DNA from: a virus | Length of the DNA stretch: 64,000 bases | IMG/VR virus record: IMGVR_UViG_3300029339_000415 | Direction: 5' to 3' (one strand) | Shown here: piece by piece, positions 1-64,000 of the stretch | How positions within the stretch are numbered: the stretch's first letter is position 1 | How the letters are laid out: the number at the start of each line of letters is the position of its first letter | Notes under the pieces: model-generated | Databases searched by the model: none | What the model was told of the DNA's origin: nothing | What the model saw: only the letters and a program-made list of their open reading frames with translations | Translations under genes and position numbers: made by a program

Positions 1-68
1 AGACTAACTGCGTCGAATATAATAACACCACGCACCAAGCACCCAACACAAAGGGTGCTATTTTTGAC

Positions 69-99
69 TTGACAAATACAACAAATTTGATGTATTATA
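69..99 (+). promoter_or_regulatory. sigma70-like promoter upstream of toxin-antitoxin pair
   Basis: TTGACA at 69-74, 18-nt spacer, TATTAT at 93-98; SD AAAGGAGG at 111-118. Confidence 0.4.
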
Positions 100-128
100 G
101 GTGTATAAACAAAGGAGGAAATAAAAAT

Positions 129-464
129 ATGACACGAACCTTTATTGAAACACCAATTTTTACCGCTAAATGGCAAGATTTAGGATTAACTGATAAAAAT
201 TTAAAAGACTTACAAGAAATTTTATTAGAAAATCCGAAATTAGGAGATACTATTTCTCATACAGGTGGATTAAGAAAAATCCGTATTCCAATGGAGAATA
301 AAGGAAAAGGGAAACGAAGTGGTGCAAGAGTAATTTATGTAGATGTTGATATAAAAGAAACTATATATCTTGTCAATGTCTACTCAAAAGATGAAAAGGC
401 AGACTTAACACCTGATGAAAAGAAAGCTCTAAAGGCGGTAGTAAAAATTTTAAAGGAGGAATAA
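129..464 (+). CDS. RelE/ParE-superfamily toxin (HigB / phage Gp49-like)
   Basis: 111 aa; GGLRKIRI and SGARVIYV motifs typical of HigB/Gp49 family; ATG 129 after strong SD; track ORF starts at upstream TTG. Confidence 0.7.
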   Translation: MTRTFIETPIFTAKWQDLGLTDKNLKDLQEILLENPKLGDTISHTGGLRKIRIPMENKGKGKRSGARVIYVDVDIKETIYLVNVYSKDEKADLTPDEKKALKAVVKILKEE

Positions 465-466
465 TC

Positions 467-784
467 ATGAGCAAATTTTTTGATGATACAATGCAAGGGT
501 TATTAGAAGCTGTTGCAATCGACCAAAAGCAAATTGCAGTTCGAGAAGTAAGTGGTTTACCAGCCACTACTTTTCGTGCAGAGGATATAGAGAACAACTT
601 AATTGATAATGTTGTTAAATTACGGAAAGAGTCTAATATTTCTCAAAAGGAATTAGCCGATTTAACGGAAAGCAAACAGCAAAGTATCTCACGGTTTGAA
701 AAGAAAACACATAGCCCATCATTAGTTTTATTTGTGAAAATTATTGATGCACTTGGTTATAAAATGGAACTTGTAAAAAAATAA
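467..784 (+). CDS. HTH XRE-family antitoxin (HigA-like)
   Basis: 105 aa; C-terminal HTH NISQKELADLTESKQQSISRFEKK; 3-nt gap after toxin gene. Confidence 0.7.
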   Translation: MSKFFDDTMQGLLEAVAIDQKQIAVREVSGLPATTFRAEDIENNLIDNVVKLRKESNISQKELADLTESKQQSISRFEKKTHSPSLVLFVKIIDALGYKMELVKK

Positions 785-808
785 TCTCATAAAGTGTCAT
801 ATTTATAT

Positions 809-850
809 AGCATCTAATGGAAATGAAAATCTGTTAGGTGCTATTTTTAT
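809..850 (+). terminator. putative rho-independent terminator
   Basis: hairpin TAGCATCTAA / TTAGGTGCTA followed by TTTTTAT. Confidence 0.35.
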
Positions 851-873
851 ACCCAAAATTAAGGAGGTAAGCA

Positions 874-1065
874 ATGAAACGCAAAATAATCTATATATTC
901 ATCACTTTAGCACTCATATTGAGTGCTTTTTTAATTGCCAAAATGCAAAAGCCTAGTAAATATAATTACCTAAATTTAAACAAGGTAACATCAGTAACAC
1001 AAAACGGAAATAATATAACAATCTACACAGATTCAGATTGCTATGATTTCACAATATCAAAATAA
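874..1065 (+). CDS. small membrane protein (63 aa)
   Basis: SD AAGGAGG; N-terminal hydrophobic helix IIYIFITLALILSAFLIA. Confidence 0.4.
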   Translation: MKRKIIYIFITLALILSAFLIAKMQKPSKYNYLNLNKVTSVTQNGNNITIYTDSDCYDFTISK

Positions 1066-1083
1066 AGAAGGGAGAATATTAAT

Positions 1084-1257
1084 ATGTCAGAAAAACACAA
1101 ACAAGTTCATACTGCCTACTGCGACTATCAGATTGCAAAGGCAAATAAACATTCACGGGTTTACTCTGTAAAGACAGAAACGAAAGGCAACAAAGGAGTT
1201 AAGACAACAGGTTTATCAAAAGCAATGTTAGCGAAACAGTTGTCAATGTTGATTTAG
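1084..1257 (+). CDS. hypothetical protein (57 aa)
   Basis: ATG after SD AGAAGGGAGAATA; below 60-aa cutoff of ORF track. Confidence 0.35.
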   Translation: MSEKHKQVHTAYCDYQIAKANKHSRVYSVKTETKGNKGVKTTGLSKAMLAKQLSMLI

Positions 1258-1273
1258 AAGGGAGAATACAACT

Positions 1274-1414
1274 ATGAGTAAAATAAAATATGATGCAATC
1301 AGAATTGCAAAGCAATTACTGTATTCAGAAGACACATTGCAAGCAATAGCCAACGCAAAAACGGAGAGTGAAATTTCACGTATTATGCGTGATGCAAGAT
1401 TAAAGGAGGTATAA
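1274..1414 (+). CDS. hypothetical protein (46 aa)
   Basis: same AGAAGGGAGAATA leader as preceding ORF; likely duplicated cassette. Confidence 0.3.
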   Translation: MSKIKYDAIRIAKQLLYSEDTLQAIANAKTESEISRIMRDARLKEV

Positions 1415-1420
1415 GGCAGA

Positions 1421-1657
1421 ATGGAAGCATTTAATTTTAGAATTATCAAGACAGCAAACGGAGCTGAAATAATAGACAGTACTCTATCAACTCCATATAA
1501 TTCATTAACTCCATTACAGATGATGGATTATATCAATGTGGAAAACAGTCTGTATTTTACAGAAAGAAAGAGAAGATTACAGAAGGCAACCGAACCAACA
1601 GTCATTGATAAGGTAAAGAATTTTGCAAGGAGGATAATACATGAAGGGATATTATAA
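1421..1657 (+). CDS. hypothetical protein (78 aa)
   Basis: ORF with SD AAAGGAGG. Confidence 0.4.
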   Translation: MEAFNFRIIKTANGAEIIDSTLSTPYNSLTPLQMMDYINVENSLYFTERKRRLQKATEPTVIDKVKNFARRIIHEGIL

Positions 1658-1759
1658 CGGATTTGCCTATATGGGATTTGTGCCAAGTATAGGCAAATAT
1701 CAGCAGTTTGAAAGCGAAAATGCTTACAGAAATTATTTAAAAGAAAGAGGTGAAATATA

Positions 1760-1924
1760 ATGAAGTACATAACCTATGAAGAACCGCTAAAAGGCAAAAC
1801 ATTCACAGAAAAGCAGACGCATGAAGTCTATAGAGACTTAGCAGATAAGACAGAATATCCAGACTTTGAGTGTTGGAAATCAGATATGCTCAAGTCAGGA
1901 GTATTTGAAAAGTTTAGCAACTAA
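1760..1924 (+). CDS. hypothetical protein (54 aa)
   Basis: ATG after SD AGAGGTGA. Confidence 0.3.
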   Translation: MKYITYEEPLKGKTFTEKQTHEVYRDLADKTEYPDFECWKSDMLKSGVFEKFSN

Positions 1925-2003
1925 ACGGTTTGTCAAAAGGCAAGCCGTTATTTTTTACCCAAAATACATATCAAAAATATTAAAAGAAAAGAGGTAGTTA
2001 ATT

Positions 2004-3095
2004 ATGTGCAAAATTAATGGAAAGAAGTTAAAGGAGATTAGAGAAAGAGAAGGTTTAACATTGCAGGATGTCGCTAAAGGTTGCGGAGTCTCTTACTCAA
2101 CAATATCAAAGTATGAAAGCGAGATTAATAATCCATCTGATGCAACAGTAGATAAGATATGTCTGCTTTTAAAGATAAACAAAAATGATATTGAAGTTGC
2201 TGATGTAGGATACAGCTTTACACAAGGCGTAAGCAGAACAGTAGATTATGCAAGACGTAAAAAAGACTTTGTTCGTTATTCAACACCACGGCAGACAGAG
2301 GAATTTGTACAGGCTCATTCAAATGCAGGAGAATCAATGGAAGTTAAAGAAGTAGATTGTGCATTAAAGAACTCTTTTAGTATTGCATCAAAGCGATATA
2401 TTCTTATTAATCCAACATTTATACATATTCCAAATTGGCAGAGAGATACAGATATGGCAAAGGTGCAGGAAATAGCACAAAATTTTAATGAAGATAAATT
2501 TGATCCAGTTAAGGTATATATTAAAAATGGAAAACTGTATGTCGCCGATGGAGCACATAGAATAGTTGCATTTGTAATAAACGGAGAAATAAAAATGCTT
2601 GTTGAAGTGCTTAATTGCTCAGAATATGAGGCAGTTCTTACATTTTTAGGACAGCAATCAGCAAGAAAGGCAATGACTGTTGCTGATACATATAGAGCAG
2701 GTGTAAAGGCAAACATAAGAGAATATATAGATTTTAAGAATTTATTTGAATCTTATAATATTCAGATTGTGACAGATGATGACAAGCTGGAAAATCCAAT
2801 AGGTAAAGTCGCACCCTCAAGAACATTGTTGAGAATGGTAAGAAATAACACAGATATATTGGAACTTACAATCAAGACAATTAAAGCACTTAATTGGACA
2901 GGAAGCGAAAAGAATGCATTTACACTTAGAACGTTTCATATATTCAAGAAATTGTTTGCGAATTACGAAAAGAATACAGTTATTGAGGGATTACTTGAAA
3001 ATTGCAAGGGAGCTTCATATTTTGAAAATAAAATCGCTCCTGTAAAAAGTAATGCTGAAATGTATGATATTTTAGCAAAAGTAATTTGTGAATAA
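2004..3095 (+). CDS. HTH XRE + ParB/Srx-like nuclease-domain protein
   Basis: N-terminal HTH LTLQDVAKGCGVSYSTISKYE; central KVYIKNGKLYVADGAHRIVAF resembles ParB N-terminal/sulfiredoxin DGxHR motif. Confidence 0.6.
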   Translation: MCKINGKKLKEIREREGLTLQDVAKGCGVSYSTISKYESEINNPSDATVDKICLLLKINKNDIEVADVGYSFTQGVSRTVDYARRKKDFVRYSTPRQTEEFVQAHSNAGESMEVKEVDCALKNSFSIASKRYILINPTFIHIPNWQRDTDMAKVQEIAQNFNEDKFDPVKVYIKNGKLYVADGAHRIVAFVINGEIKMLVEVLNCSEYEAVLTFLGQQSARKAMTVADTYRAGVKANIREYIDFKNLFESYNIQIVTDDDKLENPIGKVAPSRTLLRMVRNNTDILELTIKTIKALNWTGSEKNAFTLRTFHIFKKLFANYEKNTVIEGLLENCKGASYFENKIAPVKSNAEMYDILAKVICE

Positions 3096-3150
3096 GAGAA
3101 CATATACATATAAAGCTGTACTATCGGGCTATACGGGTTTATGAAAGGAA

Positions 3151-3357
3151 GTGAGATTTATGCATAATTTTAGAAAGTCAAAGCGAATGCGTGACTTTGA
3201 TATAGTTTTACGGAAGAATGGATATACACCGACAAGGTGCAAGGGAAGTCATTTCGTGTATATCAACAGAAATACGCATAGAATAATGCCTGTTAATAAG
3301 GATCTAAATGATATGGTAAGACAGAGATTAATTAAAGAGTATAATTTGGAGGTGTGA
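3151..3357 (+). CDS. hicA: HicA mRNA-interferase toxin
   Basis: 68 aa; LRKNGYTPTRCKGSHFVYINRNTHRIMPVN matches YcfA/HicA fold motif. Confidence 0.7.
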   Translation: MRFMHNFRKSKRMRDFDIVLRKNGYTPTRCKGSHFVYINRNTHRIMPVNKDLNDMVRQRLIKEYNLEV

Positions 3358-3358
3358 T

Positions 3359-3709
3359 ATGGAAATAATAGCAATTAAAAACGGATATGCTTTGTTATTG
3401 GATAAAAGCGAAAATGAATATCTAATTGTTAAAAACTTTGAACTAATTAACTGCGAAGAGTATAAGGGAGAAATAATTAATTATTATCCTAATAATATTT
3501 ATGGATTGTTTGGTGCTGTTGATAATTTTAGATATGCAACTGAAAAAGATTATATAGCATATGACAGATTATCAGAGTTGGCAACTTTATTTAAAGATGG
3601 ACTTATTGAAGATGATAAAGAATCTGCTATTAAATATTTTGATGAAGTTTGTGAAATGACAGACGAAGAGAAAGAATATTTTGGCGTTGAAGAAGAAAGT
3701 GAGAAATAG
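3359..3709 (+). CDS. hypothetical acidic protein (116 aa), positional partner of HicA
   Basis: starts 2 nt after hicA stop; no HicB RNase-H/RHH motifs recognisable. Confidence 0.4.
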   Translation: MEIIAIKNGYALLLDKSENEYLIVKNFELINCEEYKGEIINYYPNNIYGLFGAVDNFRYATEKDYIAYDRLSELATLFKDGLIEDDKESAIKYFDEVCEMTDEEKEYFGVEEESEK

Positions 3710-3712
3710 ATT

Positions 3713-4042
3713 ATGGCTAAATTTTATAATGAATGTATTGATAGTGCGGATTGGGTAGAAGAAATAACAGGGTATAGACCTTGTGATGACGTAATTTCTT
3801 TTGAAGAATTAGCTAAAATTGCTAACGACCCTGAAAAAAATGGAGGATATTATGACGGTTTACCTAACCACTGGGATTATCCATTAAGCGAAATTCCCGA
3901 ACTTGTAAATATGGAAAATTATGATGAAAGTGAATTTGTACTTGTAAGATTCAAAGGTGTAAATGGTGGTTACGAATACAGATTATGTGAAATGGATATT
4001 TCATTAGAAAGGAGAAATAAAAATGGCAAGAACAAATTTTGA
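3713..4042 (+). CDS. hypothetical protein (109 aa)
   Basis: ORF, acidic. Confidence 0.4.
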   Translation: MAKFYNECIDSADWVEEITGYRPCDDVISFEELAKIANDPEKNGGYYDGLPNHWDYPLSEIPELVNMENYDESEFVLVRFKGVNGGYEYRLCEMDISLERRNKNGKNKF

Positions 4043-4235
4043 TATTATTAGAGGTTTAATGATTGCAGATAATACTCTTGACTCTTGGATTTGTGAAACA
4101 GAAGCAGAAGAGAAAAGAGATTTGACAGCAGAAGAAGAGAATGCATATATTCAGAATATAGTGGATGTATGCGAAGAGATAATGCAAGATTTGTCTTGCA
4201 GTTTAGTGGAAGCATATAAAGAGATTTCGGAGTAA
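4023..4235 (+). CDS. hypothetical acidic protein (70 aa)
   Basis: SD GAAAGGAG. Confidence 0.4.
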   Translation: MARTNFDIIRGLMIADNTLDSWICETEAEEKRDLTAEEENAYIQNIVDVCEEIMQDLSCSLVEAYKEISE

Positions 4236-4277
4236 AGAAATGCGTGTTTTCTTGGATTAGAAAGGTAGGTAAAAAAG

Positions 4278-4478
4278 ATGAACGGAATGCAGATATGGGA
4301 AGTAAATGGAATTGATGATTTAGAAGGCACTTGTTTTGTACAGTGTTCTACCAAAGAAAAGGCAGAAAAGGCAATGCAAATTCTTGAAGAAAACGGTTTT
4401 GAAGATATGCTTGAGGTTGAACAAAGTAATTTAAGATTAGACCAGTTATTGATTGGAGATAAATTAATTCAACTGTAA
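4278..4478 (+). CDS. hypothetical protein (66 aa)
   Basis: SD AAAGGTAGG; preceded by recurrent TTTCTTGG motif. Confidence 0.4.
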   Translation: MNGMQIWEVNGIDDLEGTCFVQCSTKEKAEKAMQILEENGFEDMLEVEQSNLRLDQLLIGDKLIQL

Positions 4479-4513
4479 AAAATTCGTGTTCTCTTAGAAT
4501 GGAGGTAAGAGAA

Positions 4514-4735
4514 ATGATTGTAAATGCTTATTTAAAAGTAACTCAAAAACAATGGGAAGACATTAAAGAGAAATATGTAGAACCGAATATGTATCATATT
4601 GTAAGCAGTTCAAAGCGAAAGTGCAAGCGTTGTGACGGATGCAGTGCGTACAATCCTTGTACAACTTATGAAGGATATTGTGCAGAAGTAGAAGGATTAG
4701 TTGACAGAAATTCTACTTGCGAAAGTTGGCACTAA
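4514..4735 (+). CDS. hypothetical Cys-rich protein (73 aa)
   Basis: ATG after GATTGGAGGTAAGAGAA leader; CKRCDGC motif; paralogous leader with next gene. Confidence 0.45.
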   Translation: MIVNAYLKVTQKQWEDIKEKYVEPNMYHIVSSSKRKCKRCDGCSAYNPCTTYEGYCAEVEGLVDRNSTCESWH

Positions 4736-4768
4736 ATATGTGTTTCTTATTGATTGGAGGTAAGAGAA

Positions 4769-4984
4769 ATGAAATATAAAAGACAGTTAAGATGTATAAA
4801 GGATTATGAAGAAGATTTAACAGGCGATGATGATTTTGCTACGGTTTGGACGGCTGGTAAAGTATATGGAGCAATTAAGCATCATGACGGAACATATACA
4901 GTTGAAACAAATATGGGTACAAAAGGAATTGTAGGTGTTGAATATTCATGTACACCAGATTATTTTGAAGAAGTAAAAGAGTAA
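4769..4984 (+). CDS. hypothetical protein (71 aa)
   Basis: identical GATTGGAGGTAAGAGAAATG leader to preceding gene. Confidence 0.45.
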   Translation: MKYKRQLRCIKDYEEDLTGDDDFATVWTAGKVYGAIKHHDGTYTVETNMGTKGIVGVEYSCTPDYFEEVKE

Positions 4985-5023
4985 AAGAAATTCGCATTTC
5001 TTTAGAAGATTGGAGGAAAGATT

Positions 5024-5491
5024 ATGACATTTAAAGAGATGGTTTTTAAAGGCTTATGTGATGGAACAGTAAAGATTATCAGTAATCCAAATGATGATTG
5101 TATTGCTTGTCAGATTGGAGAATTTTGGTTTTACTTTATTGGAAGCGAAGATGAAGATTTAACACCTGATGAAGTGTATGAGTCATATACCAAAGAACAA
5201 CTTACAGAAATGATTTATTCAACATTGCAGGATATGGAAAAGAATGAATTTGATGAAGTTGAATATTATAAAGCATTTTTGGAAGAAAAATATGCATGTG
5301 ATAAAGAGAAATCAGATGATATGAATATGATTTTATGGAACGAACTAAAGAAACACAGAGGACATAAGGTGAGTATTGTATCATATGGAGATTGGGATAA
5401 TCCAGAAGATGTATGCTTAGAATGTGAGGATTGTGGAGAAGTTGTACTTGATGCAGAGATTTATACATTATGTGCAAGAGAAGATAACTGA
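5024..5491 (+). CDS. hypothetical acidic protein (155 aa)
   Basis: SD GATTGGAGG; C-terminal CLECEDCGEV zinc-ribbon-like. Confidence 0.5.
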   Translation: MTFKEMVFKGLCDGTVKIISNPNDDCIACQIGEFWFYFIGSEDEDLTPDEVYESYTKEQLTEMIYSTLQDMEKNEFDEVEYYKAFLEEKYACDKEKSDDMNMILWNELKKHRGHKVSIVSYGDWDNPEDVCLECEDCGEVVLDAEIYTLCAREDN

Positions 5492-5527
5492 TGAAACTAA
5501 GATTTCTTTGGAAAGGAGTGAAGAGAA

Positions 5528-5719
5528 ATGATGAATGGTGTTGATTTGATAAACAATCTAATTAATGAGCTTGAAAGAGCAAGGGATTTGTTGTATTCGC
5601 AGAATCCCGAAGAATCATCAGAAGAAGCTGTTTTGGTTAATGATATTAGAACAGATCTTGATAGATATTATGATATTGCAGATGAGATTGATGGTGCAGT
5701 GAAATATATTGATGTTTAG
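5528..5719 (+). CDS. hypothetical acidic protein (63 aa)
   Basis: SD AAAGGAGTGA. Confidence 0.4.
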   Translation: MMNGVDLINNLINELERARDLLYSQNPEESSEEAVLVNDIRTDLDRYYDIADEIDGAVKYIDV

Positions 5720-5745
5720 CAACTAAACAAAATAACACAAATTAA

Positions 5746-5785
5746 AGGCAGTTAGGAGAATAAATACCTAGCTGCCTATTTTATT
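5746..5785 (+). terminator. putative rho-independent terminator
   Basis: AGGCAGTTAGG / CCTAGCTGCCT hairpin then ATTTTATT. Confidence 0.4.
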
Positions 5786-5808
5786 ACAAGAAAGTGAGGA
5801 AATGAATT

Positions 5809-6498
5809 ATGGAATTACGGAATAATTGGTACAAAGCAGACAAGGGAAAGCATTTTGTGCTTACAGAAAAAGGCAAAGAAGAGTGTGCAAGTTACAAGCA
5901 TAAAACAGTTGGTGAGTCTGTAGATGAATATGATTATGAAGCAACCGAATGGTCAGTTGATAAAGGTTATGTAATCGAAACTGATATTCCAGGATGGATA
6001 AAAGGACTCAAAGGATATGAAGTTGTGTATTATCACAAAGGAAAATATAGATTATCAGCAGGTAATCCGCAAATCTTCCCAACACGCAAAGCAGCAGAAG
6101 TTTATAAAAAGCATTATGAATCATATACATGGTTCAATGATACCTTGGTAATTGAAGAAGTCGAATATGATGGTGTTCCATTAAGTGAATCTAAAATGTA
6201 CAACGGAAAGGAAATTGTAGATAAAGAACATTACTTTGGACTTGATGCACATGAAGTTGGTGAGTATTTCGCAGAGGATATGATTGATTCCTTTATGGAT
6301 TTATTGCCACCAGCTTGTATGAGAAGCGATTGTTCACAGATTGGCGAGCCATGTTCAAGCAGAATTGATGAAAACGGAGAAGGTAGAACAACATATTCTA
6401 CATTCAAAAAGGTAGATGATGGAATTTGGGAATACTGTGGTGATTGTTTTAGAGGTGAAAATTATATGCATGGAAAAGATATTCCATATGTGAGATAA
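5809..6498 (+). CDS. hypothetical protein (229 aa)
   Basis: long ORF, SD GTGAGGAAA; Cys cluster near C-terminus. Confidence 0.5.
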   Translation: MELRNNWYKADKGKHFVLTEKGKEECASYKHKTVGESVDEYDYEATEWSVDKGYVIETDIPGWIKGLKGYEVVYYHKGKYRLSAGNPQIFPTRKAAEVYKKHYESYTWFNDTLVIEEVEYDGVPLSESKMYNGKEIVDKEHYFGLDAHEVGEYFAEDMIDSFMDLLPPACMRSDCSQIGEPCSSRIDENGEGRTTYSTFKKVDDGIWEYCGDCFRGENYMHGKDIPYVR

Positions 6499-6511
6499 GG
6501 AGATGGTATAG

Positions 6512-6781
6512 ATGTTAAATATCAAATGGGATAACGGAGTTACAGGATATTTAAGCGAAAGCGAAAAAGAACTGTGTGAAAAGATTGATAGAGAAATCAG
6601 TGCTATTAATGCAATAAGCAAAACGGAAATATCTGTAGTAATCAGTATTGAAAGTGGTAATCAATTCCACATAAAGAAAGATACTGGTTCACTGATTGGA
6701 TATATAAACGCAGAACAGTGTTGGTATGCATTGAAGGGAATTATGACAAGTTTGTTATATATGGAAAGGCAGGTTGATTAG
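6512..6781 (+). CDS. hypothetical protein (89 aa)
   Basis: SD AAGGAGATGG. Confidence 0.4.
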   Translation: MLNIKWDNGVTGYLSESEKELCEKIDREISAINAISKTEISVVISIESGNQFHIKKDTGSLIGYINAEQCWYALKGIMTSLLYMERQVD

Positions 6782-6782
6782 T

Positions 6783-7130
6783 ATGAAAGAGAAAACTACA
6801 CGGAAATTTTTAAAAGAAAATTATCACATTATTAACATTGGTAATCAGCCAATGCAAACATTATTTACTTTTGAAGATGCAAGCTATTATTGTACGAGAG
6901 TAGAAGGATGGGCATGTGATGTATATGTATTTGGTGATTATGTTATTGTAACTGGATACGACTGCCCAGGAAAATTAATTCCATACGAAATTACTCGGAA
7001 ATATGAAAAGAAAGCAAAAGAGATTTATGAAAAATATAGATATGGAGGTTCAAAATATTGGACACAAAAGAGAGTTGCTAATACATATAGAAAGATGATT
7101 GAAAAATTTATTGAGGAGGTAACGCTATGA
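6783..7130 (+). CDS. hypothetical protein (115 aa)
   Basis: ATG 6783 in frame with track ORF 6774. Confidence 0.4.
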   Translation: MKEKTTRKFLKENYHIINIGNQPMQTLFTFEDASYYCTRVEGWACDVYVFGDYVIVTGYDCPGKLIPYEITRKYEKKAKEIYEKYRYGGSKYWTQKRVANTYRKMIEKFIEEVTL

Positions 7131-7396
7131 GTAAATGCAAATTATATACTGCACATTTAGCTGGCACTTCATATGACGGAAATAAGAAATATGAAATGAT
7201 TATTATCACAAAATGGAAAGATACAACAGAGGATTCACCAGAAGAAGGACACAAGGCATATTATTTCACACCTGATAACAAATATCTAACTGAATGTATT
7301 GAGGATGAAAATTGGTGTAAACGAATTTATGAAGCATTTCCAGAAAATACTAGATTTAGAATTGAAAGGAAGGTTGAGTGCTATGTTGAAAATTGA
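7127..7396 (+). CDS. hypothetical protein (89 aa)
   Basis: SD GAGGAGG. Confidence 0.4.
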   Translation: MSKCKLYTAHLAGTSYDGNKKYEMIIITKWKDTTEDSPEEGHKAYYFTPDNKYLTECIEDENWCKRIYEAFPENTRFRIERKVECYVEN

Positions 7397-7568
7397 AATT
7401 AAAACAGGTGGTGCAGCTTATAGCGAAGATGATGTACTTACAACTGAAGGCAGATATGAGTTGCAGAGAAATCTTATGGACATTTGCAGAAAAATTACAA
7501 ATGGATATGATGAAGGTTACATAATGGACATCAATGGAAATAAGGTTGGTAACTGGTCAGTAAATTAG
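7383..7568 (+). CDS. hypothetical protein (61 aa)
   Basis: internal ATG after SD GAAAGGAAGG; upstream part of track ORF overlaps previous gene. Confidence 0.35.
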   Translation: MLKIEIKTGGAAYSEDDVLTTEGRYELQRNLMDICRKITNGYDEGYIMDINGNKVGNWSVN

Positions 7569-7580
7569 GAGCGTGATTAT

Positions 7581-7856
7581 ATGGCAAAACAAATATATTA
7601 CTTGCATAGCTGCAATGAATGGAAAGAGTATTCCAGCATGAGACTTTTATTCATTGGCACATCTCAACAGAAGTTAAAGATGAAAATCTCGAAAGAGATT
7701 GAAGAAGGTAACATGGAATATTATGATGGCGACTTATCTCAAAAAGAGCAGGCTAAAAAGTTCCGCAAAGACTGGGAAACTGAAACAAGAGCTACAATTA
7801 ATTCAAGATTAACATATGGAGATTATGATTATACATATAATAATGAAGAAATGTAG
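7581..7856 (+). CDS. hypothetical protein (91 aa)
   Basis: SD TAGGAGCGTGA. Confidence 0.4.
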   Translation: MAKQIYYLHSCNEWKEYSSMRLLFIGTSQQKLKMKISKEIEEGNMEYYDGDLSQKEQAKKFRKDWETETRATINSRLTYGDYDYTYNNEEM

Positions 7857-7894
7857 TCAAAGGAAATTGTAATTTCCAAAGGAGTGTGATTGAT

Positions 7895-8188
7895 GTGAAA
7901 ATAATAAAATGCTATGAAGATTATGCAAAGTTACGAAAAAAATTAAAGTCAAAACAATATGATTTAATGAATGATAGTATCGGTCAATACAATACAGATG
8001 GATACAGCGTAGATGTTACATTAAGAGATTATGATGGAAACTGGTGTATTGATTATGATGTGTACAAGCCAAATGGAAATCCAAACTATCTTGACGGTGG
8101 CAAGGTATGTAATGTATCTAAAATGCCATTGACCGACAAAGGATTTTGGAAACTGATAAAAAAGAAATTTGAAAAGCATATAAAATAA
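7895..8188 (+). CDS. hypothetical protein (97 aa)
   Basis: GTG start after SD AAAGGAGTG. Confidence 0.4.
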   Translation: MKIIKCYEDYAKLRKKLKSKQYDLMNDSIGQYNTDGYSVDVTLRDYDGNWCIDYDVYKPNGNPNYLDGGKVCNVSKMPLTDKGFWKLIKKKFEKHIK

Positions 8189-8207
8189 GAAAGGTTAGGT
8201 AAATATT

Positions 8208-8696
8208 ATGAAAGTAAACGAAATTAGAAAAACAGAAACAATCGAGAAACTTGTAAGAACAGAGTACATTGCAGAGGATGGAACTATATTTAGAAGCGAA
8301 GAAGAGTGTAAGAAATATGAGGAATCAGCACTATTTGCAATTAGTAAAGAGTTGAAGAAGCTTGATAATGAGAAAAATGGAGCTTCTGAATATGATATTT
8401 ATAATGAATGTTCTGATGAATGTCTGGTAGAGATTTTCAATGCAGAAACAGAAAGAGATATTGAGAATATCAGAAGATATGTATATCTCAAAGCACTTTC
8501 AAATAGTTCATATGCAAATAAAGCAGACGTTGACTTACCTAATATCACACCAGGGCATGAAGTAATTATTCATTGGAACTATGACGAGGATAGTTGTTGG
8601 ACTATTGGAAATGGAAGTATTGATGCTTTCTGTGACTATATTAGAGATAATCTAAGGAGTTTAATTACCCCAAAGGAGGAAAATGCAGATGCTTAA
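8208..8696 (+). CDS. hypothetical acidic protein (162 aa)
   Basis: SD AAAGGTTAGG. Confidence 0.45.
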   Translation: MKVNEIRKTETIEKLVRTEYIAEDGTIFRSEEECKKYEESALFAISKELKKLDNEKNGASEYDIYNECSDECLVEIFNAETERDIENIRRYVYLKALSNSSYANKADVDLPNITPGHEVIIHWNYDEDSCWTIGNGSIDAFCDYIRDNLRSLITPKEENADA

Positions 8697-8857
8697 TATA
8701 ACATTTAAGTACAGAGATGCAATGAGTAATTGGGAATGGAGAACACAAAGCTGTACAGTATCATCTATTGAAGAATGTAAGCGAATTTACGGACTTGACA
8801 ATGGCGATGTTGAATACGAGATTTTAGAAGTCAAAGAGGCATAATACAGAGAATAAT

Positions 8858-8895
8858 AAGGCAGACGCAAACATATGTGTCTGTCTTATTTTATT
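8858..8895 (+). terminator. putative terminator
   Basis: AAGGCAGAC / GTCTGTCTT hairpin then ATTTTATT. Confidence 0.35.
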
Positions 8896-8911
8896 GGAAG
8901 GAGAATGTAAA

Positions 8912-9247
8912 ATGATTATATTGCAAAGAGATTCACGGTATGAGATGGGTGATCCTGATTGTGTGTTTAAAGTAAAATCAGGTGACTTAATTACACCAAT
9001 AAAGCGAATTGGATATAAAACTACATTTGATGATTGGGAAGATTACGGAGAAATCACGGATGAAGATATAAAAGATTTATATATTTTTTGTTGTCCTAAC
9101 GATGAAATTCAAACAGAAGTTTATATTTCAATTTGTTCAAATTGGGATTTAATTTTTGTTGGCAGATATAAAGGTATTTTCTTTGATAATACAGAGGCTA
9201 TTACAGCAAAAATTAATGCATGGATTAACAACAATATGGAGGTGTGA
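8912..9247 (+). CDS. hypothetical protein (111 aa)
   Basis: ATG after SD GGAAGGAG. Confidence 0.45.
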   Translation: MIILQRDSRYEMGDPDCVFKVKSGDLITPIKRIGYKTTFDDWEDYGEITDEDIKDLYIFCCPNDEIQTEVYISICSNWDLIFVGRYKGIFFDNTEAITAKINAWINNNMEV

Positions 9248-9471
9248 CTATGAATACATTAGAAGATATTTTAGTAGCATTAGGAAGTAAAAAACCATTC
9301 TTAGACAAGATAATAATTGGTGAAGATGGTGGAAGGCAGCCATTCACCAAAGGCGGTGCTAAAGCATATGAAAAATTGACAGAAATCTTATATGCGGTTG
9401 GAGAACTTACTAATACAGATATGAATAGTATTGTTGAAGAATTAGATAGTATAGCGAATCAGGATATGTAG
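9244..9471 (+). CDS. hypothetical protein (75 aa)
   Basis: SD ATGGAGGTG. Confidence 0.4.
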   Translation: MTMNTLEDILVALGSKKPFLDKIIIGEDGGRQPFTKGGAKAYEKLTEILYAVGELTNTDMNSIVEELDSIANQDM

Positions 9472-9483
9472 GAGGTAAGCGAA

Positions 9484-9687
9484 ATGGTACAATTACGGCA
9501 ATACAAAATGGTTGAAGGAATTGGAAGTCATTGGAATAAACGATGGGAAATCCAAGAGAAATATAAATATTTTGAAAATGGAGAATGGGTTTATTCCTGG
9601 CATTTAGTATTTTGGAGCAGTGATAAAGCGAGATGCGAAGAAGTGTTTGAGAAATATAAAAAATTAGGAGGTAAGCGAAATGATTGA
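9484..9687 (+). CDS. hypothetical protein (67 aa)
   Basis: SD TAGGAGGTAAG. Confidence 0.4.
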   Translation: MVQLRQYKMVEGIGSHWNKRWEIQEKYKYFENGEWVYSWHLVFWSSDKARCEEVFEKYKKLGGKRND

Positions 9688-9991
9688 GTTAAAAGATTTA
9701 TTGGAAGAAAATGAAACACTTGTAACATTTCATCTTTGCAATGAATATTGGTCACGGAATGCAATCACAGTAAAAGGAAATGATGATATTTCTGGTGCAT
9801 TAGAAATGACATTACATAGAATACTTGAAGCTGGTGGAACAGAAGATGATGTAAAGCGAATTATGGGTGCTGAAATTCCAACAGAAGATGAACTAAAAGA
9901 ACTTGAAGAGTTTGATGAATTTAGTTGGATAGATTTAGGTTATGTATTACCTGGTTTAATTGATTTATGGGAAGAAAGCGAGGTTGATTGA
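9680..9991 (+). CDS. hypothetical highly acidic protein (103 aa)
   Basis: SD TAGGAGGTAAG; strongly acidic composition. Confidence 0.45.
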   Translation: MIELKDLLEENETLVTFHLCNEYWSRNAITVKGNDDISGALEMTLHRILEAGGTEDDVKRIMGAEIPTEDELKELEEFDEFSWIDLGYVLPGLIDLWEESEVD

Positions 9992-9992
9992 T

Positions 9993-10967
9993 ATGACAAT
10001 AGAAATATTAAAAACCAGAATAGATGAAATATTAAAGAAAATGTGGGGTGTAAATGAAGATGGTGGCATCGAAATTTATACTGACTACAGAGAAAGAGAA
10101 CTTTCTGATAGTTTCTTAAAAGAGATATTTGAGCATGATAATCCAAGAGAGGCATTTAATGATGAATTAGCTGATTGGGCTATGGATTATGCAATGGAGT
10201 ATGGAGAAGATGAGTTTGAAAAGGATATTCGTGAAGAAATGACGGATGAAGAGGAAGAGTATTTTACAGATAATTTTAATGAGATATGGGAGTATGTAAG
10301 AGAAAATACATATTTTTATTACAACGCCGAGGATTTTAATAATGAAGTCAAAGTAAATATTATGGTGGATTGTGGTAATTGGAATTACGATTGCGTTTGC
10401 GATAATGTTCTGAATTGGTATGGAAATTCAGGAGATGGAAGTATTGACAAAGAATCATCTATGCTATGGTTAGCAAAAACACAAGGTAAAGCAACTGCAT
10501 TAAGAAAGGCATGTAAACAAGTACATAGGGATGATGGATATTATGTAGATAGAGATAAAAACAAAGACAAATTTATAGAAAGCTGCATACAGGAATTTGA
10601 AAATCTTCCATCACATATGGCAACTGTAACATTTCTTGTAAAAATGCCGTTATTTGATTTGTTTGATTTAATCGAATTACAGAATAAAGAATATGACGAA
10701 AAAGGAAAATATGATCCACGAAAGAATGAAAAATCAAAATCTTATATAGTTCTTGGAAAAGAAACAATGTGTGGGTTGTATGATTCTTGGTCTGGTGGTG
10801 GTTCTGTATTAGAAGTAGAACTGGATAAGGATGTTAAACTTCCTATTAAATATGCAATCTTTTGTGTAGAGGGATGTAAGATGCATGGATATGATATTGA
10901 TGAAGTTTATGGACTGATTGATAGTTGTTGGAAAGAAACAGTAAAGGAAATAAAAGAGGTTGCATAA
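9993..10967 (+). CDS. hypothetical acidic protein (324 aa)
   Basis: ATG after SD GAGGTTGATTG; DE-rich, several Cys pairs. Confidence 0.5.
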   Translation: MTIEILKTRIDEILKKMWGVNEDGGIEIYTDYRERELSDSFLKEIFEHDNPREAFNDELADWAMDYAMEYGEDEFEKDIREEMTDEEEEYFTDNFNEIWEYVRENTYFYYNAEDFNNEVKVNIMVDCGNWNYDCVCDNVLNWYGNSGDGSIDKESSMLWLAKTQGKATALRKACKQVHRDDGYYVDRDKNKDKFIESCIQEFENLPSHMATVTFLVKMPLFDLFDLIELQNKEYDEKGKYDPRKNEKSKSYIVLGKETMCGLYDSWSGGGSVLEVELDKDVKLPIKYAIFCVEGCKMHGYDIDEVYGLIDSCWKETVKEIKEVA

Positions 10968-11014
10968 AACCAAAGGAAAGAACTGTTTCTTGAAAAGAAA
11001 GAGAGGTACAAAAT

Positions 11015-11338
11015 ATGAAAATAATAATTGATAAAAGCGAATGTAAACCATTAAGTGACAATATTGAAGGCAAGTTAGTAGTAATTAAACCAGATTTTTT
11101 TAAACCAGAATTTAGAGAGGCAAAGTATCAGATTGTACTTGCATTAAGTGGTTTTGGATGTGATGCAAGTACAATGGGAAATGCGGTATATGTGGAAGAA
11201 GTTCATACTGATAACCCAGAGCATTACAGACAGGAAAGATACAATCTTATTGGTGAACCAACAGAGGAGATTATTAAGGAATGGAAATCAATGTATGGGG
11301 AATTTAATGAAAAAGTACAGAAAGTATTGGAGGTGTAG
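11015..11338 (+). CDS. hypothetical protein (107 aa)
   Basis: SD AGAGAGGTA; preceded by recurrent hairpin motif. Confidence 0.45.
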   Translation: MKIIIDKSECKPLSDNIEGKLVVIKPDFFKPEFREAKYQIVLALSGFGCDASTMGNAVYVEEVHTDNPEHYRQERYNLIGEPTEEIIKEWKSMYGEFNEKVQKVLEV

Positions 11339-11343
11339 GATTT

Positions 11344-11517
11344 ATGATGACAAGAGAAAGATTTGCAGAGACAAACTGGAAAATGAGTTATGAGGAATAT
11401 CAGAAATGCGATTGTACTGAGTGTAAAAAAGAAGAATGTCCACACAGAGGAGCATATAGAAGATTACCTGAGATTGATGGTGGTCTTGGCTTGTGTCCTA
11501 ATTTGAAGGGAGAGTGA
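11344..11517 (+). CDS. hypothetical Cys-rich protein (57 aa)
   Basis: CDCTECKKEECPH zinc-binding-like; below track cutoff. Confidence 0.35.
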   Translation: MMTRERFAETNWKMSYEEYQKCDCTECKKEECPHRGAYRRLPEIDGGLGLCPNLKGE

Positions 11518-11522
11518 TTAAG

Positions 11523-11822
11523 ATGATAAGCACAATAGAAAGAGATTTTATAGTAAAAAATGGTTTAGCAAGCTTCCCGATGAAAGAATATCCAAACTAT
11601 TGTGGAATTGAAGATATTGGATATATTTCACACGGAGAATGGGCAGATGCAGAACTTGAATACAAGGGAAAATTATTCAATGAAAATGTGGTGGCAGATG
11701 TAATGTGGGAAAGATTTATTGAAGAATTTCCTGATAAAGATGGAAATTATGAAGCCTTTAATCAGTATATGTATGACAATAAAAACGAAGTGTATGAGTT
11801 ATTAGAAGATTGGAGTGATTGA
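11523..11822 (+). CDS. hypothetical protein (99 aa)
   Basis: ATG in frame with track ORF 11514. Confidence 0.4.
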   Translation: MISTIERDFIVKNGLASFPMKEYPNYCGIEDIGYISHGEWADAELEYKGKLFNENVVADVMWERFIEEFPDKDGNYEAFNQYMYDNKNEVYELLEDWSD

Positions 11823-12126
11823 TATGGTAGATCAGTGGACAGGTGAATGGACGGAAGAAAAAGATTATAGTAAATATCCAAAGGAAAAATGGTGCGACTA
11901 CGATTATATGGCTGTATGGATCAGAGAACAGAAATACGAGCCAAAAACTTCTATGAAAAATTTAATAGAAATGATTTTTGGTTTTTACTTTGAGAATGAT
12001 GGTGTAAGAGAAAGAGGATATTTCGCAATAAAGGATGAAAGAAAATATCCTGATAATCTTATGATATTTGTTCCAGATGTAGCAGAATATGTATTTGCAA
12101 GTGGTGGATTAAGTGAATTTGATTAG
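11815..12126 (+). CDS. hypothetical protein (103 aa)
   Basis: ORF with SD GGAGTGATTG. Confidence 0.4.
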   Translation: MIDMVDQWTGEWTEEKDYSKYPKEKWCDYDYMAVWIREQKYEPKTSMKNLIEMIFGFYFENDGVRERGYFAIKDERKYPDNLMIFVPDVAEYVFASGGLSEFD

Positions 12127-12141
12127 GAAACATAGATTGGA

Positions 12142-12351
12142 GTGATGGGAATGAAAATTACACAGACAAGAGTAAAGCAGTATAACAGTACATACAAAAC
12201 AGTTATTTCAGTTGATGGGATTCCTGTATGTATTACACGAAGCAATAAAAGAGCAAGTGACATTGTTTCTTATTTATCAGGATATGATGTTGAAATTAAC
12301 GATGGAAAATTAAAGAAACAGTTAGATAAAATTAGAGTAAAGGAGCGATAG
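12142..12351 (+). CDS. hypothetical protein (69 aa)
   Basis: SD GATTGGAGTGA. Confidence 0.4.
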   Translation: MMGMKITQTRVKQYNSTYKTVISVDGIPVCITRSNKRASDIVSYLSGYDVEINDGKLKKQLDKIRVKER

Positions 12352-12353
12352 AA

Positions 12354-12578
12354 ATGAATAATATTTTTGTGATTGATAAAACAACAAAATGCAATTTAGG
12401 AATTCTTGATTTTACACCACGGAAAGATGACAGGATATCTATGAAAGCATCTAAATGGAAAGAAATAGAAGTAGTAGTTGAGTGTGTATTATATGAACCA
12501 TTAGAACATGCGACATTGGTTTTTGTAAGCATTGTCGAACCATACTACACAGCTATGGTAAAAGAAATTAAGTGGTAA
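12354..12578 (+). CDS. hypothetical protein (74 aa)
   Basis: SD AAAGGAGCG. Confidence 0.4.
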   Translation: MNNIFVIDKTTKCNLGILDFTPRKDDRISMKASKWKEIEVVVECVLYEPLEHATLVFVSIVEPYYTAMVKEIKW

Positions 12579-12617
12579 GAAATAGCAATTTCATTTTAAG
12601 ATTGGAGGATAATAATT

Positions 12618-12800
12618 ATGGCAAAATTTAGAGTTATGTATAAATCAACGGACTATGTATATTTGGATGTTGAGGCTGATTCATTGGAAGAAGCAAAGGA
12701 AATTGCAGAAAATACAGACGGTGGAGAATTTATTGAAGATGGAGCTGGTGATTGGGAGTACGACTACACAGAAGATGAAAACGGAAATGTAATTGATTAA
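12618..12800 (+). CDS. hypothetical very acidic protein (60 aa)
   Basis: SD GATTGGAGG; about one third D/E. Confidence 0.45.
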   Translation: MAKFRVMYKSTDYVYLDVEADSLEEAKEIAENTDGGEFIEDGAGDWEYDYTEDENGNVID

Positions 12801-12813
12801 GGAGGTCAATTTT

Positions 12814-12987
12814 ATGAACATAAGATTGGAAATGGACAACTGGATTATAAATGACGAATACATTATTACTAATGGTGTAATAGGATATGAAGTTTATAAA
12901 AGCGGAACAGAAGATACAGAGGCGGAAGAAGTATATTCAAGTGAATCATTTGAGGAGTGCTTGACTTGGGTATGGAATAGCTTGTAG
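12814..12987 (+). CDS. hypothetical protein (57 aa)
   Basis: ATG after SD AAGGAGGTCA. Confidence 0.35.
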   Translation: MNIRLEMDNWIINDEYIITNGVIGYEVYKSGTEDTEAEEVYSSESFEECLTWVWNSL

Positions 12988-13004
12988 AAAGGATAGTTGG
13001 TCTT

Positions 13005-13238
13005 ATGAGATTACATCTATTTTGGCTTGATAAGAATTGGAAGAAACGTGGTGATTGTGCCAACAATTATAACCTCGTTATTGATATGAAAAATAAAACA
13101 TATAAGGTATATACGAATGCCTTTTATGGATATTATCATCCAGACGACATTGAAGTTAAAAAGAAATCAGATATTGAAGATTATATAGAGTATTTAAAGA
13201 GAAATGGATTTATAGAAATGGAGTGCTTAAAATGTTAG
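13005..13238 (+). CDS. hypothetical protein (77 aa)
   Basis: ORF. Confidence 0.35.
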   Translation: MRLHLFWLDKNWKKRGDCANNYNLVIDMKNKTYKVYTNAFYGYYHPDDIEVKKKSDIEDYIEYLKRNGFIEMECLKC

Positions 13239-13552
13239 ATTATACAAAAATTACATTTAATGAGTTAGACAACACAGACAAGCCATTACAGGCATTTTAT
13301 AATTATGATTTAAAAGAAAATGAAATTAATAGCTTTTTGGAAGAGTACGCAACTGTTGAAGAAGTTCCAAAAGGTGTATCTGTTCAGAAAGTAGAACTAT
13401 GCTTAACGATTTACGCACAGCATGATTTTAAATTAGAAGCTTGTTGTACAGATACAAATAACGAACAGTATTGGGTTGAAATCAATGAACAGTTTACAAA
13501 TGCAGATGAATTTATTCAGATGATTTCCGATTATGGAAAGATAAAGTTATAA
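13232..13552 (+). CDS. hypothetical protein (106 aa)
   Basis: ATG after SD AATGGAGTG. Confidence 0.4.
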   Translation: MLDYTKITFNELDNTDKPLQAFYNYDLKENEINSFLEEYATVEEVPKGVSVQKVELCLTIYAQHDFKLEACCTDTNNEQYWVEINEQFTNADEFIQMISDYGKIKL

Positions 13553-13569
13553 GAAAGGAAGTATATGAT

Positions 13570-13842
13570 ATGAATAGACCATATGGATTTATCGAAGCTG
13601 ATACAGAATTCAGAAATGTAATTGATTGCTTAAATGCAAAGCAGAGTATTGATTTGTGGTTGCTTGAAAAATACACTGATACATTTGAAAGTGGAGAGAA
13701 ACATAAAATTAATGTGAGATATGTGCACCAATTATATGAAGGCAGAGAAAACATTATGGATTATGTAGTTGATTATATGAGGTTTGATTACGACAGATTA
13801 TGTATTGTGATTAAACCTAATAAATGGATGAAAATGGAGTGA
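13570..13842 (+). CDS. hypothetical protein (90 aa)
   Basis: SD GAAAGGAAG. Confidence 0.4.
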   Translation: MNRPYGFIEADTEFRNVIDCLNAKQSIDLWLLEKYTDTFESGEKHKINVRYVHQLYEGRENIMDYVVDYMRFDYDRLCIVIKPNKWMKME

Positions 13843-13848
13843 TGAGAT

Positions 13849-14115
13849 ATGAAAACAGTAGATAAATTATATAAACAGATCATAGAATATTGGGAAGCAT
13901 GTGCATATTGTAATTGCGAAAAAGATTTTGCAATCAATGACTTGTTGGAAAAATATGCTTTAAGTTGTGGAATTGATGAAAGAAAACTTGAAAACAGAAT
14001 TGATCTTACTATCAGATGTATGACTAATTCGCAAAAGAGAACATTATATAAGAAGATGTTAGAATCAGGAATTAGAGAATGGAGTGATAAAAATGACAGT
14101 AAAAGAATTAAATAG
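13849..14115 (+). CDS. hypothetical protein (88 aa)
   Basis: SD ATGGAGTGATGAG. Confidence 0.4.
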   Translation: MKTVDKLYKQIIEYWEACAYCNCEKDFAINDLLEKYALSCGIDERKLENRIDLTIRCMTNSQKRTLYKKMLESGIREWSDKNDSKRIK

Positions 14116-14329
14116 AGATCAGTTACACGAACTGAAACAGGCGTATTATTCAGAACTTGTAAATGAAGGAACTTTTGCAGAAGTGATGGGAGTTAATATC
14201 AATGAGCCGTCATATGAAATGATTGCAAGTATTGATGAATATGTTAGTGATGAATTTATTTATGAACACTATGATAGATATAGTTTTACAGAAGATGATT
14301 TTTTCTGTAGTGCGGAAAGGAGTGCTTAA
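14093..14329 (+). CDS. hypothetical protein (78 aa)
   Basis: ATG after SD GAATGGAGTGA. Confidence 0.4.
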   Translation: MTVKELNRDQLHELKQAYYSELVNEGTFAEVMGVNINEPSYEMIASIDEYVSDEFIYEHYDRYSFTEDDFFCSAERSA

Positions 14330-14330
14330 T

Positions 14331-14558
14331 ATGTTGGATATTACAAATTTATATGCTTACAGAATTGAAGAATTGGCTGTTGGAATTGTAAAGGCAGAAT
14401 CATATGAAGACGCAAGAGAAAAGGTGAAAGCAGCCTATTTGAAACACAACGATTGCTTTGATTCTGAAAGAGATTTTATTGAGTTAAAGGAAATTGCAGA
14501 GAATGATTCATGGTTTAGTGATAATCCTGATGTAGTTGAAGTCGATGAATTAATATAG
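14331..14558 (+). CDS. hypothetical protein (75 aa)
   Basis: ATG after SD GAAAGGAGTG; N-terminal 36 codons of track ORF 14223 are an out-of-frame overlap. Confidence 0.4.
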   Translation: MLDITNLYAYRIEELAVGIVKAESYEDAREKVKAAYLKHNDCFDSERDFIELKEIAENDSWFSDNPDVVEVDELI

Positions 14559-14574
14559 AAGTGGAGTGACAAAT

Positions 14575-14910
14575 ATGAATTATACTTATTTTGGAAACAG
14601 AATTGAAAGAAGCCCATTAGGAAATATGGGATTACAGTTATTAGAAGCTCAAGAGAAATTAGTTTCTCAGGAATATGAAGTTGAGAATCTTAGAATTAAA
14701 GCAGCTATGTATAAAGCATATTTCTTTCGTAATTCCATATTAGCAGAAAAATTAGAAAAACAAAGTGAAGAAAACAGAGATGCACTTATTGGAGAATTTG
14801 ATGGTTTTTCATATGCAAGTTGGAGAGCTAATGCTGTATATAGAACACTTGAAGATATGTGCGATGAAGGACTATTAACTGAAAAAGAATATAGAGAATG
14901 CAAAGTATGA
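14575..14910 (+). CDS. hypothetical protein (111 aa)
   Basis: ATG after SD AAGTGGAGTGA. Confidence 0.4.
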   Translation: MNYTYFGNRIERSPLGNMGLQLLEAQEKLVSQEYEVENLRIKAAMYKAYFFRNSILAEKLEKQSEENRDALIGEFDGFSYASWRANAVYRTLEDMCDEGLLTEKEYRECKV

Positions 14911-14939
14911 AACAAGAGTTTCAAGGGAAAGGCAAATAT

Positions 14940-15128
14940 ATGAAAGTAAAAGAATTTTTAGAAAATTTTACAGGAGATAATCATATTAAAATTTATGATA
15001 TGCATAGCTTTGATACGCATAGATATAATAATGCAAATGAAGCTATAAGACAATTTGGTTATTATACAATCAGAGAATGGAAAATTATTGATAATGCCTT
15101 AAAAATAACTATTAGAACACAATTCTAA
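14940..15128 (+). CDS. hypothetical protein (62 aa)
   Basis: ATG after GGAAAGG; start uncertain. Confidence 0.3.
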   Translation: MKVKEFLENFTGDNHIKIYDMHSFDTHRYNNANEAIRQFGYYTIREWKIIDNALKITIRTQF

Positions 15129-15135
15129 AAATGAG

Positions 15136-15324
15136 GTGAATTATATGCACATAACAAATGAGATGAATATGCATAATTGTCAATTATGTAGAAAAGAATG
15201 GCTTGGAAGATGTTTCGGAAAGAAATATGGGAAAGATGTATCTGTTGATAATGAGCCATGTAAGTGTTACGATTTTAGCGGTTCAGAAGAGAGACTAAAA
15301 GAAATTGAGAATAATATGAATTGA
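15136..15324 (+). CDS. hypothetical Cys-rich protein (62 aa)
   Basis: SD ATGAGGTGA; CQLCRK and CKC motifs. Confidence 0.4.
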   Translation: MNYMHITNEMNMHNCQLCRKEWLGRCFGKKYGKDVSVDNEPCKCYDFSGSEERLKEIENNMN

Positions 15325-15355
15325 GGATTTACTAGAAAGATTGGAGGTAGTAAGA

Positions 15356-15613
15356 ATGTCGGATATTACAGAAATTGTTAATATTATAGAAAAATCATGG
15401 GGAGTGAATTCTATTGGTTGTCCTTTTGGTTCATGCACAGAGAAATTTGCGAACGAAAAGATGATAGAAATTGCCAATAAAAATAATTTCCCTGATGATG
15501 TACTTAAATTGATTAAGGATAATCCGATTAAGTTTCATAAATATCAGAAATTTGATAATGGACGAGGTATAGGTAGATACTATGCAAACTTGATAAGACA
15601 AATGAAAAGATAA
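15356..15613 (+). CDS. hypothetical protein (85 aa)
   Basis: ATG after SD GATTGGAGGTAG. Confidence 0.4.
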   Translation: MSDITEIVNIIEKSWGVNSIGCPFGSCTEKFANEKMIEIANKNNFPDDVLKLIKDNPIKFHKYQKFDNGRGIGRYYANLIRQMKR

Positions 15614-15638
15614 TTTCCTAAAAAGAGAGGTTGTTATT

Positions 15639-15815
15639 ATGAGCAGAAAAACAAAAAATATAGATCACGAACTTTGTGATTATGATGAAGCATATGATCG
15701 TGAATCTGCAAGTGATATTGGATGGTGTGGTAAATGCAAAATTCCAGAATGTCCATATAATAAAGATTTGAATGAAAAGAGACGAATGGGTTGGAAAAAT
15801 CCAAGGAAACGATGA
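15639..15815 (+). CDS. hypothetical zinc-ribbon-like protein (58 aa)
   Basis: SD AGAGAGGTTG; CGKCKIPEC motif. Confidence 0.35.
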   Translation: MSRKTKNIDHELCDYDEAYDRESASDIGWCGKCKIPECPYNKDLNEKRRMGWKNPRKR

Positions 15816-15821
15816 TTTCAT

Positions 15822-16019
15822 ATGGAGGATAAGATGAGTAGAACAACAAGAAATATTAATTACATTACAAAAGAGTTAGATAGAATTAGTGGCTTAGACG
15901 GAATTGTAGCAGACAAAACGGAAAAACTTGCAATTGAAGTACACGAAATGGTAGAAGATATTCTCGATAACCATGCTAACGCAAGTATTTTTGATTATGA
16001 AGGAAAAGGAGAAAATTGA
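15822..16019 (+). CDS. hypothetical protein (65 aa)
   Basis: SD TATGGAGGATAAG. Confidence 0.4.
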   Translation: MEDKMSRTTRNINYITKELDRISGLDGIVADKTEKLAIEVHEMVEDILDNHANASIFDYEGKGEN

Positions 16020-16023
16020 CAAT

Positions 16024-16233
16024 ATGAAAATTTTCAGTTGGCAAGCAAAAGTCGGAGGTAATGTGATTGCAGACGGTTATCTGTTGGCGAAAGACCGGAA
16101 AGAAGCGGAAGAAAAATTAAAATATGTTCCATATCATGACACTCATGAAGTTGTCGAGTTAGACGATGACGATTGCGGTCATGACGGAAAAGAAATTAAT
16201 GAGCAAGGCATTGCTGTAAGATGGTTCGACTAA
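16024..16233 (+). CDS. hypothetical protein (69 aa)
   Basis: ATG in frame with track ORF 15973. Confidence 0.4.
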   Translation: MKIFSWQAKVGGNVIADGYLLAKDRKEAEEKLKYVPYHDTHEVVELDDDDCGHDGKEINEQGIAVRWFD

Positions 16234-16445
16234 GTCAAAAACATCAAAGGTCTGAAAGAATGGAATAAATAAATGACAAAAAAAGAAAATGAAGACTGCG
16301 AAAAAGTGATGAATGAAGCTATCCGAATAGCAAATAAGTGAATATTTTTCAGAAACAGAAATTGAAGAATGCGAGGTATTATCTATAACTTGTGCAAGGA
16401 TAAGATAAACCTATGAAACGGAAATTTCAAAAGGGGGAAGATGAA

Positions 16446-16742
16446 ATGACAATCAAGGATGTAAAAGAAGAATATAAAAATAAATATATAGAATTAGAAG
16501 TATATGAAGCAGTGAGTAATGGAAAATATTATCCTAGTAATTTTCATACGGATAATTGCAGATCATTAGGAGAAGATTCACCATATGGAAACTATACTGA
16601 GGATATGGAAGTAGGTCTATATGAGCTGATGGATGAAGAAGAATACAATAATACTATAATGGCAAATTGTGATATTTATGCAGATTTTGAAGATTGGTAT
16701 GGTGATAAATATGCAAAAGTATTATGTGTTATGATTAAGTAA
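16446..16742 (+). CDS. hypothetical acidic protein (98 aa)
   Basis: ATG after SD AAAGGGGGAAG; alternative ATG at 16413 lacks SD. Confidence 0.4.
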   Translation: MTIKDVKEEYKNKYIELEVYEAVSNGKYYPSNFHTDNCRSLGEDSPYGNYTEDMEVGLYELMDEEEYNNTIMANCDIYADFEDWYGDKYAKVLCVMIK

Positions 16743-16777
16743 ACAATTAGATACTATTAGAAATGGTGGTAAAATTT

Positions 16778-16972
16778 ATGGATAGGAAAGAATATTTATT
16801 AAGACAGGTACTAAAGTTATTTAAGCAACAAAAAGAAAGTCGTTATGTTTTAAATATTGAAGAGATGACTGTTATATACGATGGAACTGAATGTGATGGA
16901 AGTTGTCTTTGTGATGATATTATGGAAGAATTAGGAATTGACAGCTTAGAAGATATTGAGGATGAGAAATAA
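16778..16972 (+). CDS. hypothetical protein (64 aa)
   Basis: ATG after SD AATGGTGGT. Confidence 0.35.
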   Translation: MDRKEYLLRQVLKLFKQQKESRYVLNIEEMTVIYDGTECDGSCLCDDIMEELGIDSLEDIEDEK

Positions 16973-17009
16973 AGTGTGATATAATATGTAAGAAAGAAGG
17001 TTGATGAAT

Positions 17010-17525
17010 ATGGCAGGATATAGCGGATGGTCAATGAGTAACAATGCGGTTGATGCTTATTCAAATGGGGAGAAACCATTAAGTAAATGGACAAAGGCAG
17101 ATATTTTTGATACAATAGAAGAACAGGAAATTGAATTAAAATGCTCAATGGAAAAATTTAAGAAACTACCTGTGAAAGTTTTAAAAGAAGTTTGTTTGAG
17201 GTATTCTTCGTGGCATCATACAAGTAATCATTATAATCAGACAGATTTTTATTCTTTGGATATAAGCAGAATAGAAAATTTAACAGATGAAAAAATTGAT
17301 AGATTACTTGCAGATTACAAGGCAGAGAAAAAGAATGAAGAAAAGCCTACTGAAGAGAAATGGAGATGTGCTTTTTTAGAATGGTCTGGAACTAGAAAAC
17401 ATCCAGTTGCAAAAGAAATAGTCGAAGAGGGTATTGTAAAAGGCGATTGGTTCTATCGTAAAAATGGAACTAAAAAGAAAACAACAGCAAATGGGTTTGA
17501 ATTTATTAAAAAATTGGAGGAATGA
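17010..17525 (+). CDS. hypothetical protein (171 aa)
   Basis: ATG after SD AAGAAGGTTGA. Confidence 0.45.
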   Translation: MAGYSGWSMSNNAVDAYSNGEKPLSKWTKADIFDTIEEQEIELKCSMEKFKKLPVKVLKEVCLRYSSWHHTSNHYNQTDFYSLDISRIENLTDEKIDRLLADYKAEKKNEEKPTEEKWRCAFLEWSGTRKHPVAKEIVEEGIVKGDWFYRKNGTKKKTTANGFEFIKKLEE

Positions 17526-17803
17526 TAATAATGGCATTTATAAACGAACAAGGAATAAAAATTAGTTTTGAATGTTCAGATTTAATCAAAGAACTTAAAG
17601 AAGATATTACTGAATTTGGTGGCGACACAGTTGTTGCTGTTTGGTGTAAGGATAATTCAGGAGTTACATTATATGTAAATTATGATTTTATTAATGAAGA
17701 ACAGCCAATAACTGAAAAAGAAGTAGACAAAGATGAATACATACAAAAAATGACAATGAGTGCATTATTAATATTACTAGAAAAACAAAATGAAATTTTG
17801 TAA
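17522..17803 (+). CDS. hypothetical protein (93 aa)
   Basis: SD AATTGGAGGA. Confidence 0.4.
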   Translation: MIIMAFINEQGIKISFECSDLIKELKEDITEFGGDTVVAVWCKDNSGVTLYVNYDFINEEQPITEKEVDKDEYIQKMTMSALLILLEKQNEIL

Positions 17804-17833
17804 TTAAGAATAAAATATAATATTAATTAAATT

Positions 17834-17866
17834 GAGACGGATAATTATATATTATCTGTCTTTTTT
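17834..17866 (+). terminator. rho-independent terminator
   Basis: GAGACGGATAAT / ATTATCTGTCT hairpin followed by TTTTTT. Confidence 0.5.
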
Positions 17867-17885
17867 ATTGGATTGGAGTGATATT

Positions 17886-18089
17886 ATGAGAAGAGAATTT
17901 AAAGTAAATAAAACAAAATGTGCGATAGTAAATCGTAATACTGGCAATCTGGAAATTAACAAATATAATCAAAAATATGAAGTTAGGTGTTTTTCACAAA
18001 AATATAATGGTTGGATTAGGTTGTGTAGTTGTGCAACTATCTCTGAAGGAAGAGAAAAGGCTGTACAAATATTATCATTGGCGATATAA
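17886..18089 (+). CDS. hypothetical protein (67 aa)
   Basis: ATG after SD GGATTGGAGTGA. Confidence 0.4.
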   Translation: MRREFKVNKTKCAIVNRNTGNLEINKYNQKYEVRCFSQKYNGWIRLCSCATISEGREKAVQILSLAI

Positions 18090-18119
18090 TATGTATATAA
18101 TTATTTTTGGAGGTACAAT

Positions 18120-18368
18120 ATGACAAAATTGGGGTTATTAGAAGCGTTTCAATATGCTGTCGAAACAGTAAATGTTACAAAATTTGAAGAAGCTTTAATA
18201 ATATTTTCTGTTGAGTATGGTGTTCAGATACCAAGGGAGGCGGCAGAGTTAATTAAAGCTCAAGATGATAATTTGTCAAAAGAAAAATTAAAGGAAATTA
18301 TGCTAAAGATACAAATGCCTATCTATAATTATATTAAGACAAATGGCAATGTTAATGAGTTAAAGTAA
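18120..18368 (+). CDS. hypothetical protein (82 aa)
   Basis: SD TTTGGAGGTA. Confidence 0.4.
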   Translation: MTKLGLLEAFQYAVETVNVTKFEEALIIFSVEYGVQIPREAAELIKAQDDNLSKEKLKEIMLKIQMPIYNYIKTNGNVNELK

Positions 18369-18393
18369 CAAATAGAATAATAGAGAATATAGT

Positions 18394-18426
18394 AAGAGAC
18401 TTGTAAAAGCAAGTCTCTTATTTTTA
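18394..18426 (+). terminator. rho-independent terminator
   Basis: AAGAGACTTG / CAAGTCTCTT hairpin followed by ATTTTTAT. Confidence 0.5.
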
Positions 18427-18446
18427 TGGAAAGAACGGTGATTACT

Positions 18447-18671
18447 ATGTTTGATTACAAAGAATTTAAGAAGGAAATGTGCAAAAGAGGACATGAAGTA
18501 CATAAACATGGAGATTATATAACTATTGAACCCAATAATAATTATGAAGGATATAATAAAGGATTTTTATATGCATCAGATGTCATTAAAGGATTTGAGC
18601 ATGAATTAAGACTTATTTATATGCATCATTTTAACACTTGGATATATAGTGCAAAATTTAAAATCATATGA
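18447..18671 (+). CDS. hypothetical protein (74 aa)
   Basis: ATG in frame with track ORF 18426. Confidence 0.35.
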   Translation: MFDYKEFKKEMCKRGHEVHKHGDYITIEPNNNYEGYNKGFLYASDVIKGFEHELRLIYMHHFNTWIYSAKFKII

Positions 18672-18726
18672 TAGAATTAGAATAGTAACAATGAGACGCG
18701 AATAGTTAAATAGGAGGATTTAAATT

Positions 18727-18873
18727 ATGGGTACAGTTATAAGTATAATATTTTTAGTATTAATGTTTGCATTTTGGAGAAGTGGTAAGGAAGAAGAGGC
18801 AAGAAAAAGAAGAGATATGTATAACAATCTCAATAAAAAGTCTGTAGATGAAATGGAAAAATGGAGAAGATAA
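18727..18873 (+). CDS. small membrane protein (48 aa)
   Basis: SD ATAGGAGGA; hydrophobic N-terminus VISIIFLVLMFAFW. Confidence 0.35.
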   Translation: MGTVISIIFLVLMFAFWRSGKEEEARKRRDMYNNLNKKSVDEMEKWRR

Positions 18874-18896
18874 TATAAGAAAGGTGGTTGATGAAT

Positions 18897-19526
18897 ATGT
18901 TCGGAGGACTATTAGCATTCTTAGGAATTTATGCAGGAAGTGCTGCAAAAGCAGCTTATGATAATTATGATATGAAGAAAACTACTCGTAGAGTTGATGA
19001 GAATGGAAATGTACATTATATGGATAGATTGTGTAATGATTACATCAATGGAGAACGAGTAAAAAGAGTTGAAACAACGGATAGAAACGGAGTTAAATTA
19101 TATTCAACTGTTGGTGTGAATAGCAGTAAAGTGTATAACACTTCTTATGGAAGGGGTACACAGCAGTTATTTGAAATGAGTGAACATGAAAAGCAAGATG
19201 CAATTGAGCGTGGTAAATTGGCTTATATGCAGTACAATCCTTACTTCGGCAGACAAGTTACAACGGAGATTTCAACTGGTAGAACAATTACTTGTCTATT
19301 TTCTGGTAAAGATCCTGAAACAGGAAAAATGATTTATAAGAAATGGTATTTCCGTCCAGAATGCCAGGATAAATATGATTGGAGGAATACTGCCAAGGGA
19401 GATTATGGCATTGATATCACAGAAGATGAATATAATAAGCTCAAGACGGTATTGAGCAGTTATAGTAATATTCCTAGTGATGGACAAGTGTTAAATAAAT
19501 TATGGGGATATACTTGTTTTCATTAG
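18897..19526 (+). CDS. hypothetical membrane-anchored protein (209 aa)
   Basis: SD AGAAAGGTGG; N-terminal hydrophobic segment. Confidence 0.45.
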   Translation: MFGGLLAFLGIYAGSAAKAAYDNYDMKKTTRRVDENGNVHYMDRLCNDYINGERVKRVETTDRNGVKLYSTVGVNSSKVYNTSYGRGTQQLFEMSEHEKQDAIERGKLAYMQYNPYFGRQVTTEISTGRTITCLFSGKDPETGKMIYKKWYFRPECQDKYDWRNTAKGDYGIDITEDEYNKLKTVLSSYSNIPSDGQVLNKLWGYTCFH

Positions 19527-19541
19527 TTGGGAGGTCATAAA

Positions 19542-19790
19542 ATGAATAAGCAGAGAAGAGAAAAGATAAGGCAACTCAAAACTCAAATTGATTTGATTAA
19601 AACCGATTTGAAGAAAGCTTCAAGTGAGTTATCTTCTATATTGAATGAAGAACAGGAAGCATTTGATAATATGCCCGAAGGATTGCAGAGCAGTTATAGA
19701 GGGATGTGTTCTGAAGATGCTGTTGATAGTATGGAAGAAGCGAGTGAGAAACTTGATGAAGTGATTGAGTTGCTAAGTGATGTTGTGTAA
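19542..19790 (+). CDS. hypothetical coiled-coil protein (82 aa)
   Basis: ATG after SD TTGGGAGGTCA. Confidence 0.4.
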   Translation: MNKQRREKIRQLKTQIDLIKTDLKKASSELSSILNEEQEAFDNMPEGLQSSYRGMCSEDAVDSMEEASEKLDEVIELLSDVV

Positions 19791-19805
19791 GAATAATATG
19801 AATAC

Positions 19806-19845
19806 AAAAAGAGAATTGCATTTTATACAATTCTCTTTTTCTTTA
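19806..19845 (+). terminator. rho-independent terminator
   Basis: AAAAAGAGAATTG / CAATTCTCTTTTT hairpin. Confidence 0.5.
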
Positions 19846-19895
19846 CACAATGATATTATTGTGGTAACATCTTTATGGGAAGGAGTGTGACCACA

Positions 19896-20489
19896 ATGGT
19901 GAAAGATAATTATTTAAAGTTTCGTTGTACCGATAAAATGAAATCGACTGTTGAATCTAAAGCAAAAGAGAATAATATGAGTGTAACAGCTTATTTAGAA
20001 TATTTAATAAGAAGGGATGTAGATACTATGAGAACTGTAATGAGTGATAATTTAACGGAGGATATTGAAGTTAGGTTGAAAAAAGAAACAAGTTGCTATT
20101 TGTCAAGCAACAAAGAATGGTGGCTTTTTACTGATATGAATGTATTCAATAAAATAAGCAAAGAATATAAATTTAATGAAGAAGCGGAAAATAGAAATAA
20201 GATTTATACTCATAATATAGAGGAATATCTACAAATAATTTGTGAAGATATGATAGAAACATTCTTTGGAAGACAAATACAATTTTCTGATTTTATAGAA
20301 TCTACAATGGAAATTGTTGAAGATAATCCAGAAAAATTATATTGCAATGAATGGGATGAAATACTTATAGATTACATAAAAGTCGGTATTATAACAAGTA
20401 TCGCAAGCGATTTAGAAGATGAACTAAAAAGATTAGATAGTACCGGTTATGACATAGGAATTATTAATCAGGCTATAGTCAATAAATAA
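19896..20489 (+). CDS. ribbon-helix-helix (CopG/MobC-like) N-terminal domain protein (197 aa)
   Basis: ATG after SD GGAAGGAG; LKFRCTDKMKSTVESKAKENNMSVTAYLEYLI resembles RHH DNA-binding fold. Confidence 0.4.
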   Translation: MVKDNYLKFRCTDKMKSTVESKAKENNMSVTAYLEYLIRRDVDTMRTVMSDNLTEDIEVRLKKETSCYLSSNKEWWLFTDMNVFNKISKEYKFNEEAENRNKIYTHNIEEYLQIICEDMIETFFGRQIQFSDFIESTMEIVEDNPEKLYCNEWDEILIDYIKVGIITSIASDLEDELKRLDSTGYDIGIINQAIVNK

Positions 20490-20521
20490 TAGTTTCATTG
20501 GAAGATGGGAGTTGAGAAATT

Positions 20522-20761
20522 ATGAGAATATCTAAAGATATACAAAGAAAAATGCATAAATTAGCACAACTGACTTCACAAGCAGCTATGCTTGATAAAG
20601 AAATCAATGATTATTTTGAAAGTAAAGGATATGATATTGATGAACTTCGTAGTGGGGACGGAACAACGATTGACGAATTAAATTATGGCAATGATATTAC
20701 AAATACTTTTGTTAATGATTTTGAAAATGGAAAGTATGAATATTGTCGGGATATAGGGTAA
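20522..20761 (+). CDS. hypothetical protein (79 aa)
   Basis: SD GATGGGAGTTGAG. Confidence 0.4.
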   Translation: MRISKDIQRKMHKLAQLTSQAAMLDKEINDYFESKGYDIDELRSGDGTTIDELNYGNDITNTFVNDFENGKYEYCRDIG

Positions 20762-20855
20762 CAAGAATCCAAGTTTTCATAAAACGGTAACGATGTCCGT
20801 AGGCAGAAAATCTCTGATGTGTTATAGTTAATTAAAAACACAAGGAGAATTTAGT

Positions 20856-21098
20856 ATGAAGAATATTGATAGAATGAAGCTGGCTCTTATAGATCAGATT
20901 ACAAATATGACAACAGAACAATTTGAAAGATTAAACGATATATTGTGTGAAGAATATGACTTTAATCATGGGTATGTTAATAAAGCTGCAATATTTACTT
21001 GTGAAGATTGTAGGAGATTATATGGAAAATGCGTTGAATCTGAACGAACAGAAGAATGCGATGAGCGATTTATAAAGTATTTAGAAAGTGAAGTGTAA
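20856..21098 (+). CDS. hypothetical protein (80 aa)
   Basis: SD ACAAGGAGAA. Confidence 0.4.
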   Translation: MKNIDRMKLALIDQITNMTTEQFERLNDILCEEYDFNHGYVNKAAIFTCEDCRRLYGKCVESERTEECDERFIKYLESEV

Positions 21099-21141
21099 TT
21101 TAAATGAAATCTAAGTTTACTATCAAATTAAGGAGGAAGAT

Positions 21142-21366
21142 ATGGCAAAGAAAATTATATATACAGATGAATTTGGAAACAAAATAGATATTAATTCAAT
21201 CGAGGGTATTCATGTTATACTTAATGATATTTTTACAGCATGCGATAATGAGAACAGCTGTTTATGCGTTAAAGAGAATATCAAAGCAAGCGTAGAAAAA
21301 TGTTGTGAAACCAGAAAACTAGAAATTAAAACTGGAAAACCTCAAGATAAAAGTAGCATTTGGTAA
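21142..21366 (+). CDS. hypothetical protein (74 aa)
   Basis: SD TAAGGAGGAAG. Confidence 0.4.
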   Translation: MAKKIIYTDEFGNKIDINSIEGIHVILNDIFTACDNENSCLCVKENIKASVEKCCETRKLEIKTGKPQDKSSIW

Positions 21367-21405
21367 GGAAATTTAACTTTCTTTTGGCATAGAAACGGAG
21401 GATAT

Positions 21406-21741
21406 ATGGAGATGCCAGTGTATGAATGTTCAAATTGTTATAATGAATTTTCGGAGCAACTATATCCAGTTAATATATCAGATGTTAAATGGATAAATCT
21501 TATTTGCGATAAATATCCGAATGGATGTATTCAAATAACTTGTCACGATGCTCAAGAAAATGCTTATTATGCAACAAGGCTTCTGAAATGTTATGTGAGT
21601 AAAAAAGGTAGATATGCAATTTGGGGTAAACATAGATTTTATGAAGGATATAGTGGCGGTCTTATATTGAGAGGTGTTCCGTATAAGTCTATTGAAACTA
21701 TAAGAGATGCAGCTAAAACGTATGGAACAATAGTAGAATGA
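21406..21741 (+). CDS. hypothetical Cys-rich protein (111 aa)
   Basis: SD AACGGAGGAT; CSNCYNEF motif. Confidence 0.4.
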   Translation: MEMPVYECSNCYNEFSEQLYPVNISDVKWINLICDKYPNGCIQITCHDAQENAYYATRLLKCYVSKKGRYAIWGKHRFYEGYSGGLILRGVPYKSIETIRDAAKTYGTIVE

Positions 21742-21780
21742 AAGAATGATTTACTTGGAAGATTGGAAGAGGTGATACAA

Positions 21781-22068
21781 ATGAAAAGACTTGATATTTA
21801 TAAAACTAATGATGGGAAATCTTTAGCTCTTTTAAACAATGAAACTGATTCAAATGGATATATAAATTATTTACCAATTACAAATAGTGCAAATGGTATG
21901 AGTGTTAATACAAAATCTGGCAATCCTGTTATTATAGATATAGATAATGTATCTATAATTAAGATGAACAAGTTAGAGTCATACATTGATCATGTAATAG
22001 AAAGTGATTTTGATTTTAAAATTAAGTGGTATATTGATGGTAGGCAAAGAGAAGAGGTGAAAGATTGA
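21781..22068 (+). CDS. hypothetical protein (95 aa)
   Basis: ATG after SD GATTGGAAGAGGTGA. Confidence 0.4.
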   Translation: MKRLDIYKTNDGKSLALLNNETDSNGYINYLPITNSANGMSVNTKSGNPVIIDIDNVSIIKMNKLESYIDHVIESDFDFKIKWYIDGRQREEVKD

Positions 22069-22079
22069 GGTGAGCAAAA

Positions 22080-22237
22080 TGAAAGACAAACCAAATAAAA
22101 TAAAAGCGAAACTCATTGTAAAAGTAGAAGCAGAATTTTATGATGATGAATCATCAGAAGAAACATTGAGATATTGTGTTGAACAGGATTTGGAAGATGC
22201 AGGATTAAATGTTATTGATGTGTCTGTGGTGAAATGA
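22080..22237 (+). CDS. hypothetical acidic protein (52 aa)
   Basis: SD TGAGGTGAG; below track cutoff. Confidence 0.3.
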
Positions 22238-22247
22238 GGTGATATAG

Positions 22248-22451
22248 ATGGAACTTAAGAAAGGCGATAGAGTGTTTCATAAAGGTTTAGAACTTGTAGG
22301 AACTTTTATGGAATATGCATGGAATAGTGATGAAGAAGCTATTGTGAAATTTGATAATGCTGACAATTCTGATGATTGTAGACATATATCTGTAAATCAG
22401 TTACAGAAATGTCCAAGTAACGAAGAGATTGGAAAGAAAATTGAGGTATAA
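22248..22451 (+). CDS. hypothetical protein (67 aa)
   Basis: leader GAAATGAGGTGATATAGATGG duplicated at 22587. Confidence 0.4.
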   Translation: MELKKGDRVFHKGLELVGTFMEYAWNSDEEAIVKFDNADNSDDCRHISVNQLQKCPSNEEIGKKIEV

Positions 22452-22607
22452 CAGTGGACGAATTAAGAATTAAAATTGAGCAACTTATTGAGGATTTAGA
22501 AAATGAAACAGCAAATCGCAATATGAATGACATGGAAGAAGGCAGATATAAAACTTTATGCGAAGTATTGGATTTGATTGATGAGCAGATGAAATGAGGT
22601 AATGTAG

Positions 22608-22871
22608 ATGGAAAATAAAAAAACATTAAAATATTTAAACGATATGAAGAATAGTAAAATGCCACCATTTGATAGTCAATATGAATTTTTCTTTGCTACA
22701 CTGGAAGATTATTATATTGCAAAATCAAATGGTGCAAAGATAATAAAAGAGGAGCTTATGGAATGGGATTCTGAAGCACAAAAAGAAATTGTTAATATAT
22801 TGGCTGATATTATAGAATCTGATGAATTGATTGGTTTTGATAGAAATGATATTTTATCATTGGTTGACTAA
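22608..22871 (+). CDS. hypothetical protein (87 aa)
   Basis: leader GAAATGAGGTAATGTAGATGG, paralogous to 22228 leader. Confidence 0.4.
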   Translation: MENKKTLKYLNDMKNSKMPPFDSQYEFFFATLEDYYIAKSNGAKIIKEELMEWDSEAQKEIVNILADIIESDELIGFDRNDILSLVD

Positions 22872-23020
22872 ATGGAAGGTTTACAGAGTATAGTAACCAA
22901 CACATTAGCAAGTATATGTGCTATGGCAGATAAAAAATACAAAAGATGGAACGCAAAGAACCACTAAAATAGAAGATTATAGAAGTGGTAAAATTCCACT
23001 GTAAATGATGGAGAATACAA

Positions 23021-23173
23021 ATGGAATCAATTATAAATGAATTGGCAAGAAAAGATAACTTTACAAATGACAAACAGTATAATTCAGGTTTAAGGCTAAT
23101 AAGAGAAATGGGGTATTGCTATGTTAGTGGAGAGCCTGATGTTAAGTATTATTGTATATGTAATGGATACTAA
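23021..23173 (+). CDS. hypothetical protein (50 aa)
   Basis: small ORF; C-terminal CICNGY. Confidence 0.3.
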   Translation: MESIINELARKDNFTNDKQYNSGLRLIREMGYCYVSGEPDVKYYCICNGY

Positions 23174-23214
23174 GAAATTGTTGAAAGATTGGAAGAGGTG
23201 ATATAGTGACAAAT

Positions 23215-23403
23215 ATGACACTAAAAGAATTGATAGAATATGAAAGAGAATTATGTAGCTTACAACAAGAATATGAGGGGAAACTGACTAAGATATACGG
23301 AGAGGATGATTCCTCAAATGAAAAGAGGAGGCTAACAATTGTTTTGAATCTTATTATTGAAGAAAGACAGAAAGTAAATCGTCAAAAATATAAACCAGTG
23401 TAA
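23215..23403 (+). CDS. hypothetical protein (62 aa)
   Basis: ATG after SD GATTGGAAGAGGTGA. Confidence 0.4.
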   Translation: MTLKELIEYERELCSLQQEYEGKLTKIYGEDDSSNEKRRLTIVLNLIIEERQKVNRQKYKPV

Positions 23404-23439
23404 ATGACGATTTCTTATGGAAAATTTGGAGGTAATAAT

Positions 23440-23817
23440 ATGAAAGTACTTGGAAGCTTTGTAGATTGTGTTTATGATTCAAATTTATATAAAGAGGATA
23501 TGGGGGATATTAGAACAAAACTTATAAGTAGATTGCCAGATAAAAGAATCTGTGAAATGGCAAGTGTGCTTATAATCGACACGAAATATGATATGTATGT
23601 TGTAAAAATACGAAGACCTGAACTGAATAGTAGTGGATGTGTTGACATAGAAAAGACTCATAAGAAAATTTACGAAACTGATTTTATCGAAATTTCAAAA
23701 AGAGATTATGAAGGATTAGATTGGAGAGAAGCTACTAAGAGAACTGATGAATTAATGAAGCCAGGATCATTTGTTATTTTCAAAACGGATATTGAAGTAG
23801 ATAAGTTGTTAGATTAA
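23440..23817 (+). CDS. hypothetical protein (125 aa)
   Basis: ATG after SD TTTGGAGGTAA. Confidence 0.45.
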   Translation: MKVLGSFVDCVYDSNLYKEDMGDIRTKLISRLPDKRICEMASVLIIDTKYDMYVVKIRRPELNSSGCVDIEKTHKKIYETDFIEISKRDYEGLDWREATKRTDELMKPGSFVIFKTDIEVDKLLD

Positions 23818-23896
23818 AATTGCTTTCAATAGCAGAACGGAGGATGATAAAAATGGAAAGACAGTTGAAGATTGTTTTCAAGAGGAAAGTAATTAT

Positions 23897-24511
23897 ATGG
23901 AAATAAATATAGGTGATAAATTTGGTGATTGGACTGTGCTAGCTTTGTCAGATAAAACAGATTCGTCACACAATAAGTATTACACATGTCAATGTGTGTG
24001 TGGGACAATTAGAGCAATTAACAAAGGAAAATTAATTTCAGGAAAGTCTAAGTCTTGTGGTTGTAAAAGAAAATTAGATATGACTAGGAAAATCGTAAAA
24101 GATTTATTGTTTTTAGAGCCTTTTGGCTATGAAAATGGAAAAGTTATATGGAAATGTAAATGTCTAAAATGTGGAAGAATGTGCTACAGAACGGTATCTG
24201 AGGCAAAAAAGGTTGGTACTTGTGGAAATCATAGAGATGGGAAAACATTAAATGAAAATAGAAAAAAGCGTACACAGGTCGATGGAACGATTGTACAAAC
24301 TTTAACTCAAAAAGTTTCAAAAAATAATACTTCAGGTATAAAAGGAGTTTCTTTTGACAAAACCAGAAAATTATGGGTTGCTCAAATTGGATTTCAAGGA
24401 AAGAATTATAGTCTCGGTAAATTTAAAAAAATTGAAGATGCAGAAAAAGCTAGAAAAGATGCAGAAGATAGATTTTTTAAACCGATTATAGATAAGTATA
24501 AAAAAGACTGA
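23897..24511 (+). CDS. AP2-domain DNA-binding protein with N-terminal Cys-rich region
   Basis: GIKGVSFDKTRKLWVAQIGFQGKNYSLGKFKKIEDAEKARKDAEDRFF matches AP2 domain; N-terminal CQCVCG...CGCKR zinc-binding/HNH-like. Confidence 0.55.
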   Translation: MEINIGDKFGDWTVLALSDKTDSSHNKYYTCQCVCGTIRAINKGKLISGKSKSCGCKRKLDMTRKIVKDLLFLEPFGYENGKVIWKCKCLKCGRMCYRTVSEAKKVGTCGNHRDGKTLNENRKKRTQVDGTIVQTLTQKVSKNNTSGIKGVSFDKTRKLWVAQIGFQGKNYSLGKFKKIEDAEKARKDAEDRFFKPIIDKYKKD

Positions 24512-24528
24512 TTTGAAAGGAAGGAAAA

Positions 24529-24861
24529 ATGCCAAGAATTAGAGATTGTGTTATTTGTGGTAAGAGGTTTACAAGTTACCATGGAATAAATGTATGTAGT
24601 GAACAATGTAAAATAGAAAAAAAGAAACGACAAGATGAAAATTCGAATAAAAGAAGATATAGTAAGGAATCGAATACACCAATAATTAAAATCTGTCCTA
24701 TTTGTGGGGAAAAGTTTGAAACACTTAGAAGAACATATTGTTCAGAAGAGTGTTCTGAGAAAGCACATAAAATACATGTAAAGGAAATTTCAGATCAATA
24801 CTATAAAGATCATAGAGAAGAAATAATTGATAAAGTAAAAGAAAGAAATAATAAATATTAA
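24529..24861 (+). CDS. double zinc-ribbon protein (110 aa)
   Basis: CVICGKRF...CSEQC and CPICGEKF...CSEEC. Confidence 0.45.
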   Translation: MPRIRDCVICGKRFTSYHGINVCSEQCKIEKKKRQDENSNKRRYSKESNTPIIKICPICGEKFETLRRTYCSEECSEKAHKIHVKEISDQYYKDHREEIIDKVKERNNKY

Positions 24862-24868
24862 TTATAAG

Positions 24869-24897
24869 GAAGCAGAAATTGTCTGCTTCTTTTTTTT
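24869..24897 (+). terminator. rho-independent terminator
   Basis: GAAGCAGA / TCTGCTTC hairpin followed by TTTTTTTT. Confidence 0.55.
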
Positions 24898-24921
24898 ACA
24901 AAAAAATGAGGTGAATAATGT

Positions 24922-25203
24922 TTGAGTAGATATAAGAACGGAAATCCAAAACATGCAAGTCGATTCATATGTTTAAAATGTATGCAAGAAAATATGTTAG
25001 CAAGAGGAATTCAGCGTAAGAAACAACGTGAGAAATTTCATATTAAAGATCTTACTTGTATATTATGCGGTGGAATTGAAACTAAAAATATGGAAGTAAG
25101 GTATTGTGATGATTATAAAGAGATTTATACAAAAGCATTAGAGAAAAGAGAGAATTATTATACAGGAGATTTTAGAAAGGTGGTTGATAATTATGTGTTA
25201 TAA
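24922..25203 (+). CDS. zinc-ribbon protein (93 aa)
   Basis: TTG start after SD TGAGGTGA; CLKC...CILCGG. Confidence 0.4.
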   Translation: MSRYKNGNPKHASRFICLKCMQENMLARGIQRKKQREKFHIKDLTCILCGGIETKNMEVRYCDDYKEIYTKALEKRENYYTGDFRKVVDNYVL

Positions 25204-26173
25204 AATAGAAGTCCAAAATAAAAATGCAGAGAAGCTTAACAGGAAGTTGGATGAGTTGAATCTTCCTATATATACGAGAAAATATTTCAGTGTTAAAATT
25301 GAAAGCAAAGCAGGTGCATTAAATTATCTTGGAGTTATTGTAGATTTGCTCAATTGGTTTATTGAAGAGAAACTTATTAATAAAACAAATATTTCAGATA
25401 TTGAGCCATCGGATTTTACAGATATCATGGCAGAAGATATTACATTATATTTAAAGACAAAAGAACAAAATGGAATGTCGCCAACTACATTAGAAACAAG
25501 GAAACATATTATAAGTAGCTTTTGGGATTATATGAGTAGAGTAAAGGGAACTGAAATTAAAGATGGATTCTTTAAAGATGTAACCTATAAGGGAATTCCA
25601 TCTGGAAATAATTTAACAAAAAAACTTCCAACAGAAAAGCAGCTTAATGATATGGAAGAGAAAATAATGTGGAAAAAGGATGAATGTGTAAGAAATAGGA
25701 ATATTGCTATCTTTCGAGTGTTAAGAGGAACTGGAATAAGAGAATCTGAACTTGCAGGTTTAGATTTGTCTAATTTGCATTTAAAAGAAGAAATGCCATA
25801 CATTACTATTCTTGGCAAAGGTGTGTACAGAGAACTGCAAAATAGAACAGTATATCTTAGTGGATCTGCTTTAAAAGCATTAAGAGAATGGTTAGAATAC
25901 AGAAGTACATTGAATAATGTTGTAGACAAAGAAGCTGTGTTTATAAATAAAAACGGTACACGTACAACAGAAAGAAATATTAAACAGATATTTGAAAATT
26001 ATGGCAATGGCATCACTCCACATATGATGCGACATTATTATGCCAGTATAATGAACAGAAATGGAAATCTTGCATTTGTACAGCAACAGCTTGGACATAG
26101 TAGTGTAAATACGACAGTTAATAATTATGCAAACGGAGCAGTGGGAATGAAAGATATATTAGACAATATGTGA
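25193..26173 (+). CDS. int: tyrosine site-specific recombinase / phage integrase
   Basis: C-terminal HMMRHYYAS...LGHSSVNTTVNNYAN matches Xer/phage integrase catalytic R-H-R-Y box; SD AAAGGTGG. Confidence 0.8.
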   Translation: MCYKIEVQNKNAEKLNRKLDELNLPIYTRKYFSVKIESKAGALNYLGVIVDLLNWFIEEKLINKTNISDIEPSDFTDIMAEDITLYLKTKEQNGMSPTTLETRKHIISSFWDYMSRVKGTEIKDGFFKDVTYKGIPSGNNLTKKLPTEKQLNDMEEKIMWKKDECVRNRNIAIFRVLRGTGIRESELAGLDLSNLHLKEEMPYITILGKGVYRELQNRTVYLSGSALKALREWLEYRSTLNNVVDKEAVFINKNGTRTTERNIKQIFENYGNGITPHMMRHYYASIMNRNGNLAFVQQQLGHSSVNTTVNNYANGAVGMKDILDNM

Positions 26174-26180
26174 TATGTAA

Positions 26181-26210
26181 AGGACGATACAGATTAATTT
26201 GTGTCGTCCT
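26181..26210. terminator. bidirectional hairpin terminator between int and repressor
   Basis: AGGACGATAC / GTGTCGTCCT inverted repeat overlapping repressor stop. Confidence 0.4.
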
Positions 26211-26463
26211 TATTCTTACTTGCTTTATTAATTTCAGTTGCATAGGTTAGTAATCGCTTCATTTGATAGTCATCAGTATCTAATATTTCGAGTGGCGAAC
26301 AATTAAGTTCTTTACAAATTGCCTCTAAAATATCAAATTTAATTGAAGTTGATTCACCTTTGTAGATTTTGTCAATCGTTGGATATGTTACGCCTATTTT
26401 TTTAGCCAGTTCGTAACGTGTCATATTTTTTTCTTTTAATTTGTTTTGAATAGATAATTTCAT
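26194..26463 (-). CDS. HTH XRE-family repressor (cI-like), 89 aa
   Basis: MTRYELAKKIGVTYPTIDKIYKGE HTH; ATG at 26463 (complement) preceded by AGGAGGAT SD; the 205-aa track ORF is an artefactual 5-prime extension. Confidence 0.7.
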   Translation of the reverse strand: MKLSIQNKLKEKNMTRYELAKKIGVTYPTIDKIYKGESTSIKFDILEAICKELNCSPLEILDTDDYQMKRLLTYATEINKASKNKDDTN

Positions 26464-26539
26464 GAATGTAATCCTCCTATATACATAGAGTACCATATAT
26501 AAAAGAAAAAATAAATATAAAAAATAATTGTAATAATAC

Positions 26540-26568
26540 TTGACAATATATATAGTGAAGTATATAAT
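26540..26568 (+). promoter_or_regulatory. sigma70 consensus promoter driving MazF-like gene
   Basis: TTGACA 26540-45, 17-nt spacer, TATAAT 26563-68. Confidence 0.5.
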
Positions 26569-26611
26569 ACAAAATATCAAAGGAACAAACAGAGAAAGGA
26601 GGGCTAACATA

Positions 26612-26962
26612 GTGGAAATTAAACGTGGTGAAATATATTTCGCTGATATAACTAAATATGATTCTAAAGGTTCAGAACAGAGTGGTAGAAGACCAGTACT
26701 GATATTGCAGAATGATATTGGCAATAAGTTTAGCCCTACCACTATAATTGCCATCATAACAACAAAATCTAAAAGGGAATTGCCAACACATGTAGAAATA
26801 CATAAGAACAAGCTTAATGGGTTGAAATATGATTCTGTTGTGGCATTAGAGCAGATTTCGACAATTGATAAAGATAGGATTCAATTTAAAATTGGTGAAT
26901 TATCTGCTGAAGATAATTTAAAGGTTATGGAAGCAATGAAAATTAGTTTGGCTATGATATAA
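26612..26962 (+). CDS. MazF/PemK-family endoribonuclease toxin
   Basis: GTG start after SD AAAGGAGGG; RRPVLILQNDIGNKFSPTTIIAIITT matches MazF/EndoA core. Confidence 0.75.
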   Translation: MEIKRGEIYFADITKYDSKGSEQSGRRPVLILQNDIGNKFSPTTIIAIITTKSKRELPTHVEIHKNKLNGLKYDSVVALEQISTIDKDRIQFKIGELSAEDNLKVMEAMKISLAMI

Positions 26963-26980
26963 GAGTGAGGAGAGAACATT

Positions 26981-27277
26981 ATGAAGACAGAAACTTATGA
27001 TTACGCAAGTATAGATGAAGCAATTGAAAGATTACAAAAGTTAAAAGCTGAAGGTAAAAATCCTAAAAATGTTGTTATATTAACAATGGATTTTGATAAT
27101 AATACCTCTTCAAAGAAAATCACAACTCCTGATGATGGATGTTTATTAGTAAGAAAATCAAAAACAATTATTGTGAACGAAGATGCTTATATCCCTCATA
27201 TGCAGCTATTCAATACCGAACAGGATATAGAGAATATTATTAAAAGAGGAATTATGCATGACATTCTGTTAAGATAA
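26981..27277 (+). CDS. hypothetical protein (98 aa) downstream of MazF
   Basis: SD GTGAGGAGAG. Confidence 0.4.
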   Translation: MKTETYDYASIDEAIERLQKLKAEGKNPKNVVILTMDFDNNTSSKKITTPDDGCLLVRKSKTIIVNEDAYIPHMQLFNTEQDIENIIKRGIMHDILLR

Positions 27278-27356
27278 TTTATTCGAATATTTGTTTGGTT
27301 TTATATTGACACAAACGTATGTTTGGAGTAATATAATGGAAGAGGAAATAAAAAAT

Positions 27357-27391
27357 GCTTGACTAGAAAGTTGGCAGCTGGCTAGTCAAGC
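27357..27391. repeat. perfect 10-bp inverted repeat GCTTGACTAG-N15-CTAGTCAAGC
   Basis: in 300-bp noncoding gap 27278-27581. Confidence 0.6.
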
Positions 27392-27581
27392 AACATACAA
27401 AGTCTATTTCTTGGGGAAATAATCAGTATGCATTCAAATTATACATAGTAATAGTTATAAAAGTCAATTGCATATCAGCAAAATTTCCAATTTTTTATCA
27501 CAATTTAATAGCATTTTTAATTTTTCTTTGGTATTTCCAAGGCTTATTAAAGTGCGCTAAAAATCAGAGAGGAGTGTTGTT

Positions 27582-28250
27582 TTGTTTATATTAACAGATG
27601 GAAAGAATTATGTTATGGAAAATCCTATGAAATTAGGTGAGTATATGATAACGACTTCGAGTTCTATGGCTAAGAGGTTTACTTACAAACAAGCAAGGTC
27701 GTTAGTACAGAACAGTAGAAAGAAATATTCATGGATTAAGAAATATAATCTTATTGATGTGGATACAGGACAGAAATCTGATAAATCTCTTTATTATAGA
27801 GGAAATGCAAATGTTTATACAGGAGATGAAGGTAATTTTGATTATGCTTTATTAGATAAGATTGAATCAGAAGCCAATTCTATCTTAGGGTTAGCAGGCT
27901 GGGACGACAATCAACTTATTACATATAAAAATTTATTAAATACTGAACTATCAAAGTGCGATAGTGCAGAAAGTGATATTAATCATGCATTAGAAAAATA
28001 TAAGAAAATACATAATGGCAAGAAGCCACAAGCTCATAAGGTAGCAAAGATAGGATATTTACTTGATGACATACGAGATAAACATAAACGAATAAAGCAG
28101 TGTATAAGGTATGTTCAGGTTATGCAAGATGCGATAGTCAAAGGATACAACATTGAGAAGATAAAATTGGAACTTAGTAAAGTCACTAGCGATGATTATA
28201 AAGGTAGAACGGAATATTGGAAAATGGCTAATGATATTTTGGAGGATTAA
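27582..28250 (+). CDS. hypothetical protein (222 aa)
   Basis: TTG start after SD AGAGAGGAG. Confidence 0.45.
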   Translation: MFILTDGKNYVMENPMKLGEYMITTSSSMAKRFTYKQARSLVQNSRKKYSWIKKYNLIDVDTGQKSDKSLYYRGNANVYTGDEGNFDYALLDKIESEANSILGLAGWDDNQLITYKNLLNTELSKCDSAESDINHALEKYKKIHNGKKPQAHKVAKIGYLLDDIRDKHKRIKQCIRYVQVMQDAIVKGYNIEKIKLELSKVTSDDYKGRTEYWKMANDILED

Positions 28251-28252
28251 TT

Positions 28253-28444
28253 ATGGTGATATGTAAAAATTGTTTAATTGCTATGGTAGAGACTATGAGT
28301 TTTCAACCAGGAGAAAGAAATCGACATGATAGATATTGTAAGTGTCCAAAATGTAAAAGAGAAACTAAACATATTAAAGTTATGAATTCTGAATTGTCTT
28401 TCGGTGAATATATGAATAAAGAATTGCGAAAGGCAGGTAGATGA
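28253..28444 (+). CDS. zinc-ribbon protein (63 aa)
   Basis: CKNC...CKCPKC. Confidence 0.4.
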   Translation: MVICKNCLIAMVETMSFQPGERNRHDRYCKCPKCKRETKHIKVMNSELSFGEYMNKELRKAGR

Positions 28445-28445
28445 A

Positions 28446-30665
28446 ATGATTAATAAAGAGATGATGAGGATTATTAATAGTAATCCTGAGATGATGAAAA
28501 TCATTAATGATTATTCAGATGATGAAAACAAAAAATTAAAAAAATTATGTCACAAGATTTGGCTTGGGAAGATTGATATGTATGAATATGATGATTTATA
28601 TGATGTCGCTATACAATGCTTAATGGAATCTGTGTATAGTTTTAATTCAGAGAAAGCAAATTTTGAAACATATTTAACAGGAAACATTAAAAGAAAATTT
28701 GATACATGGATGCGAGATAATAGATTTCGACTAAAAAGAAATAATCTTGTCACGGATGAAAAAGGAAAAATAATTTATGACGAAAACGGCACTCCAACAA
28801 TAATTAAAAATATCTCATTAGATGCACATACGGAAGATGATAATAACTTAATAGAGAAATTAGATTCAGGAATAAATATAGAAGATGAATGTAAATTTAA
28901 TTTTGATTCTGATGAAAAAGTAGAAAAGTTTCTCAATTCATTATCTAAAATACAAAAAAATATCTTGCTTATGCGGATGGAGGATTTTCCTTCTGAGAAA
29001 ATCAAAGAAGAATTAGGTATTTCTAATGGAGAATATAACAGTGCAATGAAAGCAATAAAAATGAACAAAGGGCTTTCGATGTTCTCAATAAATAAAAATG
29101 ATGGTGGTTATAATATGGAGGTAAATATGGAAGATAGAATTATTGAAATTAGCGAATCTGAAAATTACAGAATGGATAAATATAGTATGTACTCGTTGTT
29201 ACAAGATAAAAAAAATGGGGATATGAATTGCAACTATATCTTGCAGCGTGAACCGTTTCAATGGAGTAAGGAAGAAGCAAATAGATATTTCTGTCGTATT
29301 CTTAGCAATCTTCCAATTCCTGAAATTATACTTTGTGAACAGAAGAAAAAGGGATTAACTATATCACATTTGATTGATGGATTGCAGAGACTTTCATATG
29401 CAGAAGCTTTTAAGGAGAATCGAATTAAGATTGGTTCGGCAGGAGCGGAAAGACACTTAATTCAGTATAGAGATTATGTTTTAGATGATAATGGAAATCG
29501 TGTGCCTGATGAAGAAGGATTTCCTGAGTATGAAATGAAAGTTTTTGATGTTATTGGAAAATATTATAAAGATTTACCAGATGAGTTAAAGAAAAGATTT
29601 AATAATTTTAATATTAATGTAACAAAGTTTTTTGATTGTACCGATGAGCAGATTGCCGATCATATTCGTGATTACAATAATCATGCAAGTATGAATAAAG
29701 AACAGGGTGGATTACTCAACGTATCAGCCGATATTGCTGGACATATTAAAAAGATTTCTCAAAAAAATTCATTTTTCAAAAACTGCGGTAAGTTTACAAA
29801 TAATAATTCAATTAAAGGAAAACTTGAAAGAGTTGTTGTTGAATCAATTATGTTGTTATTCTTTCGTGAATCGTGGAGAGCGAGTTTAGATTCGATTTAT
29901 AAATTCGTCAATGAAAATACAACAGAACAGCAATTTTTAAAATTGAATTCACAGTTTAACAGATTGGAACTAGCATTAGGTGATAATAACAAAGATTTAT
30001 CAAAGGAATTATTTACACCTACAACAATGCCAATGTGGATTTCAGTGTTTGATAAATTTACTACATATAATATAGAAGATAGTCGTTTCGTAGATTTCTT
30101 AAATGCATATAACATAGAACTCAAAGACAAAGAAATCAATGGTATATCAATGGCTGACTTTAAGGATCAACAGACCAAGAAAAAGACAACTATTGTAGGT
30201 AAGATTGATTTACTTATAAGGCTTATGAATGATTTTTTACATATTGATACAACTGAAACAGAGAATAATATAGAGTCTTCTGATAATAAGGTAATAAATG
30301 ATAATGAATCTGAACAGAATATGGGTTGCAATGATGAAATATTATCATTTGTTAAAAAAAATGTTGCTGATGATATAGAGGAGATTGATATAAAGGAATA
30401 CCAGGATTTCGTGGATGTGTATTTAAAAATAGACAACCCTCTCTATATACAATGTAAGGCTGCATTGATGGCACTAACGGCATATGCTTATAGAACCGAA
30501 AAAGATACTGAGTTGGCAACTTGGTTAGAAAATTATCAGAAGAATGCTATTGATAAGAATTATAGTCCATCACAAGATGTTAATTATAAGTATATTAAGA
30601 TGGATTTCGACAATTACATACATTATTTAGACAATATGAAAAAGGAGGAAATAGCCAATGCCTGA
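28446..30665 (+). CDS. ECF-type sigma factor (regions 2 and 4) fused to DUF262 (GmrSD N-terminal / ParB-like) domain
   Basis: region-2-like YDDLYDVAIQCLMESVYSFNSEKANFETYLTGNIKRKFDTWMRDNRF; region-4-like IQKNILLMRMEDFPSEKIKEELGISNGEYNSAMKAIKMN; DUF262 motif LIDGLQRLS; internal SD+ATG at 29127. Confidence 0.55.
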   Translation: MINKEMMRIINSNPEMMKIINDYSDDENKKLKKLCHKIWLGKIDMYEYDDLYDVAIQCLMESVYSFNSEKANFETYLTGNIKRKFDTWMRDNRFRLKRNNLVTDEKGKIIYDENGTPTIIKNISLDAHTEDDNNLIEKLDSGINIEDECKFNFDSDEKVEKFLNSLSKIQKNILLMRMEDFPSEKIKEELGISNGEYNSAMKAIKMNKGLSMFSINKNDGGYNMEVNMEDRIIEISESENYRMDKYSMYSLLQDKKNGDMNCNYILQREPFQWSKEEANRYFCRILSNLPIPEIILCEQKKKGLTISHLIDGLQRLSYAEAFKENRIKIGSAGAERHLIQYRDYVLDDNGNRVPDEEGFPEYEMKVFDVIGKYYKDLPDELKKRFNNFNINVTKFFDCTDEQIADHIRDYNNHASMNKEQGGLLNVSADIAGHIKKISQKNSFFKNCGKFTNNNSIKGKLERVVVESIMLLFFRESWRASLDSIYKFVNENTTEQQFLKLNSQFNRLELALGDNNKDLSKELFTPTTMPMWISVFDKFTTYNIEDSRFVDFLNAYNIELKDKEINGISMADFKDQQTKKKTTIVGKIDLLIRLMNDFLHIDTTETENNIESSDNKVINDNESEQNMGCNDEILSFVKKNVADDIEEIDIKEYQDFVDVYLKIDNPLYIQCKAALMALTAYAYRTEKDTELATWLENYQKNAIDKNYSPSQDVNYKYIKMDFDNYIHYLDNMKKEEIANA

Positions 30666-30858
30666 TATTACGATGTGTACAAGCCAGACTTGTGAAAGAA
30701 GAGGAGAATGTTATAGAGTAACCGCAAAACCAGATAAGATACAAAGTTATGCTGATTTTACTTCGTTATGTGCAGATAGAGATTTTAGATGTCAATGGAT
30801 TGTTACTGATAGAGAAGTACTTGCTGATGATATTAGTAGCTTGTTAGTAAGATGTTAA
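30658..30858 (+). CDS. hypothetical Cys-rich protein (66 aa)
   Basis: overlaps stop of upstream gene; 6 Cys. Confidence 0.35.
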   Translation: MPDITMCTSQTCERRGECYRVTAKPDKIQSYADFTSLCADRDFRCQWIVTDREVLADDISSLLVRC

Positions 30859-30875
30859 GTAAGGAGAATAATAAA

Positions 30876-31019
30876 ATGGATAAAGATATAAATAAGCGAA
30901 ATGAACTAAGAAAGCAATTACAGGCGTTATCAAAGGAAAGAATTATTGAGTTATATATTCACTTATTCATGAAATTTACTAATGATAAGGATGAAGCTGA
31001 TTGGGAAGATATTAAATAA
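30876..31019 (+). CDS. hypothetical protein (47 aa)
   Basis: SD AAGGAGAATA. Confidence 0.3.
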   Translation: MDKDINKRNELRKQLQALSKERIIELYIHLFMKFTNDKDEADWEDIK

Positions 31020-31038
31020 GAAAAAGGAGTTATATAAA

Positions 31039-31347
31039 ATGAGTAATTTAAGAGATTTATTAAAAGAATTTAAAAATAGTGAAATTTTTGATGATTTAGA
31101 AAAGAATGAGGGAGACGATGAAATTATAGACACTACCGCAAGTGTTATAGCAAGTATTATAGCGAGTATGATTGCAGGTGCTATAGTTTTATTATTTGTT
31201 TTTGGATTAAGTTGGATTATAACTTGTATAATTGTTAAATTGATTACATTATGCTTAGGAGTTTCGTTTAAATGGTCACTTGCAACAATTATTTGGTTAA
31301 TTTTTTGTGTTTTAAACATGTTACTTCATATAATAATAAAGAAATAA
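31039..31347 (+). CDS. membrane protein (102 aa, 2-3 TM; holin-like topology)
   Basis: SD AAAAGGAG; hydrophobic stretches ASVIASIIASMIAGAIVLLFVFGLSWIITCIIVKLITL. Confidence 0.45.
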   Translation: MSNLRDLLKEFKNSEIFDDLEKNEGDDEIIDTTASVIASIIASMIAGAIVLLFVFGLSWIITCIIVKLITLCLGVSFKWSLATIIWLIFCVLNMLLHIIIKK

Positions 31348-31419
31348 TACAATAAGAAATGTTTTTAAAAGTTATATAAAGTATCTTTAATTAACTAGAT
31401 TTAAAAGGAGAATATATAA

Positions 31420-31581
31420 ATGTCAGTATTTTTTATATTAGTTCTAATAGGATTAATAATTCTATGGTTTCTACTGTCGCCTTTGTTTGTAAAAATTGGT
31501 GAATTTGTTATCAACATTATAAATAAGGTATTTTCGACAGATGAAATAAATAACAATGAAGAAAAGGAGACAAAAAGATGA
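31420..31581 (+). CDS. small membrane protein (53 aa)
   Basis: SD AAAAGGAGAA; VFFILVLIGLIILWFLL. Confidence 0.3.
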   Translation: MSVFFILVLIGLIILWFLLSPLFVKIGEFVINIINKVFSTDEINNNEEKETKR

Positions 31582-32444
31582 AGAAAGCAATTGGAGGAGT
31601 AGTAACAATAGTAGTAATTGTTGTTGCGGCAATATTATTACTAATATCAAGTGTGCGTGTACCTGCTGGATATATTGCTGTACAGTACAGTATGTCGGGT
31701 GGCGTAAAGGGCGATATTCTTACGCAGGGTTGGCATTTAAAGTCACCAACAGTAAAGACAACACTTTACTCGGTGAGTCTTGAACAGAGTTATTTAACAT
31801 CTGGTAAGGACGGAGACTCTAAGGACGATGATAGCTTTTCAGCAAGTTCATCTGAAGGTAAGGCTATGCAGATAGATCTTACATTTACATATCAGTATAG
31901 TCCTGATAAGGTAGCTGATTTATTTACAAGATTTAGAGGGCAGTCAGGTAAGGAAGTAAGAGACAGCTTTATTAAGCCTAATATTATTTCTTGGACTAAG
32001 GAAGTTGTTGCAAATTATAAGGTATCAGATATTCTTGGTTCTGAAAGAGCAAATGTAAATACGGCATTAACAGACTATCTTAGTAAGAAGTTTGAATCTT
32101 ATGGAATTGCAATTAGCAATGTTTCATTGATTAATATTTCCGTAGATGAAAAGACGCAGGAAGCTATTAATGCAAAGATTACAGCACAACAGGCAGCCGA
32201 AACTCAGGAGATTAATAATCAGACAGCTATTAATAAGGCAAAGGCAGATGCAGAGGTAACTAAAGCAGAAGCACAGGCTAAAGCCGATGCACAGCTTATA
32301 GAAGCTCAAGCACAGGCAGAAGCTAACAGTAAGTTAAGTTCTTCTATCACAGATGAACTTATAAGAATGAAGGAAGCAGAAGCAAGACTAGAACATGGCT
32401 GGGTTGAGATTCAGGGTGTCAATACTGTAGTTACCACAGATTAA
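31578..32444 (+). CDS. SPFH/band-7 (stomatin/prohibitin-like) membrane protein
   Basis: N-terminal TM; GYIAVQYSMSGGVKGDILTQGWHLKSP core; Ala/Gln-rich coiled-coil tail. Confidence 0.7.
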   Translation: MKKAIGGVVTIVVIVVAAILLLISSVRVPAGYIAVQYSMSGGVKGDILTQGWHLKSPTVKTTLYSVSLEQSYLTSGKDGDSKDDDSFSASSSEGKAMQIDLTFTYQYSPDKVADLFTRFRGQSGKEVRDSFIKPNIISWTKEVVANYKVSDILGSERANVNTALTDYLSKKFESYGIAISNVSLINISVDEKTQEAINAKITAQQAAETQEINNQTAINKAKADAEVTKAEAQAKADAQLIEAQAQAEANSKLSSSITDELIRMKEAEARLEHGWVEIQGVNTVVTTD

Positions 32445-32478
32445 TTCATAAAGGCGTGGTATAAATTCCACGCCGTAT

Positions 32479-32551
32479 GGATCATTAGCTTAATTGGTTA
32501 GAGCAACCGTCTCATAACGGTCGGTCATCTGTTCGAGTCAGATATGATCCA
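32479..32551 (+). tRNA. tRNA-like gene (probable tRNA-Met/Ile2, CAT) with irregular 16-nt anticodon arm
   Basis: 7-bp acceptor GGATCAT/ATGATCC, D-arm GCTT/GAGC, T-arm ATCTG-TTCGAGT-CAGAT, discriminator A; anticodon region ACCGT-CTCATA-ACGGT is one nt short of canonical. Confidence 0.5.
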
Positions 32552-32578
32552 TTAAAAATAAAAGAAAGGAACTAATAA

Positions 32579-32875
32579 ATGAAATACATAGAAAATATTG
32601 TAATAGGAAAACCAATAGCAGAACCACAACAGATGTTTGCATTAGATGAAAATGATTGGAACAGAATTGAGCAGGAAAAGACTTATTATACAAACGAGAG
32701 GTTTCTTCCCAGAATTCTTGTTGAATTAGGCATTTATCCATCAATTAGTGAGATTAGAAGGAATAAACCTAATCTTATGATAAGTTTAGATGATGTTGAT
32801 TTTATTGATAATTTAAAAGTTAGTAGAAAAAGAAGATTATGGATTTTAGTGGGGATAGTAAATTCTCTTTTTTAG
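32579..32875 (+). CDS. hypothetical protein (98 aa)
   Basis: SD AAAGGAACTAA. Confidence 0.4.
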   Translation: MKYIENIVIGKPIAEPQQMFALDENDWNRIEQEKTYYTNERFLPRILVELGIYPSISEIRRNKPNLMISLDDVDFIDNLKVSRKRRLWILVGIVNSLF

Positions 32876-32891
32876 ATTGTGGGGTGAAAAG

Positions 32892-33263
32892 ATGCAAATA
32901 AATATTAGTTATACATTATATACAGACGGTGATTACAGTTTAAGGAATGCCGAAGATTTTGGCTGTACTAATAGAGACGTAGTAGTTGATGATTCTGAAT
33001 ATTATGATTATGTTGGTTCTATGGAATTTAAATATGAAGATGAGTGGCATTGTAAAAACGAAGCGAAGAGTTTTCTTTGGAGATTTTTATGTGATGGAAT
33101 TCATGTATCTTATACACATCCTTGGCTGCTTAAAGATTTTTATGACATTATAGAATCTTTAGAGAATATTATTAATGAATATCAAGAGGGAATATCTGTA
33201 GCCAAAAAGCATATAACAGGTAACTATGAAGGTACTGAAATTAAAATAGAAATATTGAAGTAA
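32892..33263 (+). CDS. hypothetical protein (123 aa)
   Basis: ATG in frame with track ORF 32877. Confidence 0.4.
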   Translation: MQINISYTLYTDGDYSLRNAEDFGCTNRDVVVDDSEYYDYVGSMEFKYEDEWHCKNEAKSFLWRFLCDGIHVSYTHPWLLKDFYDIIESLENIINEYQEGISVAKKHITGNYEGTEIKIEILK

Positions 33264-33297
33264 GGTTCGATTTCTTTGGAAAGAAAGGTGAAAATAA

Positions 33298-33678
33298 ATG
33301 AATAGTGAAGATAGAAAAAATGAAATACAGAATATGATTGCTGATAGGTTGGCAGACAATGATACTGTAAATTGCGTATTTCAGATACTTTTATTAAAAG
33401 AAGAATCAAAAGATATTCTTGAAGATCTACTTAAAAGAAATGGATATGAGGCATATACAGTTGATACAGTAGATGGTTGCTGGAATCTAAATGATGATTG
33501 GTATGAGCTTGATAATGTGAAATCTATTGTTGAATTTTGTGGCGTATATCCTGTTGAATGGGATATTAATGATGTGGTTTTACTGGAAGAACTTTATTAT
33601 AACAGAGATATATACATTAAAGTATTTTGGAAAAAAGAAAGCGAAGATGGAACGATTAAATATATTCCAAATAATTAA
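33298..33678 (+). CDS. hypothetical protein (126 aa)
   Basis: SD AAAGGTGAAAA. Confidence 0.4.
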   Translation: MNSEDRKNEIQNMIADRLADNDTVNCVFQILLLKEESKDILEDLLKRNGYEAYTVDTVDGCWNLNDDWYELDNVKSIVEFCGVYPVEWDINDVVLLEELYYNRDIYIKVFWKKESEDGTIKYIPNN

Positions 33679-33708
33679 CAAGAAAACTTCGTTTCCTTTG
33701 GATTATAA

Positions 33709-35829
33709 ATGGAGAATATAACAATAGAAGCAATTAACAAAAATAAATATAAGAAAGAAGAGGTACAAAACATGGATGGATTTATGATGTTTAAGAAGGC
33801 TTTACAGAAGCACTTCGATGAAATGCAGAAAGAGGCAACACATTTATTTGAGGTAAATGTAGATAAGGATGAATTATGGAATACATATCTTGATAGCTTC
33901 CCTGCTGGTACAAATGAGATTTTCAGAGAGCGTAGAGAGCATGATTGTAGTTGTTGTAGACAGTTTATTAAGAATATTGGTTCTGCTGTCACTATCAAGG
34001 ATAACCAGATTCATACGATTTGGGAACTGAATCTTGGTGATACAACATATCAGCCAGTATGTGATGCACTTGATACTTTTGTAAAAGCTCATACAGTTAC
34101 AGATATTTATACAACTAAGTTCCCCAAAATTGGTACAGATTTTAACTTTGAGGAAATCAATGAAAAATCTCATCAGTGGGATCATTTCTTCTTAGAGCTT
34201 CCAAACAAGTTCGTAAATAGAAGTAGTCGTTCTAACGAGGAAGTTAAAGGACAGTTCAGAGATACAAGAAATGTATTTAAGCGTTCTCTCGATGAGATTA
34301 CTATGGAAGCACTTGATACAATTCTTGAACTTATCAATTCAAATACGCTTTACAAGGGCGAAGAGTGGAAAGGTGTACTCGCAGAGTTCAAGAAGTATAA
34401 GAAGGAATACGATAAGCTGACTTCTGATACTGAAAAGGATTTATATGCTTGGGAGAAGTCGGTAACAGCAGGTATGGCTATCGGTAGAATTAGAAATCAT
34501 TCTATTGGAACACTTCTTATTAATGTAAGTGAGGATATGGATCTTGACACAGCAGTTAAGAAGTATGAGCAGATTGTCGCTCCAAGCAATTATAAGCGTC
34601 CAAAGGCTATTTTTACAAAGAAGATGCTTGAGGATGCAAAGAAGACTATTACAGAACTTGGATATATGGATTCATTACAGAGAAGATTTGCTAATCTGAA
34701 TGATATTACTGTAAATAATGTATTGTTCTCAAACAAGAGTGCTGCAAGAAGAATGGTTGGTGCAGATGATATTTTTGGGCAGATGGAAAAAGATGTTGCT
34801 GTAAGTCCTAAGAAGTTTTCTAAGGTTGAGGAGATTTCAGCACAGGATTTCATTGATAAGGTACTTCCAACTGCAAAGGAGATTGAAGCTTTTGTAGAGA
34901 ATAAACATGAGAAGAATTTTGTTTCTATGATTGCATCTATTAATCCAGACGCTAAGACAATGTTCAAGTGGAACAATGGATTATCTTGGGCTTATTCAGG
35001 AAACATTACTGAGTCTGATATGAAACAGAATGTAAAAGCTGCTGGCGGTAATGTTGACGGTGTACTCAGATTTTCAATTCAGTGGAACGAAGACGGACAT
35101 GACAATTATGACCTTGATGCCCATTGTATTGAGCCAGATAAGAATGAAATTTTCTTTAGTAATTGTAGAAAGCCAAGTGTTTCAAGAATGGGTGGTCAGT
35201 TAGACGTTGATATTATTCATCCAGATGGAAAGGTTGCAGTAGAGAATATTACTTGGGAAGACCTGTCAAGAATGAAACCAGGTGTTTATAAGTTCTTTGT
35301 ACATCAGTATTCAGGAAGCGTAAGGCATGGATTTAGAGCTGAGATTGAATTTAATGGAGAAATTTACAAGTTTGATTACGATAAGTCGATGAGAACTGAT
35401 GAAAAGGTTCAGGTTGCAGAAGTAACACTCGATGAGAATGGAAACTTCTCAATTAAGGAGAAATTAGCAGGAAATTCATCTATTTCAAGCCGTGAGATTT
35501 GGGGTGTAAATACAAATCAGTTTGTTCCTGTATCAGTAATTAGTTATAGTCCAAATTATTTTGATGAGCAGGATGGAATTGGTCATAGGCATTTATTCTT
35601 CTTCCTGAAGGATTGTGTGAACAACGAAAGTCCTAATGGCTATTACAACGAGTTCTTAAAGAGTGACCTTGAAAAGCACAAGAGAGTATTTGAGGCTTTA
35701 GGTGCTAAGTGTCATGTAGAAGATACTGATGATCAGCTTTCAGGAATTGGATTTTCTATGACAAAGAGAGCAGATTTAGTTGTTAAGGTTAAGGGCGCAA
35801 CAGAGCGTGTAATGAAGATTAAGTTTTAA
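33709..35829 (+). CDS. large hypothetical protein (706 aa)
   Basis: longest non-fusion ORF in window; HDCSCCRQF motif near N-terminus; no family recognised by eye. Confidence 0.55.
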   Translation: MENITIEAINKNKYKKEEVQNMDGFMMFKKALQKHFDEMQKEATHLFEVNVDKDELWNTYLDSFPAGTNEIFRERREHDCSCCRQFIKNIGSAVTIKDNQIHTIWELNLGDTTYQPVCDALDTFVKAHTVTDIYTTKFPKIGTDFNFEEINEKSHQWDHFFLELPNKFVNRSSRSNEEVKGQFRDTRNVFKRSLDEITMEALDTILELINSNTLYKGEEWKGVLAEFKKYKKEYDKLTSDTEKDLYAWEKSVTAGMAIGRIRNHSIGTLLINVSEDMDLDTAVKKYEQIVAPSNYKRPKAIFTKKMLEDAKKTITELGYMDSLQRRFANLNDITVNNVLFSNKSAARRMVGADDIFGQMEKDVAVSPKKFSKVEEISAQDFIDKVLPTAKEIEAFVENKHEKNFVSMIASINPDAKTMFKWNNGLSWAYSGNITESDMKQNVKAAGGNVDGVLRFSIQWNEDGHDNYDLDAHCIEPDKNEIFFSNCRKPSVSRMGGQLDVDIIHPDGKVAVENITWEDLSRMKPGVYKFFVHQYSGSVRHGFRAEIEFNGEIYKFDYDKSMRTDEKVQVAEVTLDENGNFSIKEKLAGNSSISSREIWGVNTNQFVPVSVISYSPNYFDEQDGIGHRHLFFFLKDCVNNESPNGYYNEFLKSDLEKHKRVFEALGAKCHVEDTDDQLSGIGFSMTKRADLVVKVKGATERVMKIKF

Positions 35830-35850
35830 TTAGAAAAGGAGATTATTATT

Positions 35851-36240
35851 ATGACAAACAACGAATTATTTATTAATGCAACAAGAGCAAACTATCAGTT
35901 CCCATTCAGAGGGATGATTAATGTAATTGATTTGTGGGATTTATCTCTCACAAATCTGGACTCAGTATTTAAGACACTCAATGCAGAAGCAAAGAAGTCT
36001 GAGGAAGAGAGTCTTCTGAATACTAAGTCAAAGGAAGATGAGGAGATTTCTAACAAGATTGAAATTGTTAAGTATATTGTTGGCGTGAAGTTGGATGAGA
36101 AAAAGAAGAGAGAAGACGCTAAGAAAAATGCTGAGATGAGACAAAGATTGCTTGAAATCAAGGCTAAGAGACAGGATGCAGCACTTGAGAACATGTCTGA
36201 TGAGGATCTGGATAAGGCACTTGCAGAATTAAGTGAGTAA
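35851..36240 (+). CDS. hypothetical coiled-coil protein (129 aa)
   Basis: SD AAAAGGAGAT; KE-rich C-terminal half. Confidence 0.4.
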   Translation: MTNNELFINATRANYQFPFRGMINVIDLWDLSLTNLDSVFKTLNAEAKKSEEESLLNTKSKEDEEISNKIEIVKYIVGVKLDEKKKREDAKKNAEMRQRLLEIKAKRQDAALENMSDEDLDKALAELSE

Positions 36241-36251
36241 TTGTTACAAAT

Positions 36252-36296
36252 ATACCATATATAGTATTAATAAGCAATATATACTATATATGGTAT
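36252..36296. repeat. perfect 16-bp inverted repeat ATACCATATATAGTAT-N13-ATACTATATATGGTAT
   Basis: intergenic, upstream of nucleotidyltransferase gene. Confidence 0.6.
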
Positions 36297-36352
36297 ATAT
36301 TTTACGCTAGAAAGAAACGCACATTTCATTAGAATTTTTGGAGGTTAAGACA

Positions 36353-37381
36353 ATGACAATTGAACAGATTAAGGACAAATTAAAATCAAAAGAGTATGAC
36401 TTCCTGAGAACAGATAAGAATTTGGGTAACAATATCATTATCTTAACTCTTGGTGGAAGTCATGCATATGGAATGGATAAAGAAGGATCTGATTTAGATG
36501 TGAGAGGTATTGCACTCAACAGCAAATCAGATATTTTACTTGGAACAGATTTTGAACAGGTCGTAAATACCGATACAGACACCACAGTATATTCATTTAA
36601 CAAAATGATTCAGCTTCTTACATCGAATAATCCTAATACAATTGAACAACTCGGTTGTCTACCAGAACATTATTTGCATTTGTCTGATATTGGAAGAGAA
36701 CTTTTAGACAATAGAAAAATGTTTTTATCAAAAGTTTGTATTCATACTTTTGGTGGTTATTCGTCTTCACAGTTAAGACGCATGGAGAACAAAGCTGCAA
36801 GGTTAGTTGGTCAGGCAGAAAATGAAGCATATATTTTGAGAAGTATTAACAATGCTCAATATGAATTTAAAAATAGATATTATCCATACAATGAAAGTGA
36901 TTTGAAACTGTATATTGATAAAGCTGTTCAGGAAGGATATGACAGTGAAATTTTTATGGATGTAAATTTGAAACATTATCCATTAAGAGATTGGGCTGGA
37001 ATGTGGAACGAAATGAAATCCATTGTAAGTAGTTACAGTAAATTTGGCAAACGAAATGAAAAAGCAGTTGCTCATGATAAACTTGGTAAACATATGGCAC
37101 ATTTGATTCGTTTATATATGATGTGTATTGATATTCTTGAAAAAGAAGAAATTATTACGTATAGAGCAGACGAACATGATTTGTTAATGAGTATTAGAAA
37201 CGGAGAATATTTAGATGAGAATAGACAGCCTATTTCTGAGTTCTATGATTTATTGAATGAATATGAAAAACGTTTTGAATACGCAAAAGAAAATACATCT
37301 TTGCCTGATAAACCTGATTATAAGAAAATCAATGAATTTAAGATGTATGTAAATGAGAGAATTGTGAAAGGAGATATCTGA
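36353..37381 (+). CDS. Pol-beta superfamily nucleotidyltransferase (342 aa)
   Basis: ILTLGGSHAYGMDKEGSDLDVRGI = hG[GS]x9-13DhD motif. Confidence 0.55.
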   Translation: MTIEQIKDKLKSKEYDFLRTDKNLGNNIIILTLGGSHAYGMDKEGSDLDVRGIALNSKSDILLGTDFEQVVNTDTDTTVYSFNKMIQLLTSNNPNTIEQLGCLPEHYLHLSDIGRELLDNRKMFLSKVCIHTFGGYSSSQLRRMENKAARLVGQAENEAYILRSINNAQYEFKNRYYPYNESDLKLYIDKAVQEGYDSEIFMDVNLKHYPLRDWAGMWNEMKSIVSSYSKFGKRNEKAVAHDKLGKHMAHLIRLYMMCIDILEKEEIITYRADEHDLLMSIRNGEYLDENRQPISEFYDLLNEYEKRFEYAKENTSLPDKPDYKKINEFKMYVNERIVKGDI

Positions 37382-38343
37382 TGGAAATATCAAATAGAGC
37401 AAAAGAAAGATTCTGTAAGGATTGCAATATACCAATTAGATTATTCCAAGAGCCATATTTTTTAGATAGAATTAAGCTTTTTGATGAGTTCTATGGAACT
37501 GTTGACAAGTGGATTAGATTTGCAAGCGAATTACAGGGGTATAATTGTGAGCAGGATTATTTTGAAGAATATAATCATGTAAAGGATGCAGCTATTACAA
37601 GTATCAAAGAGTCAGAGGCATATCAGAGATTTAATGCGGAAGATATGAACAAATTCACTGTGATTCATAAAAATTTATCTAATAAAGATATATTTAAGCC
37701 AACTAATACTGGAAGAGTTTTTATCAGTATTGATATGAGAAAGGCTAATTTTTCATCTTTACACGAATATGATAAGAATATATTTCGTGGGACTGATACA
37801 TGGGAAGATTTTATTTCTCAATTCACGGATAACGAACATATTGCAAATAGTAAATATATTCGTCAGGTAATTTTGGGTAATTGCAATCCCAAAAGACACA
37901 TCACCTATGAAAAGTACCTTATGGATCAGACATTATCGTTATTATATGACATCATTGGTGAAGAGAGAATTGTATTCTTTTCAAATGATGAGATTGTTTA
38001 TGATATGACAACAGCAAGTAATTTGCACATGTTAAATCTTGTGAGAAATTGTGTTGAAGAAAGATTAAGTACAAAATCTAATATTCCATTCAGAGTTGAA
38101 TTATTTTCGCTCCACAAAATCAATGGTACTGACGGATACTGTAAGAAAATCTATAAAGAAAATGGAAAATATAGTATTGAGTTTAAGTGTTTGGATAATT
38201 ATATAATGCCATTCGTACTTAGATACTTCTTGGGAGAAGAAGTAACTGAAAGTGACAAGGTATTCTACCACGAAGGGTTGCTTGCAAAGTTTATTGATAT
38301 ACCAAAAATTGAGGTGAATTTGAATGAAGAAATTGAAAATTGA
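37381..38343 (+). CDS. hypothetical protein (320 aa)
   Basis: overlapping start/stop ATGA with upstream gene. Confidence 0.45.
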   Translation: MEISNRAKERFCKDCNIPIRLFQEPYFLDRIKLFDEFYGTVDKWIRFASELQGYNCEQDYFEEYNHVKDAAITSIKESEAYQRFNAEDMNKFTVIHKNLSNKDIFKPTNTGRVFISIDMRKANFSSLHEYDKNIFRGTDTWEDFISQFTDNEHIANSKYIRQVILGNCNPKRHITYEKYLMDQTLSLLYDIIGEERIVFFSNDEIVYDMTTASNLHMLNLVRNCVEERLSTKSNIPFRVELFSLHKINGTDGYCKKIYKENGKYSIEFKCLDNYIMPFVLRYFLGEEVTESDKVFYHEGLLAKFIDIPKIEVNLNEEIEN

Positions 38344-39733
38344 AATTCCATCTGGTGCAAATGAAATTATCCATAGTCTACAAAATAATGGATATGAAGC
38401 TTTCTTAGTCGGAGGATGTGTGAGAGATAGTATTCTTGGCAGACCAATTCACGATTATGACATTACAACTTCTGCCACACCAGATGAAATGATGGAAGTA
38501 TTCAAGGACAAGAGAATTATTGAAACTGGTTTGCAACATGGAACTATTACCATTGTAATTGACGGTGAAGGATATGAATGTACAACTTACAGAATTGATG
38601 GTAATTACTCAGATAGTCGTAGACCTGATAGCGTAACATTTACACGAAGTCTTAAAGAAGATTTAAAGCGTAGAGATTTTACAATCAATGCGATGGCATA
38701 CAATGATGAAGTTGGTCTTGTAGATTCGTTTAATGGCATGGAAGATATTGAGCATTATAAAATCAGATGTGTTGGTAGAGCAGAGGATAGATTTTCAGAA
38801 GATGCTTTAAGGATTTTACGTGCTATTCGGTTTGCTTCACAACTGGGATTTGTGGTTGATTCTGACGTAAGTTTGAATATTCATAAAATGTATAAGAATT
38901 TAGAGAATATATCTATTGAGAGAATCAACAGTGAGTTCTGTAAGATTGCATTATCAAGCGAGTTTTATATACAGATAGGATTATTCCGTGAAGTATTTTC
39001 GTTATTTATCCCTGAAATAAAAGATATGTTTGATTTTCCACAGAATAATCCATATCACATCTATGATGTATGGGGACATACAATTCATGCAGTAGAAGCT
39101 TATGAATGTGATTGTGAACCCGACTTGAATCCAAGAGATTTAATTACGTCATTGGCTGTATTTTTTCATGATATTGGAAAGCCACATTGTTATCAAGATG
39201 GCGAAGATGGTATTAGACATTTTAAAAGTCATGGAAAAGTCAGTGCTGATATGACTGATACAATTATGAAAAGACTTCGTTTTGATAATGATACAAGAGA
39301 AAAGGTTGTTGGATTAGTCTATTATCATGATGCAACTTTTGAAGTGGGTGAAAAGTATATCAAGAGATGGCTCAATAAGATTGGAGAAAAACAATTTAGA
39401 AGATTACTGAATGTTCGTAGAGCAGATATTAAAGCGCAGGCTTATACAGAGCAAGAGAGTAGGCTTCAGAAAATTGACAACATCAAATATATCTTAGAGG
39501 AAGTTTTACAGAAAGACGAATGTTTCTCACTGAAAGATTTGGCTGTTAATGGCAATGATTTGATTGAGATCGGATATAAGCCAGGAAAAGAAATAGGGAA
39601 TACACTGAATTGTCTTTTGCAGTTAGTAATTGAAGGTGTATATCTAAACGAGAAAAGTGAGTTACTTAAATATATTGAAACAACAAAAGAATGGATGAAG
39701 TTAGGAGAGAATTATAATGGTAAGATTATTTAG
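38324..39733 (+). CDS. cca: class II CCA-adding enzyme / tRNA nucleotidyltransferase with HD domain
   Basis: head motif FLVGGCVRDSILGRPIHDYDITT; HD motif FFHDIGKP. Confidence 0.75.
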   Translation: MKKLKIEIPSGANEIIHSLQNNGYEAFLVGGCVRDSILGRPIHDYDITTSATPDEMMEVFKDKRIIETGLQHGTITIVIDGEGYECTTYRIDGNYSDSRRPDSVTFTRSLKEDLKRRDFTINAMAYNDEVGLVDSFNGMEDIEHYKIRCVGRAEDRFSEDALRILRAIRFASQLGFVVDSDVSLNIHKMYKNLENISIERINSEFCKIALSSEFYIQIGLFREVFSLFIPEIKDMFDFPQNNPYHIYDVWGHTIHAVEAYECDCEPDLNPRDLITSLAVFFHDIGKPHCYQDGEDGIRHFKSHGKVSADMTDTIMKRLRFDNDTREKVVGLVYYHDATFEVGEKYIKRWLNKIGEKQFRRLLNVRRADIKAQAYTEQESRLQKIDNIKYILEEVLQKDECFSLKDLAVNGNDLIEIGYKPGKEIGNTLNCLLQLVIEGVYLNEKSELLKYIETTKEWMKLGENYNGKII

Positions 39734-40643
39734 CCACAGTGATTTAGACGGAATTGGTTGTGGTATTTTAGCACAACTTGCATTTGGTAAAGATAATGTA
39801 GAAATTTCATATTGTGATTACGACAATATTGATTCAACTGTAAAGGAATATTTGGAAACAGAACAGGACGACACAATCCCAATTTATATTACCGATATTC
39901 GTGTTAATGAAGAAACCGCTGAGTTGCTGAATAAAAGAGGCAATGTTCAGTTATTAGATCATCATCCAACAGCTCTTGGATTGAATAAGTATGATTGGTG
40001 TGATGTAGTTATTGAAGATTCCAAAGGAATTAAAACATCGGGAACTATGTTGTTTTATCATTGGTTAGGTATGAATGGTTGTCTGAGTGAAGAGTTAGAG
40101 AATAATAAAGCGTTAGAGAGATTTGCTGAACTTGTGAGAGATTACGACACTTGGAGATGGTCAGAACTTGGTGAAGATGGTGTTATTTGTAAGCAGGTGA
40201 ACGATTTACTTTATCTGTATGGTCGAGATGATTTTATTCATTGGTGTATTTCAGAAATCCATGATGAGGTATTCCCAAGATTATATGCTAAAGATGAGGT
40301 TATTCTGAAGATTAAGCAGGATGAAATTGATAGATATATCGAAGAGAAGAATAAAACTATGTTTACCAGTCCTATGTGCGGTAAGGTTTGTGGTTTTGTA
40401 TTTGCAGATAGATTTGTTAGTGAATTAGGTAATAGACTTTGTAAAATGCATCCTGAAATTGATTTTGTGGCTATGATTGATATTGATGGTTGTACGGTAT
40501 CTTATAGAACCGTTAAAGAAGATATTGATCTTGGTAAAGATGTAGCAAGTTTATTTGGTGGCGGTGGTCATCCAAAAGCTGCTGGTTCAGAATTTAGTCA
40601 GAGTATTAAGTTGAAAGTTATTGAGGAAATCTTTGGACAGTGA
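39717..40643 (+). CDS. DHH/DHHA1 phosphoesterase (NrnA-like oligoribonuclease / pAp phosphatase)
   Basis: HSDLDGIGCG, LLDHHPT (DHH) and LFGGGGHPKAAG (DHHA1) motifs. Confidence 0.7.
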   Translation: MVRLFSHSDLDGIGCGILAQLAFGKDNVEISYCDYDNIDSTVKEYLETEQDDTIPIYITDIRVNEETAELLNKRGNVQLLDHHPTALGLNKYDWCDVVIEDSKGIKTSGTMLFYHWLGMNGCLSEELENNKALERFAELVRDYDTWRWSELGEDGVICKQVNDLLYLYGRDDFIHWCISEIHDEVFPRLYAKDEVILKIKQDEIDRYIEEKNKTMFTSPMCGKVCGFVFADRFVSELGNRLCKMHPEIDFVAMIDIDGCTVSYRTVKEDIDLGKDVASLFGGGGHPKAAGSEFSQSIKLKVIEEIFGQ

Positions 40644-40652
40644 GGTTAGAAT

Positions 40653-40862
40653 ATGAAAATTATTGTAGATAAAATGCCAGATGAACCAAAAGAATGCATC
40701 TTTTCTGAATGTACAAATCAGTTGCGTGGTAATTATGCATGTAATTTATACCAAGGAAGAGGATGTGAACCTAATAGATGCGATTTTTTAAAGCCAATTA
40801 CAGATTATCATGCGGTTGAACATATGGGTGATAATATAGCGAGAATGATACCAATAGAATGA
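40653..40862 (+). CDS. hypothetical Cys-rich protein (69 aa)
   Basis: SD TGAGGTTAGAA. Confidence 0.4.
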   Translation: MKIIVDKMPDEPKECIFSECTNQLRGNYACNLYQGRGCEPNRCDFLKPITDYHAVEHMGDNIARMIPIE

Positions 40863-40872
40863 GGTGAAATAA

Positions 40873-41316
40873 ATGACGTATAGAGAAGAAAATAAAGACT
40901 TATTTACAGTACCAGAAAATTATTATTTAGCACATTGTATTAGTGCAGATTTTGGAATGGGTAAAGGGATTGTAGTTGAATTCAATAAAAGATTTGATAT
41001 GAAACGAAAATTACAGACAAAATATCCAGATTATCTTAATCAGTATACTCATAAGAGAATTGGTGGTGACTGTCTATTAGAGGGTAGGGTATTAAATCTT
41101 ATTACAAAAGAGAGATATTTTCACAAACCAACAATTATCACAATGAGACTTGCACTTGAAAAGATGAAACAGATTTGTTTAAAGAATAATATCAAAAAGA
41201 TTGCAATGCCTGTAATTGGTTGTGGTTTAGATAGGTTGAACTGGAATGATGTCTCAGAACAAATTAAAAATGTTTTTGCAGATACGGATATTGAGATTTT
41301 AGTGTGTAAGAGGTGA
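40873..41316 (+). CDS. macro domain protein, TARG1/OARD1 (DarG-macro)-like ADP-ribose hydrolase
   Basis: LAHCISADFGMGKGIVVEF and AMPVIGCGLDRLNWNDV closely parallel TARG1 motifs LAHCISEDCRMGAGIAVLF and SMPRIGCGLDRLQWENV. Confidence 0.7.
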   Translation: MTYREENKDLFTVPENYYLAHCISADFGMGKGIVVEFNKRFDMKRKLQTKYPDYLNQYTHKRIGGDCLLEGRVLNLITKERYFHKPTIITMRLALEKMKQICLKNNIKKIAMPVIGCGLDRLNWNDVSEQIKNVFADTDIEILVCKR

Positions 41317-41319
41317 ATT

Positions 41320-42093
41320 ATGGCAGTATATGTAACAGGTGATATACATGGAAATCCTACACGATTAAGTAAAGATAGTTTCTATGAACAGAAAGATTTT
41401 TCTGGTAATAAAGATGAGAACACTGTAATTATTCTTGGTGATTTTGGTCTTGTATGGAATCGAGATGGAGAAAGTAAACAGGAAAAATATTGGTTGGATT
41501 GGTTAAATCAGAAACCATTCACAATTGTATTTGTTGATGGAAATCACGAGAATCATAAAAGACTTGCAACTTATTCTGTAAAAGAGTGGCGTGGCGGTAA
41601 GGTTCATGAAGTCAGATCTAATATATTGCATTTAATGCGTGGCGAAGTGTTTACCATTGAAAATAAGAAATTCTTTGCATTTGGCGGTGCATCAAGTCAT
41701 GATATTCAGGATGGCATTCTTGATTACAATGATGAAAATTGGAGAGAAGAAGCTAAGAAACTTGATAATCACGGTAAGTATATGTATCGCATAAAAGATT
41801 TATCTTGGTGGGAAGAGGAATTACCAACAGATGAAGAGATGCAGCATGGATTAGATGTTTTAAAAGAGAATAATAATTTAGTCGATTATATTATTACGCA
41901 TAGTCCTTCTACATCTGAATTATATCTTATGGGCGGTAAGTGGTTGTATAAACCAGATGTGTTGACTAATTATTTGGAAGAAGTGAAAGCTGCAACTGAA
42001 TACAAAAAACATCTGTTTGGTCATATGCATTTGAATAAGGCAATCAATCACAGAGATATTTGTTTGTATGAACAGATTATTAGAATATTGTAA
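41320..42093 (+). CDS. calcineurin-like metallophosphoesterase
   Basis: GDIHG, ILGDFG, VDGNHENH, FGHMH motifs. Confidence 0.7.
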   Translation: MAVYVTGDIHGNPTRLSKDSFYEQKDFSGNKDENTVIILGDFGLVWNRDGESKQEKYWLDWLNQKPFTIVFVDGNHENHKRLATYSVKEWRGGKVHEVRSNILHLMRGEVFTIENKKFFAFGGASSHDIQDGILDYNDENWREEAKKLDNHGKYMYRIKDLSWWEEELPTDEEMQHGLDVLKENNNLVDYIITHSPSTSELYLMGGKWLYKPDVLTNYLEEVKAATEYKKHLFGHMHLNKAINHRDICLYEQIIRIL

Positions 42094-42107
42094 AGTGAGG
42101 TGAGAAC

Positions 42108-42497
42108 GTGAAAATAAAAGATAAAATACGAAATAAATTAAGAACTTGGTTCTTTGAGACTGAATTAAAGGACTTGCAAAAATCTACTATACAGATGCAA
42201 ATGGCACGAAACCAATATTCAGACGCATATAGATTAGTCAATGATTGTCATCAATTAATAAATTCAATGATGGATGTCGGAACTGATATTCATTTACATA
42301 GCGACCATTCTTGGGCTGTTGTATGTATTAAAGGTCACCCAGAGTACGTATCATTTATGCCATTATCATCTGGTGATGCTCGTGATGTAATCAGATTTTT
42401 ACAACAATTCAAATATTCAGATAGGGTGATTGATTCACCTTTTGGATTTAAAAATATGATTAATGACCATATTATGGATAATCCATTTGTAAAGTAG
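42108..42497 (+). CDS. hypothetical protein (129 aa)
   Basis: GTG start after SD GTGAGGTGAG. Confidence 0.4.
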   Translation: MKIKDKIRNKLRTWFFETELKDLQKSTIQMQMARNQYSDAYRLVNDCHQLINSMMDVGTDIHLHSDHSWAVVCIKGHPEYVSFMPLSSGDARDVIRFLQQFKYSDRVIDSPFGFKNMINDHIMDNPFVK

Positions 42498-42563
42498 AGA
42501 ATAATCTAATATAGAAGTAATTCTATTCAAAGGCTGGTCAGCCAAATTAAGCGAGGTGATAAA

Positions 42564-42863
42564 GTGAAGAAATATTGGGAAACAGGTGAAAAGAATAAAT
42601 TTGGTAAGGAATGTTATAAATTACATTTTAGTCAATTTTATGAAGAAGATGATAAAAATGTAGTAGCTGGTTTTGTACAAGATGAGACAGACGAAAACAT
42701 ATTTATATATGTATCAAAAGAATTAAATGTTGAATATGATACATTGTTTGCAGACAGTATAGAAGATGCAAAGCATCGAATTGAAGAGATGTTAATAGAC
42801 CATTGGAATGAAGAGATTGATTATTTAGAAAATCGAATTAAATCATTTCAAGGCGAAGAATAA
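42564..42863 (+). CDS. hypothetical protein (99 aa)
   Basis: GTG start after SD GCGAGGTGA; flanked by similar GGCTGGTCAGCCAAATT / GGCGATTCAGCCAAATT hairpins. Confidence 0.4.
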   Translation: MKKYWETGEKNKFGKECYKLHFSQFYEEDDKNVVAGFVQDETDENIFIYVSKELNVEYDTLFADSIEDAKHRIEEMLIDHWNEEIDYLENRIKSFQGEE

Positions 42864-43056
42864 TCATATATAGAAATTTCTATCTTGGCGATTCAGCCAA
42901 ATTTTCCAAATAAAAGTAACAAGAATTATTTTTTCCTATGGTTTTAGCAGACGTGTTAATTCCATAGGATTTTACAACAAAATAATTAAGAAGAAAGGAA
43001 TTAAGCAGTAACTCCTAGGTAATTATGGTTACGTGACCTCTGTAAAATAGTATATT

Positions 43057-44025
43057 TTGACAGAGAATAATGAAAAAAATAATTATTGTGAGCTTAATGG
43101 ACGACCATTGCGTTTATTAATAGGTGGTTCACCTTGTACATTTTGGTCGATCTCACAATCACCCGAAAGAAGAGAAACCACTTGTGAAGGTACAGGATGG
43201 GAATTATTTAAAAATTATTTAATTACGAAAGAAAAATGGCAACCAGATATATTTTTATATGAGAACAACGAAAGTATATCAAAAGAAATTCAAAAAGAAA
43301 TCGAAAAACGATTAAATGTTAATCTATTACATATCAACAGTGCATTATTATCAGCACAAACTCGACATCGTATCTATGCTACTAATATCAATATTGATCC
43401 AAAAAATATTATAGATAAGGGTATAAGAGTGAAAGATATTCTTGATGTTAAATTCCATAAAGAAAACTTAATAAATGAGGTCAAATTTAATAACAGAGAT
43501 GATACTAAGGATAACAATAAACTTGTTAGAATTGGCACTATTGGTAAAGGTGGACAAGGTGAAAGAGTATATTCCATAAATGGTAAATCATGCACTTTGT
43601 CTGCCAATGGTGGTGGAAGAGGTGCAAAAACTGGATTGTATCTTATCAATGGAGAAGTAAGAAAATTAAATCCCTTAGAAGCAGAAAGATTACAGACGTT
43701 ACCTGATAATTATACATTATGTAATGGTGTTCCTGAAACGCAGCGTTATAAAAGTATTGGTAATGGATGGACGTCAGAGGTAATTATTCATATTTTAAAT
43801 CAGGGATTAAAGAATGTTCCACGAGATTATCCTATTGAAGTTCTAAGCTTATATGATGGTATTGCTACTGGTAGATATTGTTTAGAAAAAATGGGATTTA
43901 CAAATATTATATATAAAGCGTATGAAATAGATAAATATGCTATGAATGTTGCCACATATAATTATCCAGATATTGAAGAGTGTGGCGATGTATTCCAGGT
44001 TAGAAATGATGATTGGGAATATTAA
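43057..44025 (+). CDS. DNMT3-like DNA (cytosine-5) methyltransferase, circularly permuted (motifs IV-X then I-III); start codon uncertain
   Basis: LLIGGSPCTFWS (IV), EGTGWELF, FLYENNES (VI), QTRHRIYATN (VIII), ERLQTLPDNYT, GNGWTSEVIIHIL (X), then PIEVLSLYDGIATG (I) and GDVFQVRNDDWEY at C-terminus; no in-frame ATG, TTG 43057 overlaps a TTGACA -35-like hexamer, no SD. Confidence 0.55.
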   Translation: MTENNEKNNYCELNGRPLRLLIGGSPCTFWSISQSPERRETTCEGTGWELFKNYLITKEKWQPDIFLYENNESISKEIQKEIEKRLNVNLLHINSALLSAQTRHRIYATNINIDPKNIIDKGIRVKDILDVKFHKENLINEVKFNNRDDTKDNNKLVRIGTIGKGGQGERVYSINGKSCTLSANGGGRGAKTGLYLINGEVRKLNPLEAERLQTLPDNYTLCNGVPETQRYKSIGNGWTSEVIIHILNQGLKNVPRDYPIEVLSLYDGIATGRYCLEKMGFTNIIYKAYEIDKYAMNVATYNYPDIEECGDVFQVRNDDWEY

Positions 44026-44098
44026 ATAGAGAATAACATAAAAGGAAGGAGTAAGAGGTTTGGTATACCGAAAACGCAGCGTTTACTCCTGATATATA

Positions 44099-44824
44099 AT
44101 GATTTACATGGGAAGCAAAAATCGGTTATCAAAACAAATTGTACCGATTATACAGAATTACATAGACAATGGATGCAATGGTTATTTAGAACCATTCGTA
44201 GGTGGTGCAAATATTATTGATAAAATTGAATGCGACAATAAGATAGGAAGCGATATTGATAAATATGTAATCTCTGTACTTATTGGTTTGCAGCAAGGAA
44301 TTGAACCACCAAAAGAAGTATCGAAAGAATTTTATATTGATGTAAAAAATAATCCTGACAAGTATTCTGATTTTATAACAGGGTATATAGGATATGAACT
44401 TAGTTTTGGAGCAAAGTGGTTTGGGGGTTATGCAAAGCGTGATGATGCTAAACATCGTGGAGATATTTATTCTTACAAATCATGTATGAAGCAAGCTCCA
44501 AATCTTAAAGATATCCATTTTAGAACAGCTTCATTTTTAGATTATTCTAACTTATATGGGTATGTAATATATTGCGATCCACCGTATAAAAATACAACAA
44601 AATATAAAACAGGTGAATTTCCATATGAACAATTTTATCAATGGTGTAGAAAAATGTCTAAAGATAATGTTGTCATTATAAGTGAATATTCAATGCCAGA
44701 TGACTTTGATTGCATTTGGGAGAAACAAGTTAAGATTACATTTGACAGCAATAGAAAGTGTAATAGCATTAAGGATTTTCGAAGAGAAAAGCTGTTTGTG
44801 TATAAAAATAAAAGTTCTAAGTAA
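44099..44824 (+). CDS. Dam-family (D12 class) N6-adenine DNA methyltransferase
   Basis: GSKNRL...YLEPFVGGA N-terminal motif and YCDPPYKNTTKY catalytic motif. Confidence 0.7.
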   Translation: MIYMGSKNRLSKQIVPIIQNYIDNGCNGYLEPFVGGANIIDKIECDNKIGSDIDKYVISVLIGLQQGIEPPKEVSKEFYIDVKNNPDKYSDFITGYIGYELSFGAKWFGGYAKRDDAKHRGDIYSYKSCMKQAPNLKDIHFRTASFLDYSNLYGYVIYCDPPYKNTTKYKTGEFPYEQFYQWCRKMSKDNVVIISEYSMPDDFDCIWEKQVKITFDSNRKCNSIKDFRREKLFVYKNKSSK

Positions 44825-44890
44825 AGCGGAATTTCTTCTGAGTTCAGAGAACAAATACATATAAAAAATAAAGAAAAGAGGATTAAATAT

Positions 44891-45196
44891 ATGAGTAAAG
44901 CTGTTTTAGTGATGAACATGCCTGAAACTTGTTGTGATTGTAATTTTTGTAGAGAAATACAAGAAGGTATCGAAGCATGTTGTGAATTAATGGATGAGCC
45001 AAATGATAATACTCTTTGTAGAATGGTTGATAGTAAAAATGGATATTGTCAAGAAAAACCAAGTTGGTGTCCATTAAAAGAATTACCAGAAGAGACTCAC
45101 AATGATGAATATATGGATGAATATTGTGATGGTTATGATAATGGTTGGAACTCATTAAGAAAGGAAATTTTAGGCGAAGATGAGGAGAATAAGTAG
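44891..45196 (+). CDS. hypothetical Cys-rich acidic protein (101 aa)
   Basis: SD AAAGAGGATTA; CCDCNFC motif. Confidence 0.4.
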   Translation: MSKAVLVMNMPETCCDCNFCREIQEGIEACCELMDEPNDNTLCRMVDSKNGYCQEKPSWCPLKELPEETHNDEYMDEYCDGYDNGWNSLRKEILGEDEENK

Positions 45197-45544
45197 ATGA
45201 CAGTTGGTGTAAAAATATATGAAGCAAAAGATACAATTAAGAAATACGAAAACCTTGGGTATAGATTTGTTGGTGAAGAAAATGTAGGTGAAGGATACCT
45301 AAAGCTCATATTCAGAGATCCTATTATTCAAAAAGAGAATTTAATTAAAATACCAAATGTTTCATCTACTGTTACAGGTACGATTCCAAGAGTATTTCTT
45401 TTTAAAACTGATTTACCATTTGACGATGCCGAGAAAATAGGTGAATGGATTTATAAAAGTATTAAGAAAGGTGTGCTTGTTATTCCAGAATGTGTTGAAT
45501 TTATAGGTGTAGAAGATTTGTATAAGACAGAAAGGATAGAATAA
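45197..45544 (+). CDS. hypothetical protein (115 aa)
   Basis: ORF contiguous with previous. Confidence 0.4.
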   Translation: MTVGVKIYEAKDTIKKYENLGYRFVGEENVGEGYLKLIFRDPIIQKENLIKIPNVSSTVTGTIPRVFLFKTDLPFDDAEKIGEWIYKSIKKGVLVIPECVEFIGVEDLYKTERIE

Positions 45545-45742
45545 ATGAATAAAGAAAAACAAATTGAGGTATTAGAAGACCTGAAATCTTATGTAAATGA
45601 AAATTGGGATGAGTATGAATATGCAGATGATATAAACGATGCCAATGTAGCACTAGATGCAGCAATAACTTTACTCAAATCGTCTAAAGTTGCAGGTACA
45701 TTAACCATAAATAATAAAAGTTATATAGTTCTTGAAGGGTAA
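45545..45742 (+). CDS. hypothetical protein (65 aa)
   Basis: ORF. Confidence 0.35.
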   Translation: MNKEKQIEVLEDLKSYVNENWDEYEYADDINDANVALDAAITLLKSSKVAGTLTINNKSYIVLEG

Positions 45743-45781
45743 GAATCATAGATTTCTTAGTGGTTATAAAGGAGTATTTCG

Positions 45782-46129
45782 ATGAAAGAAGAATTGAAGG
45801 AAAATATCTTAATAATTGTTATACTACTGGCAATAATTGTAATGCCAATATTGGGAATATGTTTAACCACTCATCCAGAAATAAGACATATATCTTATTA
45901 TGATAATAACGATTATTATATGGTAAATGTTGTTGTTGGTTCTGGGAGAAGTGAAAAATCCCATTTTGGAGCAATTAAAAAAGATGATTATAACAAATGG
46001 GCAAATCAAGAAAATGGAAGTATATGGGTTGTTTCGTCTAAAGATGAAAGTCGAGGTTGGAGATTAAATATTGGTCTAATAACAACAATTCAAATATACG
46101 ATAGAAAATGGTTGCCATTAAATTTTTAA
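45782..46129 (+). CDS. membrane-anchored hypothetical protein (115 aa)
   Basis: N-terminal TM ILIIVILLAIIVMPILGICL. Confidence 0.4.
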   Translation: MKEELKENILIIVILLAIIVMPILGICLTTHPEIRHISYYDNNDYYMVNVVVGSGRSEKSHFGAIKKDDYNKWANQENGSIWVVSSKDESRGWRLNIGLITTIQIYDRKWLPLNF

Positions 46130-46363
46130 AAAGAATAAACAATAAATGAGGTAAAGCGAACTGAAAGCCTGAGATGGTGAAAAGGTAAAGGTAAAGGCTG
46201 AAATTAACAAGTCAGTCAACCGATGAGCGTATAGGCTGAAACTCATTTGAGAATATAATGCCTTGGAACAAACATCGATTCTAACATGTAATGATGAGGA
46301 ATAAGGATGCTCTCATAGAGTACAGAAATGAATGTACTCTCAATATGAAAAGAGGTGAAGTTT

Positions 46364-46684
46364 TTGAAGATCGTACAAAATAAATCACATTATGATTTTA
46401 GAATAAAAATCGGAAATGACTATATAACTATTGCAACGCTTCATCCGTGGTTGTTTAGTAAATATAATTATAAATACAATCTGTATTTTTATTATTATGG
46501 AGCTGAGTATGAGGAAGGAACGTATGCTTGCTGTCATAGAAATGGGAATGAAAAAATGGTTGTATATGAACAAGAGGATGAACTTCATAAAGAATTTCTT
46601 AAAAGAGTAACAAGGATAATTTCAAAGAAACTGTATGTTATAGGAAGTTCGATCTTGGAAGAAATAAAGTATATTGAAGATTAG
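46364..46684 (+). CDS. hypothetical protein (106 aa)
   Basis: TTG start after SD AGAGGTGA. Confidence 0.35.
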   Translation: MKIVQNKSHYDFRIKIGNDYITIATLHPWLFSKYNYKYNLYFYYYGAEYEEGTYACCHRNGNEKMVVYEQEDELHKEFLKRVTRIISKKLYVIGSSILEEIKYIED

Positions 46685-46712
46685 GAGAATAAATTAGCAG
46701 GAGGTAAACAAT

Positions 46713-47249
46713 ATGGAATATAGAGAGACTGATTTTTGTTGCGGTTGGACTATTGAACGAGCTGTAAAGGAATTACACAAAAGAGCAAAGGATGGCAATA
46801 AATATTGTGGTGAATTCAATGGGAATAAACTAACATCTGATATGTCTTTAGATGATGCTTATATGCTTTGTACAGGTAAAACTTTTGACGAATTTAATAA
46901 AGAACAAGAAGAAAGTCGTCAAAGATTAATTCATGAAGAGGAAGAACACAAAAGAAAAATCCCTGAATTATCAAAGTATTGGATAGAAGAAGGTCATAAG
47001 GTTTTATCTAAAGATAAATGGGATATGTGGGATAAATGTGTTCCTATTCGACTTGGTGATTTATACAGAGGAATGGAACTTGGTCAGTGCTTAGATATTA
47101 TCAAAACTATTAAAGAAAAATCTATCCAAGATGGAATTGAAATTATGAAAAATCAGGGACATTCTGGTATGTCATGGGGATTAATGAAGTCTATGATTAG
47201 AGAATTTTGTGATTGTGGCAATGAATTTTTAGAACAGTTAGGAGAATAA
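46713..47249 (+). CDS. hypothetical protein (178 aa)
   Basis: SD AGCAGGAGGTAAA. Confidence 0.45.
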   Translation: MEYRETDFCCGWTIERAVKELHKRAKDGNKYCGEFNGNKLTSDMSLDDAYMLCTGKTFDEFNKEQEESRQRLIHEEEEHKRKIPELSKYWIEEGHKVLSKDKWDMWDKCVPIRLGDLYRGMELGQCLDIIKTIKEKSIQDGIEIMKNQGHSGMSWGLMKSMIREFCDCGNEFLEQLGE

Positions 47250-47250
47250 T

Positions 47251-47514
47251 ATGGCAGGATTTGTATCAAAACAGCCAAATGGATTATATTGTAGATTTTC
47301 GAGTGTCACGGATTGTCCTACGGCATGGAATATGACAAGAGAAGATTATATCAATATGAAAATGCAGGAAGCAAAAGAAGACGCTGAAGATGTGTTGGAT
47401 AATTATTTAAAGCCGTTTGATATGGTGGTTGACATGTATTATCCAAACAATATGACAAAAGAGGAATTTGATGAATTCCTTGAAGAGACTGGATATGATA
47501 AGAAATCTAAATAA
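47251..47514 (+). CDS. hypothetical acidic protein (87 aa)
   Basis: SD TTAGGAGAATA. Confidence 0.4.
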   Translation: MAGFVSKQPNGLYCRFSSVTDCPTAWNMTREDYINMKMQEAKEDAEDVLDNYLKPFDMVVDMYYPNNMTKEEFDEFLEETGYDKKSK

Positions 47515-47547
47515 AGCAGAGAATAACATAATAGGAGGTGCAAATAA

Positions 47548-47961
47548 ATGCAGAATATTAGTATTAAGGGAGTTTGCGATTGTGTAGACTTAGACAGAAA
47601 TATCAAATTAACAAATGGTGCAGTCGTAGTGCAGAAAGAAAATAACAATGTAATAGGTGTTTATTTAGTGATTTCGTTCAGAGACAATAAAAACAAATAT
47701 GGTGGTGACACTACATCAACATATTGTAGTTTGGTAAATCTCGACAATGGACAATTAGCTTTTGAAGAAAGATGTAGTCGTGCTACAACAGAGAGACGTG
47801 TTCTTAGACATTTAACAAGAGCAGGTTTTAGTTATCCTTATGATCCAAATTCTCATGAGCAGGATAGTAAGTTTTATAATATGAGGGTTCAGGTTTATAA
47901 CAATGGAAATTACAAAATGAATCTTGAACTTGGTGATGAATACATTATGTATGGTAGATAG
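47548..47961 (+). CDS. hypothetical protein (137 aa)
   Basis: SD ATAGGAGGTG. Confidence 0.4.
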   Translation: MQNISIKGVCDCVDLDRNIKLTNGAVVVQKENNNVIGVYLVISFRDNKNKYGGDTTSTYCSLVNLDNGQLAFEERCSRATTERRVLRHLTRAGFSYPYDPNSHEQDSKFYNMRVQVYNNGNYKMNLELGDEYIMYGR

Positions 47962-47974
47962 GAGAATAAATCAT

Positions 47975-48334
47975 ATGAAGAAGAAAATTTTATATAGTTT
48001 GGCTTTACTATTAGCATTTATGTTTATATTAACCGGCTGTGCAAAATGCATTAGCACCGAAATATCTACGGTTCAAGTAAAAATAATAGATGAATATCAC
48101 AGGGCTGCTTATACAACAATGCATTATAGTCCTGCGACTAAAACGATGATACCACAATCGCATCCAGCAGTTTATAGAATTACTGTTGAATATAACGGTG
48201 TAGAATATAATATTTCTGGTAGTAATACATATAACAAATATTCAGACAAAATTGGAGAATATGTTGATGGAATATTAGAAACCAAGAAATATGACGATGG
48301 CACTGTTAGATACAATATTGTTGACTTACCATAG
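47975..48334 (+). CDS. lipoprotein (119 aa)
   Basis: signal peptide MKKKILYSLALLLAFMFILTGC with lipobox LTGC; SD TAGGAGAATAA. Confidence 0.55.
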   Translation: MKKKILYSLALLLAFMFILTGCAKCISTEISTVQVKIIDEYHRAAYTTMHYSPATKTMIPQSHPAVYRITVEYNGVEYNISGSNTYNKYSDKIGEYVDGILETKKYDDGTVRYNIVDLP

Positions 48335-48399
48335 TAAATAAATGATATTACAAAAGACACAGTAAACCGAAGTTTCTTTGCAACTTAGGAGGTATAAAA

Positions 48400-48741
48400 A
48401 TGCTATTTTCAGAAGCAAAAACGAAAATAGGAACTTGGACTGATATTGAATGTGTTCCTACTGGAAAGATTGAAACAAAAGAACAGTATGACTATTTAAA
48501 ATATTATGTTGAAAATACACCAATAGATGATAGATATATTAAATCATTTGAAGAATCAAAGGGTAAATATATACATATGGGATCTTGGTTTGGTGGTGCA
48601 GGGTTTTATTTTTATATGAGTGATGAACCACAAGGCGATTATAATTACAGAATAGAAGATAAAAATGGTGTAATTGTTGGTTATACAAAATATGAAGAAG
48701 ATTTTTCATATGGTAAATTAGGAAAAATTGAATTCGATTAA
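48400..48741 (+). CDS. hypothetical protein (113 aa)
   Basis: SD TTAGGAGGTAT. Confidence 0.4.
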   Translation: MLFSEAKTKIGTWTDIECVPTGKIETKEQYDYLKYYVENTPIDDRYIKSFEESKGKYIHMGSWFGGAGFYFYMSDEPQGDYNYRIEDKNGVIVGYTKYEEDFSYGKLGKIEFD

Positions 48742-48810
48742 GAGAATAATACATTGAAAGGAGCAAGAGATTTGCTGCAGCATTAAATCTGGATTTGCTC
48801 TGAGTAAAAA

Positions 48811-49674
48811 ATGTTAGAGATTAACAAAATATACAATGAAGATTGTCTTGAAGGTATGAAAAAGATTGATGATAAGTCAATTGATTTTATCTTCACGGAT
48901 TTGCCTTATAATACGACCAATAATTTTTGGGAATGTGAAATGCCGTTAAATGATTATGTCGAGTTATCAGGTCAATATTTTTATGAAACAGATTTATTTA
49001 AGTTAGCTCAAGTAACAAATAGTAGTCTTGAATATACAAGAGATTGGTTTTATGAGAACAAAAAAGATGGTTTATGGACTCATTACAATCGAATCATCAA
49101 AGATAATGGTTGTATTGCATTATGGGCGCAGTCACCATTTGATAAGAGACTCGCTTGTAGTAATGAAAAATTGTATCGCTATGAATGGATTATCGAAAAG
49201 ACCAAAGCAACTGGTCATCTAAATGCTAAGAAAATGCCTATGAAGGCACACGAAAATGTTTTGATTTTCTATAAAAAACTCCCTACTTACAATCCACAAA
49301 TGACAGAAGGACATACACCTGTTCATTCTTATACAAAACATACAACAGATGGCAACTGTTATGGTGCTACAAAGACTGGTATTTCAGGTGGTGGCAGTAC
49401 ACAAAGATATCCAAGAGATGTTCTGCAGTTCAAGTGGGATACTCAGAAAAGTAGCTTACATCAGTGCCAAAAGCCTGTTGAAGCATGTGAGTATTTTATT
49501 AAGACCTACACCAATCCAGGAGATTTAGTTCTTGATTCGTGTGCAGGAAGTTGTACAACTGCAGTTGCAGCTTTGAATATAGGTAGAAATTATATATGTT
49601 TTGAGAAGGACAAGGATATTTTTGAGGTTGGAAGTAAGAGAGTAGCTGAGTGCAAAGGAGAGAAAAATGACTGA
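48811..49674 (+). CDS. beta-class N4/N6 DNA methyltransferase (DNA methylase N-4/N-6 domain)
   Basis: motif IV IDFIFTDLPYNTT (DLPY variant of DPPY) and C-terminal motif I GDLVLDSCAGSCTTAVAA. Confidence 0.65.
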   Translation: MLEINKIYNEDCLEGMKKIDDKSIDFIFTDLPYNTTNNFWECEMPLNDYVELSGQYFYETDLFKLAQVTNSSLEYTRDWFYENKKDGLWTHYNRIIKDNGCIALWAQSPFDKRLACSNEKLYRYEWIIEKTKATGHLNAKKMPMKAHENVLIFYKKLPTYNPQMTEGHTPVHSYTKHTTDGNCYGATKTGISGGGSTQRYPRDVLQFKWDTQKSSLHQCQKPVEACEYFIKTYTNPGDLVLDSCAGSCTTAVAALNIGRNYICFEKDKDIFEVGSKRVAECKGEKND

Positions 49675-49873
49675 GAAAGAAAAATTATTAGAATACATTA
49701 AGAAACCAGTATTGACCACAGCAAGAAATAGCATGGGTTGTGATGAAAATTGGTATAATTCATATTTTGCAATCAAAGAGACTTTTTCGATTGAAGAAAT
49801 CAATTTTATGTCTGATAAGGAAGTAGCGAATCTCGTAAGACTTGGAGATTCAATGTCGGAAGCATTGTATTAA
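49667..49873 (+). CDS. hypothetical protein (68 aa)
   Basis: overlaps stop of MTase gene. Confidence 0.35.
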   Translation: MTEKEKLLEYIKKPVLTTARNSMGCDENWYNSYFAIKETFSIEEINFMSDKEVANLVRLGDSMSEALY

Positions 49874-49940
49874 AAATAAGAATAATGAAAGGAGACGAGG
49901 TTCGTGTACACAAGAAGGAATTCCTTACTCCAAGTAATTT

Positions 49941-50663
49941 ATGAAATACGTTGGTAGCAAAAATAGATTAAGCAAAGATTTAGCACCAATTATTCAATCA
50001 TATATAACTAATGAGACGGAAGGATATTTAGAGCCTTTCGTTGGTGGTGCTAATATGATTGATAAAATTAAATGCGATAAAAAAATAGGTACAGACAATC
50101 ACAAATATTTAATTGCTGTACTTAAAAAGTTATCTGAAGGTTGGACACCGCCAGAAGACATTACAGAAGAAAAATATAAGGATATTCAAAATAATAAAGA
50201 AGGATATCCAGATTATTTGGTTGGATATGTTGGGTTTCAGCTTTCATATGGTGGGAAATGGTTTGGTGGGTACAGAAGAGACAAGGTTGGAAAACGTAAT
50301 TACTCATTAGAAGCATATAAAAATACTATCAAACAAATCCCAAATCTTAAAAATATTCAATTTGAAGTGTTCGACTTCAGAAATATTCCCTTAGAAAAAA
50401 TTAAAAATTATGTTATTTATTGCGATATTCCGTATCGTGATACAACAAAGTATTCAACTGGAGGCTTCCCATATGAAGAATTTTACGAATGGGTTAAGAA
50501 GACAAGTGTAAATAATACTGTTTTAATTAGTGAATATAACATGCCTGATGAGTTTGAATGTATCTGGCAAAAAGAAACTAAAACGCTTTTGGATAGTAAC
50601 AAAGAAAAAAGCGATGATAAGAATATTAGAATTGAGAAGTTGTTTACATATAACGGTAAATAA
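49941..50663 (+). CDS. Dam-family (D12 class) adenine methyltransferase paralog with DIPY motif
   Basis: GSKNRL...YLEPFVGGA; YCDIPYRDTTKY instead of DPPY; paralog of 44099 gene. Confidence 0.6.
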   Translation: MKYVGSKNRLSKDLAPIIQSYITNETEGYLEPFVGGANMIDKIKCDKKIGTDNHKYLIAVLKKLSEGWTPPEDITEEKYKDIQNNKEGYPDYLVGYVGFQLSYGGKWFGGYRRDKVGKRNYSLEAYKNTIKQIPNLKNIQFEVFDFRNIPLEKIKNYVIYCDIPYRDTTKYSTGGFPYEEFYEWVKKTSVNNTVLISEYNMPDEFECIWQKETKTLLDSNKEKSDDKNIRIEKLFTYNGK

Positions 50664-50760
50664 AAACTAACAAGAAATTTTGGTTTCTTGGCTTGTCACG
50701 AAACTAAGTAACAATGTAGATATAATTTTATAAGAAAGGAAAACGTTCACATGTGAGTAA

Positions 50761-50772
50761 AGCTGCGCAGCT
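50761..50772. repeat. GC-rich perfect palindrome AGCTGCGCAGCT nested in GTTCAC...GTGAAC inverted repeat
   Basis: immediately upstream of MTase gene 50790. Confidence 0.5.
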
Positions 50773-50789
50773 ACTATTGGTGAACAAAT

Positions 50790-51410
50790 TTGAAAAATAA
50801 TACAGAAAAAGATTGGACAGGTAATAAGAATAGTATTTTTAAGACTTTAGGTGCAAGTAATCACACCGACAAGGAGAGACAGAACGAGGATTATTATGCG
50901 ACAGATCCTATTGCAATTGATGTCTTATTAAAAGATGGTGGTGTTACATTTGACAAACCTATCTGGGAATGTTCCTGTGGTGAAGGACATTTATCTGAAA
51001 GATTAAAGAGCTTCGGTTATGAAGTTCGATCCACTGACCTGATCGATAGAGGTTATGGTGAAGGTGAAATTGATTTTCTTACATATAATCAGCCTTGGAA
51101 TGGCGATATCTTAACAAATCCCCCATACAAATATGCAAAAGAATTTATTGAACATGCAATGACATTAATTCCTGATGGTTGCAGAGTATTTATGTTTCTT
51201 AAAGTTCAGTTTCTTGAAGGAAAAGCTCGTAAGGAATTATTTAAAAAGTACCCACCAAAATGTGTTTATGTTTCAAGCAGTCGTATTTTATGTGCGAAGA
51301 ACGCTCTTTTTGATGAAATGAGAGCAGGTGGTGGTAGTGCAGTTGCTTATGCTTGGTACGAGTTTGAGAAGGGTTATATAGGTGAAAGTAAATTAAAATG
51401 GATAAATTAA
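50790..51410 (+). CDS. small N6-adenine DNA methyltransferase (NPPY class)
   Basis: TTG start; ECSCGEGHLSERL (motif I-like) and DILTNPPYKYAKEF (motif IV). Confidence 0.6.
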   Translation: MKNNTEKDWTGNKNSIFKTLGASNHTDKERQNEDYYATDPIAIDVLLKDGGVTFDKPIWECSCGEGHLSERLKSFGYEVRSTDLIDRGYGEGEIDFLTYNQPWNGDILTNPPYKYAKEFIEHAMTLIPDGCRVFMFLKVQFLEGKARKELFKKYPPKCVYVSSSRILCAKNALFDEMRAGGGSAVAYAWYEFEKGYIGESKLKWIN

Positions 51411-51715
51411 TACAAAGATTAAATGAGGAGATGAGTAGTTGGGTTGGTGATTTAGTCACCAATTCCGACTTATCAAGCGAGAAACTATTAAAACGATACT
51501 CATATGAGTATTGTATCAAAGAAGAGATTATTAATTATTTTTCAGAGAATATTATATCAGATGACTTTGAAGAGTTCTTACTGGATAAAGAAGATACATT
51601 GTCTTATCTGTACGTTGAGTATATGGAAGATGATACAGCAAATATTCATAACGAGATAGAAGGATTTGTAAGTAATCTCTGTTATCGTTTTAAAACACAA
51701 TCTGAAATGCCCTAA
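51398..51715 (+). CDS. hypothetical acidic protein (105 aa)
   Basis: ORF overlapping stop of upstream MTase. Confidence 0.4.
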   Translation: MDKLIQRLNEEMSSWVGDLVTNSDLSSEKLLKRYSYEYCIKEEIINYFSENIISDDFEEFLLDKEDTLSYLYVEYMEDDTANIHNEIEGFVSNLCYRFKTQSEMP

Positions 51716-51778
51716 AATCAAGGCTTTCAGAGGTTGAAAAAGCCAAGGAAACCACGTTTCATTTGAGGAGGTGATTGA

Positions 51779-51940
51779 GTGGATACATCATGTGAAACTT
51801 GTAAATGTAATACCTGTAAGATGAATGAAAATGGTGGCATTTATGGTGGATGTTTCGATTGTGAAGATTGCAAAGAACAAGATTTATACTGTGAAGATTG
51901 TTCAATGTATGAATATGACAAAGATAGACTGAGTAATTAG
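51779..51940 (+). CDS. hypothetical Cys-rich protein (53 aa)
   Basis: GTG after SD GAGGAGGTGA; CETCKCNTC...CFDCEDC. Confidence 0.3.
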   Translation: MDTSCETCKCNTCKMNENGGIYGGCFDCEDCKEQDLYCEDCSMYEYDKDRLSN

Positions 51941-51952
51941 GAGAATAATAGT

Positions 51953-52234
51953 ATGAATAAGAGACAGAAAAAGAAATTCATTAAGAAGAATATGACTAAG
52001 CTAAGGAAGATACATCCAAGCGAAGGTGATATTATAGTTCTTCGGTGGAATCCAGATAGTGAATATATAGATTTTGACACCATTGTTGAGTTCTATAAAG
52101 CATGGGAGAATGCAGGAATCTTTGATAAATGCGGAGCTGCTATTGTTCCATGTAACTTTAAAATTTTCAACAAGGAAGAAGCTCAAATATATGTTGATAA
52201 GTTACAGAGTATTGTAGATCAGATGGGAGAATAA
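51953..52234 (+). CDS. hypothetical protein (93 aa)
   Basis: SD TTAGGAGAATAATA. Confidence 0.4.
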   Translation: MNKRQKKKFIKKNMTKLRKIHPSEGDIIVLRWNPDSEYIDFDTIVEFYKAWENAGIFDKCGAAIVPCNFKIFNKEEAQIYVDKLQSIVDQMGE

Positions 52235-52238
52235 AAGT

Positions 52239-52586
52239 ATGAGGTCAATTGAGTCAGAAAGCATAGATGTTGGTGAAAAGAAATATTATCTTGTAACTCC
52301 TGAAGGTCTAATATTCCATGAAATTCCATTTGAAGAAATACACAACTTAACAAGAGAAGTATGGGTATCAACCTGCCCTTGTTGTGGTGGAATTCAAGGA
52401 TATTATTATTCAAAAAATGAAGCCAAACAAAATAGCAAATTTTGTGTTCAATGCAGTTGTACTCATTTGTTTTTAGTAAAGAGATACAAAGGGTATTATA
52501 AACAGAATGTGAATTTCAAACTTTTGACAAAAGGTTATAAGGAATATAGAGGAATTAAGTATCCTTATATGGATATTCATGGTTAG
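52239..52586 (+). CDS. hypothetical zinc-ribbon protein (115 aa)
   Basis: CPCCGG...CVQCSC. Confidence 0.4.
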   Translation: MRSIESESIDVGEKKYYLVTPEGLIFHEIPFEEIHNLTREVWVSTCPCCGGIQGYYYSKNEAKQNSKFCVQCSCTHLFLVKRYKGYYKQNVNFKLLTKGYKEYRGIKYPYMDIHG

Positions 52587-52688
52587 CAGGAAAGAAGCAT
52601 TTCCTGTTAATTTTGTCTAAGAGCATTTCTACACACGGTTTTCCAAAATAAAAAAGAGAGAATAACTAAATATAAGGAGGTATAGAAC

Positions 52689-52946
52689 TTGCATATAAGA
52701 ATTGTTGGGTTTAGCGACAGATATGATGATTATAAACTTCTTGGATATACAGAAGTGGAGAATATATCAGAAGTTTTTAAGACGCTAGATTATATGAGAA
52801 AAAACGAAATTCCATTAATAATCAATACTAATGATGTCATTGATACAGACGGAGAAGAATATTACATAGATAGTATTACAATGGTATTCCCAAAAGTGAG
52901 TGGTGAGATTGGAAGTTGTATTACTGTTTATGTGAAAGATGTTTAG
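52689..52946 (+). CDS. hypothetical protein (85 aa)
   Basis: TTG start after SD AAGGAGGTA. Confidence 0.35.
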   Translation: MHIRIVGFSDRYDDYKLLGYTEVENISEVFKTLDYMRKNEIPLIINTNDVIDTDGEEYYIDSITMVFPKVSGEIGSCITVYVKDV

Positions 52947-52958
52947 GAGAATAAATAT

Positions 52959-53438
52959 ATGAAGATAGAGTTAATCAAATTAAAATTCAATGATACTTGT
53001 GCATATAAGCATAAGCCATTCACTTATTGCTGCGATGAAATTCAAAATGATAAAGCTATTGTATTTACAGGTGAAGATTTGGTATGCAACGATACTTTTG
53101 GATTAGTAGTAAGAGATTCAGATGACTATATAATTCCTCAATTTTGTACTTCACATACAGAAGTCATTACATCTTATGAAGACGAATGGGAGCAGACAGA
53201 CAATTATCCAATCCAGTTTTGTCCTCACTGTGGCAAAAAGATTGAGGTTTCAGTCGTAGACGAGATTGATGTATCTGATAAGTACAATGAATTATCTAAG
53301 CAGCGTGATGAATTATGGAAGAAGTGTCAGAGAACAGATAGTAAGAAAGAAGAGCATGAACTGAGAAAACAGGTTAGAAAGTTAGATGACCAGATAAACG
53401 GCTTCTATGAATTGGGTGAGTGGAAAGGAGAATATTAA
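52959..53438 (+). CDS. hypothetical protein (159 aa)
   Basis: SD TTAGGAGAATAA; CPHCGKK zinc-ribbon-like. Confidence 0.4.
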   Translation: MKIELIKLKFNDTCAYKHKPFTYCCDEIQNDKAIVFTGEDLVCNDTFGLVVRDSDDYIIPQFCTSHTEVITSYEDEWEQTDNYPIQFCPHCGKKIEVSVVDEIDVSDKYNELSKQRDELWKKCQRTDSKKEEHELRKQVRKLDDQINGFYELGEWKGEY

Positions 53439-53439
53439 A

Positions 53440-53778
53440 ATGGAGAACAGATTATTACTTGAAAGTGAAGTGATTAAAACAGTAGATAAACATACAAACG
53501 ATGAGAATCAGTTAGATAACGACATTAGCTGTATTCTTGAAGAAGTAAATCCTGTCGTATTGGTTGGTTCAAAAGAAGCAATAGATAGCTTAAAAGTAGA
53601 AACTAAACCAGTCCAGAAACAGAAACGAGTTGAACTATTCGAGAATGAAGATGTCGTTTTAGAGCAACGTGGCAACAGATATTACTTGTCTCTGTACGAT
53701 AAGAAAGGAAATTTCCAGAGAGAAGTTACTATTGATGTTAAGGACGATTACAAGGTTGGATTTGGAAATTGTAAGTAA
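53440..53778 (+). CDS. hypothetical protein (112 aa)
   Basis: ATG after SD GGAAAGGAGAAT. Confidence 0.4.
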   Translation: MENRLLLESEVIKTVDKHTNDENQLDNDISCILEEVNPVVLVGSKEAIDSLKVETKPVQKQKRVELFENEDVVLEQRGNRYYLSLYDKKGNFQREVTIDVKDDYKVGFGNCK

Positions 53779-53789
53779 AGGAGATTACT

Positions 53790-54065
53790 ATGGCGGTATT
53801 TAAAAAATTTAAAGATGATGAGTTGATCGTAAGTTGTAAATGTGGATGTGACGAAGGTATCCACTTTAAGATTCATGATTATGGTGATGGAGACTACGCT
53901 TTCTTAACATATACAAACGGTAACTTTTACACTCAACAAAGACCGTTCTTTGAGAAGTTGAAGAAAATTTGGGCGATTATCTGGAATAAAGATTTCTATT
54001 ATTCTGATATTGTGTTGACAAAGGATGATTTCAAAGAATTTAAGGAATGGATTAATAGAAAGTAG
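53790..54065 (+). CDS. hypothetical protein (91 aa)
   Basis: SD AAAGGAGATT. Confidence 0.4.
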   Translation: MAVFKKFKDDELIVSCKCGCDEGIHFKIHDYGDGDYAFLTYTNGNFYTQQRPFFEKLKKIWAIIWNKDFYYSDIVLTKDDFKEFKEWINRK

Positions 54066-54173
54066 AGTAATAAGAATTTCAGGTTTCTTTTGGTAACAAA
54101 GAGAGAATATTAAAGTAAGGATAAAATCAATGATTTTTATGAACTAAGAAAAAATAAAAGAGGTGAACGATTA

Positions 54174-54794
54174 ATGTCTTTAGTATATAAAAATGACACA
54201 TATAACTATAATGGTGAATATGAAATGGGTTCATTAAATAAATTTGCACAAGTAGAAAGAAGATTGTCAGCAAAGAAACAAGCATTAGATGATATGAAGA
54301 ATGAATATAATCTTATTGAACAACAGGCATTTCGCACTTATAAAGAGAATATTCAGTATATACTGCTTGATCAACCTTCTACGATTAAAACGTGTAGAGA
54401 ATGGTTAAATATGTTATCAAAGAATCAGGATGCAGATGGTAACAAGCTTGATAAGAGAAAGAAATATAAAGAAAAGGAAACATATGATTGGTATATTGAT
54501 TATATTAAAAAGCTTCTTGATATTGAGTATATGAATAACGTTAAATTCATTGATTATAATTTTGGTCAAGCTACTAATATCCAGTTTGAATATAAAGAGC
54601 ATAATTGGTATTTAGAAATTCCTCATATTAAAGCTATCAAATTAGATGCATATAAGAATTATGGTGGCAGTGTATTTAAACTTGCGTTAGTACACAATGA
54701 TACAGAATGTAGTTGGTCGCAGTTTGGCTCTACATATGAAGAAGACGAATTAAGAGATATCATGACACAAGGTATTGAAAAATATTGTAATTAG
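54174..54794 (+). CDS. hypothetical protein (206 aa)
   Basis: SD AAGAGGTGAAC. Confidence 0.45.
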   Translation: MSLVYKNDTYNYNGEYEMGSLNKFAQVERRLSAKKQALDDMKNEYNLIEQQAFRTYKENIQYILLDQPSTIKTCREWLNMLSKNQDADGNKLDKRKKYKEKETYDWYIDYIKKLLDIEYMNNVKFIDYNFGQATNIQFEYKEHNWYLEIPHIKAIKLDAYKNYGGSVFKLALVHNDTECSWSQFGSTYEEDELRDIMTQGIEKYCN

Positions 54795-54867
54795 TTGTGG
54801 TAACTTCACAGGAAAGCAACATATCATTGGATTTTGAGAGAATAATACATTGGAGGTGAAATTATAA

Positions 54868-55128
54868 ATGAAAATTCTTTCAGTAATGAACAATCATCTT
54901 AAAGAAGTGGAAAAGAAGGATTATGGATATGGGTGTATTTGTGACCATTGTGGAACAACCTTTATTTTTGAGAGTTCAGAAGCTGCATATCCAAGACACA
55001 TTAATCCTAAACCAAATGAATGTTATGTGTCTTGCCCAAATTGCAAACATATTATTACTTTAGCAAAATGTACTAAATTTAAAACATCATATGAGTTGAA
55101 TGATTTTAAAAGAATTCATGACGAATAA
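54868..55128 (+). CDS. zinc-ribbon protein (86 aa)
   Basis: CDHCG...CPNCKH. Confidence 0.4.
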   Translation: MKILSVMNNHLKEVEKKDYGYGCICDHCGTTFIFESSEAAYPRHINPKPNECYVSCPNCKHIITLAKCTKFKTSYELNDFKRIHDE

Positions 55129-55263
55129 GTTAATTCGCAGCAAACCAATCTTTCTTTTGAAATTTTTTAATTATATCTAAGCCATTCGGCTATGGGAATC
55201 CCAATAAATAAGAGAATATTACATTGTAACTAATAAAAATATTACATATAAAGGAGATTTTAA

Positions 55264-55815
55264 ATGAAGAACACAAATTGGAAAGTGCCAGTAATTATTG
55301 GCGTAGGAGTATTAGCAGTTATTTTGATGATTGTATTTGGTGTACAGAGTTCGCAGAATAAAGCTATTGCACTTGAGGAGCAAGTAAATACAGCGTCATC
55401 AGATATTAAGGTACAGGAAAAGCGAAGAGTTGACCTTGTATATAATCTTGCTGATTGCGTAAAACAGTATGACAAACATGAAGCTGATACATTGACAGCA
55501 GTTGCAGATGGTCGTGGATCAACAGGAGATATTGAGAATGTAACAACAGCTATTACAGCAGTTGCAGAAGCATATCCTGAACTGAAGTCCAATGAGAACT
55601 ATAAGACTCTTATGAATGAGCTATCTATGACAGAAAATATGATTGCAGAATATCGCAGCAATTACAATAAACAGATTAAGGAATACAAGCGATATGTGAG
55701 AAAGTTCCCTACAAGACAGTTTCTTGGATTGCTTGGATATGAAGTGCAGGAATATGAGTATTTGGATTACAATGCACCAGTTGATGCTCCACAGGATTTG
55801 TTTAAAGAGGATTAG
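55264..55815 (+). CDS. LemA-family membrane protein
   Basis: N-terminal TM; C-terminal YNKQIKEYKRYVRKFPTRQFLGLLGYE matches LemA signature. Confidence 0.7.
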   Translation: MKNTNWKVPVIIGVGVLAVILMIVFGVQSSQNKAIALEEQVNTASSDIKVQEKRRVDLVYNLADCVKQYDKHEADTLTAVADGRGSTGDIENVTTAITAVAEAYPELKSNENYKTLMNELSMTENMIAEYRSNYNKQIKEYKRYVRKFPTRQFLGLLGYEVQEYEYLDYNAPVDAPQDLFKED

Positions 55816-55818
55816 TCT

Positions 55819-56580
55819 ATGAGATATGATAGAAAAGGTTTTGATTTTGGCGATTTTGAAATAACAAAACGTGAAATCTTGGCTAGTATTTCTATCATTG
55901 CAGTTATGATTCTGTTTGGTATTCTGATTTCTTCCAAGATTTCAGAACACCAAATGGATAAAAATGAAATTTATAATAAGGCTGTTAAGATAGAAAGTCA
56001 AGAAATGTTTCAATATGGAATGGATACAAATGTTGGTAATGCGTTTGTATATGGCGATTTGAAAGCAGTAGATACAGTTACATATCCTGAAATCGGTGGA
56101 GAATATATGTATGTAGAAAAAGTTAAAGAGCTATATACGATGCATACAAGAGTTGTTACATATACAACGGGCAGTGGAAAAACAAGACAAACTCATACAA
56201 GAACAGAAACATATTGGACTTGGGATAGAGTTGGAAGTGAAGATATTAAGTGCAAAGAAGTATCATTTTGTGGAGTGAATTTCGCAAGTAATAAGATTGA
56301 TTTACCTGATACTGATTATATTGACACAATTAAAGAGTCAAGTAACGTAAGATATAAATATTATGGTGTTGGAACTGAATATAAAGGAACAATTTTTACA
56401 GATTTGAGAAATAAAACCATTTCTGATAACACATCATTTTATAATAATTCAACTATTGATGAGACGATAGAAAGGTTAGAATCTGATTTTCCAATTATTA
56501 TTTTCTGGATCTTTTGGATTATTTTAATCGGTGGAATGGTGTTTGGTTTTTACTATTTGGATAACAGATGGCTGGATTAG
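55819..56580 (+). CDS. membrane protein (253 aa), positional partner of LemA
   Basis: TM near N-terminus (ILASISIIAVMILFGILI) and C-terminus (IIIFWIFWIILIGGMVFGFYY). Confidence 0.5.
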   Translation: MRYDRKGFDFGDFEITKREILASISIIAVMILFGILISSKISEHQMDKNEIYNKAVKIESQEMFQYGMDTNVGNAFVYGDLKAVDTVTYPEIGGEYMYVEKVKELYTMHTRVVTYTTGSGKTRQTHTRTETYWTWDRVGSEDIKCKEVSFCGVNFASNKIDLPDTDYIDTIKESSNVRYKYYGVGTEYKGTIFTDLRNKTISDNTSFYNNSTIDETIERLESDFPIIIFWIFWIILIGGMVFGFYYLDNRWLD

Positions 56581-56620
56581 CAAGAAATTTTTCTTTCTTG
56601 TGAAGATTGAAGGTGCGAAT

Positions 56621-56923
56621 ATGTATCAAAAATTAAAAGGTAATAAAAATTTTTCAGATAAATACGCAACGTGGATTATAGCATATTGTTTAGATACAGA
56701 TTCATTTTTTGCAACAAATAAAAGACATTTCTTTTGGGAATATAATGACGAATTCCAATGCGAAAACGATGCGGTTAATTATTTCAGAAACCATTTGGAC
56801 GAATTTAGAGATGCTAGGAAAGAAATATTGAGTCATTGTGGTGGATGGAGCATTGATAAGGATTTGTTTTTAGAAAATACGAAAGAAAGGTTTTCAAATG
56901 CAGATAGGAGAATAACGACATGA
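56621..56923 (+). CDS. hypothetical protein (100 aa)
   Basis: ATG after SD GAAGGTGCGAAT; upstream part of track ORF is antisense of hairpin motif. Confidence 0.4.
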   Translation: MYQKLKGNKNFSDKYATWIIAYCLDTDSFFATNKRHFFWEYNDEFQCENDAVNYFRNHLDEFRDARKEILSHCGGWSIDKDLFLENTKERFSNADRRITT

Positions 56924-57120
56924 AAGCATATTTAGTAGAACGACCTGCAAGAGATTGGTGTCAAGATTACGCAATGGTAATTATTGCAGAAGATGAACGA
57001 CATGCTGAAAGAAAAGCAAGGGTAAGTTCAGATGATTTTAAGAAGTGTCAAGAGATTACCATTACAGAAATTGATATGAATGAAGAACAGTGTGTTTTAA
57101 CAGCAAACACAGGTGCATAG
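56920..57120 (+). CDS. hypothetical protein (66 aa)
   Basis: ATGA overlap with previous gene. Confidence 0.4.
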   Translation: MKAYLVERPARDWCQDYAMVIIAEDERHAERKARVSSDDFKKCQEITITEIDMNEEQCVLTANTGA

Positions 57121-57129
57121 GAGAATAAT

Positions 57130-57348
57130 ATGGCAGATAGACAGACCAAAACTATACAGTGGACAATAAATCTTCCAATGGATTTTCCTTCGAATTGGGA
57201 TGATGACATGATTGAATTTCATCTTAATGAATCAAGTTGGTGTTGTAGCAATCTTATTAGTGAACTTAAAAAATACGATGAGAAAAATGGCTGTATCTGT
57301 GGAATATGTGAAGCAAAAGTAGCCGAGAAGATTGGAGGTGTGGAATGA
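57130..57348 (+). CDS. hypothetical Cys-rich protein (72 aa)
   Basis: SD TAGGAGAATAATA. Confidence 0.4.
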   Translation: MADRQTKTIQWTINLPMDFPSNWDDDMIEFHLNESSWCCSNLISELKKYDEKNGCICGICEAKVAEKIGGVE

Positions 57349-57500
57349 AAGAGTATTATAGGCAAGCAATCGCATTTCTTTTGGTATGGTTCTGTAGTGG
57401 TGTAACGATGTATTCATATCAAGCAGAAAATAAGATACTTGGAATCACTTTTACACTTTTAAGTTTCTTATATTGGTTCATTATAGGCAAAGATGATTAG
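57346..57500 (+). CDS. small membrane protein (51 aa)
   Basis: SD TGGAGGTGTGGA; hydrophobic AIAFLLVWFCSGV. Confidence 0.3.
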
Positions 57501-57512
57501 GAGAATAACATC

Positions 57513-57707
57513 ATGAAAGGTAAATATAAAGGCTGTGACATAGAAGTAGGACTAGATAGTTCAGGTTTCTTAATCTTTGCAGTGTTCGATAATGGATACG
57601 AAGTGACAAGTGGATTTTCTGATAGTAGTGATACTGTAAGGGATTATTTTAGTTATATGAAAAGTGTAGTAGATGACTATAAAGAACATCCAGAAGATTA
57701 CGAATAG
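57513..57707 (+). CDS. hypothetical protein (64 aa)
   Basis: SD TTAGGAGAATAACA. Confidence 0.4.
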   Translation: MKGKYKGCDIEVGLDSSGFLIFAVFDNGYEVTSGFSDSSDTVRDYFSYMKSVVDDYKEHPEDYE

Positions 57708-57717
57708 GAGAAGTAAA

Positions 57718-57993
57718 ATGAGATTAATTGATGTAGACAAGTTGAGTTTTCATTGTAACTACGAAGGTGATTGCTCAGCAGATATATCACACTGTCAAGA
57801 GTGGTGTAGTAATTACGTGTTAGATTATAGAGATATAAAAGACCAACCAACAGCTTATGACATTGATAGAATTGTAGGGCAGTTGAAAATGGACTCTTCT
57901 GTAAAACTGTATGGAAGTGGTAACAGCAATAATTATCTTATTCCTCTTGAAAGGGCGATTGAGATAGTAAAGGCAGGTGGAACATGTCAATAG
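57718..57993 (+). CDS. hypothetical protein (91 aa)
   Basis: ATG after SD TAGGAGAAGTAAA. Confidence 0.4.
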   Translation: MRLIDVDKLSFHCNYEGDCSADISHCQEWCSNYVLDYRDIKDQPTAYDIDRIVGQLKMDSSVKLYGSGNSNNYLIPLERAIEIVKAGGTCQ

Positions 57994-58271
57994 GCGATGG
58001 AAGAAAAACATATTCAGACAGTACATTAAAGTCTATGACAAAAGACGAGCTGATTGATATTATTCGCTGCTTAGAAAGTAATCTCAGAAATGCTCATGAG
58101 ACAAATAATATTCAGTATGAGCATTGTAAGAGCTTGTTGAATCAAGAGAAGAATAAAACACTTGATGAAGTTCTAAAGGCTTGTGACATTGAATGTGGAC
58201 TTTATAGTGGTGATGTTAAAAATCTTACAAGACACGTTTTAATGAGTGTGTTAAATGGATTGAGAGAATAA
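57984..58271 (+). CDS. hypothetical protein (95 aa)
   Basis: overlapping start. Confidence 0.4.
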   Translation: MSIGDGRKTYSDSTLKSMTKDELIDIIRCLESNLRNAHETNNIQYEHCKSLLNQEKNKTLDEVLKACDIECGLYSGDVKNLTRHVLMSVLNGLRE

Positions 58272-58314
58272 GTAATTGTAAACAATAATTTTTATATCAT
58301 AGGAGGAAATAAAT

Positions 58315-58932
58315 ATGATGAACAATTTTTTAAATGGTATGTTTGGCAAGGTAGGAAGTGGAATGTGTAGACTTTCTATGAATGGTGGAATTGCAGTTAA
58401 GACAAATGGTGGTTATAAGACATATAACATCAAGACTGGCAAGCTCACAAACTGTAGTAACTTTGTATTTGATATTGGAGAGGAATTCTTCTTTATTATT
58501 CCAACTAATAAGGTAGAGAAGGGTGACATTATTCTTGTAAATGGCAAGCCTAGATGTGTTATTGAAGCTGATAAGACAAAGATTACGGTCATTAATTATG
58601 AGGACTCAACAATCGAAACTGTACTTCCTGAAAGACATGTATTTATGGGTAATACATATTTTTATGGCAAGATTGTTTCAATGTTTGGTAGTGACATTAT
58701 CAAGGGTAAGAAAGGTACAAACAATATCTTAAAGTATATGATGCTTTCTCAGATGATGAAAGGTGATAATGGTTCTACTGGCATGATGAATGGCAATGGT
58801 GGAATGAGTTCTATGTTACCTCTTATGATGATGGGTGGAAATATGGGTGACATGTTTGACGGAATGCTCGACTTTGATATGAGTGGCAATGATGACGATG
58901 ATACAGAAGTAGACGAAGAGGAGGAAGCGTAA
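58315..58932 (+). CDS. hypothetical protein with Gly/Met-rich and acidic tail (205 aa)
   Basis: SD TAGGAGGAAATAAAT; C-terminal MMNGNGGMSSMLPLMMMGGNMGDM low-complexity. Confidence 0.45.
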   Translation: MMNNFLNGMFGKVGSGMCRLSMNGGIAVKTNGGYKTYNIKTGKLTNCSNFVFDIGEEFFFIIPTNKVEKGDIILVNGKPRCVIEADKTKITVINYEDSTIETVLPERHVFMGNTYFYGKIVSMFGSDIIKGKKGTNNILKYMMLSQMMKGDNGSTGMMNGNGGMSSMLPLMMMGGNMGDMFDGMLDFDMSGNDDDDTEVDEEEEA

Positions 58933-58933
58933 T

Positions 58934-59812
58934 ATGGGATGTGGTTCATGGACAAGAGATAGTTATGTAAGTTATTCAACAACAAAGGGTATGAATGTTT
59001 CAACGGATGGTATGATTAGCGGTTCTTATTCTAATCAGGACATGTTTAAGGCAAGAAATATTGATTCTGCACTTGATCCTAAGAATGTTATTAGAGAGTG
59101 TTGCGATACAGAGGAACATCCAAACACAATTCCTGTTATTCTTGCTTTAGACGTTACTGGGAGCATGGGAGAGGCTGCTGTTGAGGTAGCAAAGAAGTTG
59201 AATGTAATTATGACTAAGTTATATGAAAAGGTTACAGATGTTGAGTTCCTTATCATGGGTATTGGTGATTTAGCTTGTGATAGCTGTCCAATTCAGGCTT
59301 CACAGTTTGAGTCTGATATTCGTATTGCTGAACAGCTTGACAAGATTTATTTCGAGTTTGGCGGTGGTGGAAATAGTTATGAATCCTACACAGCAGCATG
59401 GTATTTCGGCTCTCGTCACACAAAGCTTGATTGCTTAAACCGTGGAAGAAAAGGAATTATTATTACAATGGGTGATGAGCAGTTAAATCCATATCTTCCA
59501 TTAAAAGGTTATAGAAGTGGCTTAATTGAAGCAACAGGTGATAATCTTCAGGCAGATGTGGAGACAAAAGATTTATATAATGAAGCTTCTCAGAAGTTTA
59601 ACATCTATCATTTAGATGTTGTTCATCGTCATAGATGGGATGAGGATGAGATTGAAAAGTCTTATAAGAAGTATCTTGATGATACTCATTTTAGAAGAGT
59701 AAATATGGACAGTATTACAAATGAGATTGTAGATATTATTGTTAATGAAGCAGAGAATAATGTAACAGATACAGTTGCTACACCTTCTAACTCGGAAGGA
59801 ATTACTTGGTAG
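58934..59812 (+). CDS. von Willebrand factor A (vWA) domain protein
   Basis: MIDAS motif LALDVTGSMGE; later GGGGNSYESY and IIITMGDEQ. Confidence 0.6.
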   Translation: MGCGSWTRDSYVSYSTTKGMNVSTDGMISGSYSNQDMFKARNIDSALDPKNVIRECCDTEEHPNTIPVILALDVTGSMGEAAVEVAKKLNVIMTKLYEKVTDVEFLIMGIGDLACDSCPIQASQFESDIRIAEQLDKIYFEFGGGGNSYESYTAAWYFGSRHTKLDCLNRGRKGIIITMGDEQLNPYLPLKGYRSGLIEATGDNLQADVETKDLYNEASQKFNIYHLDVVHRHRWDEDEIEKSYKKYLDDTHFRRVNMDSITNEIVDIIVNEAENNVTDTVATPSNSEGITW

Positions 59813-59829
59813 GATAGGAGATTTAAAAG

Positions 59830-60921
59830 ATGAAAGACATTAAGATTGTATGTGGATCGAATTGGGGAGACGAAGGAAAAGGTTTAATGACAGATTATTT
59901 CTCACAGAAACCTAATAGTATTGTTGTTTGTTCAAATGGTGGTGCTCAGAGAGGACATACCGTAACGACTCCTGACAGAATCAGACATGTCTTTCATCAT
60001 TTTGGATCTGGAACATTCAATAATGCAAGTACATATTTATCTGAGGATTTTATTGTTAATCCAATTATTTTTAAGCAGGAATATGATGAATTGATGAAAT
60101 TAGGATATGTCCCAAATGTTTATATCAATCAAGATTGTATGTTGACTACACCTTTTGATATGATGGCAAATCAGATTATAGAGGAAAATCGTGGAAAAAA
60201 TAAACATGGTAGTTGTGGCTTGGGAATTTTTGAAACTATCAAAAGATATAAAGCTGGCATAACTGATGTAGATAATCAAATCAGAGAATATTACTTAGAA
60301 CAATTTGAAAGAGAGAATATTATATTAACAGATGAATGGTCAAGAATATTCTTTGATAATGGTATATTTGAACACTTTTTAGATGATTGGGATTTTATGA
60401 ATAATCACTCATTGGCTATATCAGATAATTATTTCTTAAATCAATTTGACAATATTGTATTTGAAGCTGCACAAGGTTTATTACTTGATCAGAACAACAC
60501 AGAATATTTCCCACATCTAACACCGTCTAATACAGGTATTAAAAATCCCAAGAGAATAATTGAAAATGTTGAATGGAATGAAGAAATAAATATTGAAACT
60601 TGTTATGTATCTCGTACTTATTTAACAAGACATGGTGTTGGCAAATTTCCATCTGAATGTAATAAGAGATTTATCAATGAATATATGTTTGATAAAACAA
60701 ATGTGCCAAACCCATTCCAGGATACATTGAGATATGGAACACTTGATTTAGGAGAATTATATAGTAGATGCTCTAATGATATAGGAAATTTTGGAGATAA
60801 AAAATCAATCGCCATTACACATTGTAATGAATATGATTGGGATAATGATAAGTTGATTGAGTTATTCAAGGATTGGACCATTTATTACTCAGATGGCGAA
60901 ACACATAATGATGTGAACTGA
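59830..60921 (+). CDS. adenylosuccinate-synthetase (PurA) family enzyme, short form; candidate PurZ-like
   Basis: P-loop GSNWGDEGKGL, GGAQRGHTV, FEAAQGLLLD, SRTYLTRHGVGKFPSE; only 363 aa; PurA guanine-specificity TKLDVLD replaced by ITHCNEYD. Confidence 0.65.
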   Translation: MKDIKIVCGSNWGDEGKGLMTDYFSQKPNSIVVCSNGGAQRGHTVTTPDRIRHVFHHFGSGTFNNASTYLSEDFIVNPIIFKQEYDELMKLGYVPNVYINQDCMLTTPFDMMANQIIEENRGKNKHGSCGLGIFETIKRYKAGITDVDNQIREYYLEQFERENIILTDEWSRIFFDNGIFEHFLDDWDFMNNHSLAISDNYFLNQFDNIVFEAAQGLLLDQNNTEYFPHLTPSNTGIKNPKRIIENVEWNEEINIETCYVSRTYLTRHGVGKFPSECNKRFINEYMFDKTNVPNPFQDTLRYGTLDLGELYSRCSNDIGNFGDKKSIAITHCNEYDWDNDKLIELFKDWTIYYSDGETHNDVN

Positions 60922-60951
60922 GAGCAAGAAAGATTCGTTTCTTGCGGAAAT

Positions 60952-61299
60952 ATGGAGGCAAAAATGACAAAGAAAAAAGAATTATGCAGAGTGAAACTTA
61001 TGAAAATGTTTGAAGATAGTTATTATGATCTTGAGCAGAAAAATATTATCTTAAATTCAATTAGGGTAGCAACATTAGATGATGAACAGCATCTTGAAAA
61101 AATGATTCCATTTGATATTCAAGTAGCAGGTGAAAATGGATTTCGTGTTAAACCATACTTTTCAAAAGGAAAGTTTCTTATTATGTACGACTATGTGGTG
61201 GAAGCATATAAGGTTACAATTCCAGCTAATGCATTTCCTTATCATATGAATGAGAATGGAGATTTTGAAATCTGCATTCCGAGCGCAGAGAATAAATAA
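60952..61299 (+). CDS. hypothetical protein (115 aa)
   Basis: SD ATATGGAGGCAAAA; preceded by GCAAGAAA-N6-TTTCTTGC hairpin. Confidence 0.4.
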   Translation: MEAKMTKKKELCRVKLMKMFEDSYYDLEQKNIILNSIRVATLDDEQHLEKMIPFDIQVAGENGFRVKPYFSKGKFLIMYDYVVEAYKVTIPANAFPYHMNENGDFEICIPSAENK

Positions 61300-61324
61300 G
61301 AATGGTGTCAATGGAGGTAAAACA

Positions 61325-61897
61325 ATGGAGAAATTTTATATTGTAACAAATGAGAAATTCCTAAAAGAGATTAATGATTATAGAAAACATGAAGAAGAAA
61401 GAAGAATAGTAGCAAATAATTTTTTTGAGAACAAAGGTATTGTAGGGGAAGAATATTATATTAGTGGAGATGGATTTGTAAATCGCCCATTTAAAGAGCA
61501 TGAAAAGAATAATATCAGATTATATATATCTGATTGCAATGAAAATGATCAGAAATTTGGAAAAGAGTTACTGAAGCCAACGAAACTATTCAGTGATTCT
61601 GATGTGTTAATGAGAAAGTTTAGAGCTAACAGCAAGACTTTAAAAGAGTTTCAGAATTTATGCATCGAAAAGAATATTGTCATTAACAATCATTCGATTC
61701 GTGAAGGAGATTATTTTAAGGAACTACATTTAGGTGGGTATTCAGTTTCAAGGTTTGAGTATGAGAATAAGTTATATTTAAAAATTTCTACAACAAAATA
61801 TGAAACTATTACACCAGATGATGATACAAGTTTTACAGAAATTAAAGGCAGCGAATTTTATAAAGTGCTTGAAGAATTTGAATCGAAGAATAAGTAA
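61325..61897 (+). CDS. hypothetical protein (190 aa)
   Basis: ATG after SD AATGGAGGTAAAA. Confidence 0.45.
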   Translation: MEKFYIVTNEKFLKEINDYRKHEEERRIVANNFFENKGIVGEEYYISGDGFVNRPFKEHEKNNIRLYISDCNENDQKFGKELLKPTKLFSDSDVLMRKFRANSKTLKEFQNLCIEKNIVINNHSIREGDYFKELHLGGYSVSRFEYENKLYLKISTTKYETITPDDDTSFTEIKGSEFYKVLEEFESKNK

Positions 61898-61925
61898 ATA
61901 TCGGTTTCTTTTGGGAGGTGAAAAA

Positions 61926-62210
61926 GTGAGAATAGAAGAAATTGCTTTAAGACAAGAAGCGAGACAAATGTTATGTGAAGCTGGTTTAAGTAAAGAGAAA
62001 CTTAAAGAACTGGTATTAAAAGATATAGATGATAAAGTAATTCAAGCGATTGAAAGTAAAATCAAGGGTGTTGATTTTGAACAAATGATTATGGATAGAG
62101 TTGATAGAGCTTTAACCAAAGCAGTTGATGATATTGTTCGAAGAGAAGTAGAGGGATATTTTTATAACAGAAGGCTCAATATTAGTGCAACTGCTTCATT
62201 TGAAGAATAA
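61926..62210 (+). CDS. hypothetical protein (94 aa)
   Basis: GTG after SD TTGGGAGGTGA. Confidence 0.4.
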   Translation: MRIEEIALRQEARQMLCEAGLSKEKLKELVLKDIDDKVIQAIESKIKGVDFEQMIMDRVDRALTKAVDDIVRREVEGYFYNRRLNISATASFEE

Positions 62211-62259
62211 AAAATTGCAGTAAATTTCGATTTCTTGCGAATGAAAGGAGAATATACAT

Positions 62260-62613
62260 ATGAATGAAGAAATTAAGAATGACGAAGTAGAAGAAGTTAA
62301 TCCAGTAGATGAGTATTTAAATGATTATAAAGAACAGAAACTTGCTGAATTTTGTGTTCAGAAAGATAAAGAGATTGCAAACCGTAAGGAAGAAAGACAG
62401 AAACTCATGGAACAGATTTCAGATATGAAAGTTACGGTTAAGCAGCATGACGAAACATGGAATAATATGGATAGTTTGTATGCCAAGATTAAGAAATTAT
62501 CTGTAAATGATTATTTGAAGTTATATCATATGATGAATAACGATATTGCAGGAAATTACTCAACAATTACAACTGTACTTCCTGGTTATGTTGGTATCAA
62601 TGGTAATCGGTAA
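62260..62613 (+). CDS. hypothetical coiled-coil protein (117 aa)
   Basis: SD AAAGGAGAATA. Confidence 0.4.
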   Translation: MNEEIKNDEVEEVNPVDEYLNDYKEQKLAEFCVQKDKEIANRKEERQKLMEQISDMKVTVKQHDETWNNMDSLYAKIKKLSVNDYLKLYHMMNNDIAGNYSTITTVLPGYVGINGNR

Positions 62614-62669
62614 AGTAAGAGTACATGAAACTGACATTTCTTGGTGCAATTTTAAAGGAGATTTATAGA

Positions 62670-62843
62670 ATGAGTGATATTTGCAAAGATAGAGAGGCTT
62701 TAAGATCTAAATATGAACAGTTTATTCAGACTGAAAGAGGCAAGGAATGGAAACATTTTTGGCAAAGTCAAACAGGTTCAGAAAGAAGTGGGGATTTTGG
62801 TGATTATTTGTATGACTTTTATCCAGAAATGTTGAATATATAG
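62670..62843 (+). CDS. hypothetical protein (57 aa)
   Basis: ATG after SD AAAGGAGATTTA. Confidence 0.35.
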   Translation: MSDICKDREALRSKYEQFIQTERGKEWKHFWQSQTGSERSGDFGDYLYDFYPEMLNI

Positions 62844-63182
62844 TTGGAGGTGAGAAATATATTAAAGAATATTGAAAATATTATAATTTCAAGAGCAACA
62901 GATGACGAAAAATTAGAGGCTTTAAAGCAATATGAAGATGATATAAGAACAGCGAAAGATATTATCAATGGCAAACTTACATATTGTGAGGAGTGCAAGG
63001 ACTATTATCTTACAAAATCTTTCTTTTCAGAAAAGGAAAGTATTCCTACAGAAATTTGTACATATCGAGATCCGATTAATTCAGGCGGCAATGATTATGT
63101 AGATGGATATGTTGATATTGTATATAGTGTATGTCCTAAAGGTCATAAACATGTAGTTAATAGAAAAGAGAGAAGAAAATAA
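62844..63182 (+). CDS. hypothetical zinc-ribbon protein; start codon unclear
   Basis: ORF opens inside SD TTGGAGGTGAG; no in-frame ATG/GTG near SD (ATA where paralog has GTG). Confidence 0.3.
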   Translation: MEVRNILKNIENIIISRATDDEKLEALKQYEDDIRTAKDIINGKLTYCEECKDYYLTKSFFSEKESIPTEICTYRDPINSGGNDYVDGYVDIVYSVCPKGHKHVVNRKERRK

Positions 63183-63209
63183 GAGAATATATAATTGGAG
63201 GTGAGAAAT

Positions 63210-63494
63210 GTGATTCAAGTAATTGAGACAAATTTGAGCATTGATAAAGACGATATTATAAGAGATCATCAGTCACGAATTGTTGAAGTTGAAGATTGGG
63301 ATACATATTGCAAAGCATTTGAAGAATATAATGGTGAAGCTGTTTATTTTAAGTCAAAATCTATGCGTGGTTGCAGTATCTTATCGAATTGTACAATGAC
63401 AGATTTGATATATGATGACATTCATTTATCTTGTATGATCTTACACCAATCAGGTTTTATTACGAAGAAACTTGCATATAGAATTGTTTTATAA
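63210..63494 (+). CDS. hypothetical protein (94 aa), paralog leader of 62844 gene
   Basis: GTG after SD TTGGAGGTGAGAAAT. Confidence 0.4.
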   Translation: MIQVIETNLSIDKDDIIRDHQSRIVEVEDWDTYCKAFEEYNGEAVYFKSKSMRGCSILSNCTMTDLIYDDIHLSCMILHQSGFITKKLAYRIVL

Positions 63495-63607
63495 TCTATG
63501 ATTCATTCGAATCACAATTTCCAATAAAAATGAAAATCAAATAGAGAATAAGTAAGTGAAAGGAGTGAGTGGCAGCCTTAAAGATATATCGCTCTGAGTA
63601 AATTACA

Positions 63608-64000
63608 ATGTACGAACCAGTAATTAAATGGAGTGGAAGTAAAAGAAGTCAGGCTGAAAAGATTTTAACATTTTTTCCAAAAGAGATTGATACCTATTAT
63701 GAACCGTTTTGTGGTGGAGCTTCAGTTTTAAGAAGACTTCTCGACAGTGATATACAAGTTAAGCATTATATGTGTAGTGATTTGAATAATGGGTTGATTG
63801 ACTTATGGAATGAAATCATCAACAATCCATTAGAAGTTTCTTCTTATTATAAGAAGCTTTGGAATGAATTAAATGCAGATGACAACAAGCAACGAAAGAA
63901 AGAATATTTTGCCAATGTCAGGGACAGATACAACAAAGAGCATAATCCATTAGATTTTATGTTTATTATGAGAACAACAACCAATGGTATGCCAAGATAT
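63608..64000 (+). CDS. Dam-family adenine methyltransferase (third), 3-prime partial at window end
   Basis: KWSGSKRSQAEKILTFFP...YYEPFCGGASV N-terminal Dam signature; runs off window. Confidence 0.55.
   Translation, partial: MYEPVIKWSGSKRSQAEKILTFFPKEIDTYYEPFCGGASVLRRLLDSDIQVKHYMCSDLNNGLIDLWNEIINNPLEVSSYYKKLWNELNADDNKQRKKEYFANVRDRYNKEHNPLDFMFIMRTTTNGMPRY

Follow-up and report, generated by a model that had tools for sequence, protein, structure and literature searches.

Six genes at positions 36353–42093 of the 64-kb window (the whole stretch of DNA analysed) had been grouped in an initial annotation into a single toolkit for the processing of RNA ends and ADP-ribose, presumably directed against host defences. 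The locus raises the question of whether these genes form one unit, and of what they would do for the virus that carries them.

Gene order and conservation

The ORF listing of the window places seven ORFs in this interval, all co-directional on the + strand. The six genes described previously are all present, but they are not consecutive, since a seventh ORF of 69 aa had been overlooked. The features of the locus and of its upstream region are:

31578..32552, +, SPFH/Band-7 gene followed by a tRNA(CAU)-like gene (PF01145 at 6e-26; ARAGORN; Rfam tRNA, 57.8 bits)
36243..36305, no strand assigned, inverted repeat with 25-nt arms and a 13-nt spacer, in the 112-nt gap upstream of the RlaP gene
36353..37381, +, RlaP-family Pol-beta nucleotidyltransferase, 342 aa (PF10127, phrog_388)
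37381..38343, +, unnamed 320-aa protein, predicted minimal right-hand (palm and fingers) polymerase-like nucleotidyltransferase
38324..39733, +, class II CCA-adding tRNA nucleotidyltransferase with a C-terminal HD domain, 469 aa (PF01743, PF13735, PF01966, NF009814)
39717..40643, +, DHH/DHHA1 phosphoesterase, 308 aa (phrog_26954, phrog_4771)
40653..40862, +, Cys-rich ORF of 69 aa between the DHH and macro genes, an annotated gene in loci L001–L006
40873..41316, +, stand-alone TARG1/DarG-type macro domain, 147 aa (TARG1 4j5r, DarG profiles)
41320..42093, +, binuclear metallophosphoesterase, 257 aa (phrog_1649; fold near Dbr1/MPPED2)

The first four genes overlap at their stop and start codons, by 1 nt (RlaP/320-aa), 20 nt (320-aa/CCA) and 17 nt (CCA/DHH), and the genes after DHH are separated by gaps of 3–14 nt with no overlap. 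The half-site of the inverted repeat occurs nowhere else in the window at up to two mismatches, and the repeat, possibly a terminator or operator, may lie at the boundary of the operon. Further upstream, the Band-7 gene (31578–32444) is directly followed by the tRNA(CAU)-like gene (32478–32552), which has no encoded CCA and, as judged from its alignment and fold, an aberrant anticodon loop. In relatives, the Band-7 gene is retained and tRNA-Gln comes after it, in some cases together with Lys or Met. No CCA is encoded in the tRNA genes of the window's lineage or of most sampled loci; two tRNA genes in L104 do have one.

The initial annotation had itself tied its reading to co-conservation of the six genes. 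We compared lineages defined by an 80% identity threshold on the 320-aa protein, 37 in all. The RlaP gene directly adjoins the 320-aa gene in 98 of 121 loci and in 22 of the 37 lineages, the CCA gene adjoins it in 10 lineages, and a DHH gene is present in six. A macro gene lies downstream of the core in a single lineage and a metallophosphoesterase gene in three. The complete six-gene set was found only in the window's own lineage (1/37; 3/58 when dereplicated at 95%), where the full gene string is identical across many samples (L001–L006). Relatives whose 320-aa proteins are 93–97% identical have variably lost or replaced the macro, metallophosphoesterase and 69-aa genes, which in other lineages are placed upstream instead; homologues of the 69-aa ORF occur in 15 loci only. 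Because these three genes come and go among close relatives, the six-gene block is not co-conserved as a whole. Contigs of Lachnospiraceae isolate genomes (L088, L089) retain the four-gene core, at ~64% identity. Thus, the RlaP, 320-aa, CCA and DHH genes (36353–40643) constitute a conserved, translationally coupled operon core, and the region 40653–42093 (69-aa ORF, macro and metallophosphoesterase) is a variable accessory tail.

Enzymes of the core and the tail

The family assignments made earlier (Pol-beta nucleotidyltransferase, CCA with HD, DHH/DHHA1, TARG1-type macro and metallophosphoesterase) were all backed by profile or sequence matches. The RlaP ORF matches PF10127 (E 3e-21; 76.7 bits, cutoff 23) and phrog_388 (4e-48), and the motifs G35-S36 and D47-x-D49 can be read from its translation; no sequence match to any solved chain was found. 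RlaP homologues add 1–2 NMP onto RNA 3'-OH ends in vitro, prefer damaged RNA ends and are inactive on DNA (PMC12776372), and the family has been linked to repair ligases (Iyer et al. 2021, PMC7824862). In Pfam, the CCA ORF combines the PolyA_pol head (PF01743, 1.9e-38) with tRNA_NucTran2_2 (PF13735) and HD (PF01966; 26 bits, cutoff 22). It scores 315 bits (cutoff 290) against the NCBIfam equivalog NF009814, 'CCA tRNA nucleotidyltransferase', and the nearest solved CCA enzymes are PDB 6ibp and 1miv (~1e-60). The proposal that these two enzymes act on RNA 3' ends is consequently supported, for RlaP through the biochemistry of its homologues (PMC12776372).

The 320-aa protein, which the initial annotation had passed over, is the most interesting gene of the block. 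It has no match in Pfam, PHROGs, NCBIfam, PADLOC or the PDB sequences, and its family comprises at least 1,583 clusters at 50% identity. The predicted fold is that of a right-hand polymerase palm with fingers, where D118 (at the end of strand 113–119) and D203-E204 (in the 197–208 hairpin) are conserved in the family, together with a K-x2-R motif on the fingers helix of the predicted structure. Its top structural matches are family B and Y DNA polymerases at 10–12% identity, and the proteins nearest to it in structure are uncharacterised and come from giant viruses, some of them with R3H or DEDDy exonuclease domains in their annotation. Polymerase motifs A, B and C were tentatively assigned by eye rather than from a computed alignment, and the fold and conserved acidic residues suggest a polymerase-like activity.

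Where RlaP is absent or distant, the neighbours of the 320-aa gene include Ro60/TROVE (L123), an RNA ligase with Thg1 (L113), an RNA ligase (L104), a Pnkp-like kinase–Metallophos–Rnl1 gene (L066) and Metallophos beside an array of 19 tRNAs (L125). Genes or arrays for tRNAs are frequent neighbours of the homologues (also L070, L122), and many loci with the RlaP and 320-aa pair have no tRNA gene within 8–10 kb. Contexts not obviously related to RNA were also observed, namely a solo chromosomal gene (L093), NADAR neighbours (L103, L106) and LigA-type DNA ligase neighbours (L281).

The DHH ORF was matched by phrog_26954 (8e-30) and phrog_4771 (2e-24), and its Pfam DHHA1 score of 21.8 bits is under the cutoff of 25.9. 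The DxD, DHH (D81-H82-H83) and GGGH motifs are intact and the best PDB sequence matches are archaeal RecJ2 (E 0.003), so that the protein is a DHH/DHHA1 phosphoesterase, whereas the label 'NrnA-like' goes beyond the evidence. In L073–L078, L081 and L082, the 320-aa and DHH genes are direct neighbours in this order, with no CCA gene.

In the tail, no Pfam or PHROGs family match was found for the 69-aa ORF. The macro ORF matches human TARG1/OARD1 (4j5r; E 6e-28) and keeps both catalytic residues (K79 and D120 align with TARG1 K84 and D125), in agreement with its description as TARG1-like. It also matches DarG profiles (PADLOC 9e-16, NCBIfam 3e-12) and PhiKZ gp104 AdfM (25% identity, E 6e-7), and it is likely an ADP-ribosyl hydrolase of the AdfM kind. 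The metallophosphoesterase ORF is matched by phrog_1649 (4e-36), with PF00149 precomputed on its homologues, and contains the motifs D8-x-H10, G40-D41, G74-N75-H76 and G-H235-x-H237. It had been described as a calcineurin-like phosphoesterase, of the family that heals 2',3'-cyclic phosphates in Pnkp-type RNA repair. The first part holds, but the label 'Pnkp-type' is not borne out: the closest folds are Dbr1 and MPPED2, lambda phosphatase ranks 44, and a comparison with a Pnkp gave no significant similarity (E 0.44). Homologues occur near the RlaP and 320-aa genes in other arrangements (L090, L054, L281).

Proposed role and competing explanations

RNA ligase, PNK, Pnkp, Thg1 and TROVE were not found in the 64 kb by tblastn or among the family matches of the tested ORFs. 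Repair of PrrC/RloC-type anticodon breaks, as proposed in the initial annotation, could not be completed with the genes found by these searches in the window. Since no RNA ligase was found among the tested ORFs, rebuilding or maturation of ends is favoured over the sealing of breaks. Relatives carry an HNH–RNA ligase–PNK cassette 15–19 kb away, and a ligase may lie elsewhere in the phage genome, as the window covers only 64 kb of it.

The reading we prefer, with a probability of roughly 55%, is a composite: a four-gene core acting on tRNA 3' ends, with a loosely attached, variable counter-defence tail. The carrier is probably a phage or prophage of ~150–190 kb with a Lachnospiraceae-type gut Firmicutes host. 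The most likely job of the core would be to restore usable tRNA 3' ends, whether damaged or immature. The DHH and HD phosphoesterases would clear the 3' end, either of blocking phosphates (3' or 2',3'-cyclic) or of surplus or damaged nucleotides. The missing nucleotides would then be re-added by RlaP, judging from the activity of its homologues, and presumably by the palm enzyme, for which the templated filling of a recessed 3' strand in the acceptor stem is speculation. Finally, the CCA enzyme would finish the tail; completion of the CCA tail is what CCA-adding enzymes do as a family. The core would likewise serve in maturing the tRNAs that the phage itself encodes without CCA. In the tail, the macro protein would most likely resemble AdfM, which counters DarT2, and act as an orphan de-ADP-ribosylase, next to a predicted Dbr1/MPPED2-like metallophosphodiesterase.

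Much of this could be read as housekeeping, with the core maturing phage tRNAs by CCA addition and end trimming and no response to host attack. The tRNA genes without CCA and the frequent tRNA neighbours favour this reading, and tRNA maturation by itself would suffice to explain CCA enzymes in phages that carry tRNAs, which is a point against repair. We consider it possible but rather improbable, since the bacterial host already supplies a CCA enzyme of its own, many loci with the pair lack a nearby tRNA gene, and the neighbours in other lineages are the repair genes Pnkp, RNA ligase, TROVE and Thg1. The preference of RlaP for damaged ends (PMC12776372) and its link to repair ligases (PMC7824862) point the same way. 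Alternatively, the substrates of the DHH protein and the metallophosphoesterase could be signalling nucleotides; in the fullest form of this idea, these two and the macro protein would destroy messengers of host immunity, among them ADP-ribose derivatives, cyclic oligonucleotides and 2'-5'-linked nucleotides, with RlaP and CCA as unrelated neighbours. DHH, calcineurin-like phosphodiesterases and macro proteins have been proposed as counter-signal enzymes of jumbo phages (Iyer et al., PMC7824862), MPPED2 is a cyclic-nucleotide and Dbr1 a 2'-5' phosphodiesterase, and relatives carry NAD-reconstitution genes and NADAR downstream, a typical anti-defence cargo. However, a DHH role in an RNA module fits better, because the gene is translationally coupled to CCA and recurs right after the 320-aa gene in distant lineages, and we regard the signal-destruction reading as unlikely.

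That all six genes are one co-evolving cassette combining RNA-end repair, ADP-ribose removal and Pnkp-like healing is still harder to accept. The tight spacing, common direction, identical string in L001–L006 and recurrence of metallophosphoesterase homologues near RlaP agree with it, but the single lineage with all six genes, the turnover of the tail and the Dbr1/MPPED2-like fold do not. The least probable reading, which we consider very improbable, is DNA-end repair, in which the 320-aa protein would be a small DNA polymerase working with nucleases and ligases on phage DNA. It would account for the structural matches to family B and Y polymerases, for the order Metallophos, NAD-dependent DNA ligase, RlaP, 320-aa gene in L281 and for LigA-like proteins, judged by eye, upstream in L191 and L196. 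Against it, DNA is not a substrate of RlaP (PMC12776372), and the recurrent neighbours are the tRNA and RNA enzymes CCA, Thg1, RNA ligases and TROVE. The initial interpretation is thus partly supported: RNA 3'-end enzymes, the macro domain and a counter-defence reading stand, whereas the six-gene unit, break repair and novelty of the combination do not.

Relation to known systems

RNA-repair systems of jumbo phages and bacteria were reportedly catalogued by Burroughs and Aravind in 2016. The catalogued systems are built round an RNA ligase (RtcB, Rnl1 or Rnl2), usually with a polynucleotide kinase, neither of which was found in the window. The metallophosphoesterase shares its superfamily and metal-binding motifs with the Pnkp phosphatase domain and lambda phosphatase. 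Like AdfM, the macro protein is phage-encoded, stands alone without a toxin partner, has a TARG1-type fold and keeps the catalytic lysine, but the two are only 25% identical and the macro ORF is nearer to TARG1 in sequence; the DarT-binding C-terminal domain of DarG is absent (46 bits, cutoff 250). The RlaP ORF shares PF10127 and the Pol-beta fold with PfRlaP and PaRlaP of Pseudomonas and with T4 NrdC.11 (Carruthers et al. 2025, PMC12776372). The Pseudomonas genes sit between rtcB and rtcA, whereas the RlaP gene of the window is coupled to those of the palm protein and the CCA enzyme.

The RNA-repair systems of jumbo phages have RlaP, CCA enzymes, HD, calcineurin-like and DHH phosphoesterases, macro domains and phage tRNAs in common with this locus, as well as the proposed purpose of countering host attack on tRNA. 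Iyer et al. (2021, PMC7824862) listed RlaP, CCA enzymes, calcineurin-like, DHH and macro proteins among the RNA-repair and NAD-conflict genes of these phages, so that the combination is not undescribed in its component families; a counter-defence reading is the standard one for such genes in large phages. The palm-polymerase-like partner of RlaP is not mentioned in that survey. With family B and Y DNA polymerases, this protein shares, in its predicted structure, a right-hand palm into which fingers are inserted, an acidic residue ending strand 1, a D-E pair on a beta hairpin and the K-x2-R of a fingers helix; unlike them, it is only 320 aa long, lacks an exonuclease domain, has no detectable sequence similarity to them and lies in RNA-repair rather than replication surroundings. 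Thg1 and Thg1-like 3'-5' polymerases are likewise small palm-domain polymerases with a role in tRNA end repair, and Thg1 shares neighbourhoods with the 320-aa family (L113, L054, L126). Thus, phage RNA repair by the other families has already been described, and the predicted polymerase-like 320-aa family is the new element.

Gene content of the block and its element

Family searches upheld the family calls for all six genes of the initial annotation, and a further open reading frame, absent from that list, encodes a 69-aa Cys-rich product. The features of the window that concern the block are the following:

25184-26173, tyrosine integrase
28446-30665, 739-aa protein with a weak match to sigma-70 region 2
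31578-32552, SPFH/Band-7 gene and, 34 nt on, a tRNA(CAU)-like gene, ~4 kb 5' of the block
33709-36240, 706-aa protein (phrog_1735; precomputed PF26675, DUF8224) and 129-aa protein (phrog_2018)
36243-36305, inverted repeat (25-nt arms, 88% complementary, 13-nt spacer) inside the 112-nt gap between the phrog_2018 gene and RlaP
36353-42093, + strand, seven consecutive ORFs: RlaP, 320-aa protein, CCA enzyme, DHH protein (the core), 69-aa ORF, macro domain, metallophosphoesterase (the tail)
40653-40862, + strand, 69-aa Cys-rich ORF

RlaP and the 320-aa gene overlap by 1 nt, the 320-aa and CCA genes by 20 nt and the CCA and DHH genes by 17 nt, and the later genes lie 3-14 nt apart. The window is AT-rich (GC ~31%), its GC skew is strongly positive, and the + strand carries nearly all long ORFs. 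The inverted repeat, whose half-site occurs once in the window at ≤2 mismatches, could be a terminator or an operator; a promoter/terminator scan of positions 31-45 kb gave signal no higher than shuffled controls. The 706-aa and 129-aa genes stand directly 5' of RlaP in the window's own lineage only.

The sequence of the CCA protein was found, identical, in 158 assembly-index blocks on contigs of up to 394 kb, and most IMG/VR relatives are human gut contigs 90-190 kb long. Genome contigs of Lachnospiraceae, including the isolates Eubacterium plexicaudatum ASF492, Lachnospiraceae bacterium A4 and Lacrimispora amygdalina, carry homologues with 58-65% identity to the 320-aa protein. Together with the tyrosine integrase in the window, these homologues identify the element as a large phage, or a prophage, of Firmicutes of the Lachnospiraceae type. 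Among GenBank phages the block had only short nucleotide matches of 67-72%, to unannotated fecal phage contigs, and an exact-sequence look-up of two further window proteins returned zero records. At the upstream edge of the locus, the close relatives L003 and L004 carry a TnpB/Cas12f-like (OrfB_IS605) gene (287-1675). In the window, 59830-60921 encodes a short (363 aa) adenylosuccinate-synthetase-like protein (PF00709, 9e-36; PurA structures, ~1e-17), which by its size and phage setting recalls PurZ of 2-aminoadenine (Z-genome) phages; the ORFs beside it at 58315-59812 and 61250-61897 had zero Pfam matches.

Core enzymes and the 320-aa protein

The signature of the Pol-beta superfamily, G-S followed by D-x-D, is complete in the translation of RlaP (G35-S36 and D47-L-D49), which matched PF10127 with 76.7 bits (cutoff 23; E 3e-21) and phrog_388, 'nucleotidyltransferase', with 4e-48. 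The RNA-ligase neighborhood from which the RlaP family takes its name was not found in the 64-kb window. RlaP homologues add 1-2 NMP to 3'-OH ends of RNA, prefer nicked tRNA mimics and do not use DNA, and the authors of that study point out a mismatch between RlaP products and RtcB (PMC12776372). The product of 38324-39733 is predicted to be a class II CCA-adding enzyme: it contains the PolyA_pol head domain (PF01743, 1.9e-38) and an HD domain, exceeds the cutoff of the NCBIfam equivalog NF009814 (315 versus 290 bits) and aligns with the CCA enzymes 6ibp and 1miv in the PDB at ~1e-60. Its translation has the motifs GGxVRD, DxD, RRD and EDxxR, and the PcnB models scored far under their cutoffs. 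Class II enzymes of this kind rebuild the CCA end. The DHH protein has the full set of DHH/DHHA1 motifs in its translation (D9-x-D11, D60, D81-H82-H83 and GGGGH) and matched PHROG DHH families with 8e-30 and 2e-24; the Pfam DHHA1 score of 21.8 bits is under the 25.9 cutoff. In a PDB sequence search, archaeal RecJ2 was its best match (E 0.003), followed by TM1595 (0.14), and the NrnA model of NCBIfam gave zero match.

Searches of Pfam, PHROGs, NCBIfam, PADLOC and the PDB with the 320-aa protein, as a single sequence or as a 42-member profile, returned nothing usable, the sole traces being IMS and RVT_1 hints with E 0.02-0.03. The family is large, with 1,570 relatives among 90% clusters and at least 1,583 among 50% representatives, all of them unnamed and lacking a precomputed Pfam domain; the 320-aa query matched 3 protein records, one of them gene 208 of Salicola phage SCTP-2, annotated as hypothetical. 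Ten longer members showed no fusion to a known domain, except for AAA_lid_2 on one (P0001), which we suspect to be a gene-calling fusion. The divergence within the loose family alignments (A2, A6) made them unsuitable for locus scans, and a re-scan of IMG/VR with a distant member placed first returned mostly the same contigs.

The AlphaFold2 model of the 320-aa protein (pLDDT 83, pTM 0.77) comprises a helical N-terminal region, a strand at 113-119, a helical insertion, a beta hairpin at 197-208, a helix at 215-232, three further strands and C-terminal helices. It thus has the attributes of a right-hand palm nucleotidyltransferase, namely an RRM-like palm in which strand 1, the first palm strand, ends with an acidic residue (D118) and the hairpin of strands 2-3 carries others (D203-E204), and in the model these residues are placed where right-hand polymerases have their metal ligands. 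Across 42 diverse members F27, R161, E204 and D292 are invariant, and conservation is 90% or more at D118, N123, F124, S157, K158, G166, D203 and K269. By eye, 'D-M-x-K-A-N-F-S' resembles motif A of polymerases, 'S-K-Y-I-R-Q-V-I-x-G' motif B and 'N-D-E' motif C. Structural matches of the model include GGDEF cyclases, at about 7, and RNA-dependent RNA polymerases. Much closer matches were found by Foldseek among viral models, in uncharacterized giant-virus proteins of 14-23% identity (best E 6e-14; TM up to 0.78). These include 'R3H domain proteins' of Hyperionvirus, Klosneuvirus and Barrevirus, further proteins of Clandestinovirus, Pandoravirus, Tupanvirus and Moumouvirus, and a Medusavirus protein annotated as a DEDDy exonuclease. 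Two more specific assignments were rejected: the hhalign probability of a relationship to Thg1 was 0.2%, and by sequence and architecture the protein falls short of a family B DNA polymerase, a group defined by recognizable PolB motifs, an N-terminal exonuclease domain and a thumb.

Conservation of the core and exchange of the tail

The window proteins were searched for in 125 related loci by tblastn and in 131 by iterative HMM search (loci carry L-numbers). Of the 121 loci with enough upstream sequence, 98 have RlaP as the immediate neighbor of the 320-aa gene. The lineage counts are tabulated below.

Table. Gene context of the 320-aa family by lineage, where dereplication used the 320-aa protein alone and IMG/VR and assembly loci overlap in lineage
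Context; lineages at <80% identity; lineages at 95% dereplication
RlaP adjacent; 22/37; 41/58
CCA enzyme adjacent; 10/37; 23/58
DHH protein present; 6/37; 17/58
Macro domain downstream; 1/37; 3/58
Metallophosphoesterase downstream; 3/37; 7/58
All six genes together; 1/37 (the window's lineage); 3/58

The four-gene core recurs at ~60-64% identity (L058, L069, L070, L088 and L089), and a shorter core of RlaP, the 320-aa gene and DHH was found in L073-L078, L081 and L082. The macro, metallophosphoesterase and 69-aa genes come and go even where the 320-aa protein is 93-97% identical, and in L051-L054 and L058 homologues of the macro or metallophosphoesterase gene are upstream instead. The six genes had been proposed as a single counter-defense module, a proposal tied to their co-conservation in related phages. 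By the lineage counts and the variability among the 93-97% relatives, co-conservation holds for the first two to four genes; for the last three it is lost, which counts against the proposal. The block is better described as a conserved core with swappable anti-defense cargo, which is a guide to the genes that should be deleted together.

The macro protein aligns with human TARG1 (4j5r) at E 6e-28, with K79 ('ITKE') and D120 ('GCGLDRL') opposite K84 and D125, residues for which Sharifi et al. in 2013 reportedly described catalytic roles; in fold and catalytic Lys and Asp it is of the TARG1/DarG type. As a DarG antitoxin, which would combine the macro domain with a C-terminal DarT-binding domain and an adjacent darT gene, it was rejected, being only 147 aa long, scoring 46 bits against the 250-bit equivalog cutoff and having the 69-aa ORF and the metallophosphoesterase, not darT, as neighbors. 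The metallophosphoesterase matched a PHROG at 4e-36 and its homologues carry PF00149. Its closest relatives in structure and sequence do not fall in the Pnkp/lambda-phosphatase clade of end-healing phosphatases, which are usually fused to kinase and ligase domains, and the Pnkp-type assignment initially suggested for it is not supported. Dbr1 enzymes are marked by Cys for Asp in the first metal motif, a lariat-recognition loop and a C-terminal domain. The window protein resembles them in fold only: its first motif is the canonical G-D8-I-H10 and its length 257 aa versus at least 349 for Dbr1. The closest experimentally studied phage analogue of the macro protein is AdfM (PhiKZ gp104; 25% identity, E 6e-7), a stand-alone DarG2-like macrodomain that strips DarT2 ADP-ribose off DNA (PMC13309987) and has a known NADAR counterpart, AdfN (PMC11825919); the alignment to TARG1 is much better. 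Positions 42500-50000, 3' of the block, are a variable island whose genes include C5, N6/N4 and Dam-type DNA methyltransferases. DNA methyltransferase genes belong to this region in relatives too, and in L002, L005 and L006 it also has genes for NAMPT/NAPRTase, a PncA-like isochorismatase-type nicotinamidase, a PRPP-synthetase-like protein, NMNAT, NadE and NADAR; the window lacks these NAD-reconstitution and NADAR genes of close relatives. The anti-defense island downstream in relatives fits the reading of the tail as swappable counter-defense cargo.

Where RlaP is absent, neighbors of the 320-aa gene were called by Pfam, and several others by eye, as marked. They include Ro60/TROVE (L123), Ro60/TROVE with Thg1 and tRNAs (L122), a PHA02142-type RNA ligase with Thg1 (L113), an RNA ligase (L104), a Pnkp-type kinase-Metallophos-Rnl1 protein (L066), a 19-tRNA array followed by a metallophosphoesterase (L125), an ABC_ATPase/MRB1590 protein (L119) and NADAR (L103). 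By eye, the 320-aa gene has a PTH2-like gene 3' of it in L054 and L197 and stands between Fmt- and YqeY-like genes in L121. By our own tally, one or more markers of RNA or tRNA repair occur within 8-10 kb in ~26 of 37 lineages. In L281 (2608-7403) a Metallophos gene is followed in turn by an NAD-dependent DNA ligase (LigA), RlaP and the 320-aa gene, and because the pair stands beside a DNA ligase there, a role at DNA ends is possible. Guilt by association nevertheless ties the 320-aa family strongly to tRNA/RNA repair, with a minority of contexts uninformative or DNA-related. Two other arrangements were seen: a solo family gene (L093, 8001-8960) between rlmH-like and ruvA/B-like genes (by eye) on a Lachnospiraceae chromosome, and a 499-aa family ORF with an unassigned N-terminal extension of ~190 aa beside a NADAR gene (L103; L114, 7413-8912).

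A possible ligase-independent route at tRNA 3' ends

The prevailing view of RNA repair in phages and bacteria is 'heal the ends, then ligate', and according to Burroughs and Aravind in 2016 its 'syntax' is said to comprise a ligase, a nucleotidyltransferase, end-modifying enzymes and a scaffold. Nucleotidyltransferases and phosphoesterases of such a system are in the window. Neither tblastn of the 64-kb window, for which relatives supplied the ligase, PNK, Pnkp, Thg1 and TROVE sequences, nor Pfam searches of 30 window ORFs found these families, which leaves the set incomplete for a ligase and a kinase. Some relatives have an HNH-RNA ligase-PNK cassette 15-19 kb away; in L126 (3671-6567) the cassette, with a PF09414 ligase, is inserted at window ~51948-52943, and a Thg1 gene lies further 3'. 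The cassette ligase was found on 146 IMG/VR contigs; among the 80 that were listed, at least 9 carry the 320-aa gene too. This insertion and distribution indicate that the RNA ligase is a separate, variable module. Judged from the genes found in the window alone, ends could be rebuilt and breaks could not be sealed.

The phage tRNA genes of the window's lineage and of most sampled loci do not encode CCA (it is encoded in two, in L104). Behind the Band-7 gene, the tRNA(CAU)-like gene likewise lacks an encoded CCA, and its anticodon stem-loop permits only a 6-nt or 8-nt loop. We considered whether this RNA might be a special 'tRNA-like' cofactor, as Band-7 modules and tRNA-like RNA have reportedly been linked to RNA repair (Burroughs and Aravind, also in 2016). 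Ordinary tRNA genes occupy the same site in relatives, where Band-7 precedes tRNA-Gln(UUG), in some cases together with tRNA-Lys(UUU) or tRNA-Met. The aberrant loop is accounted for by a 1-nt deletion relative to the tRNA-Met of L015, and by sequence the gene looks like a tRNA-Met minus 1 nt.

We suggest, at a probability of about three in ten, that the 320-aa protein founds a new, widespread family of minimal right-hand polymerases for RNA repair and, with RlaP, resynthesizes lost 3' nucleotides of tRNAs before CCA addition. The 320-aa protein might, for example, fill in a recessed acceptor-stem strand on a template. At 50% identity the putative family would comprise at least 1,500 clusters, spread over large phages, prophages and giant viruses as well as some bacteria. 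In the mechanism inferred for the core as a whole, 3' phosphates would be removed, or 3' nucleotides trimmed, by the DHH protein and the HD domain, and the palm enzyme would add nucleotides; together they would restore aminoacylatable 3' ends to attacked tRNAs or to new tRNAs of the phage.

The gene combination, which the initial annotation did not recognize as a described unit, is not new as a concept, as Iyer et al. 2021 already described RNA repair in jumbo phages (PMC7824862). Their list has RlaP as the 'most prevalent' NTase, mirroring ligases, together with CCA enzymes, calcineurin-like and HD phosphatases, macro domains, DHH phosphodiesterases and Thg1 (PMC7824862). A palm or PolB-like partner of RlaP is unmentioned there (PMC7824862), and our literature searches found none. 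The interest therefore lies mainly in the unnamed polymerase-like family. RlaP was characterized only recently; by genomic context, its most faithful partner here is the predicted polymerase-like protein, from a very large family outside the domain databases. If active on RNA, this protein would be a new enzyme class in RNA repair and would define a testable ligase-free pathway restoring tRNA 3' ends, the targets of several anti-phage toxins. The proposed pathway, if true, would be a 5'-3' counterpart to the repair of 5' ends by Thg1-type enzymes and would mend tRNAs independently of a ligase.

Follow-up and report, generated by a model that had tools for sequence, protein, structure and literature searches.

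Results

The macro-domain gene lies in a hypervariable accessory island

The gene under study is an intact, ATG-initiated frame of 147 aa (40873..41316 on the + strand, stop codon included) in the window, i.e., the whole 64-kb stretch of DNA analysed here. This is exactly the frame delimited by an earlier sequence-only reading, and both motifs quoted there are present in the 147-aa protein, LAHCISADFGMGKGIVVEF as residues 19-37 and AMPVIGCGLDRLNWNDV as residues 111-127. The opposite strand of 40873-41316 contains stop codons throughout. A Shine-Dalgarno-like GGTGA, read from the sequence, lies 5 nt before the macro ATG (40863..40867, +) and abuts the stop codon (40860-40862) of an upstream 69-aa Cys-rich ORF. 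The macro ORF is tightly packed between its neighbours, with the stop of the 69-aa ORF 10 nt upstream and the start of a metallophosphoesterase gene 3 nt downstream. Consensus scans for promoters and terminators stayed at chance level (38 promoter-like sites for 42 expected, and 2 terminator-like sites for 2.3 expected).

On the basis of Pfam and PHROG annotation, the gene belongs to a hypervariable accessory island (36338..42863, +) located downstream of a conserved DUF8224/129-aa gene pair. The island successively contains an RlaP nucleotidyltransferase, a 320-aa protein, a CCA-adding enzyme with an HD domain, a DHH phosphoesterase, the 69-aa Cys-rich ORF, the macro gene, the metallophosphoesterase, a 129-aa ORF and a 99-aa ORF, and several DNA methyltransferases adjoin it. 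The metallophosphoesterase (257 aa; 41320..42093, +) matches phrog_1649 (E = 3.6e-36), and PF00149 is recorded for it on sister contigs; PDB sequence searches with this protein and with the 320-aa protein gave no useful match. Note that, on one sister contig, a cassette of NAD-salvage genes follows a few kb further downstream. When the other ORFs of the window (45 aa or longer) were swept with Pfam, ART, KptA, RNA ligase, sirtuin, Nudix and NAD-salvage genes were all missing, and no TIR, Tpt1, 2H phosphoesterase or polynucleotide kinase gene was found in the window either. A PurA-like gene was also considered as a sign of a Z-genome (PurZ), and this was rejected because the Asp13 equivalent is retained.

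The window has a G+C content of 31.5%, and 138 of its 150 non-nested ORFs are on the + strand. The exact protein is listed in 233 assembly-index blocks, 30 of which have a longest carrying contig of at least 50 kb (the largest being 394 kb), and many viral contigs in IMG/VR, about 150-220 kb long, carry close relatives. Because no structural genes occur within the 64-kb window, the case for a phage is built on IMG/VR membership and PHROG matches; on these grounds the element is most probably a large AT-rich phage of roughly 150-220 kb, in agreement with the earlier description of the gene as phage-borne. Searched by megablast, GenBank phages gave no match to the 5-kb region. Relatives at 50-81% identity come mostly from genomes and MAGs of Lachnospiraceae, Oscillospiraceae and other Clostridia, and their taxonomy suggests gut Clostridia as the host group.

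The protein is a TARG1-type macro domain

In a phmmer search against all PDB sequences, the best five distinct sequences were human TARG1 (also OARD1 or C6orf130), with E = 6e-28 over residues 8-144, and the next family was the DarG macro domain, with two entries at E = 1.6e-4 and 0.014. The protein shares 46% identity with human TARG1 over 137 aligned positions. Counted from the phmmer alignment, 13 of the 19 positions of LAHCISADFGMGKGIVVEF and 12 of the 17 positions of AMPVIGCGLDRLNWNDV match TARG1, so the claim that these motifs are near-identical in pattern holds for TARG1 but was overstated for DarG, whose structures show ~20% identity. The PHROGs collection assigns the protein to phrog_335, labelled 'phosphatase'. 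The generic Pfam model PF01661 matched residues 92-129 alone, with 21.6 bits for a gathering threshold of 22. As a precomputed Pfam hit is missing for most of the 120 nearest relatives that a big database lists, we treated this shortfall as an insensitivity of the generic model for this macro clade and not as evidence against membership.

The AF2 model, built from a 31-sequence alignment (pLDDT 97.6, pTM 0.91), shows alternating strands and helices and has the macro superfamily fold, i.e., a three-layer alpha/beta/alpha arrangement with a six-stranded sheet and an ADP-ribose cleft. All 147 aa lie inside this fold, which gives a single-domain architecture with no N- or C-terminal extension. Foldseek returned 128 PDB matches at E <= 0.001, of which the named ones are macro domains; the top matches were all TARG1, followed by DarG macro domains. 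Human TARG1 gave TM values of 0.82-0.87 for crystal structures and 0.76-0.82 for NMR models (identity 40-43%), ahead of the T. aquaticus and M. tuberculosis DarG macro domains (TM 0.74-0.78, identity about 20%), Bt_1257 (TM 0.74, 17%), Poa1p (TM 0.66-0.69, about 20%) and SCO6735 (TM 0.64, 18%). A Poa1p-type ADP-ribose-1''-phosphate phosphatase was rejected as an identity, as Poa1p ranks below TARG1, DarG and Bt_1257 and had no match in the PDB sequence search. The earlier proposal of a TARG1/OARD1-type macro domain is borne out by the E-value of 6e-28, the 46% identity and a predicted-structure TM of about 0.85. Altogether, we consider it secure, from sequence and modelled fold, that the protein belongs to the TARG1 subgroup of the ALC1-like macro class, and we predict it to be an ADP-ribosyl hydrolase.

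The catalytic dyad and the nucleic-acid-binding residues are kept

The catalytic dyad of TARG1 consists of Lys84 and Asp125; DarG keeps the lysine alone (Lys80), and SCO6735 has neither (PMC9411070, PMC7050489). In our alignment, K79 (codon at 41107..41109, +) corresponds to TARG1 K84, and D120 (codon at 41230..41232, +), located in GCGLDRL, corresponds to D125. The sequence-only reading had named loss of this lysine or aspartate as one observation that would speak against it; both residues are present. From the literature (PMC9411070) and the AdfM alignment described below, K79 would also be the equivalent of DarG Lys80. Of the 137 family representatives (from clusters at 50% identity), 136 have the lysine and 128 the aspartate. 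The binding-loop residues S24, D26, G30, G32, G116 and G118, which are 86-99% conserved, are all present, and the protein has every residue that is highly conserved among these representatives. With its active site intact, the enzyme is predicted to be catalytically competent.

The protein is basic (pI 9.2), and the TARG1 residues reported to mediate RNA binding, K50/R86/R126 (bioRxiv 10.64898/2026.03.31.715305), have counterparts in K39/R81/R121. It had also been claimed that TARG1 and the DarG macro domain remove ADP-ribose from thymidine in single-stranded DNA; indeed, all tested hydrolases of the class (TARG1, DarG and SCO6735) reverse the thymidine ADP-ribosylation made by DarT (PMC9411070). 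TARG1 also erases U-N3 and G-N1 ADP-ribose on RNA (bioRxiv 10.64898/2026.03.31.715305), and TARG1-type enzymes act promiscuously on protein Glu/Asp-ADP-ribose, O-acetyl-ADP-ribose and phosphate-linked ADP-ribose at nucleic-acid ends (PMC7050489). Because of this promiscuity, sequence alone does not fix the substrate.

The protein is neither a DarG nor an AdfM-type antidote

DarG was the sole family matched in PADLOC and NCBIfam, via its macro part only. In NCBIfam, the DarG model NF048014 gave 46.4 bits (cutoff 250; 3.1e-12) over profile positions 26-145 of 338. On the PADLOC DarG model, the protein reached 56.3 bits (8.6e-16, macro part only), close to Bacillus phage G gp437 (54.7 bits) and human TARG1 (67.4 bits), whereas PhiKZ AdfM (gp104), a validated phage anti-DarT2 macro enzyme, reached 132.9 bits. 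The likeness to DarG put forward earlier is thus lost in its specific sense. The macro domain of DarG (DarG2; PDB 5M3E, 5M3I, 7OMU) does share the macro class, the fold and the catalytic lysine with our protein, but the two are only ~20% identical and the aspartate of the dyad, kept here, is missing from DarG. Moreover, DarG has a C-terminal DarT-binding domain and forms an operon with darT, whereas our protein ends after its macro domain and has no adjacent darT, which rules out DarG identity. Neither darT nor any other ADP-ribosyltransferase gene was found in the 64-kb window, and none is a recurrent neighbour in 106 divergent loci; more broadly, neither the window nor 160 related loci showed a link to DarT.

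AdfM (PhiKZ gp104 and its chimallivirus homologues) was reported as a phage macro-domain enzyme that counters DarT2 (Cell Rep 2026, PMC13309987). It is homologous to our protein (25% identity, BLASTP 6e-7, hhalign probability 96.9%), and K79 aligns with AdfM K78, but the residue of AdfM that corresponds to D120 is not an Asp. With 25% identity and 56 versus 133 bits on the DarG model, an AdfM-type assignment (DarG2-like and close to PhiKZ gp104) was rejected in favour of a different subgroup.

The gene is variable in occurrence and conserved in sequence

To describe the island, 67 close relatives were anchored on the conserved upstream DUF8224 gene, each with at least 8 kb of downstream sequence. 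The macro gene is present in 31% of them (21/67), RlaP in 30%, CCA in 43%, DHH in 25% and the metallophosphoesterase in 16%, and the island genes come and go independently, in dozens of combinations. The macro gene showed no positive association with RlaP (4/21 macro-plus versus 16/46 macro-minus loci), CCA (6/21 versus 23/46) or DHH (3/21 versus 14/46), with odds ratios of 0.38-0.44. The metallophosphoesterase, in contrast, occurs more often with the macro gene (7/21 versus 4/46, p = 0.028, uncorrected for 8 tests and for relatedness), as does, modestly, the 129-aa ORF (p = 0.0098, uncorrected). A functional partnership of the metallophosphoesterase with the macro gene is possible and weakly supported.

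The RlaP/CCA/DHH/macro block is common to the window and four exact-match contigs. However, the RlaP-to-DHH cassette is usually missing at IMG/VR loci whose macro protein is at least 90% identical. Below about 88% identity the block is absent, and a few loci have RlaP, u320 or CCA homologues 1-8 kb away in another order. In the 106 divergent loci, each neighbour family is limited to 7 loci at most, with no ADP-ribosyltransferase among the recurring ones; the largest apparent neighbour cluster was discarded as an artefact of antisense ORFs overlapping the macro gene. Homologues in Lachnospiraceae genomes repeatedly lie beside genes for an Imm1-type immunity protein, a BrnT toxin and TnpV, i.e., in a context of mobile elements and orphan immunity genes.

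At the family scale, 2,524 matches were found at E <= 1e-5 in a collection of 5.8 billion proteins, and 3,193 clusters of 50% identity at E <= 0.001. Most of these proteins stand alone, at about 147 aa, and fusions within the macro clade involve NADAR (P0183), a DEAD/ResIII helicase or SLOG.

Selection was assessed on 25 distinct alleles with at least 85% amino acid identity (291 pairs). The median dN/dS was 0.12 and the maximum 0.29, and K79 and D120 are kept in all 25 alleles. The gene is under strong purifying selection and is functional where present; a decaying or decoy gene was rejected on the same grounds.

Discussion

Our analysis establishes the homology of this phage protein to TARG1, its fold and its intact active site, together with the purifying selection, orphan status and accessory distribution of its gene. 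From these observations we infer an enzymatic activity, a nucleic-acid substrate and a role in counter-defence. Our leading interpretation, held tentatively with a probability of about 0.4, is that the protein may act as an orphan antidote by freeing nucleic-acid bases of the ADP-ribose that the host has installed on them. During infection, a host ADP-ribosyltransferase defence would tag nucleic-acid bases with ADP-ribose; in the best-known example, DarT2, the thymine N3 of single-stranded DNA is modified and replication is blocked. The phage enzyme would then take the ADP-ribose into its pocket, holding the nucleic acid on the basic surface formed by K39/R81/R121, and the Lys79/Asp120 dyad would cleave the bond between ribose and base, releasing free ADP-ribose and restoring the template. 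ADP-ribosylated thymine is the leading candidate substrate, although the anti-DarT role put forward in the sequence-only reading would be one among several possible, and a role directed at DarT2-type toxins specifically is a more doubtful claim than the antidote function in general.

Several lines of evidence argue for such an antidote. The class reverses DarT thymidine ADP-ribosylation and TARG1 itself erases base-linked ADP-ribose on RNA, the nucleic-acid-binding residues are kept, and fusions in the clade join the macro domain to a helicase or to NADAR, an eraser of the DarT1 product. In addition, the gene is present or absent among relatives as part of a cassette island beside anti-restriction-type methyltransferases, its function is maintained (dN/dS of 0.12 and the dyad in all alleles), and the Lachnospiraceae homologues lie beside Imm1-type immunity, BrnT and TnpV genes. 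Two precedents point in the same direction, namely AdfM, a macro domain acting on DarT2 (PMC13309987), and AdfN, a NADAR protein acting on DarT1 (PMC11825919). On the other side, a DarT gene is neither found in the window nor recurrent in the 106 divergent loci, the chemistry of TARG1 is promiscuous, and with 25% identity to AdfM the protein is not DarG2-like. A systematic survey from the Aravind lab, which argued that soluble ADP-ribose derivatives are what most phage macro domains act on (PMC9503650), also counts against an antidote.

This survey would rather favour a scavenger or quencher of small ADP-ribose conjugates (O-acyl-ADP-ribose, ADP-ribose-1''-phosphate or ADP-ribose-derived immune signals), whose released ADP-ribose, or related nucleotides, the adjacent metallophosphoesterase would degrade in a second step. 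TARG1 does deacylate O-acyl-ADP-ribose (PMC7050489), SLOG-macro fusions occur in the clade, a sister contig has its NAD-salvage cassette, and the metallophosphoesterase starts 3 nt downstream and co-occurs with the macro gene. However, this co-occurrence is weak and uncorrected, the metallophosphoesterase is missing in two thirds of the macro-positive loci, and the window holds no sirtuin, TIR, KptA or Nudix gene. Poa1p, the ADP-ribose-1''-phosphatase, is a poorer structural match (TM 0.67) than TARG1 or DarG, and the conserved basic residues, like the fusions to NADAR and a helicase, speak for macromolecular substrates, so that we regard a small-molecule substrate as rather unlikely. A macromolecular substrate could also be a protein, with the enzyme taking mono-ADP-ribose off the acidic residues of host or phage proteins, either against a host ART defence or toxin or as an off-switch for a phage ART encoded elsewhere in the genome. 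Indeed, the Lys/Asp dyad is the TARG1 machinery that was defined on Glu/Asp-linked protein ADP-ribose (PMC7050489), whereas DarG, which acts on DNA only, does not have the Asp (PMC9411070, PMC7050489). Phage toxin-antitoxin-like pairs of an ART or sirtuin with a macro domain are known (PMC9503650), and Imm1-type immunity genes, which belong to polymorphic toxin systems, are among the neighbours in bacterial genomes. Yet no ART or sirtuin gene lies in the 64-kb window or recurs beside homologues, and the gene behaves as an orphan, which makes a protein de-ADP-ribosylase improbable in our view.

The island itself suggests an RNA-repair module, in which the macro protein would work with RlaP, the CCA-adding enzyme and the DHH phosphoesterase, either clearing ADP-ribose-1''-phosphate produced by KptA/Tpt1 or removing ADP-ribose caps from RNA 5'/3' phosphates during tRNA repair. 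In the window and the four exact-match contigs these genes do form one co-oriented, tightly packed block, and TARG1 removes phosphate-linked ADP-ribose from nucleic-acid ends (PMC7050489). This linkage is nevertheless not conserved, as shown by the odds ratios of 0.38-0.44 in the 67 relatives and by the absence of the block from most loci with a macro protein below 88% identity, and the window holds no KptA/Tpt1, RNA ligase, 2H phosphoesterase or polynucleotide kinase gene. After the synteny and association analysis of the 67 relatives and the divergent loci, an RNA-repair operon was dropped as an explanation, and we consider such a module very unlikely.

Returning to the antidote against base-linked ADP-ribose, the closest functional precedents differ from our protein in several respects. 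AdfM is likewise a standalone phage ALC1-like macro domain with no DarT-binding domain, and, as proposed here for our protein, it serves as an orphan antidote, removing a modification that the host places on DNA; however, AdfM is imported into the phage nucleus, and there is no sign of such a compartment here. AdfN, from T4-like phages, is a NADAR orphan antitoxin against DarTG1 (PMC11825919) and similarly represents the co-option by a phage of an antitoxin-type ADP-ribosyl glycohydrolase for counter-defence, as we propose for the macro protein, but its fold is unrelated and it is specific for guanine-N2-ADP-ribose, which TARG1 does not cleave. Both AdfN and the phage binder antidote AdfB predate the report on AdfM. 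As for human TARG1 (PDB 4J5R, 4J5S, 2EEE), it is also a single minimal macro domain (152 aa versus 147 aa here), with the Lys/Asp dyad, the ADP-ribose-binding loops and three basic nucleic-acid-binding residues all kept in our protein, which differs in being encoded by a phage of gut Clostridia and in having a short insertion (~residues 52-61) in the loop after helix 2.

The annotation of several phages already includes TARG1-like genes, e.g., in Fusobacterium phage Fnu1 (labelled 'O-acetyl-ADP-ribose deacetylase 1-like protein'), Bacillus phage G (gp437) and Lactobacillus phages LP65 (orf36) and LpeD (orf101), with phrog_335 'phosphatase' as the PHROG label. These genes belong to the same family (41-46% identity over the full length) and are also standalone in large phages; their neighbourhoods differ, however, and have no conserved partner in common, and the annotated neighbourhoods in phages G, LpeD and Fnu1 showed no conservation. 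Macro domains in general occur in 56% of jumbo phages (PMC9503650), and the concept of an anti-DarT macro domain has been published (PMC13309987). By contrast, no characterised phage TARG1-type enzyme with the Lys/Asp dyad is described in the literature searched, and the presence/absence polymorphism of the macro gene studied here, in a very abundant gut phage lineage, appears to be new. Our study thus provides a confident annotation and a reasonable, testable hypothesis, and no new principle.

A wider, speculative and on balance improbable version of the antidote hypothesis is that TARG1-type orphan macro domains could be broad-spectrum erasers, acting on thymine-N3 in DNA and on uracil-N3 and guanine-N1 in RNA, deployed against DarT2-like toxins and undescribed RNA-ADP-ribosylating defences of Clostridia, with the metallophosphoesterase destroying the released ADP-ribose. 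If this were true, the presence or absence of the gene among near-identical phages would track the ADP-ribosylating defences circulating in their hosts. Should the enzyme simply erase ADP-ribose that the host installs on phage nucleic acids, its presence or absence could already mark ADP-ribosylation-based immunity in gut communities. Orphan-antitoxin counter-defence, as described for AdfN and AdfM, would in that case extend to a second macro subgroup, the TARG1 type with its Lys/Asp dyad, and the protein would offer a compact bacterial-virus model of human TARG1 for the choice between DNA, RNA and protein substrates. The strategy would then reach the abundant and mostly uncultured large phages of gut Clostridia, through a family that is very common, with thousands of sequences.

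A hypervariable cassette island around the macro gene

Comparison with related loci (L168-L247) demonstrated that the region downstream of a conserved gene pair, the DUF8224 gene (33709-35829) and its 129-aa partner (35851-36240), is a hypervariable cassette island (36338-42863). Indeed, among the 67 close relatives selected through the DUF8224 anchor, the combination of island genes differs in nearly every one, and the varying genes encode an RlaP-family nucleotidyltransferase, a 320-aa protein (u320), a CCA-adding enzyme, a DHH protein, a 69-aa Cys-rich protein (c69), the macro domain, a metallophosphoesterase, and the 129-aa and 99-aa proteins u129b and u99. RlaP and u320, encoded in this order at 36338-38343, tend to co-occur, sometimes with the CCA-adding enzyme, and may form a module of their own for the repair of tRNAs or RNA ends; u320 itself had no match in Pfam, PHROG, PADLOC, NCBIfam or PDB.

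Directly downstream of the island, DNA methyltransferase genes are dense (43057-50663 and beyond), with a C5 enzyme (43057-44025), a D12/Dam-like enzyme (44099-44824), an N4/N6 enzyme (48811-49674) and a second D12/Dam-like enzyme (49941-50663); one more D12-class match lies among the searched ORFs spanning 30.7-33.7 kb and 45.2-64 kb. Such a dense set suggests that this part of the genome is an anti-restriction region.

Other genes of the window

The first 28 kb (1-28250) carry a RelE-like toxin domain (69-461), a HicA-like toxin, several HTH regulators, an AP2 domain protein and a tyrosine integrase (25184-26170), the last of which is unexpected in a phage this large if the element is strictly lytic. 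Further downstream, a 739-aa protein (28446-30665, plus strand) joins a GmrSD_N/NsnA-like (DUF262-type) region to an N-terminus that weakly matches regions 2 and 4 of sigma-70, a fusion that is unusual for a phage protein. Note that ARAGORN called a tRNA-like gene at 32478-32552 (plus strand) with no definite identity and an 'anticodon' of two bases (ca), which could be a degenerate tRNA, an unusual tRNA or a false positive.

At 59830-60918 (plus strand), a 363-aa adenylosuccinate synthetase homologue was identified (Pfam PF00709, E = 8.8e-36), whose match spans only profile positions 1-282 of 416. The PurZ enzymes of Z-genome phages have Ser in place of Asp in the N-terminal motif that reads GDEGKG here; the Asp retained in the homologue argues against a canonical PurZ identity, and the product looks like a shortened PurA-like enzyme.

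Relatives of the macro protein and of its neighborhood

Homologues of the macro gene also occur in bacteria, where L098, L100, L104, L107 and related loci belong to Lachnospiraceae. Seven bacterial loci share the same-strand order of macro homologue, Imm1-family immunity protein, small unknown ORF and BrnT ribonuclease toxin, and TnpV lies upstream in five of the divergent loci. Altogether, the Lachnospiraceae macro/Imm1/BrnT loci resemble an orphan-immunity/toxin-antitoxin array carried by a mobile element.

Within the macro clade, the TARG1-type domain is also found fused to SLOG domains (representative proteins P0129 and P0220), to a DEAD/ResIII helicase (P0270) and to NADAR (P0183); in principle, the last of these fusions could erase the products of both DarT1 and DarT2.

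A sister contig (L005, from Logan SRR8666055) encodes a macro protein identical to that of the window and, a few kb downstream (13200-19100), an NAD-salvage cassette composed of isochorismatase/nicotinamidase, phosphoribosyltransferase, NAMPT and NAD synthase genes, which is not present in the 64-kb window. This cassette is similar to the phage NAD-reconstitution pathways, which act against NAD-depleting defences.

Follow-up and report, generated by a model that had tools for sequence, protein, structure and literature searches.

A gut phage gene for a circularly permuted C5-cytosine methyltransferase with a DNMT3-like core, preceded by an invertible DNA segment that probably controls its expression

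The DNA analyzed here, a 64,000-nucleotide stretch of a viral genome (IMG/VR record IMGVR_UViG_3300029339_000415) designated the window, carried on its plus strand a gene for a permuted C5-cytosine DNA methyltransferase (43057..44025) of 322 amino acids, with a TTG start and a TAA stop. The gene was preceded by a 136-nt segment bounded by short inverted repeats (42936..43071) that reached into its first codons, and two further methyltransferases were encoded in the window, at 44099 and 48811. All of the motifs that the initial annotation had quoted were found in the open reading frame: GGSPC (residues 23-27), EGTG (44-47), ENN (69-71), QTRHR (101-105), RLQTLPDNYT (211-220), GNGWTSEVIIHIL (235-247), PIEVLSLYDGIATG (259-272) and GDVFQVRNDDWEY (310-322). 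Every C5-methyltransferase motif was represented, in the order IV-VI-VIII-TRD-IX-X-I-II-III, where TRD is the target-recognition domain.

The catalytic half came first (43123..43371, plus strand), with motif IV GGSPC containing the catalytic Cys27, motif VI ENN and motif VIII QTRHR, and it aligned to residues 72-171 of DNMT3B. It was followed by the TRD and motif IX (residues ~115-220, 43399..43716, plus strand) and then by motif X GNGWT (residues 235-239), a helix and a linker of approximately 10 residues, NVPRDYPIE, between the old C-terminus and the old N-terminus (43759..43833, plus strand). The AdoMet-binding half came last (43840..44022, plus strand), with motif I VLSLYDGIATG, motif II YEID and motif III GDVF, and the protein ended at W320. 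The residues that were invariant in an alignment of 47 sequences included the motifs of the catalytic half, P26-C27, E69-N70, and Q101, R103 and R105, as well as G235-N236 of motif X and D267-G268, E290 and G310-D311 of the AdoMet-binding half.

The features that define membership of the Pfam family PF00145, motifs IV, VI and VIII, I, II and III, and X, were all present, but the canonical linear order I through X was not, the motifs IV to X preceding I to III. The protein scored 65.5 against PF00145 (cut-off 22). When it was compared in its native order, residues 18-249 covered only positions 62-321 of the profile, while the C-terminal 68 residues by themselves matched positions 2-56. Once the sequence was un-permuted, with residues 255-322 placed ahead of residues 1-254, it matched positions 2-321 of the 324 in one stretch and aligned contiguously with residues 16-313 of M.HhaI and 9-177 of DNMT3B. 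The open reading frame is consequently a genuine circular permutant, opened between motif III and motif IV and rejoined, as had been read from the order of the motifs in the initial annotation.

The polypeptide would begin at the β4 strand with motif IV and finish after motif III, and since the linker of about 10 residues would join the old C-terminal helix of motif X to the old N-terminus at motif I, the normal fold would be rebuilt. The AlphaFold2 model had the expected order of strands and helices (pLDDT 87.6, pTM 0.88), residues 260-316 forming strands and helices with pLDDT above 90, and its best structural matches were M.HhaI, which ranked first, DNMT3 and DRM. Among 79 permuted representatives, 76 had a spacing of either 26 or 28 residues from GNG to motif I, and the pattern (I/V)P(K/R)D..I.V was conserved there.

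Of the 120 protein clusters closest to the gene product, 117 had the same permuted order, as did 91 of 148 more distant representatives taken at 50% identity, so that the homologs with the same order that the initial annotation had proposed looking for do exist. The gene was present in 37 viral loci and in 40 species-representative genomes, cultured Clostridia among them, and the hosts of the family were gut Clostridia and their phages; Butyricicoccus pullicaecorum DSM 23266 and Lachnospira eligens are examples of bacteria that have it. A search for near-identical DNA among GenBank phages found none. When monophyly of the permuted family was assessed by neighbor-joining on 195 core columns, permuted and conventional sequences separated cleanly in only 25 of 100 bootstraps. 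Annotation tools under-call these proteins: the NCBIfam dcm score was 67.8, under the cut-off of 100.65 because the motif order is non-canonical, PHROG 17284 is labeled 'unknown function', and the GenBank copy in phage nd4 is annotated 'hypothetical protein'.

A pseudogene, that is, a non-functional, rearranged fragment of a conventional methylase produced by recombination between tandem copies, could in principle give the same motif order. The open reading frame has neither an ATG start nor a Shine-Dalgarno sequence, a short distance 3' of it a 23-nt remnant (44061-44083) of the motif IX/X region of a methylase is found, and in phages with tandem conventional C5-methylase genes (Perkons, P2559Y) tblastn bridges motif X of one gene to motif I of the next. 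However, the related phages carried the same permuted gene and not the contiguous conventional one that such an origin would predict, the gene was full length in many contigs, and the architecture was identical from 97% down to ~40% identity across hundreds of clusters. The dN/dS ratio was 0.05-0.11 over the whole gene and 0.04-0.09 in the motif I-III part alone, the catalytic residues were all invariant, the fold was predicted with confidence and most family members have an ordinary ATG start. A pseudogene is therefore very improbable; conservation, the predicted fold and engineered precedents (see below) argue instead for a protein that would be catalytically active on DNA.

Permuted C5 enzymes have been described previously. 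The natural ones in REBASE were all of one type, H (PMC5944983). This BssHII type (M.BssHII, M.Alw26I, M2.Eco31I, M.Esp3I and M2.BsaI) resembles the phage enzyme in being natural and in having motif X joined to motif I, but its N-terminus lies in the variable region, the order is IX-X-I...VIII and both domains are intact (PMC5944983). The N-terminus of the phage protein, in contrast, lies 17 residues before GGSPC, its TRD is internal and the Rossmann-fold domain itself is interrupted, between β3 and β4, in agreement with the original statement that the two permutations differ.

The permutation was also distinct, as had been noted, from that of the plant DRM enzymes. DRM2 and NtDRM share with the phage enzyme a DNMT3-like core and the X-to-I joint, and residues 176-287 of DRM2 aligned contiguously to residues 201-314 of the phage protein. 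However, these eukaryotic proteins have UBA domains and the order VI-X followed by I-V, with the break between V and VI. DRM2 runs from motif III directly into motif IV, its residues 232-320 aligning to residues 5-97 of the un-permuted sequence with motifs I to IV contiguous, whereas the phage protein ends after motif III.

The closest topological counterparts were engineered. The laboratory-made type C permutants begin between motif III and motif IV (Albert/Slaska-Kiss et al. 2018, PMC5944983), and the M.HaeIII permutants that the same paper cites (its ref. 14), which also start between these motifs, are active. These enzymes share with the phage gene both the region of the break and the direct joining of motif X to motif I, and since they methylate DNA the topology is compatible with catalysis, but the phage family is natural, abundant and under selection. 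The paper also raises the idea that a permutation close to motifs II-IV impairs AdoMet binding (PMC5944983). In the literature searched, the break between motifs III and IV is reported only for such engineered enzymes. The class β amino-methyltransferases have the same linear order of catalytic part, TRD and AdoMet part (class definition in PMC7544214). Their (D/N/S)PP(Y/F/W) motif, which acts on an exocyclic amine, was absent here and, because motif IV is GGSPC, the phage protein does not belong to that family despite its β order.

The two parts of the protein resembled different enzymes. The best overall match in the PDB was M.HhaI (E 2e-25), but when the TRD was removed and the core alone was used as the query, only DNMT3A, B and C chains were found at E≤0.001. 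For the core motifs I-VIII, no solved structures were closer than those of DNMT3A, 3B and 3C (E 1e-9 to 1e-12), which share PI.VLSL.DGIATG and GGSPC with the phage protein, while motifs I-III of M.HhaI, an enzyme of conventional order, matched weakly (5.9 bits). By sequence, then, the catalytic core is DNMT3-like. In the DNMT3 enzymes the motif order is conventional, the TRD is short and reads CpG, PWWP and ADD domains are present, and oligomers are formed with DNMT3L. The phage protein has none of these features; it is a single-domain protein of 322 residues that lacks the eukaryotic N-terminal domains. The proposal of a DNMT3 catalytic domain thus holds for the core and not for the protein as a whole, whose TRD is M.HhaI-like.

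The recognition loops of the TRD, GKGGQGERVYS and TLSANGGGRGAKTG, were ~60% identical to those of M.HhaI (residues 233-240 and 250-257). A phmmer alignment to M.HhaI 186-300 showed that the M.HhaI contact residues Q237, E239, R240, T250, S252 and G255-257 were kept, with conservation of GKGGQGER and TLSA.GGG, while Y254 was replaced by Asn and residues 258-259 differed. Because the TRD resembles that of M.HhaI, the most likely target predicted from this similarity is GCGC, and the putative enzyme would methylate phage DNA at the inner C of GCGC. Another target, either a different short GC-rich site or RNA, as for Dnmt2, is a less probable but real alternative. The replacement of Y254 by Asn and of Ile-Phe after the GGG loop by Arg-Gly would favor it, there are only six GCGC sites in the 64-kb window, and site predictions based on the TRD are frequently wrong by one base. 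On the other hand, apart from these changes both recognition loops are conserved and do not vary within the subfamily, and the PDB search gave no likeness to Dnmt2 or to RNA m5C enzymes.

The start of the gene was unusual. The interval 43057..44025 was the first TTG-to-stop reading frame of its frame, with a TAG two codons upstream (43048), and TTG 43057 was indeed the first possible start. No Shine-Dalgarno sequence was found 5' of it, while 79 of 95 long plus-strand frames had a match of at least 5 nt ahead of at least one candidate start. A TTG that lacks this sequence is a weak signal for initiation. The lack of an in-frame ATG reported in the initial annotation was accurate for the region near the start, but the frame does contain an ATG, the earliest at codon 278. 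Most family members begin with an ordinary ATG and have the N-terminus M[IK][KR][IL]LIGGSPC. A TTGACA hexamer does begin at TTG 43057, as had been pointed out, but its suggested role as a promoter was not supported, the region having 12 promoter-like sites against 12.6 expected in shuffled sequence.

Translation might instead begin at the out-of-frame ATG 43070 and reach the frame by a -1 slip on the seven A residues that directly follow it (43073-43079), or an error in sequencing the A-run might hide an ATG. However, ATG 43070 was missing in the close relatives L004-L007, which have AAAG for AATG, and in the L002 lineage, while the TTG and the frame were kept. Moreover, the A-run forms the center of the right inverted repeat described below, which accounts for its conservation, so both versions of this explanation were considered highly unlikely. 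Of the two possibilities raised initially, unusual translation or a pseudogene, the odd start is real and the pseudogene was rejected; the start is odd because the start codon and its leader ride on an invertible DNA cassette.

The left inverted repeat of this cassette, AATTATTTTTTC (42924..42935, repeat I3), was identified by comparing contigs in the inverted state and has an imperfect extended arm (42910-42934). The right repeat, GAAAAAAATAATT (43072..43084), lies inside the reading frame at codons 6-10 and together with its extended arm (to 43098) encodes EKNNYCE. The 136-nt core between them carries a leader of ~120 nt, TTG 43057 and codons 1-5. It also contains a hairpin (42935-42968), a Shine-Dalgarno-like GAAAGGA (42993-42999) and a 12-bp near-palindrome, GGTTACGTGACC (43027-43038).

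Several other roles for the leader were considered. A search for a convincing promoter inside the invertible segment found none, and the leader had no match in Rfam at E≤5. A stable leader RNA bringing GAAAGGA near the TTG was rejected, the four leader variants giving z-scores of -0.4 to -1.4 against shuffled sequences; the hairpin at 42935-42968 was the only one in the leader that covaried. The 12-bp palindromes of the leaders did not appear to be the target of the enzyme itself, since their centers, ACGT, GCGC and TGCA, do not track the type of TRD, and a palindrome within the gene, AACGCAGCGTT, was rejected as a functional site because it was not conserved at synonymous positions.

The inverted state was found in the contigs L070, L150, L151, L152, L153, L014 and L026, the core being reverse-complemented with the same boundaries in L150/L009, L151, L152, L014 and L026. 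In IMG/VR, 105 contigs were in the forward and 15 in the inverted orientation; as these are consensus contigs, the counts describe a polymorphism at the level of the population. A further 13 inverted contigs were found in metagenomes, giving 28 in all. In one pair (L260 and L272, with ERR14022035 and ERR14760561 as their sources) the flanks were 100% identical over 900 and 1200 nt, while the 133-nt core was the exact reverse complement, so that this inversion is recent. The same right repeat and switch preceded four classes of C5-methyltransferase genes, one of them a second natural permuted type with the break between motifs I and II, and both orientations were found in all four classes as well as in a second lineage of leaders, whose repeats differ.

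In the inverted state an in-frame TAG or TAA immediately preceded the right repeat, and gene callers placed the start at Leu20 or Met46. In the orientation of the window, the putative ON state, the leader and the TTG start would be joined in frame to the gene, while in the putative OFF state the stop codon would abut the right repeat and leave the gene without leader or start. This assignment of ON to the forward orientation is suggested by reading-frame logic and by the 7:1 excess of forward contigs, and the inversion probably switches the methylase gene on and off.

It could be argued that the two orientations are assembly artifacts or old, fixed inversion polymorphisms, and that the gene is expressed constitutively and weakly from the TTG. 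The orientations were read from consensus contigs and not from reads, no invertase gene adjoins the switch, and the repeats, which are rich in A/T, span only 12-13 bp. Against this, 1) a 12-bp repeat is far below the k-mer sizes of assemblers, 2) identical junctions recur among the 28 contigs of the inverted state, which different studies and assemblers produced, 3) both states occur in the four methylase classes and in the second leader lineage, and 4) the identical flanks of the pair described above, 2.1 kb in total, indicate a recent inversion. Artifact or fixed polymorphism was thus judged improbable, and an active switch is the preferred interpretation. A tyrosine recombinase (25184..26173, plus strand; Pfam PF00589, E 9e-29), encoded 17 kb from the switch, is a candidate invertase but may just be the phage integrase; a tblastn search with it across the inverton loci gave a single match of 25% identity, and no recombinase was linked to the switch in the other loci.

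The classical phage inversion systems are Gin of Mu and Cin of P1. These systems, the invertons of gut bacteria and the phage switch are alike in that a short, repeat-flanked segment flips and alters a gene's expression or its 5' end. In gut bacteria, invertons controlling methyltransferases give rise to epigenetic phase variation (PMC11741434), and partial intergenic invertons have been described (PMC10028968); the segment reported here, flanked by inverted repeats and seen both ways round in otherwise identical DNA, is of the latter kind. The phage switch differs from these systems in that it lies in a phage genome ahead of orphan C5-methylases rather than tail fibers or hsdS, that it carries the start codon and that a single type of cassette occurs with four methylase genes that are unrelated or permuted. 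[quoted passage not shown]

No nuclease gene was found beside the methylase gene, and GC-rich 4-mer palindromes were strongly avoided in the window. Methylation of the phage DNA by the putative enzyme would protect it against host restriction. Taken together, it is likely that the gene encodes a functional orphan phage C5-methyltransferase, one that has no restriction partner, belongs to the permuted family and probably recognizes GCGC, and that the 136-bp partial intergenic inverton controls its expression. A broader and tentative proposal is that the cassette, consisting of the leader, the TTG, five codons and one repeat inside the coding sequence, is a portable, invertible start that makes methylation by four C5-methylases phase-variable in gut phages of ~150 kb. 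The phage population would then hold differently methylated virions, hedging between classical and methylation-dependent restriction, and the cassette, by inserting into tandem arrays of methylase genes, may have given rise to the topologies broken between motifs I and II and between III and IV.

Reviews and the 2018 survey of REBASE hold that the order of natural C5 enzymes is either canonical or of the BssHII type, and that evolution favors permutations that leave both domains intact (PMC5944983, PMC7544214). In the literature searched, no natural C5 enzyme was described with either the I|II or the III|IV break and, if the enzymes with these breaks are active, the rule of intact domains is wrong. 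The C5 enzymes would then share the topological freedom of the amino-methyltransferases, and DNMT3-like cores would have been permuted independently in plants, as in DRM, and in phages. Judged by the literature searched, the start cassette would be the first inverton of a phage to be connected with a methylase and would offer a concrete, testable case of phage-encoded epigenetic phase variation.

The open reading frame at 43057..44025 (+ strand) encodes 322 residues and had been described as a C5-cytosine methyltransferase with a circularly permuted motif order, no in-frame ATG and no Shine-Dalgarno sequence. All of the motifs quoted in that initial annotation were found. TTG 43057 is indeed the first possible start, without a Shine-Dalgarno sequence, and the frame is bounded by TAG 43048 only two codons upstream, but an in-frame ATG does occur, the earliest at codon 278. 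As encoded, residues 18-249 matched only positions 62-321 of the Pfam profile PF00145, while the last 68 residues alone matched positions 2-56. When these 68 residues were placed first, the protein matched positions 2-321 of 324 in one stretch and aligned contiguously with M.HhaI 16-313 and DNMT3B 9-177. The circular permutation is therefore real, and the order is IV-VI-VIII-TRD-IX-X-I-II-III, where TRD is the target-recognition domain. Conventional relatives have GDVF, then about 12 residues, then DLLIGGSPC; the permuted proteins end in ...GDAFQVRxxDW and begin with (K)ILIGGSPC. The cut thus falls cleanly within the loop between motifs III and IV.

As had been proposed, this break is neither that of the plant DRM proteins nor that of BssHII-type enzymes. 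DRM2 aligns contiguously with the ORF 43057 protein across the joint between motifs X and I, but runs on from motif III into motif IV, where the ORF ends, while the BssHII-type enzymes have their N-terminus in the variable region. The order IV, TRD, I is the one that defines the class-beta amino-methyltransferases. Albert/Slaska-Kiss et al. (2018) assigned all 27 natural permuted C5 enzymes in REBASE to one type (H) and concluded that nature prefers pathways that keep both domains intact; engineered M.HaeIII permutants that start between motifs III and IV were active (PMC5944983). Woodcock et al. (2020) mentioned only "one alternative permutation" of the 5mC motif order (PMC7544214). No description of a natural III/IV topology was found in the literature searched, REBASE itself lying outside that search. 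Current annotation tools under-call the family: ORF 43057 scored 67.8 against a cut-off of 100.65 for the NCBIfam dcm model, PHROG 17284 spans the X-to-I joint under the label "unknown function", and the member from phage nd4 (OR777945; WRQ08028.1, 558 aa, locus L069 2498-4174) is a 'hypothetical protein' in GenBank.

Among 5.8 billion proteins searched, full-length relatives were numerous, with identities from 97% down to about 62%. The same-order homologues called for in the initial annotation were found in 117 of the 120 best clusters and among 91 of the best 148 50%-identity representatives; another 40 of these 148 have the conventional order, at approximately 45-56% identity. Permuted members typically begin M[IK][KR][IL]LIGGSPC, with an ordinary ATG directly at the beta-4 strand, and their TRDs vary greatly in size, between 300 and over 900 aa. 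Family members occurred in 37 of 64 related viral loci and, among species-representative genomes, in 40 of the best 80 loci, where the carriers were nearly all gut or rumen Clostridia; cultured carriers include Butyricicoccus pullicaecorum DSM 23266, Lachnospira eligens, Flavonifractor sp. An82 and Criibacterium bergeronii. Motifs X and I lie 26 or 28 residues apart in 76 of 79 representatives, joined by a conserved (I/V)P(K/R)D..I.V linker, which points to a single origin; neighbour-joining on 195 core columns, however, did not settle the matter.

Tandem arrays of conventional C5-methylase genes occur in phages and could have been the raw material for permutation by duplication and truncation. 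Two or three such genes lie in tandem in Psychrobacillus phage Perkons (ORF136-138; L067, 64386-67339) and Croceibacter phage P2559Y (L068, 36306-38442), and upstream of position 4001 in locus L028, where a conventional gene directly precedes the permuted one. In nine homologues, four permuted (P0129, P0177, P0186, P0215) and five conventional (P0175, P0203, P0246, P0248, P0266), motif IV (GGSPC) runs into FVAGT or FTKGH and is set apart from the remaining core by some 350 additional residues; the insert looks like an intein at the catalytic cysteine. Open frames of about 266 aa with motifs IX-X and I-III, lacking the Pro-Cys motif, in L036 and L037 (3836-4633) and L131 may represent a split or truncated permuted gene.

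The initial annotation had also allowed for a pseudogene. The dN/dS of ORF 43057 against its relatives was 0.05-0.11; taken by itself, the tail with motifs I-III gave 0.04-0.09. The catalytic residues were all invariant in a 47-sequence alignment. The AlphaFold2 model was confident (pLDDT 87.6, pTM 0.88): strands and helices follow one another in the expected order, disorder is limited to residues 1-8 and one TRD loop, and the best Foldseek matches were M.HhaI, DNMT3A/B/C and DRM. Purifying selection, invariant catalytic residues and the predicted fold argue for a working and, by inference, catalytic protein; with the large same-order family, they rule out the pseudogene reading.

The strange TTG start proved real, and contigs with the leader in reverse orientation explained it: the codon marks the border of an invertible switch. 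Across roughly 20 loci of related phages, even those with a different TRD, conservation covers the TTG, the stop codon two triplets before it and approximately 150 nt of leader. In L070, a Lachnospiraceae contig, the leader including the TTG was reversed between 12-bp inverted repeats. Their counterparts in the window are the left repeat at 42924-42935 (AATTATTTTTTC) and the right repeat at 43072-43084 (GAAAAAAATAATT), which lies within codons 6-10 of the ORF, with extended imperfect arms at 42910-42934 and 43074-43098. When the predicted inverted junction was searched for, contig L150, whose methylase is 97% identical, matched the prediction exactly. The junction occurred in 13 metagenome contigs, and IMG/VR contigs showed 15 inverted versus 105 forward. 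The flanks of the forward contig L260 are 100% identical over 900 and 1200 nt to those of the inverted L156, L272, L273 and L275, and L260 and L272 are identical over 320 nt save for a 133-nt middle that is the exact reverse complement. In the inverted state an in-frame TAG or TAA immediately precedes the right repeat, and gene calls beginning at Leu20 ("MLIGGSPC", 303 aa) derive from such contigs. By the definition of Chanin et al. (PMC10028968), the segment is a partial intergenic inverton, with the start codon on the part that flips. Residues 1-12 (MTENNEKNNYCE) come from the cassette and are disordered in the model, which accounts for the N-terminal extension of the ORF 43057 clade, absent in other family members.

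The orientation in the window would be the ON state. No trustworthy promoter was found inside the invertible segment; a covarying hairpin (42935-42968) with ATTTT after it may shield the gene against read-through from upstream. A tyrosine recombinase at 25184-26173 (+), the sole recombinase observed in the window, showed no linkage to the switch in other loci. It adjoins a Cro/CI-type HTH gene at 26194-26811 (-), the only sizeable minus-strand gene, and the region 25184-26811 resembles a lysogeny module, the phage being about 155 kb in size. OCSG01000004.1 (327,761 nt), which has the same inverted junction twice, OGEC01000004.1 (305,171 nt) and ERZ827498 NODE-1 (645,236 nt) are near two or four times about 160 kb in length; rather than larger genomes, they probably represent this phage genome assembled as concatemers.

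In phage contigs of 100-190 kb, this right repeat and leader stand ahead of C5-methylase genes of four classes, and both orientations occur in each class. After the cassette-encoded YCE, 1) class 1 (44 forward, 13 inverted) continues with KNWKLVNFCEFDKYA... (motif II) and ends in ...SSFFSGIGAFEIAL (motif I), 2) class 2 (27 and 9) continues with LSVIELCSGIGAQ..., has a zinc ribbon and is conventional, 3) class 3 (15 and 3), the III/IV-permuted family of ORF 43057, continues with LNGRPLRLLIGGSPC... and 4) class 4 (18 and 2), also conventional, continues with ..VLSLCDGMSCG.... Class 1 is apparently a second natural C5 permutation behind the inverton, broken between motifs I and II; un-permuting raised its Pfam score from 206 to 216. 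Its layout, seen in L164 6829-8301 (+), L161, L154-L158 and about 50 other loci, is motif II (LVNFCEFDKYA), III, IV (GGSPCQ), zinc ribbon, VI, VIII, TRD, X (GNSIVV) and motif I. The idea that the permuted genes arose when the cassette inserted into tandem arrays is speculative; the III/IV family is far wider than the cassette, so there the permutation probably came first. Methylase invertons are known from gut bacteria (PMC11741434), and putative invertons in gut viral genomes, none with a methylase, were first reported only in 2026 (PMC13501310).

The initial assignment to the DNMT3 catalytic domain holds for the core but not for the TRD. With the TRD removed, the sole PDB matches at E<=0.001 were DNMT3A, 3B and 3C, and "DNMT3-like" is fair for the core, whereas TRD residues 150-215 are about 60% identical to the two M.HhaI recognition loops (GKGGQGER...TLSA.GGG) and M.HhaI is the best overall PDB match (E 2e-25). 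This resemblance predicts GCGC as the target, with only moderate confidence because M.HhaI Tyr254 is Asn here.

The neighbours of ORF 43057 are a metallophosphoesterase, small proteins of unknown function and a Dam-like methylase (44099..44824), and no nuclease gene was found near it in the window. A third DNA methyltransferase gene, class beta (Pfam N6_N4_Mtase), lies 5 kb downstream at 48811-49674; in locus L153 its homologue directly adjoins the permuted C5 gene, and Thg1, RNA ligase and HNH genes adjoin the methylase. RNA and nucleotide metabolism genes at 36338-40643 and 59830-60921 include an RlaP-type nucleotidyltransferase, tRNA nucleotidyltransferase, DHH phosphoesterase and adenylosuccinate synthetase. 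A Shine-Dalgarno match of at least 5 nt (e.g. GAGGTGA, AGGAGGT) precedes at least one candidate start in 79 of 95 long + strand frames, so genes 43057 and 44099, which both lack one, are atypical. Within 44026-44108, a strong GGAAGGAG about 50 nt upstream of the Dam-like gene can pair with TTACTCC just before its ATG (GGAGTAA...TTACTCC). In the same spacer, 23 nt at 44061-44083 duplicate the motif IX/X coding region at 43725-43747 (GVPETQR / GIPKTQR) with 83% identity, including a GC-rich core of 12 nt that matches exactly (AAACGCAGCGTT). Relatives retain this copy even when they have lost dam, so it is probably what remains of an earlier methylase gene. The repeat TAGAGAATAATC[TA][AT]ATATAGAA, or its core AGAGAATAA, recurs at successive gene ends (42495-42516, 42854-42875, 43061-43071, 44027-44037), with two small hairpins after it. 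In related phages these boundaries persist while the intervening genes change, so the repeats look like recombination or terminator modules delimiting gene cassettes.

The window has a G+C content of 31.5%. GC-rich 4-mer palindromes are strongly avoided in the 64 kb (GGCC 0, CGCG 1, CCGG 3, GCGC 6, against a Markov expectation of 12-25), which fits a phage under restriction pressure whose orphan methylases would be protective; GATC is at 0.36 of expectation. Overall, the initial observation and most of its structural interpretation were borne out. Permuted methyltransferases and invertons were each known in kind, and the finding extends both; a permutation found in nature that splits the Rossmann-fold domain is unexpected to specialists, as is a phage-borne inverton that carries the start codon and is common to several methylase genes.
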